36,376 bases of DNA from an uncultured Gammaproteobacteria bacterium (GTDB taxonomy: Bacteria > Patescibacteriota > Patescibacteriia > 2-12-FULL-60-25): the NCBI GenBank assembly GCA_964615825.1, contig CAZTQP010000003.1, positions 1-36,376 of the forward strand. The letters run 5' to 3'. Shown here piece by piece: positions 1 to 36,376 of the stretch. Below the pieces are notes generated by a model. That model was not told the DNA's origin. It was given only the letters and a program-made list of their open reading frames with translations, and did no database searches. Every line of letters begins with the position of its first letter. Positions within the stretch are counted from its first letter, which is position 1. The position numbers were made by a program, and so were the translations under genes.

Positions 1-130
1 GAACGAAGGCCATATAGAAAAGAGCGCTTGCCGCCAGCAAAATCGCCCAGCGGAATCGGTGAGGGGTAAAAAAATACAGTCCGGTAACCAGGGGGAAGAA
101 CAGGAAGTACCACAGTGAGTTGAAGGTCAT
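1..130 (-). CDS. MBOAT-family membrane-bound O-acyltransferase (AlgI/DltB-like), N-terminal fragment; the gene runs off the left edge
   Basis: Not in the ORF track because it is too short. The reverse complement of 1..130 starts at ATG (128..130) and reads MTFNSLWYFLFFPLVTGLYFFTPHRFRWAILLAASALFYMAFV. This is collinear with the N-terminus of the full-length MBOAT at 13286..14767 (MLFNSLAFLLFFPLVCLGYFLFPHRIRWAWLLAASCFFYMCFIP). Confidence 0.7.
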   Translation of the reverse strand, partial: MTFNSLWYFLFFPLVTGLYFFTPHRFRWAILLAASALFYMAFV

Positions 131-239
131 TGAAGATCAGGTTATTTTTTGCCTAAGCATAGCAGAAAGAGTGGGAGAAGAATAGAAAAACAAGGTTTGC
201 CACAGAAGAATGAATTTAGAGAGGAAGGAGGGTGTGTCG

Positions 240-268
240 TTGACAATATGGCTGTTTTTATATATAAT
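240..268 (+). promoter_or_regulatory. Perfect-consensus sigma70-type promoter: TTGACA (240..245), 17-nt spacer, TATAAT (263..268)
   Basis: Read directly: cgTTGACAatatggctgtttttataTATAATaag. It lies about 30 nt upstream of ATG 300 and upstream of GGAGG at 290..294. Confidence 0.55.
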
Positions 269-289
269 AAGCCGTCGATTCTGCAAAAC

Positions 290-294
290 GGAGG
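290..294 (+). promoter_or_regulatory. Shine-Dalgarno GGAGG, 5 nt before ATG 300
   Basis: The sequence is aaaacGGAGGaaaagATG. It is notable because native genes in this window lack such motifs. Confidence 0.5.
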
Positions 295-299
295 AAAAG

Positions 300-1187
300 A
301 TGGAACGACAAGAGTTCAGAGAGGTTCAGGAAGCGATCATGGCTGCCATGGTGGCAGCCATGGAAGCGGTGCGCGAAGCCCAGCTCTATGGGGGAGCGCA
401 GGGCGTAGGCATCAAGGCAGCCGACGAGACGCTCGTGACCGTCACGGATAAGAAGGTGGAAGTGATCATCTGTCAGTGTCTGGCGCAGTCGCTCCCTGAC
501 ATCCCTATTCTCGCGGAAGAGGGAACGTCGGATTGCGAGGCTAGCCACGCTCTGCGGATCTTGGTCGATCCGCTCGATGGAACGCGTGCGTTTTCCGTCG
601 GGCTCGCCACCAGCACGGTCATCATCGCGGCGATCGACCAGGTCTCTCAGCACGTCGTCCTCTGCATGGTGGGGGAGCCTGCTACGGGGCGGATCTGGTC
701 CGCAACCGCGGACACTCGTACCGAGCTGCAGATCTGGAACGGGGTAGCCCTTAGCCCTGCTCGGCCTGTACAGGTCTGGCAGGGAGCTCTGAGCCAGCAG
801 GCGACGGTCCTCATGGACGTCAGTCACGGGTTTAAGAAGGAGGGGCGACACATCCTCTCCACGGCTCAAGTGCAGGTACTCATGTGCCGGGTAGCTTCCG
901 AAACGAAGCTGCTCATGCCCGGTTCCAATGGTCTCCATCTGGCGCTCATGGCCAACGGGGGCACTGGTCTCGCAGCCCAAATTACCACTGCGGTGGGCGG
1001 CCCCTGGGACATCGCCGGCGTTCTGCTCGTGCAAAAAGCGGGCGGTTACGCTCGTGGCTTCAGGGCGGAGTCAGGCGTGCTTACGGAGGTCGATGCTCTC
1101 CGAATTACCGCCTGCGATATCCTGGTGACTGGGAACAATCCAGAAACGGTCGACCACCTCGTGTGCATGCTGCAGGATGTCATGTAA
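300..1187 (+). CDS. Inositol-monophosphatase / CysQ-family phosphatase
   Basis: ORF track gives 210..1187. I moved the start to ATG 300 because the promoter and SD lie inside the longer ORF. Family motifs: LAEEG, ILVDPLDGTRAF, WDIAGVLLVQKAGG. A hand-counted 60-nt sample is about 62% GC, well above neighbouring native genes. Confidence 0.8.
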   Translation: MERQEFREVQEAIMAAMVAAMEAVREAQLYGGAQGVGIKAADETLVTVTDKKVEVIICQCLAQSLPDIPILAEEGTSDCEASHALRILVDPLDGTRAFSVGLATSTVIIAAIDQVSQHVVLCMVGEPATGRIWSATADTRTELQIWNGVALSPARPVQVWQGALSQQATVLMDVSHGFKKEGRHILSTAQVQVLMCRVASETKLLMPGSNGLHLALMANGGTGLAAQITTAVGGPWDIAGVLLVQKAGGYARGFRAESGVLTEVDALRITACDILVTGNNPETVDHLVCMLQDVM

Positions 1188-1220
1188 ACGTTCATTTACC
1201 CCTTCCTTTACTTAACCTTC

Positions 1221-1262
1221 GCGCACCTATCCTTATAGTGATAGGTGCGCGATTATCTTTTA
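1221..1262 (+). terminator. Rho-independent terminator downstream of the phosphatase gene
   Basis: Perfect 11-bp stem GCGCACCTATC (1221..1231) / GATAGGTGCGC (1240..1250) with an 8-nt loop, followed by the T-rich gattatctttt. Confidence 0.55.
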
Positions 1263-1445
1263 ACTAAAAAACATCTAGAGTGAGCCATTTTTTAACCTAT
1301 CTAGACGACAGATCTTAAAATAGAGCCTAAGGACTATAAGTTTTTTGCTAAGGGATCGACAAAAGATTAGATTTGTGCTTAACTGTTCTGTCGGTCTACT
1401 CTCATGAGTAGGTCGCACGAACCCCTATTTCGTCAACGCAAAGTT

Positions 1446-1454
1446 AGGAGGAGG
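1446..1454 (+). promoter_or_regulatory. Strong Shine-Dalgarno AGGAGGAGG upstream of ATG 1458
   Basis: The sequence is gttAGGAGGAGGaccATG. Confidence 0.6.
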
Positions 1455-1457
1455 ACC

Positions 1458-3167
1458 ATGTTCCTTCAAAGTGGATGGGCGATTCGTATTGCCAGTGCCA
1501 TGGTGGCACTGGCCCTCTCAGCGGGGTGCGCTGATGAACTCGAGAGCGTGGCTCGTGATAGCGGAACCCTCTCGGACCTGGGTCGTGACGCGTCCCCCGA
1601 CGCGCCCAACGACCAGGTGACCGTCGACGGCGAACTGCCGTTCGACGTCTCCGACGATGTCGCCGATGGCGACGTCGTGATCGGGAAGGACGGCGACGTC
1701 CTCCCGAATGACAACGCCGACGTCTCGCCCGACCAGGGCGATGTCGTGCTGGACACCGACGTGTCGGAGGTGGGCGACGCCCGCGCCGACGCGGACGCTT
1801 CGTCCCCGGACGTCTCCGACGCCCCCGCGGATGCTCCCTGCCCCATGCCGGGGCAGGCCACATGCGGCGGGCGATGCACGAGCATCGCGACCGACCTCGC
1901 CAACTGCGGGGCCTGCGGACGCGTCTGCTCCGTCGTCAACGGGACGCCTGCCTGCGTGGCAGGGTCCTGCACCGTCGTCGCCTGCAACAGGGACTTCGGC
2001 GACTGCGACGGCAACCCCGCGACTGGCTGCGAGACCCCGCTCACAAGCACGGCCGCCCACTGCGGAGCCTGCGGCAACGCCTGCACTGCGGCAGCTCCTC
2101 TCTGCAGCGCCCGCATCTGCTCGACCGGCTGCGCGCCGGGCGAGACGCCGTGCGGCACCGCCTGCGTCAACACGCAGATGAACCCGTCCCACTGCGGAGC
2201 CTGCGGCAACGCCTGCCCTGCCGTGCTCAACGCGATGCCAGCCTGCGAAACCGCACGCTGCGGCTTCACCTGCCTCGCAGGGTTCCACGTGTGCGGCACC
2301 GCCTGCGTGAGCAACGAGGCTCCCGCCTCGTGTGGTATGTCATGCAGCCCCTGCCCGACGCCTCCCAATGCTCTCGCGACCTGCGCGGCGGGCGGCTGCG
2401 GCTTCACCTGCACTCCTGGCTTCCAGGACTGCGACGGCGTCGCCGCCAACGGCTGCGAGGTCAACCTCGGCAACACCGACACCCACTGCGGCCGCTGCGC
2501 CAACGCCTGCCCCGCGAGCTGGACCTGCGTCGCAGGCGGATGCGAGGGCGACCTCACGCTCTCCGCCACCGTCCAGCGCTGGGGAGCGAACACCACCGGC
2601 GACTGGATGACCATCCATGACGCCGTGTGGGATCCTCCGGTGGGGGAGCGATACTACTTCGACACCTTCGGCGACCCCGCGGCCTTCGGGCTGGGAGGCG
2701 GCGGAGGGTACTACCTCATGCGTGTCGGCCTCCGATTCCCTCGGGTGGCCGTAGCCGACCCCGCCACGGCCGTCGTCGTGAGTGCCACCCTTCAGTGGCG
2801 ACTCATGGACAACCAGACGGGCTACACAACGGAGTGGCAGGTGGGGTCGCTCACGCTCACCGAGCCAGACATGCCTACCCCGGCCGATTCGCTGCACACC
2901 CACTGGGGTACAGAGCGCTTCGGCCGCATCGCCAACCGAGCGGGAGGCGACCCGACCGTTCCGATCCTTCCTGCTGTTGGAGAGACGGTCACGCTGCCCC
3001 TCGACGCAGCCGGGCGCACCTACCTGCGCACCCTCTTCCTCCGAGGCACGTCTTGGCTCAGCGTCCGCGCCGAGCGTGACGTAGCCAACATCGCGCCGGC
3101 AGGCACCTCCCGTGCCGCCATGAGCATGAGGGACACGGTCCTCATCCTGCGGGTGCGCGCACCCTAG
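1458..3167 (+). CDS. Secreted cysteine-rich repeat protein, probable lipoprotein, with a C-terminal domain of unknown function
   Basis: ORF track gives 1404..3167; I moved the start to the SD-preceded ATG 1458. The N-terminus MFLQSGWAIRIASAMVALALSAGC is a signal peptide with a lipobox-like LSAGC. It is followed by an Asp-rich acidic linker. I count 40 Cys between nt 1839 and 2549, in recurring (H)CGxCGxxC...C modules. The last ~200 aa carry no motif I recognise. A hand-counted sample is about 73% GC. A terminator hairpin follows. Confidence 0.75.
   Translation: MFLQSGWAIRIASAMVALALSAGCADELESVARDSGTLSDLGRDASPDAPNDQVTVDGELPFDVSDDVADGDVVIGKDGDVLPNDNADVSPDQGDVVLDTDVSEVGDARADADASSPDVSDAPADAPCPMPGQATCGGRCTSIATDLANCGACGRVCSVVNGTPACVAGSCTVVACNRDFGDCDGNPATGCETPLTSTAAHCGACGNACTAAAPLCSARICSTGCAPGETPCGTACVNTQMNPSHCGACGNACPAVLNAMPACETARCGFTCLAGFHVCGTACVSNEAPASCGMSCSPCPTPPNALATCAAGGCGFTCTPGFQDCDGVAANGCEVNLGNTDTHCGRCANACPASWTCVAGGCEGDLTLSATVQRWGANTTGDWMTIHDAVWDPPVGERYYFDTFGDPAAFGLGGGGGYYLMRVGLRFPRVAVADPATAVVVSATLQWRLMDNQTGYTTEWQVGSLTLTEPDMPTPADSLHTHWGTERFGRIANRAGGDPTVPILPAVGETVTLPLDAAGRTYLRTLFLRGTSWLSVRAERDVANIAPAGTSRAAMSMRDTVLILRVRAP
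2056..2216 (+). repeat. 29-nt perfect direct repeat (2056..2084 and 2188..2216) inside the Cys-rich CDS
   Basis: cccactgcggagcctgcggcaacgcctgc occurs twice, 132 nt apart and in frame, each time encoding (P/A)HCGACGNAC. Confidence 0.9.
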
Positions 3168-3197
3168 CGCCTCCTGCTCGCCCCTTCCTTCCCTTAG

Positions 3198-3240
3198 TCC
3201 CGCTAGCCTTGCGTGCAAGCTAGCGGGACGTTTCTTTTTT
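3198..3240 (+). terminator. Rho-independent terminator downstream of the Cys-rich gene
   Basis: 10-bp stem TCCCGCTAGC (3198..3207) / GCTAGCGGGA (3219..3228) with an 11-nt loop, followed by cgTTTCTTTTTT. Confidence 0.75.
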
Positions 3241-3270
3241 CGCCTAACCAAGCTATCCTGATCCAGGTCA

Positions 3271-4632
3271 ATGAACTCTATGCTAAAAGAGCGTGTAACG
3301 AAAATAAAACAATTGTTCGCCACACGATTTTTTCGTGAAGGGACCATGCTACAGATTGGTTCATTTTTAAATACAGGACTCAGTACTCTCGCCTCCATTA
3401 TTTTAGTGCGTACCCTAGGTGCGGATGAATACGGAAAATATGTGATTGTGATCGCAAGCATCAGTCTTATTTCTTGGGTCACTGATCCCGGCTTAGATAT
3501 CGCGGCTCTGACCCGCTTAGCACCCCAGGCCGCTTCGGGAGAGCGCCCCGCTATCCAAGAATCGCTCGCCATCTATGTGCGTGCCTCGCTTTTATTTCTC
3601 GTGGGAATGGGATTCGTCGTTTTTCCGTTTGTCCCACTTCTGATGCAGCGCTATTTTCATGCTCCTGCCTTAGTCGTTCCTGTCTTATTCTGGATTACGG
3701 GCAACATGACGCAAATCGCCACGAGACTGGTGGTATTAGTATTGCAAGCCTTCCGTTTCTCGCGTTCACTAGTTTGGTTTGAGTCAATCTCGGGCCTTAT
3801 CTCCAACATATTTCGGATTTTAGGGGTGATCTCAGGCTTTGGGATCGTGGGGCTTGCGTTTGGATATATGGTCGGTGGTGCCGTGGCGGCCGTTATCGCT
3901 TTGTATTGGTATAGAGCCACACGGAAAAATAACCCAGATATTCCCCCTGTCCGTAGTCTTTTGCAGCAAACCCGTCAGGTATCTATGGGCGAGTTTGTAA
4001 AACAAAGCTTGATCATCATGTTTGATCGTCGTCTTTCAAGTTTATTGCCGACCCTCCCAGTATTTTTTTTGGGGAGGTACGCTACCGTCCAGCAGGTTGG
4101 CTATTATGAGTTAGCCTTTGGGGTGGCTACAACGGGATTTTTATTAGTCTCTGGATTCTCTCGTCTTATTCAGATTCAGCTTCCGCGCTCATTCGCGCAA
4201 GGCTACGTTGTATTGCGCAAACATTATCTCCAATCAGCTCTCGGAACAGGGTTCTTGTCGCTCATCATTTTATCAGTAATCGGTCTGTCCTCTTCTTGGC
4301 TTGTCCCATTCGTCTATGGAAATGAGTTTAGACCTGCGGTTCCTATTGTCTGGGCCTGCGTGATAGGACTTATTCCAGTTGGGTTCATGACGGGCAATGG
4401 TTCGATGTATCGTCTCTTGCCGCGTGGGTTGTCTATCAGTATTTGTATGACGATTGGTCAGCTCGCGGTGGGAGTCGCTATCTTGTGGATAGGTAGACTC
4501 TTCACCCAACCACTTACCGCCGTTTTAGCGATGTTGATCGTGTGGGGATGGGCAGGACTTTTTCTTCATGCCATTATATTGCAAATTCTCTTAGCGCGAA
4601 AAATTAACGCAGAAAAAAAAATGGCTATATGA
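3271..4632 (+). CDS. Wzx-like oligosaccharide/polysaccharide flippase (MOP superfamily)
   Basis: 453 aa and polytopic. The N-terminus (FFREGTMLQIGSFLNTGLSTLASIILVRTLGADEYGKYV) is typical of polysaccharide biosynthesis/flippase proteins. The stop overlaps the next start (ATGA at 4629..4632). Confidence 0.75.
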   Translation: MNSMLKERVTKIKQLFATRFFREGTMLQIGSFLNTGLSTLASIILVRTLGADEYGKYVIVIASISLISWVTDPGLDIAALTRLAPQAASGERPAIQESLAIYVRASLLFLVGMGFVVFPFVPLLMQRYFHAPALVVPVLFWITGNMTQIATRLVVLVLQAFRFSRSLVWFESISGLISNIFRILGVISGFGIVGLAFGYMVGGAVAAVIALYWYRATRKNNPDIPPVRSLLQQTRQVSMGEFVKQSLIIMFDRRLSSLLPTLPVFFLGRYATVQQVGYYELAFGVATTGFLLVSGFSRLIQIQLPRSFAQGYVVLRKHYLQSALGTGFLSLIILSVIGLSSSWLVPFVYGNEFRPAVPIVWACVIGLIPVGFMTGNGSMYRLLPRGLSISICMTIGQLAVGVAILWIGRLFTQPLTAVLAMLIVWGWAGLFLHAIILQILLARKINAEKKMAI

Positions 4633-5843
4633 GAAATGTGTCTTCACAAATGCTCGCGATCCTTGGAAATATTCGCGTAGACACGCAAGAGCGATTTGCT
4701 CATTTGCGCGCTTCCGTCCTGTCTTGCGCCGATATTGAGGCTGTATGGCACATAAACGCCCGTGGCTCCTTACGAGAAGAGGTACGAGTCTTTTTTTTAG
4801 CCACCCTCGGGACACGGGTGACGCTCTATGACCTCATGGATGAATCGCGCGGCTGGTTGGCTACGGCAGAGCAAATGCTGAAAACGATGTCGCAACCGTA
4901 CATATTGGTTTGGAACGAAGACCATCTGAACGTCGCTCCCGGCAATCTCTTTGGCGAGCTAGTGAACGATATGGTTACTGCTAACGCAGACTATTTGCCC
5001 TACTCTTGGTGGCAAGCAGGCCGATTACGTAGCTTGGTAGACCTGGTGTCGTCTTCACGGGTTCAGTCAGGGAACGTGTCAGATACCATAGCGTTAGACG
5101 TACCCACCTGGCGCACGGCCTGCGCCAAAGGGTATCCGTATTATATTATTTCTTTGACCGGAATCTTTCGCCGTGAGCTATTTCAGTCGTTGCTCACGCT
5201 TGATCAAAAAAAATGGTCCTATGCCGCAACTGAATGGGTATATCGTCTTATGACGGTTCTAAACCGTTTCGGGATCGTTTTCCACCAGCGAAAAGCCTTT
5301 GCTGCGCTCAATCGTCTTCTCGGCTATCGATTACGAAGGTTTCCCGCCTATTTCCCTTTCGACCTAGAGAAAGGGCCTGATCGTGAAGACGTGTTGCCGC
5401 TTCGTATCACCATGCCACGCCAAGAATTATTCGGCTGTATCGATGACGATCTCGATCTTCCGGGTTCTCAACTAATCAAACGAGGGCTCTATCCCATTAT
5501 CGAAGGGCTGCCATCCGGGACGGATATCTCCAAACTGGGTCGGGAGGATACGGTCTTGCACACCGAAGAGGATTACCGGGTACGATCGCACACCCTTGAA
5601 ATCGGCAATCATATCATCAATGCCTATTATGAAGACGGGGTTCGTACGGGTACGATAAAGCATGTCGGATATTTTGTGGTCAAAGGTAGGATACAGCTTG
5701 AAGGAGTAGACCAAGCGTTTGCAGGAACCTATGCGACAGGGCAATGGATCTCTTTGCCGGCTAATATCCGTCATAAGTTGACAGCAGAATCCACTTCTAT
5801 CATCCTTGAAGTAACATCAAACCGCTTAGGAATAGCTAAATAA
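4629..5843 (+). CDS. Hypothetical protein, translationally coupled to the flippase; possible glycan-modifying enzyme with a cupin-like C-terminal beta-region
   Basis: 404-aa ORF with no family motif I can name. The C-terminal HVGYFVVKGRIQLEGV...GQWISLPANIRHKL resembles a cupin barrel. The coding call rests on length, operon context and the ATGA overlap. Confidence 0.55.
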   Translation: MRNVSSQMLAILGNIRVDTQERFAHLRASVLSCADIEAVWHINARGSLREEVRVFFLATLGTRVTLYDLMDESRGWLATAEQMLKTMSQPYILVWNEDHLNVAPGNLFGELVNDMVTANADYLPYSWWQAGRLRSLVDLVSSSRVQSGNVSDTIALDVPTWRTACAKGYPYYIISLTGIFRRELFQSLLTLDQKKWSYAATEWVYRLMTVLNRFGIVFHQRKAFAALNRLLGYRLRRFPAYFPFDLEKGPDREDVLPLRITMPRQELFGCIDDDLDLPGSQLIKRGLYPIIEGLPSGTDISKLGREDTVLHTEEDYRVRSHTLEIGNHIINAYYEDGVRTGTIKHVGYFVVKGRIQLEGVDQAFAGTYATGQWISLPANIRHKLTAESTSIILEVTSNRLGIAK

Positions 5844-5862
5844 TTCACGACATATCCGTTAT

Positions 5863-6213
5863 ATGGAAGAATCTCGTATAACCCCTGTGATCCAAAAGCC
5901 TTGGGGACAAGAAGAGTTGCTTGAAACTAGCCCTGCCTACACCGTAAAACGGCTGCTTATGCGTAAAGGCTGCCAATGTTCTTATCAGTATCACGAATAT
6001 AAGCGAGAAACGGTCTATTGCCTTTCCGGCGTCCTGACGATTAAAGGAGAAGGAGAAGACCGTCTTTTAAAGCCGGGAGAGTGGTATACCATCCTTCCTC
6101 TTGAAAAACACCGCATGTTTGCCGCAGACGAAGATTGCGTCTACCTAGAATGTTCTACTTCAGAGCTGGATGATGTCGTGCGTTTAAAGGATGATTATGG
6201 ACGCACCGTATAA
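5863..6213 (+). CDS. Stand-alone cupin resembling the type-II phosphomannose isomerase domain of ManC/AlgA/XanB
   Basis: Contains KPWGQEELL, YTVKRLLMRKGCQCSYQYHEYKRE, EKHRM and the C-terminal DDVVRLKDDYGR, compared with the canonical RPWG.E ... QYHHHRSEHW ... DDIVRLEDDYGR. Confidence 0.75.
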   Translation: MEESRITPVIQKPWGQEELLETSPAYTVKRLLMRKGCQCSYQYHEYKRETVYCLSGVLTIKGEGEDRLLKPGEWYTILPLEKHRMFAADEDCVYLECSTSELDDVVRLKDDYGRTV

Positions 6214-7771
6214 AGTTGTTATTGCCGCCTCTGGGGTCGGATCAGCGTTGGGGGATTTTATCCAGTATACAAATAAAGCCTTGATCCGCGTCGGTCGCAA
6301 GCCCGTCATCTCCTATATCGTCGAAGCGTATCCAAAAGAAATTCCGATCGTCGTCACGCTTGGGTACAAAGGCGATCTCATCAAAGAGTTCTTATTGATG
6401 GCATACCCTGGCCGTGTATTTGAGTTTATAGATGTGGATGTGTATGAAGGAGAGGGATCATCTTTGGGGTATAGCTTGTCGAAAGCCAAAGAGGTCCTTC
6501 AATGCCCCTTTATCTATCAGGCGGTAGACACGATCGTACTGGAGCCGATCGGAGCCCCCACGCACAACTGGATTGCAGGATGTAAAACGCAAGAGCTCAG
6601 TAACTATGCCGAGCTAACGGTGGTAGGAAATGCCGTAACACGAATCAAGGAAAAAGGCGCTGCCTTTGCGGGCTGGGCGCATATTGGGTTGGTGGGCGTG
6701 CATGACTATGTCGCGTTTTGGGAGGGTCTTGATGCGTTGTTGGTAAAATCCCCTCAAGTACCGTTGGGTGATGCGCATGTCATAAGCCAATTGCTGGCAG
6801 ACGGGAAAGAATTTGTATTAGCACCTATTGCGCGTTGGCTTGATACCGGGAATATCGTGTCATTGCGACACGCTCGTGAGCAGATCCCAGATGCGTTTGA
6901 AAATCTGGATAAGCTAGACGAAGCCATCTATCTCTTTGATGACTACGTGATAAAGTTTTTTGCCAATGCAGACGTAGCGCGTAAGCGGGCAGAACGTGCC
7001 GCGCTGCTCGCACCGCTTGTTCCTCCGCTCGAAGCGGCGAGCGCGCATTTTTATCGGTACGCCTATGTAAAAGGTGACCTCTACTCTAAGGTTGTCACCC
7101 CGGAAGATGTGGGTACATTTCTGTCCTGGGCAAAGGAGCATCTTTGGCGACCAAAGCAGGCGGTAGATGATGGCGCGTTTGCGGGTTTATGCACGAAGTT
7201 TTATTTAGATAAAACACGTGAGCGCGTCCAACGCTTTTTAGAACAGACGGGCATACACGACGCCCCAATCCAAATCAATGGAGTCAATGTCCCAGGTGCG
7301 CTAGAGCTCATTGCTCAAATCGACCCAAGCTGGTTCTCCAAAGGAGAGCAGACGATCTTTCATGGAGATTGTATTTTGGAAAATATTATTAAAACGCCAA
7401 CAGGCTACGCCTTAATTGACTGGCGCCAAGATTTTGCAGGGTTGTTAGAAGCGGGGGATTGTTATTATGATTTAGCTAAGTTCCATCATAATCTCGTCGT
7501 GAACCATGAGATTATTAGCCGCGACCTGTTTGAAGTACGAGAAACCGAAACGGGCGTCTGGTGCGATATCATGCGTCCACAAAACATGGTAGAAGTGCAA
7601 AATGCGTTTCTGCTTGAATGCCAGCGGAGAGGGTTTGATGTCTTACGGATACAGCGCTTATCTGCCATCATTTGGCTAAACATGGCACCTCTGCACCACC
7701 ATCCTTTTGACCGCTTCCTTTATTATTTTGGACGTCTGCAACTATGGAAAAGTCTCTCCCCACACGCATAA
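6191..7771 (+). CDS. Bifunctional nucleotidyltransferase (N-terminal) / APH-choline-kinase-fold phosphotransferase (C-terminal)
   Basis: The N-terminus KVVIAASGVGSALGDF..NKALIRVGRKPVISYIVE is an NTP-transferase fold. The C-terminus has HGDCILENII (Brenner motif) and YALIDWRQDF. It overlaps the upstream gene by 23 nt; ATG 6197 is an alternative start. Confidence 0.75.
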   Translation: MIMDAPYKVVIAASGVGSALGDFIQYTNKALIRVGRKPVISYIVEAYPKEIPIVVTLGYKGDLIKEFLLMAYPGRVFEFIDVDVYEGEGSSLGYSLSKAKEVLQCPFIYQAVDTIVLEPIGAPTHNWIAGCKTQELSNYAELTVVGNAVTRIKEKGAAFAGWAHIGLVGVHDYVAFWEGLDALLVKSPQVPLGDAHVISQLLADGKEFVLAPIARWLDTGNIVSLRHAREQIPDAFENLDKLDEAIYLFDDYVIKFFANADVARKRAERAALLAPLVPPLEAASAHFYRYAYVKGDLYSKVVTPEDVGTFLSWAKEHLWRPKQAVDDGAFAGLCTKFYLDKTRERVQRFLEQTGIHDAPIQINGVNVPGALELIAQIDPSWFSKGEQTIFHGDCILENIIKTPTGYALIDWRQDFAGLLEAGDCYYDLAKFHHNLVVNHEIISRDLFEVRETETGVWCDIMRPQNMVEVQNAFLLECQRRGFDVLRIQRLSAIIWLNMAPLHHHPFDRFLYYFGRLQLWKSLSPHA

Positions 7772-8277
7772 CGCATCTCGTCCTCGATGTCGACGGCGTC
7801 TTAACCGACGGGTCCTTTACCTATACCGCCGACGGCAAAGTCGCCAAGCGGTTTGGTCCAGATGACAATGACGCACTCTCTCTCGTGCGTCCCTATCTAT
7901 CTGTCTGTGCCGTGAGTGGGGACAAGCGCGGATTCGCCATTACTCAAAAGCGTGTAGAAGAAGATATGAAGCTTCCGCTCTACCAAGTCAGTACTTTTGA
8001 ACGGCTCGCTTGGATAAAAGAGCGCTTTCCCTTGGAGGAAACGGTCTATATGGGGGATGGGATCTTTGATGCCATGGTATTCCAAGGGGTCGGCTATGCC
8101 ATTGCACCTGCCAATGCCTTTGAGCCCATCAAACCGTATGCAGATTTTGTCACACGAGCCAAAGGAGGGTCCGGAGCAGTGGCCGAAGCCTGTTGGCATC
8201 TGATGGAACGGTTTTTTCAGCCGCTTGACGCACGCTTCCTGTCACCTGAACCTAAAGGATCAACGAAAAACGCCTAA
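7744..8277 (+). CDS. KdsC/YrbI-family HAD phosphatase (3-deoxy-ulosonate-phosphate phosphatase-like)
   Basis: Contains LVLDVDGVLTDG, SGDKR, YMGDGIFDAMVFQGVGYAIAPANA and RAKGGSGAVAEAC. It aligns by eye along its length with E. coli KdsC. Confidence 0.8.
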   Translation: MEKSLPTRITHLVLDVDGVLTDGSFTYTADGKVAKRFGPDDNDALSLVRPYLSVCAVSGDKRGFAITQKRVEEDMKLPLYQVSTFERLAWIKERFPLEETVYMGDGIFDAMVFQGVGYAIAPANAFEPIKPYADFVTRAKGGSGAVAEACWHLMERFFQPLDARFLSPEPKGSTKNA

Positions 8278-8297
8278 CGAATTCTTACGATAAAAAT

Positions 8298-9302
8298 ATG
8301 CAACCTGCGGTAAGCCATCTTGGTATCGGGCCCATGAGCCCTGAAATTGTAGAGGCGGTATTTCGTTACGCTTCGCTTAAGCAAGTACCCCTCATGCTCA
8401 TTGCCTCAAAAAACCAAATTGATTGGGACAAGGGGTATGTCATGGGTTGGAATACCGCCGAATATGGGGCGTTTATTGCCAAGATGCGCGCTAAGTATGC
8501 GGATGCGAAGGTATATGTCTGTCGTGACCACTGCGGACCGGGATTTAAAAACCAAGACCTGGCTGATGTCTATAAGACCGTAGATGCAGATATCGCGGCT
8601 GGTTTTGATTTGATCCATATCGACTTCTGCCACTTCCAAGGAACGCGTGCCGAGATGTTAGACGAATCTGCTAAGGCCATTGCCTATGTCTTGAAACAAC
8701 GTCCAGACATGTTGATTGAGGTGGGGACAGATGAAAATGTGGGGGCTATGCTGGACGATGTAAAACGCATTGAAGAAGAGATGGAATTCTTTACCAAGCA
8801 ATTTCCTATCCATTTTTTTGTCTGCCAAACAGGAACCTTGGTTAAAGAGATTAATCAAGTAGGGCAATTTAACGGAGAGTTTATCAAAAAGATTAGGGCG
8901 TCTGCGGACCGCTTCCAACTTCACCTCAAAGAACATAATGGGGACTATGTGACGGCAGAAGAAATGAGTAAGCGCCGTGGACTGATTGATGCGGTCAATG
9001 TCGCTCCTCAATACGGTGTCTTACAGACCATACTCACTCTCCAAAAAGGTCTTTTATACGGACTTTCGATTGAACCGTTCTTACAGGAAGCCTACCAGAG
9101 CAAGCGCTGGGAAAAATGGTTAAAAACAAACACCAAAGAAAACAAGCATTTGTGTTCGATAATCGCCGGGCACTATGTCTTCGCCGGCCCTGCCTACCAA
9201 GCCCTCCTGCAAGACATCAGCCGATACGAAGATGTCCGCGAAACCATTATCCAAGAAATGATGAAGCAATTTGACGGTTATCTTCGAGCTTGGAACGTTT
9301 AA
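8298..9302 (+). CDS. GatZ/KbaZ-family (class II aldolase superfamily, tagatose-6-P kinase-like) protein, short form
   Basis: By-eye matches to E. coli GatZ: [29 protein letters not shown] ~ [37 protein letters not shown] ~ [19 protein letters not shown] ~ [18 protein letters not shown] ~ YEAHSTDY. It is 334 aa against about 420 aa for GatZ. Confidence 0.65.
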   Translation: [334 protein letters not shown]

Positions 9303-9316
9303 CGTAAGCTCCTCCC

Positions 9317-10015
9317 ATGCCCTATAAAGTATTATTAACGACCTCGGGTACCGGCTCTCGACTCGGACCTCTCACGCAATCGACGAATAAGTCTCTGGTC
9401 GAAGTAGGCGGGAAACCCACTCTTTGCCATATTATTGAAGCGTATCCCGGCGATACGATCTTTGTCGTCACGCTTGGATACCTAGGGCAGCAAGTAAAAA
9501 CGTTTTTAACAGCCCAGTACCCGGATCGGAAATTCGAATACGTCTGGGTGGACCCGTATCAAGGAGCGGGGAGCAGCCTCGGATATTCCATGTTGCAGGC
9601 ACGTTCTTTGCTCGCCTGTCCATTCATTTTTCACGCCTGTGACACGATTGTGGTAGAGCCTATTCCTGCTCCTGAAACGAACTGGGTGGGGGGAAAAGTC
9701 ATAGGATCTGAACCCTTTGACCAATATCGTACGCATCTTGTAGAAGGGGGGATGGTTAAATGCTTCCAAGATAAAGGAGTTGCGCATGCCGACTCTATAC
9801 ATATCGGGTTAACAGGGATCAAGGATCATGAAGTATTTTGGAAGGTCTTAGAACGTCAGTATCACAGCCATCCCGAGGATAGTACCTTGTCAGATGTCTC
9901 CGTTTTGACCGATATGCTCGATCAAGGCGTCTCATTTGCCTGGATTCCCTATACAGTCTGGTTAGACACGGGGAATCCTCAAAGTTTGGCAAAAACTCAA
10001 GCGTATTTTTCCTAG
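9317..10015 (+). CDS. Sugar-phosphate (or alcohol-phosphate) nucleotidyltransferase; paralog of the N-terminal domain of 6191..7771
   Basis: Contains YKVLLTTSGTGSRLGPLTQSTNKSLVEVGGKPTLCHIIEAYP and GAGSSLGYS...CPFIFHACDTIVVEPIPAPETNW. It is collinear with residues 7..130 of the fusion protein. Confidence 0.8.
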   Translation: MPYKVLLTTSGTGSRLGPLTQSTNKSLVEVGGKPTLCHIIEAYPGDTIFVVTLGYLGQQVKTFLTAQYPDRKFEYVWVDPYQGAGSSLGYSMLQARSLLACPFIFHACDTIVVEPIPAPETNWVGGKVIGSEPFDQYRTHLVEGGMVKCFQDKGVAHADSIHIGLTGIKDHEVFWKVLERQYHSHPEDSTLSDVSVLTDMLDQGVSFAWIPYTVWLDTGNPQSLAKTQAYFS

Positions 10016-10033
10016 CTATATCCATCCCTTTAT

Positions 10034-11182
10034 ATGAAACCACTCGCCTCCTACATAGATCGTCCCGAGAGCGTCCTAACCGGGAAATCTTCTCTCGAGC
10101 TCCTCTATCGGTTTAAGGATTTCCCTGTATTTTTTGGTGGTACGGAAGCTCCTTCACAGGAAGATCTTGTCGCCGACATGGATTGGGCACTAGACCATGA
10201 CACGGGAATGGTGCAGCTGACAAAGCTCATCCCGTTAGAAATTTTGTACCATGCCCAACATGTAGATGGCTGCGGACCTACGTGGCAGACATACTACGAA
10301 GCGTTCGCAGACTATATCGTCTCGTTTAAGCCAAAGACTGTGGTAGAGATTGGAGGAGGTATGGGCGTATTGGCGCAACGAGTGACGAGTAAGTTACCAG
10401 AACTCGAGTGGCACATCGTAGAACCGAACCCCGCCTTTGAATCGTCTGGGCGCATTCATGTGCAAAAAGAGTTTTTCACAGCTGGCACCGTTATACCGGC
10501 ACAAGCAGACATGGTTGTGTTTTCTCAAGTGTTAGAGCATGCCTATGATCCCAAAGAGTTCATGCTGGCAATCGCGACCTTTTTGAAACCAGGAGGAAAG
10601 GTTGTTTTTGCATACCCCCATCTTTTGAAGTGGTTGCAAGAAAAATATACCAATGCGTTAAATTTTGAGCACACGATGCTCTTAACGGACGAATACCTCG
10701 ACCCGATGCTCCCCGCGCTCGGTTTTACGCCCTTAGATAAAACTCAGTACAAGGAACACAGTTTCTTTTACGCGGCAGAGCGTAATGAGGATAAGCCGCG
10801 CTTGGAGACGGTTGCGTGGCCTAATCTTTCCGCAAAGCACCGACAAGCATTCACGGATTTTATTGACCATCATGTCACGATGGTCGACGAGCTAAATCAG
10901 CAAATGCGTGCTTCAACCGTCCCGGTCTACCTCTTTGGTGCCCACATTTTTTCTACCTACCTGTTTTCTTTTGGTCTTGAGAAAGAAAAAATCGTTGGCA
11001 TGCTCGATAATAGTCCTACCAAACGAGGCAAACGATTCTATGGAACAGAATTTATGGTTGAATCTCCAGAAGTTTTGCGAGGAAAAGGCCCTGTCCAGGT
11101 AATCGTAAAGGCGGGGATTTATACAGGAGAAATTAAACAAGAGATCCTCGAAAAGATTAATCCAGAAGTGAAGTTCCTGTAG
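10034..11182 (+). CDS. Two-domain SAM-dependent methyltransferase resembling NDP-sugar C-methyltransferases (TylCIII-like)
   Basis: A class I SAM motif VVEIGGGMGVLAQ and VVFSQVLEHAYDP, plus a C-terminal Rossmann-like segment VYLFGAHIFSTYLFSFGLEKEKIVGMLDNSPTKRGKRFYGTEFMVESPE. That segment is typical of the C-methyltransferase C-terminal domain. Confidence 0.65.
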   Translation: MKPLASYIDRPESVLTGKSSLELLYRFKDFPVFFGGTEAPSQEDLVADMDWALDHDTGMVQLTKLIPLEILYHAQHVDGCGPTWQTYYEAFADYIVSFKPKTVVEIGGGMGVLAQRVTSKLPELEWHIVEPNPAFESSGRIHVQKEFFTAGTVIPAQADMVVFSQVLEHAYDPKEFMLAIATFLKPGGKVVFAYPHLLKWLQEKYTNALNFEHTMLLTDEYLDPMLPALGFTPLDKTQYKEHSFFYAAERNEDKPRLETVAWPNLSAKHRQAFTDFIDHHVTMVDELNQQMRASTVPVYLFGAHIFSTYLFSFGLEKEKIVGMLDNSPTKRGKRFYGTEFMVESPEVLRGKGPVQVIVKAGIYTGEIKQEILEKINPEVKFL

Positions 11183-11184
11183 GG

Positions 11185-12462
11185 TTACTTAGGAATATAG
11201 GTTTTATTGATGGCGTTGGTAAGATCTTGCCACGCCCCCTTATCGTCAAAAAGCAGAAAATGCTGTTCTACCAGATGTCCCACCTTCTTCCAGGTTAGGT
11301 GATCTTTTATGAATCGGGAGCCTTTTTTCGCACCTTCTACAGCTTCCGGATAGTGGGTGTAGACATGCTCCATGACAGAGGAGAGTTCTGAGACATCGCG
11401 CGCATCAACTAAAAATCCTGTCTCCTTCTCGTGGACAAAGTCTTTTGTATTTCCATGGCGTGCGCCAATGAGTGGTTTCTCACAGTAAAGGGCTTCTAAG
11501 GCGATGGTAGAGTAATTCGCCCAAATCATCGGATCAACCACGACTTGGCAGGCACGTAAATAGCGAATCACTGTTGAGCGATCTGCCTCTCCCAAGACGC
11601 GAACACGGTCCTCTAGGCCCTCAAGGTGTTGCGCGAGAAGATCGCTATAGATTCCGTGATGCCGTCCAACAATCCAGAGCTCTATTGCAGGATAGATCGC
11701 GGCTAAGCGACGAAAGGCTTCAATCAGATAGTAGATTCCTTTCATACGTTGGATGCGTCCGACAAAAAGAAAGGCGAATTTTTTCTGTGTCTTTGCGCTC
11801 GTGTGAGGAGTTGTATCAAATCGATAATTTTCTACCCCCAAAGGGAGGTACGCGGCGCGTGTTGGATAAAGGGCGCGATAATAGGCATAGGTAGAGGAGC
11901 CTTCGCAGAAAAGAAGGTCAGATCTTTCACCAACTTCACGGACAGGGAAAAATCGATACCACACCTGTTCCGCAAGAAATCGTGCGACCCGAAAAAAGAC
12001 AGGGGGAGTCTGCGTTTGCCAGCCCTCGGCTTCATCTTTGCGTTGGCGATCAAACAACCAATCACCCGTTTGGAAAAATGCTTGCGTGGCCGGGTCTTGG
12101 CTCACGAGTACGCGCGCGGCTACTTTAGCTCCAAACGGAAACCGCCCAAAATGGGTCAGACCCGCATCGATGATAAAAACCCAGTCGTAGCGGTACCTAA
12201 GCCTAAGCAAGGCATACCCCATCCAACTCAAGAAAGACACAGTTTTATCAAGTCCATGCGTTTTATATTGTAGGATCTGGTATAGTCTGATACCTTTTTT
12301 TCTAAGTTCAGCCTTGGTATGGTGGGCGAGCTTGCTCGACAAGGTGAAGACATGTACTTCATGTCCGGCCTCCGCAAGCTGCAAAGGAAAATTCCAAAGT
12401 CCTGTTTCAATCCCGCTTGTAGGATCATCCGTGAAGTGGTGGACAGGGACAAAAATACGCAT
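11185..12462 (-). CDS. GT4-family (GT-B fold) glycosyltransferase
   Basis: Contains MRIFVPVHHF..., FLFVGRIQRMKGIYYLIEAF, and the E-x7-E region TIALEALYCEKPLIGARHGNTKDFV..ETGFLV. Confidence 0.8.
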   Translation of the reverse strand: MRIFVPVHHFTDDPTSGIETGLWNFPLQLAEAGHEVHVFTLSSKLAHHTKAELRKKGIRLYQILQYKTHGLDKTVSFLSWMGYALLRLRYRYDWVFIIDAGLTHFGRFPFGAKVAARVLVSQDPATQAFFQTGDWLFDRQRKDEAEGWQTQTPPVFFRVARFLAEQVWYRFFPVREVGERSDLLFCEGSSTYAYYRALYPTRAAYLPLGVENYRFDTTPHTSAKTQKKFAFLFVGRIQRMKGIYYLIEAFRRLAAIYPAIELWIVGRHHGIYSDLLAQHLEGLEDRVRVLGEADRSTVIRYLRACQVVVDPMIWANYSTIALEALYCEKPLIGARHGNTKDFVHEKETGFLVDARDVSELSSVMEHVYTHYPEAVEGAKKGSRFIKDHLTWKKVGHLVEQHFLLFDDKGAWQDLTNAINKTYIPK

Positions 12463-12485
12463 GCGGTAAAGCTTACAAGTATTGT

Positions 12486-13289
12486 ATGGTGGATATCAAG
12501 TCTTTCTATGAGGGGCATTCAGACCAAATCCTAAAGAAGAGGTTATTTTCTGTATACCCGATTCGGCGCTATGCGCATGAGGCGCAATATCAAGCGATTT
12601 TGGCTCATGTAGGGGAGGGGAGCGTGTTAGATGCCGGCTGCGGCGAAGGAGCTATTGGGTTACTGCTCGCGAAGAAAAAAATCGCTTCTACTGGGATTGA
12701 TCTCTCCTATCCAAATATCGAGAAGGCTGAGCAGCAAGCGCAAGAAATGGGGGTGGCAGAGTACGCGACCTATAAGCAAGGGGATGCAGAAAAACTTCCA
12801 TTCCCCGACGCTTCATTTGATACCGTCATAAGTTCACATGTTTTAGAGCATTTGCCGAGCTTTGACGCGGGCTGGCAAGAGCTGTGTCGCGTTTCTCGTA
12901 AACGTATTATTGTGGCGCTCCCAACCGGGTTTAATCTTTGCGCCTTAGCTTTACTTGGAGGGGATCACGGCTACTGGCAAGTGAGTAAACGATCCCTGTG
13001 GGCCATTCCTTGGGGAATCATTCGTACCCTTCTAAATATATTTGGCGAAGGCGTACAAGAAGGGTACGCAGGCAAGGATGAGCTACCGCATATCTGGCGC
13101 TTTCCTTGGATCGTGCGACGACGCCTCTCTCATCCCGAGTGGAAAATCGTCTCCTATGCCGCGAGTAGCCTGAGCCTGCCTTATTTCTCCTTCCTTATTC
13201 CCTTGGTACAGTGGCTCGACCGCTTCAGGTCTCTCCCCTTAGTAAGGTATTTAGGCTATGGATCTACCATTGTCCTTGAGCGCCGTTAA
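12486..13289 (+). CDS. Class I SAM-dependent methyltransferase (Methyltransf_11-like)
   Basis: Contains VLDAGCGEGAIGLLLAKK, GDAEKLPFPDASFDTVISSHVLEHLP. Confidence 0.8.
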   Translation: MVDIKSFYEGHSDQILKKRLFSVYPIRRYAHEAQYQAILAHVGEGSVLDAGCGEGAIGLLLAKKKIASTGIDLSYPNIEKAEQQAQEMGVAEYATYKQGDAEKLPFPDASFDTVISSHVLEHLPSFDAGWQELCRVSRKRIIVALPTGFNLCALALLGGDHGYWQVSKRSLWAIPWGIIRTLLNIFGEGVQEGYAGKDELPHIWRFPWIVRRRLSHPEWKIVSYAASSLSLPYFSFLIPLVQWLDRFRSLPLVRYLGYGSTIVLERR

Positions 13290-14767
13290 AATTGGAAATA
13301 AATGAAGGTCTGAGATTGAGTTTGGCTAAAAACGAGGATGAGTAACAGGGCGGTTGAAAGCACAAGCCAGCGTCCGATATGGAAGGAGGTTGTATGTGGC
13401 CTATCTTTAAAGCTTGCGAAGTAACCTAACCGTTGGCCAGCCTCAAAAATGAGCAAGGCTAAGATGCTCAACACGCACACGTAAAATGTATCCGCTGGTC
13501 GTCCAAGAAAAATATTTTTGGCGATAAATGCTGGAGAGGGCCACGTAGAGAGTGTCTGGCTCCAGCCTGAAAAAAGCTGACGAATGATCACCCAGGATTG
13601 CCCCACGTTACTCGCACGAAAAAAGATCCAACCAAAACAAATAAGGGAAAATGTTGCAAGTGTTTGCCACGTGGCAAGGATCTTTGAGCCGAACACTTTT
13701 GGGAGGTTTGCTGCGAAAGGAGCATGTATCCTTTGAGTAATCGAAGCAATGATGATGTAGAGTCCATTTAAAGCCCCCCAGATAAAAAAGGTCCAATTTG
13801 CCCCATGCCAAATCCCACTCAGAAAGAAGGTCAAGAAAACATTAAAATAAGTTCGTCCGTTTCCGCGGCGATTTCCTCCTAATGGAATGTAGACATAGTC
13901 TCTAAACCAACTGGAGAGCGAGATATGCCAGCGCTTCCAAAACTCAGAGATCGACCGTGAAAGGTAGGGTTGCTTAAAATTTTCCATGAGGGTAAAGCCA
14001 AGGACTTGGGCAGAGCCAAGAGCGATATCCGAATACCCAGAAAAATCCCCATAAATTTGAAAGGCGAACAGTACGAGCGCAATAGCAATACTAATCCCAG
14101 GATAGTCAGAGGGATATTGGTAGACTTGGTTGACGAACGTGGCGGCTAAATCTGCAATCACGAGCTTTTTAAAAAAACCGAGCAACATCCGTTGGAGTCC
14201 CGTCGCTATTCGTGGCCAAGAGAAAAAGTGCTTTTCTTTAAACTGATGCAGCATGTTCTGAGGTCGTTCAATCGGGCCGGCCACCAGTTGGGGAAAAAAC
14301 AGTACATATAGAGCAAAAATCCCTAGATGACGTTCGGTTTTTTGGTTGCCTCGATAGACCTCTACGGTATAGCTAACGCTTTGAAAAGTATGGAATGAAA
14401 GTCCAAGTGGAAGGATGAATTCAAGAGCATGGAGGGGATAATTCCAATGCAGTAGACGCGCTAATTCCACCACATTCTCAGACAGAAAGGGAAGGTATTT
14501 ATACACGATTAAGAGCATCATGTTCAAGATGATGCTCGCGACGAGAAACCGCTTCTTATGCATCGGATAAGCCTCCATGAGCAAACCGGCCGAGTAATCG
14601 ATGGCAATGGTAAGTCCCAAGATAAGGATGTATTTTGGGATAAAGCACATGTAGAAGAAGCAACTCGCCGCTAATAACCAAGCCCAGCGAATTCGATGGG
14701 GGAACAAAAAATACCCCAAACAGACGAGTGGGAAGAAGAGGAGAAACGCCAAGGAGTTAAATAGCAT
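13286..14767 (-). CDS. MBOAT-family O-acyltransferase (AlgI/DltB-like)
   Basis: Starts MLFNSLAFLLFFPLV and is polytopic. The conserved His region is FWKRWHISLSSWFRDYVYIPLGGNRRG, followed by FLLSGIWHGANW. Confidence 0.9.
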   Translation of the reverse strand: MLFNSLAFLLFFPLVCLGYFLFPHRIRWAWLLAASCFFYMCFIPKYILILGLTIAIDYSAGLLMEAYPMHKKRFLVASIILNMMLLIVYKYLPFLSENVVELARLLHWNYPLHALEFILPLGLSFHTFQSVSYTVEVYRGNQKTERHLGIFALYVLFFPQLVAGPIERPQNMLHQFKEKHFFSWPRIATGLQRMLLGFFKKLVIADLAATFVNQVYQYPSDYPGISIAIALVLFAFQIYGDFSGYSDIALGSAQVLGFTLMENFKQPYLSRSISEFWKRWHISLSSWFRDYVYIPLGGNRRGNGRTYFNVFLTFFLSGIWHGANWTFFIWGALNGLYIIIASITQRIHAPFAANLPKVFGSKILATWQTLATFSLICFGWIFFRASNVGQSWVIIRQLFSGWSQTLSTWPSPAFIAKNIFLGRPADTFYVCVLSILALLIFEAGQRLGYFASFKDRPHTTSFHIGRWLVLSTALLLILVFSQTQSQTFIYFQF

Positions 14768-14769
14768 AC

Positions 14770-15843
14770 TTACGGGGAAATTCGGCAGCGGTCATGAGCG
14801 CTCAGCTGCGCATTAACCGTCTTATAGAGCAAGCTCGCCATGGCCTCATGGCCGCGCTGCGTAAAATGATCTTCACAATCATAGGTTAGGCATTCGGATA
14901 TCTCGGTCTTTACCAGGGCTAAGTCGTTGGCTGGATTGACGAAGCTGATTTGTTCACGAGTCAAGAATTCTGTCAGGGCAACCATGTGAGGGTCTTGTTT
15001 CCAGGCATCAATATGAGCGGAATGTCCTTCATTGCTATATACGACGACCACGAGCTTTGATCCACTCGTCTGTACCAACGCATCCATTTTTTTTAAAATT
15101 TCAAACGTGTAGTTGAGGAAGGCGGGGGAAGCGCTTGGTTCACTATTCGTTCCGTTGGTAATTCCTGCTGATTCATAAAAACCAAGCAGGCGTAAAAGAT
15201 AAATGACGGTTGCGCTCGATTGGATCTTGCTAAAAACAAACTTAGGTAATTGAAATCTCAGCAAAAATGCTTTTAAGCCGACCGCTTTCCGTTCCTGTGC
15301 GTAGGTTTCGAGATTAAAGGTGGATTTCTGAAGGTTATCTAAGTAATCATCATGGAAAACCAAGAGCGTTAGCTCGGGTTTAAGTGGTGCGACTTTATAT
15401 TTAAAGGTTTGGTATTGAGAAAAAGTTCCTGTGCCGCCTACGCCAAAATTCAGTACTTCAAATGTTTGCGAACATACTCGACTGACATTTAGCGAGGTTT
15501 GCAACAAATGGGAAAAATTATGATAGAAATCCACCTGCTGAGCTTCTACCAACGAATCACCCAAAATGGCAATTCTGGTCGTGTGCGTGGCGGCCACAGT
15601 AGACACATCTGCTTCACCGATATATCCAAGGTTATTCGTTTTAATGAACACGCTCTGTTGTGATCGTTCGTCCCATACATCGCCTCGGAAGTTCTTCACG
15701 TGAATTGACCCCACTTCGGGATCGGTACGTAACAAGGGGAGGGCGGAGCGACCAAGGACCCGCAAACCAACCTCGAGATACAACAAGGTGGCGAAACTAG
15801 CCAGGACCCAAAGGCCCAGGGGCTTTAAGAAGGATTTATCCAT
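14770..15843 (-). CDS. Membrane-anchored SGNH/GDSL-like hydrolase/acyltransferase partner of the MBOAT (AlgJ/AlgX/DltD-type role)
   Basis: N-terminal TM helix, then IAILGDSLVEAQQ (block I), NFGVGGTGT (block II) and CEDHFTQRGHEAMA (block V-like D..H). It sits immediately upstream of the MBOAT gene on the same strand. Confidence 0.65.
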   Translation of the reverse strand: MDKSFLKPLGLWVLASFATLLYLEVGLRVLGRSALPLLRTDPEVGSIHVKNFRGDVWDERSQQSVFIKTNNLGYIGEADVSTVAATHTTRIAILGDSLVEAQQVDFYHNFSHLLQTSLNVSRVCSQTFEVLNFGVGGTGTFSQYQTFKYKVAPLKPELTLLVFHDDYLDNLQKSTFNLETYAQERKAVGLKAFLLRFQLPKFVFSKIQSSATVIYLLRLLGFYESAGITNGTNSEPSASPAFLNYTFEILKKMDALVQTSGSKLVVVVYSNEGHSAHIDAWKQDPHMVALTEFLTREQISFVNPANDLALVKTEISECLTYDCEDHFTQRGHEAMASLLYKTVNAQLSAHDRCRISP

Positions 15844-15937
15844 GAAGTAAAAGTTAGACGCAATATACAGGCCATAGAGGGGTCTTTCAAGTTGCAGAAT
15901 TTAGTACCTCGCTTTAGGATGAGGTAAATATTCCTAT

Positions 15938-17083
15938 ATGTTTCTCATCGAACATGACGGTAAGCAGTTATTGCGAGCGATCGGCCTGTCGATTCCGGCA
16001 GGTGTTTTCGCATCTTTAGACGAAGCATCAACGGAATTTGCGAAGCTGGATTGGTCGCATCCTTGGTATCTAAAAGCGCAGGTCTTGCAGGGTCGCCGTG
16101 GCAAATCCGGCCTCGTTCGTCGTGTCGACACCCAAAAAGAGGTAGAAGGGGTCATTGCCGATATGCGAGCTATTCTTGGCACGACCCCTTGCGCTGGTCT
16201 ATTGGCAGACCCTGCGGTCGCCCATGCATCGGAGTGGTTAGTAAGTGTAGACATTGACCGCGAAGCGGGTGCCGTTCGCATCAACTATTCTCCCGAAGGA
16301 GGGATGGCGGTTTCTCAAGCGCATTCCGTAACGATACGAGATGCTTCAGATTGGGAGGGGATCAACGTACCCGCTTCCATTCTCGCTTTAGCAAAAACGC
16401 TGCATACAGCGATGGGGACGCAGGATGCACTAAGCATGGAAATAAACCCATTAGCTGTCTTAGTAGATGGTTCCTGTATCGCGTTAGATGCAAAAATTGA
16501 GCTAGATGACGCGGCCTGGAGCCGTCATCCGGAGTGGACAGAATTTATTTCGCATCGTTTGCGTAGCGTAGGAAAAACCGAACGCGAGCAGGCCTTTAAT
16601 ATATTATTAGACTCGGCTGGGCATCGCGGCACCATGGGTCGATACCTCGAGCTAGACGGAGACATTGCTGTAATCCTCTCCGGTGGAGGAGCGAGTCTCG
16701 TAGCCATGGATGCCCTCATGCATGTGGGGCTCAAGCCAGGAAATTATCTTGAAGCCAGTGGCAATCCAGATCCAGAAAGCTTACGAAAAGCAGCGGCCAT
16801 TGTGCTCTCAAAGCCCGATCTCAAAGCGCTCTGGATTGCAGGCTCATTCGCGAATTTTACCGATATTCAGGCCACGGTCATGGCGGTCCTCGGCGCCATG
16901 GAAGATACGAATACGCGCTTGCCGATTGTGGTTCGTCGTGATGGTCCAAATGCCGATGCAGCCCAATCCGAAGCAGTTACGTGGGCCAAAGAACAGGGAA
17001 TCCCTCTCACCTTCCATCGTGGCGATACCGACTTAGAAACGGCCGCCCATTCCGTCGCGGATGCCGTCCGCATACCCGCGTAG
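15938..17083 (+). CDS. SucC-like ATP-grasp subunit (succinyl-CoA synthetase beta / ATP-citrate lyase beta / citryl-CoA synthetase large subunit family)
   Basis: By-eye matches to SucC: [18 protein letters not shown] ~ [39 protein letters not shown] ~ [43 protein letters not shown] ~ [38 protein letters not shown] ~ VPVVVRLEGNNAE. Confidence 0.8.
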   Translation: [381 protein letters not shown]

Positions 17084-17116
17084 CATTCTCCTTCCTACTA
17101 GCCTACTTCTAATACT

Positions 17117-18007
17117 ATGTGGAAACGATTTTCAGCTGATACCCAGATCCTGATCCAGGGCATGACCGGCAAAGAGGGGATGCGCATGGCCAAGTGGTTA
17201 CTTGGAAGCGGGGTTAAGGTTGTGGCAGGTGTCACGCCTGGAAAGGGCGGACAAACCGTCGAAGGGCAACCGATCTTCAATAGTATCGCCGAAGCAAAAG
17301 AGGTTTTTCCTGGAATCGAAGTGACGAGCATCGTCGTGCCTCCCATGCGCGTCTTGGGAGCCGTCGAAGACGCCTTGCAAAATGGTCTAAAATATTTGCA
17401 GATTTTAACCGAGAATATCCCTGTCCACGACGTCCTCTCCATGCGACAGAAGGCACAGGCGATGGACGCGACGATTCTCGGCCCAAGCTCGGTCGGATAT
17501 CTGCAGTTCCCTAAATTCCGCGTCGGTTACATCGGCGGTGAAGAACCGTTCAAAATTCTTAAAGAAGGTTCCCTCGCGGTCATCTCTAACTCAGGCGGGA
17601 TGACGAATGAGTTGCTGATGGGATTGTCTCGCCGTGGAATAGGTGTGCGTTGCGCCTTTGCTGTAGGCGGTGATCGTGTGGTTGGGACTTCATTACGTGA
17701 CGCACTTGTGCACGCAGAAGCCTCCGAAGATGTAAAAGCCGTTGCGATGTTTGCCGAGCCTGGACATCCTCTCCTCGTTGCCCTCGCGAACGGTGAATAC
17801 GTCGCAAAAAAGCCGCTTGCCATCCTCATGCCGGGAGATGTGCTCGACACGCTCCCTCGCGGCATGCCCTACGGACACACGGGTACCGTCCTCGGAGAAG
17901 ATGACCGTTCTGTGCCAGAGATGCGGGCGGCCATCCAAGCGAAGGGATATATATGCACAGGTTCCCTGAAAGAAATGTTTGAAGCCTGTGAAAAAATCGG
18001 CGCCTAA
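17117..18007 (+). CDS. SucD-like CoA-binding / phosphohistidine subunit (succinyl-CoA synthetase alpha family)
   Basis: By-eye matches to SucD: [11 protein letters not shown]...[26 protein letters not shown] ~ VICQGFTGSQG...[32 protein letters not shown] ~ [20 protein letters not shown] ~ [21 protein letters not shown] ~ RMGHAGAIIA (catalytic His). Confidence 0.85.
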   Translation: [296 protein letters not shown]

Positions 18008-18024
18008 TATTATTTTATTGACCT

Positions 18025-18717
18025 ATGTCATTCGGAGCCATTAAAGACAGTGAATACCACTTGCGGGATGTGCCTGTGTCGCGTCTCATGCAAGAGCAAG
18101 ATCTCGTATCTGTGCTATGTTTAGCATGGCTGGGAAAATTACCCACCGCTTCAGAAAAAATCCTCTTAAACGCCTGTCTCGTGGCCTCAGTCGACCACGG
18201 CCAAGAGCCCCCTAGCGCACATGTCACGCGTCGGGTCGCAAGCTGTGGGAAGCCGATTGCCGATGCTGTAGCCGCCGGTCTCCTGACCCTCGGCCCACGT
18301 CATGGCAATGCTGCCACCGCCGCCGGGCAGTGGGTGCAAAACGCGGTTAACGCAGGACGTATGCCCGGAGAAGTAGTGGAAGAAGCACTCACGAGCAAAA
18401 AACGTTTATCAGGTATTGGTCATCCAGAATACAGCATCGATCCACGTACAACGACGATCGCGGCTTTGGCAAAGGCCCACCTCCCTTCCACGCCGCATCT
18501 CGACTTCGCCCTCGACGTCTCACGCCTCATGACAGAGCGCAAAGGGAGTGCCCTTCCTCTAAATGTTGATGGAGCCATAGGTTCTCTCATGGTCGATTTA
18601 GGTTGGCCGCTTATGTTCGCTGACGCGATCTTTCTCGTGGCACGCACGATTGGCCTTGTCGCCCATGCGCACGAAGAATGCGAGGCAACCACCGGAGGAA
18701 CCTACAAACGTGGGTAG
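18025..18717 (+). CDS. Stand-alone citrate-synthase-like / citryl-CoA-lyase-like protein (matches the C-terminal domain of ATP-citrate lyase)
   Basis: Contains VDHGQEPPSAHVTRRVASCGKPIADAVAAGLLTLGPRHGNAATAA, SGIGHPEYSIDPR, LPLNVDGAIGSL and LVARTIGLVAHAHEE, in the same order as the ACLY/Ccl conserved blocks. It is only 230 aa. Confidence 0.7.
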   Translation: MSFGAIKDSEYHLRDVPVSRLMQEQDLVSVLCLAWLGKLPTASEKILLNACLVASVDHGQEPPSAHVTRRVASCGKPIADAVAAGLLTLGPRHGNAATAAGQWVQNAVNAGRMPGEVVEEALTSKKRLSGIGHPEYSIDPRTTTIAALAKAHLPSTPHLDFALDVSRLMTERKGSALPLNVDGAIGSLMVDLGWPLMFADAIFLVARTIGLVAHAHEECEATTGGTYKRG

Positions 18718-18723
18718 CTTGCA

Positions 18724-18752
18724 TTGACACGCCTACGACCAATTCGTATCGT
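18724..18752 (+). promoter_or_regulatory. Candidate sigma70-like promoter TTGACA (18724..18729), 17-nt spacer, TATCGT (18747..18752)
   Basis: Read directly. The -35 box is perfect and the -10 box matches 4/6, keeping T1, A2 and T6. It would give a very short leader for the gene starting at 18767. Confidence 0.3.
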
Positions 18753-18766
18753 ACCCTAATATCTCT

Positions 18767-19600
18767 ATGAATAAGACGCGCTATACCGTAGGTATCATGG
18801 GAACCGGCTTTGTGGGCGGGGCTTTAAAGCGGTATTTTGAATCCGTCGGTATCACTCCCTTTACCTATGATAAAGGGAAAAATGAAGGGTCAGTCGAAGA
18901 AGTGAATAAAGCAGACGTTATTTTTATCTGTGTTCCTACCCCATACTATCTGGACGGAAGTGGGTTTGATTTATCATATGTGCGTTCCGCGCTCGACGCC
19001 ATTCAAGGAGAGAAGATGGTTGTCTTAAAATCTACGGTCATTCCAGGGACAACTGCTATGCTGCAGGCAGAGTATCCACATCATAAGCTCATGTATAATC
19101 CTGAGTTTTTGACAGAGGTCACAGCGGACCAAGACATGAATTTTCCTGACCGCCAAATTTTAGGCACAACGGACCAGAGCTATACCGTTGCTTCAGATAT
19201 TATCGCCATGCTTCCACTTGCTCCTTTTGAGCGCGTGGTTCCTTGTACTGTCGCCGAAATGGTGAAGTATGCTGGCAACACTTGGTTCGCTGTTAAAGTC
19301 ACATTCTCTAACCAGATGTACGACTTAGCGCAAAAAATGGGAGTGGATTACGATAATGTAAAAGAGTGTATGGCTGCCGACAAACGTATTGGGCGCACAC
19401 ACTTAGATATTTTTCACAAAGGCTATCGTGGGTATGGGGGGAAGTGTCTGCCAAAAGATACACGCGCCCTTATTCAGTTAGCAGCAGCTCGCGGTGTTGA
19501 TCTTACCCTCCTTCAATCTTCGGAAGACTACAATAACGCCCTCGTCGCCGCCCAAGGTATGGACATCCAATGGCAAGAAGGTTCTCCTAAGAAATCTTAG
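18767..19600 (+). CDS. UDP-glucose/GDP-mannose dehydrogenase-family protein, short form lacking the C-terminal nucleotide-sugar-binding domain
   Basis: Contains GIMGTGFVGGAL (Rossmann), VIFICVPTP, YNPEFLTE and GYGGKCLPKD (catalytic Cys). The protein ends at 277 aa, whereas typical family members are about 390-440 aa. Confidence 0.7.
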   Translation: MNKTRYTVGIMGTGFVGGALKRYFESVGITPFTYDKGKNEGSVEEVNKADVIFICVPTPYYLDGSGFDLSYVRSALDAIQGEKMVVLKSTVIPGTTAMLQAEYPHHKLMYNPEFLTEVTADQDMNFPDRQILGTTDQSYTVASDIIAMLPLAPFERVVPCTVAEMVKYAGNTWFAVKVTFSNQMYDLAQKMGVDYDNVKECMAADKRIGRTHLDIFHKGYRGYGGKCLPKDTRALIQLAAARGVDLTLLQSSEDYNNALVAAQGMDIQWQEGSPKKS

Positions 19601-19609
19601 CGATACACT

Positions 19610-20533
19610 ATGTCTCTTTATCTTGTTACCGGCGGTGCTGGCTTTATCGGATCGCATTTGACAGAAGCCCTATTGTCTCAGGGACACCGTGTGCGTGTAC
19701 TCGATAACCTTTCAACAGGAAAACGAGAAAATATTCCTGCAGGAGCAGAATTTTTTCAAGCAGATTTTTGTGATGAGGTAGCGATTCGTCCTGCGTTCGA
19801 GGGAGTGGAGGGGGTATTTCATGTCGGAGCATTGCCACGCGTTCCCTTCTCGATCGCTCAACCTATAGAAAGTGCTAAAAACAACATCATGGGGACGCTC
19901 AATGTGTTGGTGGCTGCCCGTGATGCTAAGGTAAAGCGTGTTGTGTATAGCGCTTCCTCTTCTGCTTACGGCAACCAGGATCGCCTCCCTCTTACGCCGG
20001 ACATGCGGCCAAACCCGCTCAACCCCTACGCCTTGCAAAAATATGTAGGTGAATTATTTTGTCAGCAGTTTTCTTCCCTCTACGGGCTCGAAACCGTTTC
20101 TCTGCGCTACTTCAATGTCTATGGTCCACGCATGGCCAATGATGGGGCCTATGTAACGGTGATCGCGATTTTCATGCGTCAATATAAAGCAGGTGAAACC
20201 CTCACGATTGACGGTGATGGTGAACAAACCCGTGACTTCACGCATGTAAAAGATGTGGTATCTGCCAACATTGCTGCCATGCACTCATCCAAGGTGGGAG
20301 CGGGTGAAGTAGTCAATGTCGGTAACGGAGAGCGTTATTCAGTGAATTTTATTGCTCAGAAAATTAGCCCGACGATCATTCATCGAGAATCTCCTCGTGG
20401 AAAAGGGGATGCACGTGATACGCAGGCCGATGTCACCCTTACACAACAGCTTCTGTCTTGGAGTCCGGAGATCCCGTTTGAGCAGGGGTTGGCGAGCCTT
20501 TTACGGGAGGAAGGGATCGAGCCCATTCAATAA
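19610..20533 (+). CDS. NAD-dependent nucleotide-sugar 4-epimerase (GalE/WbpP-like extended SDR)
   Basis: Contains VTGGAGFIGSHL, SSSAYG, YALQKY (YxxxK), RYFNVYGPRM and GDGEQTRDFTHVKDV. Confidence 0.8.
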   Translation: MSLYLVTGGAGFIGSHLTEALLSQGHRVRVLDNLSTGKRENIPAGAEFFQADFCDEVAIRPAFEGVEGVFHVGALPRVPFSIAQPIESAKNNIMGTLNVLVAARDAKVKRVVYSASSSAYGNQDRLPLTPDMRPNPLNPYALQKYVGELFCQQFSSLYGLETVSLRYFNVYGPRMANDGAYVTVIAIFMRQYKAGETLTIDGDGEQTRDFTHVKDVVSANIAAMHSSKVGAGEVVNVGNGERYSVNFIAQKISPTIIHRESPRGKGDARDTQADVTLTQQLLSWSPEIPFEQGLASLLREEGIEPIQ

Positions 20534-21830
20534 GGTGCTGAAATCCAAATACGCATACCATGAGCGCCAGCGGTAGGACCGGTGTGCGCAGTCTTTGGAT
20601 TGTCAGACCCGCGTTTAACCACGACCCCAGGAAAGCCCCGCTTCCGAGCAAAAAGATAAAGGCAGATTCGCGGCGGCGTGTACCTTTAAGGATAGTAATG
20701 AGGCTGGCTCCAGCACCCAGCAGAAGAAGGAGGAGAGTGCCCACATCTACCATACGTAGTCCATTCGTGACCACGGGCGTGTACAAATGGCTCACACTGG
20801 CAAAAATAGCCAATTGGGCGCTCGGATACCAAATGGTGGGAAAGGTCTTAAGTTGTAGCCAAGCAAGCCTTGGGAGACTGTACGCGCGCGAGAGGCTTTT
20901 GAAGGTCGCATGGAGTGTCGGATATCCTTCAGTGGTATAGATCCAGTGGTTTCGAAATGGTTCTTTTCCATCACCTAAATCCACAGCAGCGGGGAAGTGG
21001 GCTGCGTCTGCCTCGACCAACTGCTGAAAATAGCGCGTGTCACCTGTCCAATTAATACCAAGGGCCACGTTGTACTCTCCGCTGCTGCTCAGAACGAGAT
21101 GGTTCGTGTGCAAGAAGTTACGCGTTAACCAAAGTGCAGGGAAGAGCGACGCACAAAAAACAATCGTGGCAATTTGCTTTAACGAGCGTACGCGTTGCAA
21201 AAAAAAGATGGCAAGGAAAATAGGGGCAAACGCCAGCCCTTGTGGGCGAGTAAAAACAGCGAATCCTAACACAAGCGGGCCGCTGGAGAGCTTCCAAAGC
21301 GGATCATGTTCTGAAGTGAAGAGGGCGAGATAGAGGCTTAGGCACAGCAGAAAGGCGAACAGGGTGTCGCTTAATGTTTGGTATCCAATAAAAATCGTGT
21401 AAACATCAAATAGCCAGATACAGACTCCGATGACACTGGCCCAATACCCTGCCTTCAAACGACGACGGCAGATGTCGTAAATCATCCACCCAACCGCTAA
21501 GCGAAATAGGACATGTAAGCAAAGCATCAGATAGCCTGTTGGTTCGACCAGGTAGCTAAGAGCGAGGACAAGAGGGTAGCCTGGCGTACGTAGGAGTTCA
21601 GGAAGATATGGGGAGGTGGGACTCGTACTAAACACACCGTGCTGTAACAGGTTTTGTGCCAAGACTCGATATTCAGTTGCGTCATAGCGTGGCGAGGGAA
21701 CCATGCTCTTGTTCTGCATCATGTATGCTACGCCGCTTAGTTGTAAGAGACCTGAAATGACAAAACAAACGACCAACAATCGCTGGTTCGCGAAAGAATG
21801 CCAACGAGCCTTTAGCCAAGTGCGAATCAT
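20439..21830 (-). CDS. GT-C fold polyprenyl-phosphate-sugar-dependent glycosyltransferase (ArnT/PMT, GT39/GT83-like)
   Basis: 463 aa and polytopic. The first extracytoplasmic loop DATEYRVLAQNLLQHGVFS resembles the D/E-x-x-Y...A.NL..G.F signature of this family. There is an ATGA overlap with the upstream sugar transferase gene. Confidence 0.55.
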   Translation of the reverse strand: MIRTWLKARWHSFANQRLLVVCFVISGLLQLSGVAYMMQNKSMVPSPRYDATEYRVLAQNLLQHGVFSTSPTSPYLPELLRTPGYPLVLALSYLVEPTGYLMLCLHVLFRLAVGWMIYDICRRRLKAGYWASVIGVCIWLFDVYTIFIGYQTLSDTLFAFLLCLSLYLALFTSEHDPLWKLSSGPLVLGFAVFTRPQGLAFAPIFLAIFFLQRVRSLKQIATIVFCASLFPALWLTRNFLHTNHLVLSSSGEYNVALGINWTGDTRYFQQLVEADAAHFPAAVDLGDGKEPFRNHWIYTTEGYPTLHATFKSLSRAYSLPRLAWLQLKTFPTIWYPSAQLAIFASVSHLYTPVVTNGLRMVDVGTLLLLLLGAGASLITILKGTRRRESAFIFLLGSGAFLGSWLNAGLTIQRLRTPVLPLALMVCVFGFQHLIEWARSLPPVKGSPTPAQTGSPDSKTEAVV

Positions 21831-23197
21831 GTCCCTTGTCGACGAAGAATAATCCCAACAGTTTTCAACAGGATCGCCAGATCAAGTAAGAGGGAGCGAT
21901 GCTTAATATAGAACAGGTCGTACTGGAGTTTCTTGAGGCTATCTTCCAGGCTAGAGGTGGGTTCTAAGAAACGTACTTGAGCCCAACCCGTTAACCCCGG
22001 TCGAGCCAAATGGCGTAGGTTGTAGTAAGGCATACGTTCAATAAGGGGGCTTACGAATTCTGGACGCTCTGGTCGTGGGCCAACGAATGAAAGGTCTCCG
22101 CGGATAACGTTCCAGATTTGTGGTAATTCATCAATACGTAGCTGACGCAATATACGACCAAGCGTGAAGACGCGCGGATCTGTTTTAGTAGAGGCGGTAA
22201 AGCGAGGACCGTCTTTTTCTGCGTTTACATCCATGGTGCGAAACTTCCAAATTTTCATGAGCTTGCCATGGCGTCCGACGCGCGCCTGCGAGTAAAAGAT
22301 GGGACCCGCTGAGCTCAGTTTTATGAAGAGGATAACAAGTGGGGTTAAGAGCAGGGTAAGTAAAGCGAATGGGATGGCGAGTAAGATATCCGTCACTCGT
22401 TTAAAGGACTCGTACCAAGCTTTCTCTGATTCATTTAAGTGCTGTAAAAACCAACTTTGGTTGACGTAGCTGAGGGGGATGCGTCCGGTGGTGGCCTCTT
22501 CAAACTCAGCTCGATCAAGAATGGTAAGTTGATCAAAGAGCGCAGTATATAAAACAGAGGTGATTTGCGGGAATTCGTCCAAGCCCGTACCCAGAACCAC
22601 GGTTTGGATCTGGTGTTTTTGGATGGAGTCACGGGAAATATCATCTACAGACGTAGACGGAAACGGGGTACGAATATCAGGGTTGTTGTGTGCGACGACC
22701 GAAGCCACTAAGTCGGCTCCCAATGAGCTGGCACGTAGGAGCTCGTGCACCTCGAGGGCTTCATGAACGGGGCCAATAAACAGCACGCGTTCACGTTCAA
22801 AAGTCCCCATGATAAAGCGATGGAAACAGAGTCGCCATGCATACCCAAATAACAGCGCAATGAGAAAATAAAGTAACAGGTTGGCACGTGGAGCAATGCC
22901 GAAAATAGGCAAAAGATAAAAGAATCCAAACGCCACCCCTAAATTGATGACCATGCCTTCAAGATAGGTACGAAACAGTTTTAGCGTGTCTTGGCCGAGC
23001 GCTAAGTCGTATAATCCCGCAATATAAAAACCCACAATCCAAAGAAAGGCCACAATCGTAAACGGAATAAGATGTGTGGGCCAGGCATTGAGGCTTCCGT
23101 ATCGAATAAAGAGGGTAAAAATGATACAGGCTTCTAAGAGCAAAAAATCTCCACTAATCAAGATTAGGCGTTTCAATTGTTGTTGGGCTTGAATCAT
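21827..23197 (-). CDS. Initiating polyprenyl-phosphate hexose-1-phosphate transferase (WbaP/WcaJ-type 'bacterial sugar transferase')
   Basis: The C-terminal domain reads KRVTDILLAIPFALLTLLLTPLVILFIKLSSAGPIFYSQARVGRHGKLMKIWKFRTM...DPRVFTLGRILRQLRIDELPQIWNVIRGDLSFVGPRPERPEF. The N-terminus has several TM segments. Confidence 0.9.
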   Translation of the reverse strand: MIQAQQQLKRLILISGDFLLLEACIIFTLFIRYGSLNAWPTHLIPFTIVAFLWIVGFYIAGLYDLALGQDTLKLFRTYLEGMVINLGVAFGFFYLLPIFGIAPRANLLLYFLIALLFGYAWRLCFHRFIMGTFERERVLFIGPVHEALEVHELLRASSLGADLVASVVAHNNPDIRTPFPSTSVDDISRDSIQKHQIQTVVLGTGLDEFPQITSVLYTALFDQLTILDRAEFEEATTGRIPLSYVNQSWFLQHLNESEKAWYESFKRVTDILLAIPFALLTLLLTPLVILFIKLSSAGPIFYSQARVGRHGKLMKIWKFRTMDVNAEKDGPRFTASTKTDPRVFTLGRILRQLRIDELPQIWNVIRGDLSFVGPRPERPEFVSPLIERMPYYNLRHLARPGLTGWAQVRFLEPTSSLEDSLKKLQYDLFYIKHRSLLLDLAILLKTVGIILRRQGT

Positions 23198-23245
23198 AGG
23201 GAGAAGGTCATTTCACCTTCGTTGGTTATACGGTAGACTATCTCT

Positions 23246-24577
23246 ATGTTATTTGTCTACGGCCAGCATTTAAGCCTGTCTTCGCGTCTAGCTGGTTTTA
23301 TCTTCTGTATATTGATCGGAATAAGAGGGGTGGGCGCCGCCGCTCAAACGGCTCTGCCCACTTCCAACACCCTATCTGACATGGGTATGGCCTCGAGTTC
23401 CATTGTCCGTATCGCGCCTAATGATCCACTCTGGAATCAGCAATGGTATTTACGTCAAATCGGGGCAGATAGCGCCTGGGCGGTGACGACGGGTACACCG
23501 CGTGTAGTGGTGGCTATTATTGATGTAGGTATTGATATTACGCACCCAGACCTCCAAGAGAATATTTGGGTGAATCCAAACGAGCGTGCGGGAGATGGAA
23601 TAGATAATGATGCCAATGGGTTCATAGACGATGTCCATGGCTGGAATTTTGTAAATGGGAGCGAGGATGTGAGGCCGATGTACGGCTCTACCGGATCTGA
23701 AGAAGCATGGAGCCACGGTACGATGGTTGCCTCTCTGATTGGGGCCAAGGGGAATGACGGATTCGGCATGACGGGAGTGGCGTGGAATATACGTCTCATG
23801 CCACTCGTAACTCTCGATGGGAATGGATCTGGATCTACGCAAGACATTATCCGCGCCATCCGTTACGCCATCCGTATGAAGGTAGATGTTATTAACCTGA
23901 GCTTAGCTGGCTATGAACAAGATCCCAGCCTAACTGACGCGATCCATCGTGCTCTAGAGGCGGGAATTGTGGTCGTGGGAGCGAATGGAAATAGTGATAA
24001 GGATACACGAGGAATAAATATCGATGAGACACCAAGCTATCCTGTCTGCGGAGAACAAAGTGAGGATGCGATCATTGGGGTAGGGGGGACGAATAGGCGG
24101 GATCAGAAGGCTCCCTATGCTAATTTTGGGACGCTCTGTACAGATATTTCTGCGCCTGGATCTGATCTACTGGCTGCGCGTCCAAGCCATACCCGGGGCG
24201 CGTCAGAAGATGGGCAACTCATCCCTAATTATCGTGAAGGTGTTGGAGGAACGAGTCTTGCCTCTCCGCTCGTAGCCGGAGCTGCTGCCCTGCTTAAATC
24301 CGCGCATCCCACCTGGACCGTTACGCAAATACAAACCCGTTTATACAACACGGCCGATGCGCTTTCCGCGTCGCAGTCATCGGGAACAAAGACAGTCCTG
24401 GGATACGGTCGCTTGAATATTGGACGGGCACTTATGGAAGACGCCACTTCCAGTGGTGAAAGACCTTGGCCTTCGAGCACGCCTCTTCTCCCACCTGTAC
24501 AGAAAAACCCCCCACGTAGCAAAATACCTGATAAGTTCCTTCTACCTTTACAAGCCTTCGTTCGCAAGCTGAAATGA
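23246..24577 (+). CDS. Secreted subtilisin-like serine protease (peptidase S8)
   Basis: Signal-peptide-like N-terminus. Catalytic triad motifs: VAIIDVGIDITHPDL (Asp), SHGTMVASLIGA (His), GGTSLASPLVAGAAALL (Ser). Confidence 0.9.
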   Translation: MLFVYGQHLSLSSRLAGFIFCILIGIRGVGAAAQTALPTSNTLSDMGMASSSIVRIAPNDPLWNQQWYLRQIGADSAWAVTTGTPRVVVAIIDVGIDITHPDLQENIWVNPNERAGDGIDNDANGFIDDVHGWNFVNGSEDVRPMYGSTGSEEAWSHGTMVASLIGAKGNDGFGMTGVAWNIRLMPLVTLDGNGSGSTQDIIRAIRYAIRMKVDVINLSLAGYEQDPSLTDAIHRALEAGIVVVGANGNSDKDTRGINIDETPSYPVCGEQSEDAIIGVGGTNRRDQKAPYANFGTLCTDISAPGSDLLAARPSHTRGASEDGQLIPNYREGVGGTSLASPLVAGAAALLKSAHPTWTVTQIQTRLYNTADALSASQSSGTKTVLGYGRLNIGRALMEDATSSGERPWPSSTPLLPPVQKNPPRSKIPDKFLLPLQAFVRKLK

Positions 24578-24584
24578 GAGCGTT

Positions 24585-25049
24585 ATGATCCGCTGGTTAT
24601 TCGACAAAAGCATTCCATATCTCCCGAAGCGGTTCGCCCGTCATCGCAATGAAGGCGAGCAAGTGGCGCGTTTCCTTTTTATTGGAGGAGCAAGCTTCAT
24701 CTTCAATTATGCCGTGTACTATCTTTTGTCTCGCATCTTGTGGCCATCAGGTAACCGCACCGTAGAGAATTTCTTTGCCGTTGCCGTTACCTCGGTTTTG
24801 AACTATCTGGCACATCGCCACTGGACGTTCCGCTCACAGGGCCGTCATCGTTCCCAGGCAATTCGATATATTGCCGTGGCCCTTAGTGCGATTTTGATCC
24901 AATCTGCTTTGTTTTGGATCGGATATCATCTCTTGCATGCGAATGACCTGATCGTTATCTTGGTGGTAGCTGTGATGATCCCGTTCTACACATACCTCAC
25001 TCACAAGCTCTTTACCTTTCGCGAGCCCCAACCAGTTCTTAAAATTTAG
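24585..25049 (+). CDS. GtrA-family small membrane protein
   Basis: 154 aa with 4 TM segments. Contains RFLFIGGASFIFNYAVYYLL and LNYLAHRHWTFR, typical of GtrA-like proteins. Confidence 0.8.
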   Translation: MIRWLFDKSIPYLPKRFARHRNEGEQVARFLFIGGASFIFNYAVYYLLSRILWPSGNRTVENFFAVAVTSVLNYLAHRHWTFRSQGRHRSQAIRYIAVALSAILIQSALFWIGYHLLHANDLIVILVVAVMIPFYTYLTHKLFTFREPQPVLKI

Positions 25050-25073
25050 TCTTTGAGGTTTGATATTATTCGT

Positions 25074-26111
25074 ATGACTGAACGCGCTGTGGTCTTTGAT
25101 AAGAAAAATGTACTCGTGACAGGTGGTGCAGGATTTATCGGTTCATTTTTGTGTGAGGCTCTGCTCAAGCAGGGGAATGCCCGCGTCATTTGTTTGGATA
25201 ATTTTGTCACGAGCCAAGAATCAAATATTGATGGCCTACTTAAAAACCAAGATTTTGAATTCATTCGTCACGATATCAACGTCCCGTTTGATCCAGAAGC
25301 GTATCCAGAGCTGACACGTTTTCGTCTCAAAGTTCAAGGGATCCAAGAAATCTATCACTTGGCCTGTCCCACCAGCCCTAAGAAATTCGACCAGTACAAA
25401 ATGCAGACCCTCTATGCCAATTCTATTGGCATGAAGAACATGCTTGATCTCGCCGCGCGCTTCCATTCACGCGTCGTCCATACCTCGACCTCTGTTGTCT
25501 ATGGGGCGCGCCCAGCCGATGGTCATGGGTTCAAAGAAGAGGAGCATGGTTCTGCCGACCTATTGTCCCCCCGCGCGTGTTACGATGAAGGAAAGCGTTT
25601 TTCAGAAACGATGTGTGCGACGTATGCCCAAGTGCAAGGTCTTGATATTCGCATTGCTCGCATCTTTCGTGTCTACGGCCCGCGCATGCCTCTCTATGAG
25701 GCTCACATGATTCCAGATTTTATCTTGAATGCCCTCGACCAAAAAGATTTAGAGATTTATGGCGATGAGAGTTTTCGCACCTCACTCCTGTACGTCTCCG
25801 ATGCCGTAGAAGCACTCATAAAAATGATGGCGGCTCCCGCTGGACTTGGTCCAGTAAATATCGGAAGTGATATTGATGTACGTATTTTAGATGTCGCGCA
25901 AAAAATCCTGGAGATGACAGGCTCTACCTCCAAGATCGCTTTTAAAGACGCACTTCTCTTCATGACCCCGTTAGGCCTCCCAGATCTAGGTAAGATCAAA
26001 GAAAGTCTTGGCTGGTTGCCTCTTGTGACATTAGATGATGGTTTGCGTCGCACGGTTGAGTACGCCGTTTCTCATCGTTCGTTACTCGGTTTACACTCCT
26101 ACGTTGGGTAA
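25074..26111 (+). CDS. UDP-glucuronate decarboxylase (UDP-xylose synthase, UXS-like SDR)
   Basis: ORF track starts at TTG 25053; the first ATG is at 25074. Contains VLVTGGAGFIGSFLCEALLKQGNARVICLDNFVTSQESNI, FEFIRHDI and RACYDEGKRFSETMCATYAQVQGLDIRIARIFRVYGPRM. This is near-identical in pattern to UXS1 CYDEGKRVAETMC...VRVARIFNTFGPRM. Confidence 0.85.
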   Translation: MTERAVVFDKKNVLVTGGAGFIGSFLCEALLKQGNARVICLDNFVTSQESNIDGLLKNQDFEFIRHDINVPFDPEAYPELTRFRLKVQGIQEIYHLACPTSPKKFDQYKMQTLYANSIGMKNMLDLAARFHSRVVHTSTSVVYGARPADGHGFKEEEHGSADLLSPRACYDEGKRFSETMCATYAQVQGLDIRIARIFRVYGPRMPLYEAHMIPDFILNALDQKDLEIYGDESFRTSLLYVSDAVEALIKMMAAPAGLGPVNIGSDIDVRILDVAQKILEMTGSTSKIAFKDALLFMTPLGLPDLGKIKESLGWLPLVTLDDGLRRTVEYAVSHRSLLGLHSYVG

Positions 26112-26158
26112 AGCCCTTGCGCTTGCTACGAGTAGAAAACCTGTTACACTCCCTATAA

Positions 26159-26839
26159 ATGCGCACGGTAGCAGTCATTCCTGCCTATAATGAAGCCCCC
26201 CGCTTGGGGGCTGTCTTGGCCTCTCTGAAAGGTGTAGTAGATGAAATCGTGGTGGTTGATGACGGTTCTCGAGATGAAACATCCCTTGTGGCCCAGGGTC
26301 AAGGAGTCCATCTTATCCGTCACGGGATTAACCGCGGCCAAGGAGCCGCCCTCAAAACGGGCACGTTAGCCGCCCTAGAATTAGGCGCGGATATAATTGC
26401 GCATCTTGACGCGGACGGTCAGCACGATGCTTCAATGCTTGAGCATTTGGTGGATCCTATTAAGAATAACCAAGCCGACATCGTCTATGGTTCGCGCTTC
26501 GCAGGCGTCGTTGCCGAAGGGATGCCCGCCTCACGAAAAGCCTTGTTAGGCGCCGCCCGTCTCTTTAGTCAGTACATTCTGGGAATCCCACATACCATTA
26601 CAGATCCTCAAAGTGGCTTGCGCGCTATGCGCGCTCCTGTCGCGATGTCACTCGTCTTTGCCCAAGATGGGATGGCGCATTGCTCTGAGATCCTGCGCTG
26701 GGTCACGCGCTCTTCTTTTCGCTGGCAAGAGGTGCCCGTGCGTGTTCGTTACACGGACGCTTCACTAAAAAAAGGCCAAAAAGCCAGTCATGCGTTTAAA
26801 ATTGTGTGGGAATTATTTTTAGGCGAGCTCGTTTCTTAA
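26159..26839 (+). CDS. GT2 polyprenyl-phosphate glycosyltransferase (DPM1/GtrB/ArnC-like)
   Basis: Contains VAVIPAYNEAPRLGAVL, IVVVDDGSRDET, NRGQGAALKTG and HLDADGQHD. Confidence 0.85.
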   Translation: MRTVAVIPAYNEAPRLGAVLASLKGVVDEIVVVDDGSRDETSLVAQGQGVHLIRHGINRGQGAALKTGTLAALELGADIIAHLDADGQHDASMLEHLVDPIKNNQADIVYGSRFAGVVAEGMPASRKALLGAARLFSQYILGIPHTITDPQSGLRAMRAPVAMSLVFAQDGMAHCSEILRWVTRSSFRWQEVPVRVRYTDASLKKGQKASHAFKIVWELFLGELVS

Positions 26840-26860
26840 CCAGGTCTACTCCTCTTCTCT

Positions 26861-27196
26861 ATGTTGATCCGTTTTATTTTGTGGGGAATCTTAACGATCG
26901 TGCTGCTTATGACCTGGCGGCGCCAGCGTCAAGGCGCGGTTCGCGTCTGGGAAGCGATCGCCTGGAGCACGGTTTGGGTTGCCGCGGCCATCGTTGTTGC
27001 TCGTCCTGAAGCAACAAGTGAAGTCGCCCAATTTTTGGGGGTGGGGCGTGGAGCAGATCTAATTTTATACGCCGCTATTATTACATTATTGGTATTAGTC
27101 TTTCAGCTACACGTCGCTCATCATCGCCTCGAACGCCAATTGACCGAGTTAGTTCGTAAGCAAGCCTTAGGTGAATGGAATAAGAGTAAGGCCTAA
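26861..27196 (+). CDS. Small membrane protein, DUF2304-like
   Basis: 111 aa, with TM helices followed by an amphipathic C-terminal helix (HHRLERQLTELVRKQAL). It sits directly after a GT2 gene, the usual DUF2304 context. Confidence 0.55.
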   Translation: MLIRFILWGILTIVLLMTWRRQRQGAVRVWEAIAWSTVWVAAAIVVARPEATSEVAQFLGVGRGADLILYAAIITLLVLVFQLHVAHHRLERQLTELVRKQALGEWNKSKA

Positions 27197-27203
27197 CGGT
27201 TCT

Positions 27204-28328
27204 ATGAAGGTTACTCATCTCGCCTGCATTGCTCCTCCGGAAACAGGAGGAATCGGTCAGGTTGCCTACGACGAAGTGATCGGGCTACGAGAGAGGGGAG
27301 TGGACGCAAGCCTCGTTTCAAGTAAGCGTGGTTGGATGCCTGAAGTGGATCCAGCCGCCGAGAAAAACGCGGTGGTATCTCGCTTGCCAAGCATCATCCG
27401 TGTAGGAAACGCAGCCCTTATAAGGGGATTAGGTCAAGTCGTTCAAGAAGCGGATATTCTTCATCTACACTATCCTTGGTATGGAGTAGCGGAGTTTTTA
27501 CTGAGCTCCCGACCAAAAAAACCTGTGGTCGTAACGTTTCATATGGATGCATCGGCTTCGGATGTGCGTGGGGTAGTATTCTCTACGCATCGATATCTGC
27601 TCCAATCACGTCTTTTACGTAATGCATCGCGTATTTTGGTATCTTCCCGTGACTACGCAGAGCACTCATCCCTCGCTCCTCTCCTGCCAGAGCTGGGAGA
27701 TAAGGTCGTGCAACTTCCGTTTGCGCTGGATACAGATTTTTTTTCACCTTCAGAGCACAGAGCGGCATCACGGAGGAGGAATACTCATATCCTTTTTGTG
27801 GGCGGGTTGGATAAAGCACATCATTTCAAGGGTCTATCTCTTTTGTTACGAGCTATGACCGCTCTCCCTGCCTCGGTGACGCTGACCATCGTGGGCGAGG
27901 GAGGAGAACGAGCGCGGTTTGAAAAAGAAGTGGCTACATTGAATCTCGTGAATCGCGTAGCCTTTCTTGGTCGGGTTACGCGCGTGGTTCTGCGAGATAC
28001 GTACCGCGATGCGGACGTCCTCGCGTTTCCATCCACGAGCGTAGCAGAAGCATTTGGGCTCGTGGCCCTCGAAGCACAAGCGTGCGGCGTGCCTGTCGTC
28101 GCCTCAGGTCTCCCCGGCGTACGTACCGTCGTCCGAGATGGGGAAACAGGTATCCTCGTACCCCCGGGCTCTGTCGAGGGGTTGACAAAGGGGTTAAGGG
28201 AATTATGTATAAGGCAAGAAAAGCGCCAATTATACGCAAAAAATGCCCGTAAACATGTTTTAACCTCTTATTCACGAACGAAGCATCTCGACAAACTGAT
28301 CGAAGTGTATCAAGCTATACGTCTGTAA
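27204..28328 (+). CDS. GT4-family glycosyltransferase
   Basis: ORF track starts at GTG 27171, overlapping the upstream gene; the first ATG is at 27204, just after that gene's stop. Contains MKVTHLACIAPPETGGIGQVAY, ILFVGGLDKAHHFKG and AFGLVALEAQACGVPVVASGLPGVRTVVRDGETGILV. Confidence 0.85.
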   Translation: MKVTHLACIAPPETGGIGQVAYDEVIGLRERGVDASLVSSKRGWMPEVDPAAEKNAVVSRLPSIIRVGNAALIRGLGQVVQEADILHLHYPWYGVAEFLLSSRPKKPVVVTFHMDASASDVRGVVFSTHRYLLQSRLLRNASRILVSSRDYAEHSSLAPLLPELGDKVVQLPFALDTDFFSPSEHRAASRRRNTHILFVGGLDKAHHFKGLSLLLRAMTALPASVTLTIVGEGGERARFEKEVATLNLVNRVAFLGRVTRVVLRDTYRDADVLAFPSTSVAEAFGLVALEAQACGVPVVASGLPGVRTVVRDGETGILVPPGSVEGLTKGLRELCIRQEKRQLYAKNARKHVLTSYSRTKHLDKLIEVYQAIRL

Positions 28329-28343
28329 TATATTATACGACTT

Positions 28344-29438
28344 ATGGTTCCTCTCCGTATCGCCGTTCTCACGAATGCGTATCCCCCTGCTCACTCAGGA
28401 GGGGCGGCTCATATCGCCCAAGCACAGGTTGAAATTCTCCAGCAGGCAGGCCATGAAGTGCGAGTATGGTCGCCTGACCGCTCTTGGGTAGAGGCGCCCG
28501 TATGGGAACGCTTAGGACATCATATAAAGGACTTATCTGCTGATACGAAATTAGTGGCGGATATTTTAGGTTGGAAGCCGGATGTGCTCTTGAGCCATAA
28601 CCTAACGGGATGCGGGTTCGGAACCCCAAAGATGATTAAAGCCGCTGGTGTCCGCTGGTTCCATGTCCTGCATGATATTCAGTTATTTGAGCCGTCCGGA
28701 CAGCTGTATCATTTGCGACCTGTAACCTTCTGGCAGCTTGGCTGGGCTTTTTTACGTTCTCATGCGTTCGGAAGGCCAGACGCGATTATTTCGCCGACGC
28801 ATTGGCTGGTAGAGCAGCATATGCATCGATTCATGCTCACGCGCCAACGCTATCGGGCGGATATAGAAACGCACGTCATCCCAAATCCGGGTCCGGTCAT
28901 GAATCCGGTATCGCGCGGTGCTCATGAGCCGTTACGTCTGTTGTTTGTGGGGCATATTTCTCCTCCCAAGGGCAGCCGTCTTCTCCTTAATATTATACGT
29001 GAGCTACGTACGCCGTTTGAGTTACACATGGTGGGAGAAGGTCCAGATCAAGCTCTCTTCAAATCTGCGGGCAAGCAGGTCATCCTGCACGGAAAACAAG
29101 AACGCGAAAGCGTTTTACGTATCATGCAAGCGGCAGATATTCTTCTCGTCCCTTCTGAGATTCATGAAAATCAGCCCACCGTTATCTTAGAAGCGGCCTC
29201 GGTAAACCTACCAGTGATTGCGTCGCGTCGTGGAGGGATTCCTGAAACACTGGGGGAAGCAGGTGCAGAAATGATTTGTTCCTACAATAACGCCGAAGCC
29301 TGGTGTCAAGCGATCCAGCGACTCACAGACCCAGAAGTATATCTCCACCAATCTCGCATCATTCAGCACCTTGCTGAAGAGCATGACCCGGCGCTTTACG
29401 CTCAGCGATTCTTGTCATTGTTTACCTCAAATCGATAA
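28344..29438 (+). CDS. GT4-family glycosyltransferase
   Basis: Contains RIAVLTNAYPPAHSGGAAHIA, LLFVGHISPPKGSRLL and ENQPTVILEAASVNLPVIASRRGGIPE. Confidence 0.8.
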   Translation: MVPLRIAVLTNAYPPAHSGGAAHIAQAQVEILQQAGHEVRVWSPDRSWVEAPVWERLGHHIKDLSADTKLVADILGWKPDVLLSHNLTGCGFGTPKMIKAAGVRWFHVLHDIQLFEPSGQLYHLRPVTFWQLGWAFLRSHAFGRPDAIISPTHWLVEQHMHRFMLTRQRYRADIETHVIPNPGPVMNPVSRGAHEPLRLLFVGHISPPKGSRLLLNIIRELRTPFELHMVGEGPDQALFKSAGKQVILHGKQERESVLRIMQAADILLVPSEIHENQPTVILEAASVNLPVIASRRGGIPETLGEAGAEMICSYNNAEAWCQAIQRLTDPEVYLHQSRIIQHLAEEHDPALYAQRFLSLFTSNR

Positions 29439-31585
29439 ACCCGCATCGCCCCTCCCTCTACGCGATAGCTGTTTCCGGCCAATGTTTCCAGATGTTTTGC
29501 GACCTCATCTGCCTGCCACCAGTAGCTGCTCAGAATAAGATAGACGAGCGAGCTCTTCCCTAACCGCGCGGCTTCTTCGATATCTTCTTTCTTTGCTTGC
29601 GTGGTTGCTGCTCGCAAGAAAACTTGATACAGCGTTCCGCCTGTGGGGAGAGGGTAGAAAAAGACGTCATCGGCGTAGCGTTTAAAGCCTAGCTCTGCTA
29701 CCGCACCGGCACTGACAGATTGATCCGCTAAAACGGTATACGGCTGATGTTTGCTATCCTGCTCAACCCAGCGAACCGCCTCGAGAGCTGCTTGGCTCGT
29801 ATTCCAGCCGTGCTCAATGTGTGTGGCATCATGATAGGGAAAGGCTCGGTAGATGCGTGCCCCCTGCCATGCAAGGGTAAACACGATAAACGCGTAAAAA
29901 GGCAAAGCGGGCTGCTGTTTTACGTGCTTCCATACGCGCACGAATCCCGATAGGGCAGCAGGAAGGAACAAGAGTTGACCAATAAAAAAGAGACGTTGAA
30001 TATAGTCTTGTCGTTCGTAGGTAATGAGAAACGTGAACGTAGCCGCTTGTTGCATGCCCCAGGCAGCGAGCATAACGAACGCTCCGGCGATACTGATCCA
30101 TCCAAGCGTGCGTCGAGTATGCTCGTGTGATTCGGTGTGTTCCGCCCGTTTCCAGATACCTGTCAGGGCAAATGCGATCAGCATCAAAGGGAAAAGATAT
30201 TCAACAAACGCGGCCCAATCTGGCCAAAGAGCAACGCCCAGAGGAGGGGTAATGAGTGTTCGTGCCAATGTTTGCCAGCGCTCCAAAGAAAAAATTCCAG
30301 ACGTGTCCCAAGCGATCTGTATCCCGGACAGGCGGCTGTGCAAGAAAAATGCCAGTGGCACAATTAGGGCCGTTCCGAGCGCAAGACAGGCAGAGATAAG
30401 GGAGCGCAGACGTGGAAAAGCATTGAGCCAAGCACGGGAGAGTGCAAGTATCGTACCACCAAATAAAGGTAGTCCTGCGAGGGGGTGGATAGCCACACTC
30501 CAAATTCCCAGGACAAGGGGAGAAAAAGATGAGAGCTTTTTTTCTGGTAGACTCGCCAAGAAAAGGGCGCCTAATCCCATGAGGTAGGCAAATGATTGCG
30601 GGGTCGTCGTGATCCAGGGTTTTAAAGGGATAAGAGCCAGTACGGCCACGAGGGTTATGGCGATCGATTCTTGCACGGAAGGAAATCGCTTCTCGTCTGA
30701 GGAGAGGCGTAAGGCAAACACGGCAGGCAGGAGAGCCATGCATCCCGCCAACAGAAACGTGTCAACCGTTTGGATAGACAGCATGAGCGTACGCGCGAGC
30801 CAAGTGATAAACGTGTACTGTCCAATATAATAAAACGGCTTAGGCTGGAGGGTGCCTGTTTGAAATAAAATCAGCTCACTTGCTCTATGCAAAAACCCAT
30901 CAAAGCCAAACCCTAATGGGTAGAGGAGAGGTGCGAGAAGAGCAATCAAGGCAAAAAAGCTTGCCGCGATGATCCAGGTAAGGACCGCCGACCTACCGCG
31001 CCATGCCATGAGCCACGCAGCGGCAAAGACGCACACGAACGCGAGTAAAATCCCCGGCGGCAAGACTTCCCACGGCGTACGAATGGCGGCTGTGGTAGCG
31101 AGGCGATGGGTGTGATACACGATGTAGCTCGCACTCACGCCTGCGCATCCAAGTAAGATCATCCGAAACAAAAAGAGAATTTTTTCTTGTAGGTAGTAGC
31201 GAAGAAGGGAAGAGATGGTCCCGGGCGCTTCTGGCAAGGAGGGATCCCTCTCTTCTGTCACAGGGTTAGTAAAAAAGACAATAATGGTACCAATCCAAAT
31301 GCTTGCGAGCTCTGTTCCGGCATCTGTCCAAGAGCCAAGTGGAACGTTCAAGTAATAAGCGAGCGTTTGCAGGATCGATTGGATACTGAGCAGCGTAATC
31401 AGGGTAAGAAACAAGCGGGGAATGCGCGCGTGGTGGGGAAAGAGGTGTGGGGCAAAGCGGTGAGTCGCGTAAAACAAGCAAAATAAGGCGACCGCGCTTG
31501 CAACAAGGGTTTGCGGGGCAATGAGCGTAAGCAGTAGCGCGGCGCTCATAAGGCCAGTCTCTAGGAGAAGAGGTCGATCGTGCAT
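29402..31585 (-). CDS. Large polytopic membrane protein with a C-terminal extracytoplasmic domain; candidate polymerase or GT-C-like enzyme, function unknown
   Basis: 727 aa with more than 12 predicted hydrophobic segments by eye. It has the loop motif PLGFGFDGFLHRA and a soluble ~180-aa C-terminus. I recognise no named family. Confidence 0.55.
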   Translation of the reverse strand: MHDRPLLLETGLMSAALLLTLIAPQTLVASAVALFCLFYATHRFAPHLFPHHARIPRLFLTLITLLSIQSILQTLAYYLNVPLGSWTDAGTELASIWIGTIIVFFTNPVTEERDPSLPEAPGTISSLLRYYLQEKILFLFRMILLGCAGVSASYIVYHTHRLATTAAIRTPWEVLPPGILLAFVCVFAAAWLMAWRGRSAVLTWIIAASFFALIALLAPLLYPLGFGFDGFLHRASELILFQTGTLQPKPFYYIGQYTFITWLARTLMLSIQTVDTFLLAGCMALLPAVFALRLSSDEKRFPSVQESIAITLVAVLALIPLKPWITTTPQSFAYLMGLGALFLASLPEKKLSSFSPLVLGIWSVAIHPLAGLPLFGGTILALSRAWLNAFPRLRSLISACLALGTALIVPLAFFLHSRLSGIQIAWDTSGIFSLERWQTLARTLITPPLGVALWPDWAAFVEYLFPLMLIAFALTGIWKRAEHTESHEHTRRTLGWISIAGAFVMLAAWGMQQAATFTFLITYERQDYIQRLFFIGQLLFLPAALSGFVRVWKHVKQQPALPFYAFIVFTLAWQGARIYRAFPYHDATHIEHGWNTSQAALEAVRWVEQDSKHQPYTVLADQSVSAGAVAELGFKRYADDVFFYPLPTGGTLYQVFLRAATTQAKKEDIEEAARLGKSSLVYLILSSYWWQADEVAKHLETLAGNSYRVEGGAMRVYRFEVNNDKNR

Positions 31586-31630
31586 GCACGTATGCTAGTC
31601 GAAAACCGACAAGAGGGGTAGAGTTTGGCT

Positions 31631-32212
31631 ATGTTGATGACAAACGACAATATCCGATTATTCCCGCATGATCGTTTCATGGCCAAAACGGTACTGCGGT
31701 TAATTCCTGAGAGCATAACCCCAAACGCCGTTACCTACCTACGTTTTCTGTTAACGCCCGTCGTCTTATATTTTTTGTGGAGAGAGATGTGGTCGATCGT
31801 CCTGCCCCTCTTTATTGCCACGGCTTTTACAGATGCGATCGACGGTTCACTGGCGCGTACTCGTAAACAGATCACGCTATGGGGAACAACCGCAGACCCG
31901 ATCGCGGATAAGTTCCTCATTGGTTCTGTTGTCATTTTATTCGTCGCACAACAAGTGAACCCCGCCTTTGCGGCGATTATCTTATTTGTGGAAGTCCTGA
32001 TTATCTTATCCGCCATCTATCGTCGTTCACAAGGAAAGATTTCCTCCGCTAATGAATTTGGAAAAATAAAAATGATCTTGCAGGTTGTTGGCGTCTCCCT
32101 GCTTTTGTTGGCTCGCCTCTACAATCTTGAATTGGCAGTCCCATTCGCCGTAGGTACCTTGGCGGTTGCTGTGGTCTTCGCTATCGTATCTCTTGTTACC
32201 TACAGTCTCTAA
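31631..32212 (+). CDS. CDP-alcohol phosphatidyltransferase (PgsA-like)
   Basis: ORF track starts at TTG 31625; the ATG is at 31631. The signature D-x2-DG-x2-AR-x8-G-x3-D-x3-D reads TDAIDGSLARTRKQITLWGTTADPIADK. Confidence 0.85.
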   Translation: MLMTNDNIRLFPHDRFMAKTVLRLIPESITPNAVTYLRFLLTPVVLYFLWREMWSIVLPLFIATAFTDAIDGSLARTRKQITLWGTTADPIADKFLIGSVVILFVAQQVNPAFAAIILFVEVLIILSAIYRRSQGKISSANEFGKIKMILQVVGVSLLLLARLYNLELAVPFAVGTLAVAVVFAIVSLVTYSL

Positions 32213-32219
32213 AGATCGT

Positions 32220-33551
32220 ATGTCTCTCTTATATCGTTTAAAATCACGCATTCCTGCCAAGTGGCTGCTCCCATATCATTATGGGCTAGCTCGCTTTGCG
32301 GCGTTTTTTTACGGACACCCGGCTCGTAAATTGGTTGTGATCGGGGTCACGGGAACAAACGGGAAAACCACGACAAGTTATTTAATTGCGAAAGCGTTAG
32401 AAGCCTCTGGCTACCCCACGGGCTGCACCACGACGGCTCTCATGAAAGTAGGGGGGAAGGAGTGGATCAACCGCACCAAGATGACGATGCCGGGCAGATT
32501 TTTTGTACAACATATGTTACGGGACATGGTGAACGCGGGTTGTAAATTTGCTGTTATCGAAACCTCTTCTCAGGGATTAGTGCAATATCGTCATCTTGGT
32601 GTCGAGTATGATGTCGCCGTGTTTACGAACCTCACCCCGGAACATTTAGAATCTCACGGGGGATTTGAGGCCTATAAGCAAGCCAAGGCGGCTTTATTTA
32701 AGGCGGTTGCAGATGCGCCTCGGAAAATCGTAAATGGTACACCTGTCCCAAAGGCCTTTGTGCTTAATCGAGCGAGTGACCACGCGGATTTTTACGCAAG
32801 CCAAGGGCCGGAGGTAGAAAAGCTCTGGTACGGATTGCAAGAAAAGGAGGAGGATCTTGTCGCCACGGATGTCGTCTATCAAGCGAAGTCGACCACCTGT
32901 CGCGTAGAGGGAGCTTCTTTATCCCTCTCCTTGCCCGGAAAACATAATCTTGAAAACGGACTGGCGGCGCTCGCTGTTTGTCGTGTTTTGGGCGTTGATT
33001 TGAAAGCGGCTGCCAAGAAATTGAGCGAAGTTCCAGGTGTCCCGGGACGATTAGAGCGTGTCGAGGCTGGACAGCCTTGGACGGTGATCATTGATTACGC
33101 CTATGAACCAGAGGCCTTGCAGAAGTGTCTGGACGCCTTAAAAGTTATTCCGCATAAACGGTTGATCCACGTCTTGGGAAGTTGTGGCGGCGGCCGTGAT
33201 GTCTCGCGTCGACCGCTCTTGGGGGCGTTTGCCGCTAAGCAGGCAGACATCGCCATCGTTACGAATGAAGATCCTTATGACGAGGATCCACAAGGAATCA
33301 TTGATCAGATTGTCGCAGGAGCCGTTGCCGAAGGAAGAAGACAAAACGATGATGGAATCTATTCCATTATTGATCGACAAATGGCTATTAACAAAGCCAT
33401 GGAGCTTGCACAGCCGGGAGATCTCGTTTTATTGACCGGCAAAGGTTGCGAACCCTGGATCTGCGTCGCCGATGGAAAAAAACTCCCTTGGGACGAACGC
33501 GCTGCAGCAGAGCAGGCGATTAAGATCGCCTTAGCAAGTGAGAGAGAGTAG
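32220..33551 (+). CDS. murE: Mur ligase, MurE-like (UDP-MurNAc-L-Ala-D-Glu : diamino acid ligase)
   Basis: The ORF track start 32166 overlaps the upstream gene; ATG 32220 follows its stop. Contains VIGVTGTNGKTTTSYL, ETSSQGL, FTNLTPEHLESHGGFEAYKQAK, GKHNLENGLAA, PGVPGRLERV and DYAYEPEAL. Confidence 0.8.
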   Translation: MSLLYRLKSRIPAKWLLPYHYGLARFAAFFYGHPARKLVVIGVTGTNGKTTTSYLIAKALEASGYPTGCTTTALMKVGGKEWINRTKMTMPGRFFVQHMLRDMVNAGCKFAVIETSSQGLVQYRHLGVEYDVAVFTNLTPEHLESHGGFEAYKQAKAALFKAVADAPRKIVNGTPVPKAFVLNRASDHADFYASQGPEVEKLWYGLQEKEEDLVATDVVYQAKSTTCRVEGASLSLSLPGKHNLENGLAALAVCRVLGVDLKAAAKKLSEVPGVPGRLERVEAGQPWTVIIDYAYEPEALQKCLDALKVIPHKRLIHVLGSCGGGRDVSRRPLLGAFAAKQADIAIVTNEDPYDEDPQGIIDQIVAGAVAEGRRQNDDGIYSIIDRQMAINKAMELAQPGDLVLLTGKGCEPWICVADGKKLPWDERAAAEQAIKIALASERE

Positions 33552-33588
33552 CATTCCTTCCTCCGTGTCTTTGCGCTATACTTGCCTC

Positions 33589-34212
33589 ATGTTGCGTCTC
33601 ACCGACGTTATCCAACCTAAGCCGGATGAGCACGTCCAGGCCGTCTTTCGTCGTCATCGTGGTCTGCTCCTTCCGCCTTTAGTATTAGCGACACTCCTCA
33701 TCGCTGTACCCTTCTTTTTGCTTTTTTCGCTCACGCGCCAAGGAACGGGCGGGATCATCGCGTTTTCATTATTGTTAGCAACTGGGATCGTAATCGCCTT
33801 ACGCACCCTGTACGCCTGGGATGCCAACGCCCTCATACTCACAAGCAAACGTGTTATTCGCGTGACGCAAAATGGTCTCTGGAATCGCGTCGTCCAAGAA
33901 GTCTCACTCACCTCTATTCATGAATTAGTCTGTGAATCAAAAGGGATCTTGGAAACCCTTTTTCGTGTCGGAACGCTACGCGTGCGCGCAGCCGGTGCCG
34001 TGGGAGAAATTACCATCGCGAGAATTCCATCCCCCGAGCGCGCGCGAGCACACATTGAATCTCTGCGCCAACCTATCGCTGACGGAAAAGTGACCCACGT
34101 TTCTACAGAAAAACCTCAAGATCTGCGTGCGGAGGTGCATGCTCTCGTGGATAAAGCTCAAGCATCGACGTTAGAAACGGTCAAAGCCCTTTTAGAGAAG
34201 CGTCTCCTGTAA
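33589..34212 (+). CDS. Membrane protein with a bacterial PH domain (bPH_2 / YdbS-YdbT-like)
   Basis: Start chosen at ATG 33589; the track start 33538 overlaps murE. It has two TM helices, then ALILTSKRVIRVTQNGLWNRVVQEVSLTSIHEL...GTLRVRAAG. Confidence 0.65.
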   Translation: MLRLTDVIQPKPDEHVQAVFRRHRGLLLPPLVLATLLIAVPFFLLFSLTRQGTGGIIAFSLLLATGIVIALRTLYAWDANALILTSKRVIRVTQNGLWNRVVQEVSLTSIHELVCESKGILETLFRVGTLRVRAAGAVGEITIARIPSPERARAHIESLRQPIADGKVTHVSTEKPQDLRAEVHALVDKAQASTLETVKALLEKRLL

Positions 34213-34214
34213 GT

Positions 34215-34628
34215 ATGCCTCGTGAACGAACTCTTGGAATGAACCCTTACACCCGCTGGTCGTTTATATTTGCGGCTGGTGCCGTTGTATTGGTCCTTTT
34301 AGGTATTTCTAGCGCCCGTGAAACCTATCAAGGGTGGAAAGTAGAAAAGGAGATTCAAGGGTTACAGGCTCAAGTAGAGGCGCTGGAAGGTCGTAAGTTG
34401 CATTTAACAGAGTTGTTAAACCAATTGCATTCGCCGGATGCCCTCGATAAAGAAGCGCGACTACGTCTAGGTCTGCAGAAGCCAGGGGAACAGGTATTTG
34501 TCCTAGGCCAAGCTGCTAACGCACGGACTCTAACAGCTCCTTCATTTGCCAGCTCGTCTGACTCGCAGGAGGAGGTCGTTTCCAATCCTCGTAAATGGTT
34601 GCGTTACTTTTTTCATCCCGATTCCTAA
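34215..34628 (+). CDS. Septum formation initiator (FtsB/DivIC-like)
   Basis: A single N-terminal TM helix, a coiled coil EIQGLQAQVEALEGRKLHLTELL, then the conserved tail LDKEARLRLGLQKPGEQVFVL. Confidence 0.7.
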   Translation: MPRERTLGMNPYTRWSFIFAAGAVVLVLLGISSARETYQGWKVEKEIQGLQAQVEALEGRKLHLTELLNQLHSPDALDKEARLRLGLQKPGEQVFVLGQAANARTLTAPSFASSSDSQEEVVSNPRKWLRYFFHPDS

Positions 34629-34634
34629 TATATT

Positions 34635-35261
34635 ATGCGTCTATCTTTTAAGCCTTGGGTGCTCATCGTGGTAACGGTCGTATTATTTGGAGTGCTAGCG
34701 GGTCTAGGGGCGCTCGCGAATGTCCTCTATTGGCATCCGCAAGATCGCCCTTGGGTCAGGTCGTTTATTTCGCATACACCTGTTCCTGCTGCACGTGTGG
34801 GCGGCAGCTTTGTGCCTTATAAAGAGTACCTTATTCAACAGGATGCGGCTCAAACCTTTCTTACCGCCGAAGCCGCAAGCCAAGCCGCCATTCCAGAGGG
34901 CCAAGTTTTACCTACGAGCTTAGATACACAGGCCAAGCAACTCATCCTCGACCAGCTCATCCGCGCTGCCGCTGTCAAACAACTGGCGGAAGCCACCGAT
35001 CTTCGCCTCACGGATGAAGACGTCACACGAGCCTTTGATGAGCTGATCGCCCGCGCCGGCACCTCAACGAATCCAGGAGAGATTGATGCCTATCTAAGAA
35101 CCACCTTCGGTTGGACGCGCCAAGAATTCAGCCAACGTGTGGTTCGTCCTGCGACCCTTGAGACGGCGGTAAGGCAAGAAGTGTATAAAGATGATGACGC
35201 GGCGTTTCAAGCAGCTCTCAGCGAGAAAACAAAGAATGCGGTTGTGTATATACGTTTATAA
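34635..35261 (+). CDS. Membrane-anchored SurA-N-terminal-like chaperone domain protein (no PPIase domain seen)
   Basis: An N-terminal TM helix, then PAARVGGSFVPYKEYL and helical repeats (LILDQLIRAAAVKQLAE). The assignment is tentative. Confidence 0.4.
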   Translation: MRLSFKPWVLIVVTVVLFGVLAGLGALANVLYWHPQDRPWVRSFISHTPVPAARVGGSFVPYKEYLIQQDAAQTFLTAEAASQAAIPEGQVLPTSLDTQAKQLILDQLIRAAAVKQLAEATDLRLTDEDVTRAFDELIARAGTSTNPGEIDAYLRTTFGWTRQEFSQRVVRPATLETAVRQEVYKDDDAAFQAALSEKTKNAVVYIRL

Positions 35262-35279
35262 TAATTTCTTAAAACAAAA

Positions 35280-35317
35280 CATCTCCTCAAACCCGTATAA
35301 ACAGGCTTGAGGAGATG
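35280..35317. terminator. Hairpin terminator between convergent genes, canonical for the minus-strand gene
   Basis: Perfect 11-bp stem CATCTCCTCAA (35280..35290) / TTGAGGAGATG (35307..35317) with a 16-nt loop. Read on the minus strand it is followed by TTTTGTTTT. On the plus strand no T-tract follows. Confidence 0.65.
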
Positions 35318-35355
35318 GGCGAAGGATTCGCCAAAAGGGGTATGAGTAAAGAGTG

Positions 35356-36144
35356 TTATGTTAGCTGAGCGAGACGCTTCTCTTCGAGTTCGTGAGCGAG
35401 TGTGTACGCTACTTTCAAGCGCTCACAGAGGTCATGACGGGCGCTCTGATAAGCTTCGCCTGCCACCATTATCGGATATTCGGCTTCATAGCGTGCGAGG
35501 GCTTCCTGTGCCTCCTTGAGTTCCCTCTCACGGGTAATATAAGTCGGGAGTTGTTCGCTTGAGCTCTTGATGAAAATCGCTACCGTGATCGACAGCATGC
35601 TGAAGAAGACGGTGATCGCGAGTTTTTCGCGCTCTTGCAGCGACTCCGCTCTTACGAGCGCGAAGTACGTTAGCAAGAGTACGATGAAGGTGCGCCGCCG
35701 TTTTCTCCTCCAGGGAGAGGAGAAGTGGTATTCCTCACCTTTTGCCCGGTCACCTCCATAGAAAACGCTGCTGAGCAGCGCGGCAAAGCCAAAGATGAAG
35801 TTGACTGCGAGAAGAGCGGGGTACGGCTCGCTGCCCAGCCACACGAAGGTGTAAAAACTCAGGAGCATATACAGCAGCGTGGAGGCTAGGCAGATCCCGA
35901 CGCTCCCGGGCTGCTTGAGGAGCGTATCCTCCGCCTTCCACACTTCCCTCAGGAGCTGGTGCGGATCGAGAAGGGTGAGAAGCATCCCCACATCCTCCTG
36001 AGGGTGGTTCTTGCCGAGCAGCTTCTTCACTCGGCTCTCGAGCCTGTTCTCTCCTTGTTGGGCGTCCTTACGGGCCCAGTAGGAGATGAGACAGCGGTAG
36101 AAGAAGAGCCTGAGGAACTCCAGAAACGCATTGAACGACTTCAT
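35356..36144 (-). CDS. Hypothetical membrane protein (about 4 TM segments, charged coiled-coil-like C-terminus), orphan
   Basis: The ORF track extends to TTG 36168; the first ATG is at 36144 (MKSFNAF...). Hydrophobic segments include ICLASTLLYMLLSFYTFVW, ALLAVNFIFGFAALLSSVF, TFIVLLLTYFAL and ITVFFSMLSITVAIFI. Hand-counted samples are about 55-57% GC. I recognise no family motif. Confidence 0.5.
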   Translation of the reverse strand: MKSFNAFLEFLRLFFYRCLISYWARKDAQQGENRLESRVKKLLGKNHPQEDVGMLLTLLDPHQLLREVWKAEDTLLKQPGSVGICLASTLLYMLLSFYTFVWLGSEPYPALLAVNFIFGFAALLSSVFYGGDRAKGEEYHFSSPWRRKRRRTFIVLLLTYFALVRAESLQEREKLAITVFFSMLSITVAIFIKSSSEQLPTYITRERELKEAQEALARYEAEYPIMVAGEAYQSARHDLCERLKVAYTLAHELEEKRLAQLT

Positions 36145-36319
36145 GATCGAGCTTCTCTCTGGTCTCAACCCATCCGCCTAAGGGTGAAACACGGTGATGC
36201 GGAGGTGCATGGCGGATCGAAAAGACTAGCGCATATTAGGATTTTTGTCCATATATGCGTCAGACGCGTGGAAAATGTTTCGTTCATATACAAAAAAGCC
36301 TTACATCAATATCAAAGAA

Positions 36320-36354
36320 ATAAAAAACACCTCGCGCGTGCGAAGTGTTTTTTT
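36320..36354 (-). terminator. Rho-independent terminator directly downstream of the tRNA 3' end
   Basis: The minus strand reads CCAc-AAAAAAA-CACTTCG-cacgcg-CGAGGTG-TTTTTTATTTC. The stem is about 9 bp with one mismatch and is flanked by A- and T-tracts. Confidence 0.55.
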
Positions 36355-36355
36355 G

Positions 36356-36376
36356 TGGAGCCAACTCCGGGAATCG
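36356..36376 (-). tRNA. 3' end of a tRNA gene (partial; the rest lies beyond the right edge), with encoded CCA
   Basis: The minus strand reads CGATT-CCCGG-AGTTGGC-T-CCA. That is the end of a T-loop (TTCGATT type), the 3' half of the T-stem, a 7-nt acceptor 3' strand, discriminator U and CCA. Identity cannot be determined because the anticodon is not in the window. Confidence 0.45.

Follow-up and report, generated by a model that had tools for sequence, protein, structure and literature searches.

Three adjacent genes of a Patescibacteria (CPR) genome encode a predicted, divergent citryl-CoA synthetase (CCS), consisting of a large and a small subunit, together with a citryl-CoA lyase (CCL), and this trio most likely splits citrate into acetyl-CoA and oxaloacetate. 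Because trios of this type repeatedly occur beside sugar-building genes in CPR bacteria, their suggested role is to supply acetyl groups for cell-surface sugars, and the explanation towards which we lean, though not strongly, is that the trio makes acetyl-CoA from scavenged citrate, mainly for sugar acetylation. The presence of ATP-citrate lyase (ACL) or CCS/CCL genes in CPR bacteria was reported previously; in the literature, we found no report linking these CPR genes to glycan genes.

The window, i.e., the whole 36,376-nucleotide stretch of DNA that was analyzed, belongs to a CPR genome, and the closest homologues are found in MAGs of Patescibacteria, Uhrbacteria and Parcubacteria. The host, described as tiny and symbiotic, belongs to the Patescibacteria and has a small genome. 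The five open reading frames that the first-pass annotation had placed within 13286..18717 are all real and have the boundaries it gave them (Table 1), and its account of the surroundings was equally accurate: the gaps within the trio are 33 and 17 nt, a 94-nt spacer separates the trio from the divergent genes, and the whole lies in a glycan cluster. Over 36 kb, this cluster contains a flippase, GT4 and GT2 glycosyltransferases, Bac_transf, GtrA, epimerases and methyltransferases.

Table 1. Features of the trio and of the genes on either side of it (positions in the window).
Feature	Position	Strand	Length	Remarks
MBOAT membrane O-acyltransferase (AlgI/PatA/DltB type)	13286..14767	-	493 aa	PF03062 2e-33; variable cassette
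Membrane-anchored SGNH-like partner protein (weak assignment)	14770..15843	-	357 aa	
Indel cassette	13284..15936	.	2.65 kb	blastn; MBOAT, SGNH-like gene and 94-nt divergent spacer (15844..15937)
Citryl-CoA synthetase large (beta-type) subunit, predicted	15938..17083	+	381 aa	ATP-grasp domain and citrate-binding domain
Citryl-CoA synthetase small (alpha-type) subunit, predicted	17117..18007	+	296 aa	CoA-binding and phosphohistidine domains
Citryl-CoA lyase, predicted	18025..18717	+	230 aa	free-standing C-terminal citrate-synthase-fold module
Short UDP-sugar-dehydrogenase-like protein	18767..19600	+	277 aa	C-terminal UDP-binding domain missing
TviC/GalE-like NAD-dependent sugar epimerase	19610..20533	+	307 aa	Epimerase PF01370 5.5e-63

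If the trio is treated as an ordinary SucCD and citrate synthase, it misses the equivalog cut-offs for SucC, SucD, MtkA and citrate synthase, all of them widely. Against the NCBIfam equivalogs, the beta subunit scores 149 bits for SucC (cut-off 375) and the alpha subunit 169 bits for SucD (cut-off 336), and the whole-length alignment to SucC and SucD seen at first reading stands as remote family homology but not beyond that. The trio shares with SucCD its fold family, subunit organization, phosphohistidine mechanism and adjacent beta-alpha gene order; unlike SucCD, it has acid-binding motifs of the citrate rather than the succinate type, and a lyase gene always lies 3' of trio-type beta-alpha genes. 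Profile searches, matches to solved structures and a tree of beta subunits each bear out the original assignment to the ACL/CCS-CCL type.

The beta subunit combines an N-terminal ATP-grasp_2 domain (residues 3-125, 7e-14 in Pfam) with the Citrate_bind domain of ATP-citrate lyase at its C-terminus (PF16114, residues 237-365, 1.5e-16 in Pfam), and its top match among solved structures is the CCS large subunit (6hxq_B, 2.1e-31). The citrate-site residues G309, N346, T348 and R379 of ACLY correspond to the motifs SGGGAS, ASGNP, ANFT and VVRRDGPN, whereas SCS has NGAGL, GGGA, GGIT/GGIV and VMRVAG at these positions; throughout the CPR clade, the residues SG, ANFT and VRRxGP of this site, which are missing from SCS, are kept. 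The ATP-grasp domain is shorter than in SucC and CCS and retains the equivalent of K46, EINPL and ALDAK. A neighbor-joining tree places the beta subunit in a CPR clade that adjoins betas of the ACL type and is distant from SucC of E. coli.

The alpha subunit contains the Pfam domains CoA_binding (1.3e-17) and Succ_CoA_lig (4.5e-09), and its scores against solved structures are similar for archaeal SCS-alpha (140.9 bits) and the CCS small subunit (6hxq_A, 131.7 bits), both higher than for ACL-alpha (94 bits). Its histidine loop, YGHTGT, is kept throughout the CPR clade, as against GHAGA in other groups. The lyase covers only the C-terminal part of citrate synthase (positions 140-349 of the 357 in the Pfam Citrate_synt profile, 2.6e-34). 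It matches the NCBIfam CCL subfamily models at 2.7e-43 (148 bits, under the cut-off of 212), and among solved structures its top match is CCL (6hxp_A, 8.5e-35). Its residues H58, H93, H133, R141, D182 and R207, equivalent to H238, H274, H320, R329, D375 and R401 of citrate synthase, are invariant among 30 homologues, and the catalytic His/His/Asp residues of citrate synthase are conserved.

The structures matched best by the beta subunit and the lyase, 6hxq and 6hxp, we take to be those of CcsAB and Ccl from Hydrogenobacter thermophilus. Like these enzymes, the trio consists of three separate polypeptides with the same split of domains across beta, alpha and lyase, and its lyase, like Ccl, is the C-terminal citrate-synthase module only, with all three catalytic residues present, including the first His (HGNA in the trio, HGGA in CCL). 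It differs from them in being only about 25-35% identical, in having a beta subunit of 381 rather than 429 aa, with deletions in the ATP-grasp domain, and a lyase of 230 rather than 268 aa, in the loop GHTGT in place of GHAGA, and in the arrangement of its genes as one operon within sugar/glycan clusters. With AclBA, the ATP-citrate lyase made of two subunits (for example, that of Chlorobium), the trio shares its predicted overall chemistry and the citrate-site motifs; but the ACL alpha subunit forms one fused protein with the lyase module (574-627 aa) and has Phe in place of the first catalytic His (GPRFGGA), whereas the trio has two separate proteins and retains this His. The full split into three genes had been singled out as special, but a beta-alpha-CCL order with separate alpha and CCL occurs in 43 of the 52 genome loci that have all three parts, from many phyla (among them Zixibacteria, Planctomycetota and Spirochaetes); Dojkabacteria and Saccharibacteria also hold fused ACL-type loci.

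The divergence of the three proteins, all of which fall under every curated equivalog cut-off, the equally good scores of alpha against SCS-alpha and the CCS small subunit, and the HGNA motif where CCL has HGGA would also accord with a trio that activates succinate, malate or another hydroxy-acid and provides a non-acetyl acyl-CoA to the MBOAT or some other acyltransferase. We consider this improbable. Because beta keeps the ACLY citrate-site residues, unlike SCS, and the lyase its oxaloacetate/citrate-binding His and Arg, the succinyl- or malyl-CoA once proposed as an alternative donor is unlikely; and were the CoA ester itself the donor, the lyase, which is always co-encoded, would have no role. 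Moreover, the trio scores 118 bits with the malate-CoA ligase model against a cut-off of 604, and most relatives are without an MBOAT.

In the mechanism that we propose, the beta subunit would bind citrate and, in its ATP-grasp domain, ATP, and the alpha subunit would bind CoA and carry the phosphohistidine; together, they would convert citrate, ATP and CoA to citryl-CoA, from which the lyase would produce acetyl-CoA and oxaloacetate. Both partial reactions, of CCS and of CCL, are reversible in principle, and the trio might instead run from acetyl-CoA and oxaloacetate through citryl-CoA to citrate and ATP, conserving energy in fermentation. Such a direction would suit the reliance of CPR bacteria on substrate-level phosphorylation (PMC9698310). 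It is nonetheless very doubtful, as without a TCA cycle neither a source of oxaloacetate nor a use for citrate is evident, and the neighboring genes belong to acetyl-CoA-consuming sugar pathways, not to fermentation. CCS and CCL, the closest characterized homologues, reportedly act in the reductive TCA cycle; by analogy, the trio could be the citrate-cleaving step of CO2 fixation, as in Aquificae. This we find the least credible reading: the host is a small-genome Patescibacteria bacterium, which, as CPR bacteria generally lack TCA enzymes (PMC9698310), we take to be without that cycle, unlike the setting of CcsAB and Ccl, and neither the 36-kb window nor any of the 20-kb flanks that were analyzed contains a TCA gene.

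Because the TCA cycle and fatty-acid synthesis are missing in most CPR bacteria (PMC9698310), citrate cleaved by the trio is probably scavenged; no citrate transporter is encoded in the 36-kb window. A similar conversion, of external citrate to acetyl-CoA and oxaloacetate, is predicted for the ACL of another CPR bacterium, a Gracilibacterium (PMC6851277). Citrate need not be the only origin of acetyl-CoA, since many CPR bacteria are predicted to obtain it from pyruvate (PMC9698310).

Amino sugars and surface glycans, as targets of N- and O-acetylation, are probably the main use of the acetyl-CoA, and this use would explain the position of the operon within sugar/glycan clusters. Sugar/glycan genes lie near the trio in 15 of 18 core CPR-clade loci and, among further CPR-like loci, in 7 of 11, as against 0 of 31 non-CPR loci, a control count with lower sensitivity on distant phyla since the queries came from CPR genomes. 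Such placement recurs in CPR relatives at 41-87% identity, with different neighbors in other CPR clades. Nonulosonic-acid operons with N-acetyltransferases are among these neighbors; in L012, L018, L020, L021 and L023, genes for a hexapeptide N-acetyltransferase, a DegT aminotransferase, a PseB/LegB dehydratase, beta, alpha and CCL are contiguous, with 4-nt gaps or overlaps along the run. A GNAT adjoins the trio in L003/L011, L014/L085, L019 and L022, the order is GlmS, trio, GNAT in L036 and GlmS, CofD-like, trio in L052, L059 and L076, and the fused ACL form of L071, L073 and L079 has NDP-sugar genes on its flanks.

There are also loci in housekeeping positions, the trio lying among translation genes between secE and nusG-rplK in L087 and immediately upstream of tuf-rpsJ in L050, and the closest relatives (L005, L088, L089 and L090) lack an acyltransferase within 10 kb of the trio. 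Given these two loci and four relatives, the earlier description of the module as 'dedicated' was too strong. They also fit a general central-carbon module that serves all cellular needs from scavenged citrate and sits in glycan clusters through inherited gene order, as do the Gracilibacterium ACL, which was read likewise (PMC6851277), and the constancy of the trio's position while the genes upstream of it are exchanged. This account is less probable: the sugar neighborhoods of separate CPR clades are so varied (nonulosonic-acid operon plus N-acetyltransferase, GlmS plus GNAT, NDP-sugar genes around the fused form, MBOAT cassette) that inherited gene order alone is not an easy explanation, and the non-CPR count also speaks against it. 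For the trio as a source of acyl donors for glycans, the recurrent placement beside sugar genes in CPR stands, but the specific link to the MBOAT/SGNH pair does not.

That the trio is wired to this pair is not supported by synteny. In blastn, positions 10000-13283 of the window match L005 4618-7900 (87%) and 15937-20984 match L005 7923-12960 (81%), with nothing between, and among the loci examined the pair occurs only in the window and its close relative L006, which has the sole MBOAT orthologue among relatives and, adjoining it, an SGNH-like orthologue (82% identical). The cassette is absent from L005, L007/L088, L008, L089 and L090. It is a recent, mobile accessory and not a fixed partner of the trio, and in the window it is the sole candidate for a local consumer of acetyl-CoA. 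Of the pair as first described, the MBOAT is clear from its Pfam match, with DltB as top solved structure (6bug_C, 3.4e-26) and the histidine of WHG present and aligned, but SGNH is weakly supported: the partner matches Lipase_GDSL at E=0.0045, under Pfam's threshold, and TesA at E=0.23 over the GDS block and block II, and has no NCBIfam match. An MBOAT with its conserved His beside a membrane-anchored SGNH-like protein in a polysaccharide locus resembles PatA/PatB, AlgI/AlgJ and DltB/DltD, from which the window's pair differs in its weak SGNH assignment and mobile, accessory nature and, as regards DltB/DltD systems, in the lack of DltA or DltC carrier genes nearby. We know of no established in vivo acyl donor for the MBOAT + SGNH class of O-acylation systems. 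The only promoter-like match in the 94-nt spacer lies on the minus strand; matches of this kind are not more frequent than in shuffled sequence.

On the downstream side, the short dehydrogenase has only the UDPG_MGDP_dh_N and central domains of Pfam and aligns with residues 79-312 of the 446-aa UGDH 4a7p, retaining the catalytic Cys motif GYGGKCLPKD; it is a conserved neighbor 3' of CCL in closer relatives (L001, L003, L012, L088 and L090). The sugar epimerase matches NCBIfam TviC (1.6e-50) and GalE (5.7e-52), both under the cut-off. These two genes are kept together in relatives and mark the start of a conserved core glycan block.

The main result of this analysis is that the glycan context of the trio (i.e., the adjacent beta-like, alpha-like and lyase genes) is conserved among relatives within the CPR (Patescibacteria). 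In the window itself, the ORF list placed these three genes and the divergent MBOAT and SGNH-like genes exactly where the first-pass annotation had them, with the same gaps of 33 and 17 nt inside the trio and the same 94-nt spacer towards the SGNH/MBOAT genes. Everything else in the window belongs to a polysaccharide cluster, comprising a flippase, GT4 and GT2 glycosyltransferases, Bac_transf, GtrA, epimerases, methyltransferases and an S8 peptidase, and tRNA and Rfam scans over its whole length returned no element. NeuB, DegT, GNAT, hexapeptide acetyltransferase and other nonulosonic-acid genes were searched for in the window and are absent; because it contains neither a GNAT nor a hexapeptide acetyltransferase, the MBOAT protein is the sole local acyltransferase candidate. 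GC content is 52–54% in the trio region (window 16001..19000), as against 45–49% in the flanking glycan genes, the MBOAT/SGNH cassette included.

Features of the window considered in the text, with profile matches or other remarks
Feature	Coordinates	Strand	Matches and remarks
Predicted lipoprotein, 587 aa	1404..3167	+	weak Stig1 match
Cupin, 116 aa	5863..6213		precedes the sugar gene set
Sugar gene set	6191..10015 and 10034..11182		
MBOAT	13286..14767	-	PF03062, 2e-33
SGNH-like	14770..15843	-	weak Lipase_GDSL match, E=0.0045, below threshold
Beta-like	15938..17083	+	ATP-grasp_2, 7e-14; Citrate_bind, 1.5e-16 (ACL type)
Alpha-like, 296 aa	17117..18007	+	CoA_binding, 1.3e-17; Succ_CoA_lig
Citrate-synthase-like lyase, 230 aa	18025..18717	+	Citrate_synt, profile positions 140-349 of 357 only
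UDP-glucose/GDP-mannose-dehydrogenase-like, 277 aa	18767..19600	+	orthologues in loci L001, L003, L012, L085, L088, L089, L090

A first possibility is that the trio consists of an ordinary succinyl-CoA synthetase (SCS, SucCD) and a citrate synthase proper, but this is ruled out by curated cut-offs, by acid-site motifs and by a neighbour-joining tree, and the earlier assignment to the ATP-citrate lyase (ACL) or citryl-CoA synthetase/citryl-CoA lyase (CCS/CCL) type holds. Against the NCBIfam equivalogs, the beta protein scores 149 bits with SucC (cut-off 375) and the alpha protein 169 bits with SucD (cut-off 336). Among solved structures, the best match of beta is the CCS large subunit (6hxq_B, 2.1e-31), and alpha matches archaeal SCS-alpha (141 bits) and the CCS small subunit (132 bits) about equally well. 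In the tree, rooted on E. coli SucC, beta falls in a CPR-specific clade beside ACL-type betas and far from SucC. The malate-CoA ligase MtkAB is likewise ruled out (117.8 bits with the MtkA model NF010647, cut-off 604).

Residues of the ACLY G309/N346/T348/R379 type reportedly bind citrate (Sun et al. 2010). In the beta protein, the motifs SGGGAS, ASGNP, ANFT and VVRRDGPN align with ACLY G309, N346, T348 and R378-R379, and the last three of these motifs are found in the whole CPR clade. The counterparts in CCS are GGGGS, GGNP, ANNT and VVRRNGP, whereas SCS has NGAGL, GGGA, GGIT/GGIV and VMRVAG at the equivalent positions (ACLY numbering was confirmed against PMC9504748). At residue level the alignment of beta is of the citrate type, and it predicts the substrate class. 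Beta also retains the ATP-grasp Lys, EINPL and ALDAK, and alpha the histidine loop YGHTGT, in which GHTGT aligns with GHAGA.

For the lyase, the best solved-structure match is a CCL (6hxp_A, 8.5e-35), with 95 bits to ACL lyase modules and at most 52 bits to citrate synthases, and its best NCBIfam models are citryl-CoA lyases (2.7e-43), citrate synthases lying far lower. None of the NCBIfam citryl-CoA lyase cut-offs was reached, the best model, NF004869, giving 148.2 bits against 212. Judged from its sequence, the protein is a divergent branch of the citryl-CoA lyases. Its length lies inside the range of stand-alone C-terminal citrate-synthase modules (~230-270 aa), and its residues align with HGGA, GHR and NVDG of CCL. 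H58, H93, H133, R141, D182 and R207, the equivalents of citrate-synthase H238, H274, H320, R329, D375 and R401, show no variation in 30 homologues; they comprise the catalytic His/His/Asp set and the His and Arg residues that bind oxaloacetate. The first catalytic His is kept in both the window lyase and CCL; in ACL, by contrast, the motif reads GPRFGGA and this His is lost. Among 476 lyase homologues, the top members come from MAGs of Patescibacteria, Uhrbacteria and Parcubacteria, and the nearest trio loci in the genome scan carry the same labels.

In a fused ATP-citrate lyase (AclAB, EC 2.3.3.8), alpha and the lyase module form a single polypeptide of ~600 aa; that assignment is ruled out for the window, where the two proteins are encoded by separate genes 17 nt apart. 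The first-pass annotation had regarded the split three-gene form as special, a view that did not survive a scan in which each species was represented by one genome. It yielded 79 loci, and in 52 of them the complete set is present, arranged beta-alpha-lyase. Alpha (~300 aa) and lyase (~210-270 aa) are unfused in 43 of these 52, across phyla that include Zixibacteria, Planctomycetota, Coatesbacteria and Spirochaetes; the fused form (574-627 aa) occupies the other nine, including loci from Verrucomicrobia, Dojkabacteria and one Saccharibacteria.

It had also been proposed that the trio is a dedicated acyl-CoA donor for the adjacent MBOAT/SGNH pair. The MBOAT assignment is firm, with a match to DltB (3.4e-26) and the WHG catalytic histidine aligned; that of the SGNH-like protein is weak, with a TesA match at E=0.23 and the GDS block and block II visible. 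The adjacency to the trio is not conserved. In L005/L001, the closest relative (its lyase is 87% identical), the sequence is collinear on both sides of the cassette and the pair is missing: by blastn, window 10000-13283 corresponds to L005 4618-7900 and window 15937-20984 to L005 7923-12960, so that the pair constitutes a clean 2.65-kb indel. It is common to the window and L006 only, being missing in L007/L088, L008, L089 and L090, and since most relatives lack the cassette, a dedicated MBOAT donor module is ruled out. Within 10 kb of the trio in L005, L088, L089 and L090 there are no acyltransferases. A promoter and terminator scan of 12400-20600 found sites no more commonly than in shuffled sequence, and because the sole promoter-like match in the 94-nt spacer is oriented towards the SGNH/MBOAT genes, it gives no evidence for shared divergent regulation.

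What is conserved instead is the position of the trio within glycan clusters. In relatives at 68-87% identity it lies at the same boundary, with variable sugar-modification genes on one side and a conserved core on the other (short UDP-sugar dehydrogenase, TviC-like epimerase, PMT-like, Bac_transf, S8 peptidase, GtrA, epimerase, GT2, DUF2304 and GT4s). The short dehydrogenase-like gene, immediately 3' of the trio in the window, encodes a protein from which the C-terminal UDP-binding domain is missing entirely and the N-terminal domain partly, but in which the catalytic Cys motif GYGGKCLPKD is kept; because orthologues of 274-277 aa are conserved beside the TviC-like epimerase, it is not a pseudogene. 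We considered whether this gene might be a fourth component of the module, which is disfavoured by its distance from the trio (3 kb in L085, ~7.5 kb in L089) and by the failure to detect it near the trio in deeper relatives. Its linkage to the TviC-like epimerase, together with this distance, makes it more likely a member of the core glycan block.

In the deeper relatives (41-60% identity), the neighbours of the trio are sugar enzymes that use acetyl-CoA. A hexapeptide N-acetyltransferase, a DegT aminotransferase, a PseB/LegB-type dehydratase, beta, alpha and lyase are contiguous in L012, L018/L086, L020, L021/L084 and L023, with 4-nt gaps or overlaps at the beta junction. NeuC and NeuB lie farther upstream in all of these but L012, and GFO-type oxidoreductases and a CMP-sugar synthetase do so in L018/L086, L020 and L021/L084; the gene sets of L018/L086, L020, L021/L084 and L023 are legionaminic/pseudaminic-acid-type operons. 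Elsewhere, a GNAT is found directly upstream of the trio (L003/L011) or just 3' of it with NeuB close by (L085/L014, L019, L022). Other CPR clades have different neighbours, which are still amino-sugar or NDP-sugar genes: L036 has the order GlmS-trio-GNAT, the solved-structure matches of this 142-aa GNAT including glucosamine-6-phosphate N-acetyltransferase; L052, L059 and L076 have GlmS, a CofD-like gene and the trio; and beside the fused ACL loci L071, L073 and L079 lie a ManC-like nucleotidyltransferase, a GDP-mannose-dehydratase-like enzyme and a GT4.

Taken from their sequences, beta and alpha would convert citrate, ATP and CoA to citryl-CoA via a phosphohistidine, and the lyase would cleave citryl-CoA to acetyl-CoA and oxaloacetate. 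Organisms of this group generally have no TCA cycle or lipid synthesis, so that the citrate presumably comes from outside the cell, and acetylation of amino sugars and glycans would be the chief sink of acetyl-CoA, which would explain why the operon has been recruited repeatedly into sugar pathways. The best-supported reading, to which we give somewhat better than even chances, is of a trio that supplies acetyl-CoA tied to sugar acetylation. Its main rival, a general-purpose citrate-cleavage module, seems to us rather unlikely. In a uniform tblastn count, sugar-type neighbours were present at 15 of the 18 core-clade loci, at 7 of the 11 other loci of CPR-like type and at none of the 31 non-CPR loci, with queries that were taken from CPR genomes and hence biased towards CPR matches. 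No TCA genes were found in the 20-36 kb read per genome (the window and the flanks of its relatives).

CPR bacteria are abundant episymbionts, mostly uncultured and of minimal metabolism, and to our knowledge the source and use of their acetyl-CoA are poorly known. We tentatively extend the reading of a sugar-tied acetyl-CoA supply, with less confidence, to a large clade of Patescibacteria, in which the CCS/CCL operon may be a built-in acetyl-CoA generator for surface glycans (through nonulosonic-acid operons, GlmS/GNAT hexosamine genes and O-acetylation cassettes) that draws its acetyl carbon from host or environmental citrate; the oxaloacetate might also feed PEP for NeuB-type synthases. If true, TCA intermediates of the host would be linked directly to decoration of the symbiont surface. 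If the operon turns scavenged citrate into the acetyl groups of amino sugars and surface glycans, a concrete host-derived nutrient would be named, an otherwise orphan set of 'TCA-like' enzymes in bacteria that lack the cycle would be accounted for, and citrate feeding and isotope tracing would offer a testable handle for cultivation and for the study of CPR surface nonulosonic acids. For annotation, the trio genes should not be named SucCD or citrate synthase, nor be read as evidence of a reductive TCA cycle.

The TCA cycle and fatty-acid synthesis are missing in most CPR (PMC9698310), and the mis-annotation of CPR homologues of CCS/CCL as SCS or citrate synthase has already been noted (bioRxiv 10.1101/2022.10.25.513756). 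In Saccharimonadia, aclAB was reported to be enriched (PMC12577380), and for an ACL of a Gracilibacterium, conversion of external citrate to acetyl-CoA and oxaloacetate was predicted (PMC6851277). Because CPR CCS/CCL and ACL genes were thus reported earlier, the enzyme system is of a known kind, and its chemistry is probably ordinary. Searches of the literature on CPR nonulosonic acids and on citryl-CoA in CPR lineages turned up no paper on a linkage to nonulosonic-acid, GlmS or glycan operons, and the apparent novelty lies in the divergent CPR clade and in how the operon is wired into its genomes.

Several further features emerged from the comparison. The beta protein is merely 308-322 aa long in L018/L086 (8150-9106), L020, L022, L023 and L050, where ~40-60 residues between ALDAK and the citrate-binding domain are missing, along with part of the N-terminal region, which leaves a strongly reduced ATP-grasp domain. 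Betas of a second, deep class that is also linked to a lyase measure 511-516 aa and come from Zixibacteria, Planctomycetota, Verrucomicrobia, Coatesbacteria and Spirochaetes (L034, L038, L040, L042, L044, L048, L049, L058, L063, L065, L069, L075 and L078); having GVASQEQ and IRLGGN in place of the ANFT and VRRxGP of the ACL/CCS class, these proteins may possess a different acid-binding site. Important exceptions to the sugar-gene context are two relatives in which the trio stands amid core translation genes, between secE and nusG-rplK in L087 (7688-12110) and ahead of tuf-rpsJ in L050 (8215-12353), which suggests a housekeeping role in those lineages.

Within the window, the slot upstream of the trio that holds nonulosonic-acid genes in deeper relatives is filled by the sugar gene set, which encodes a 526-aa nucleotidyltransferase/kinase-like protein, a HAD phosphatase, a class-II aldolase-like protein, an NTP-transferase and a C-methyltransferase-like protein; together with the preceding cupin, these genes suggest a pathway to an unusual activated sugar. 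Next to the nonulosonic-acid/CCS-CCL operon in L084 (10775-16217), L086 (14846-19616) and L020 (14285-18435), the following genes recur: a radical-SAM/SPASM protein, a DAO-type flavoprotein, a short-chain dehydrogenase and a fused E1 (alpha + beta) thiamine-diphosphate enzyme of 675-681 aa. Finally, the predicted lipoprotein near the start of the window has an LSAGC lipobox and many Cys-rich CGxCGxxC repeats, its gene lies in a stretch of ~70% GC in a window of ~48% GC, and similar ORFs are present in L088 and L089.
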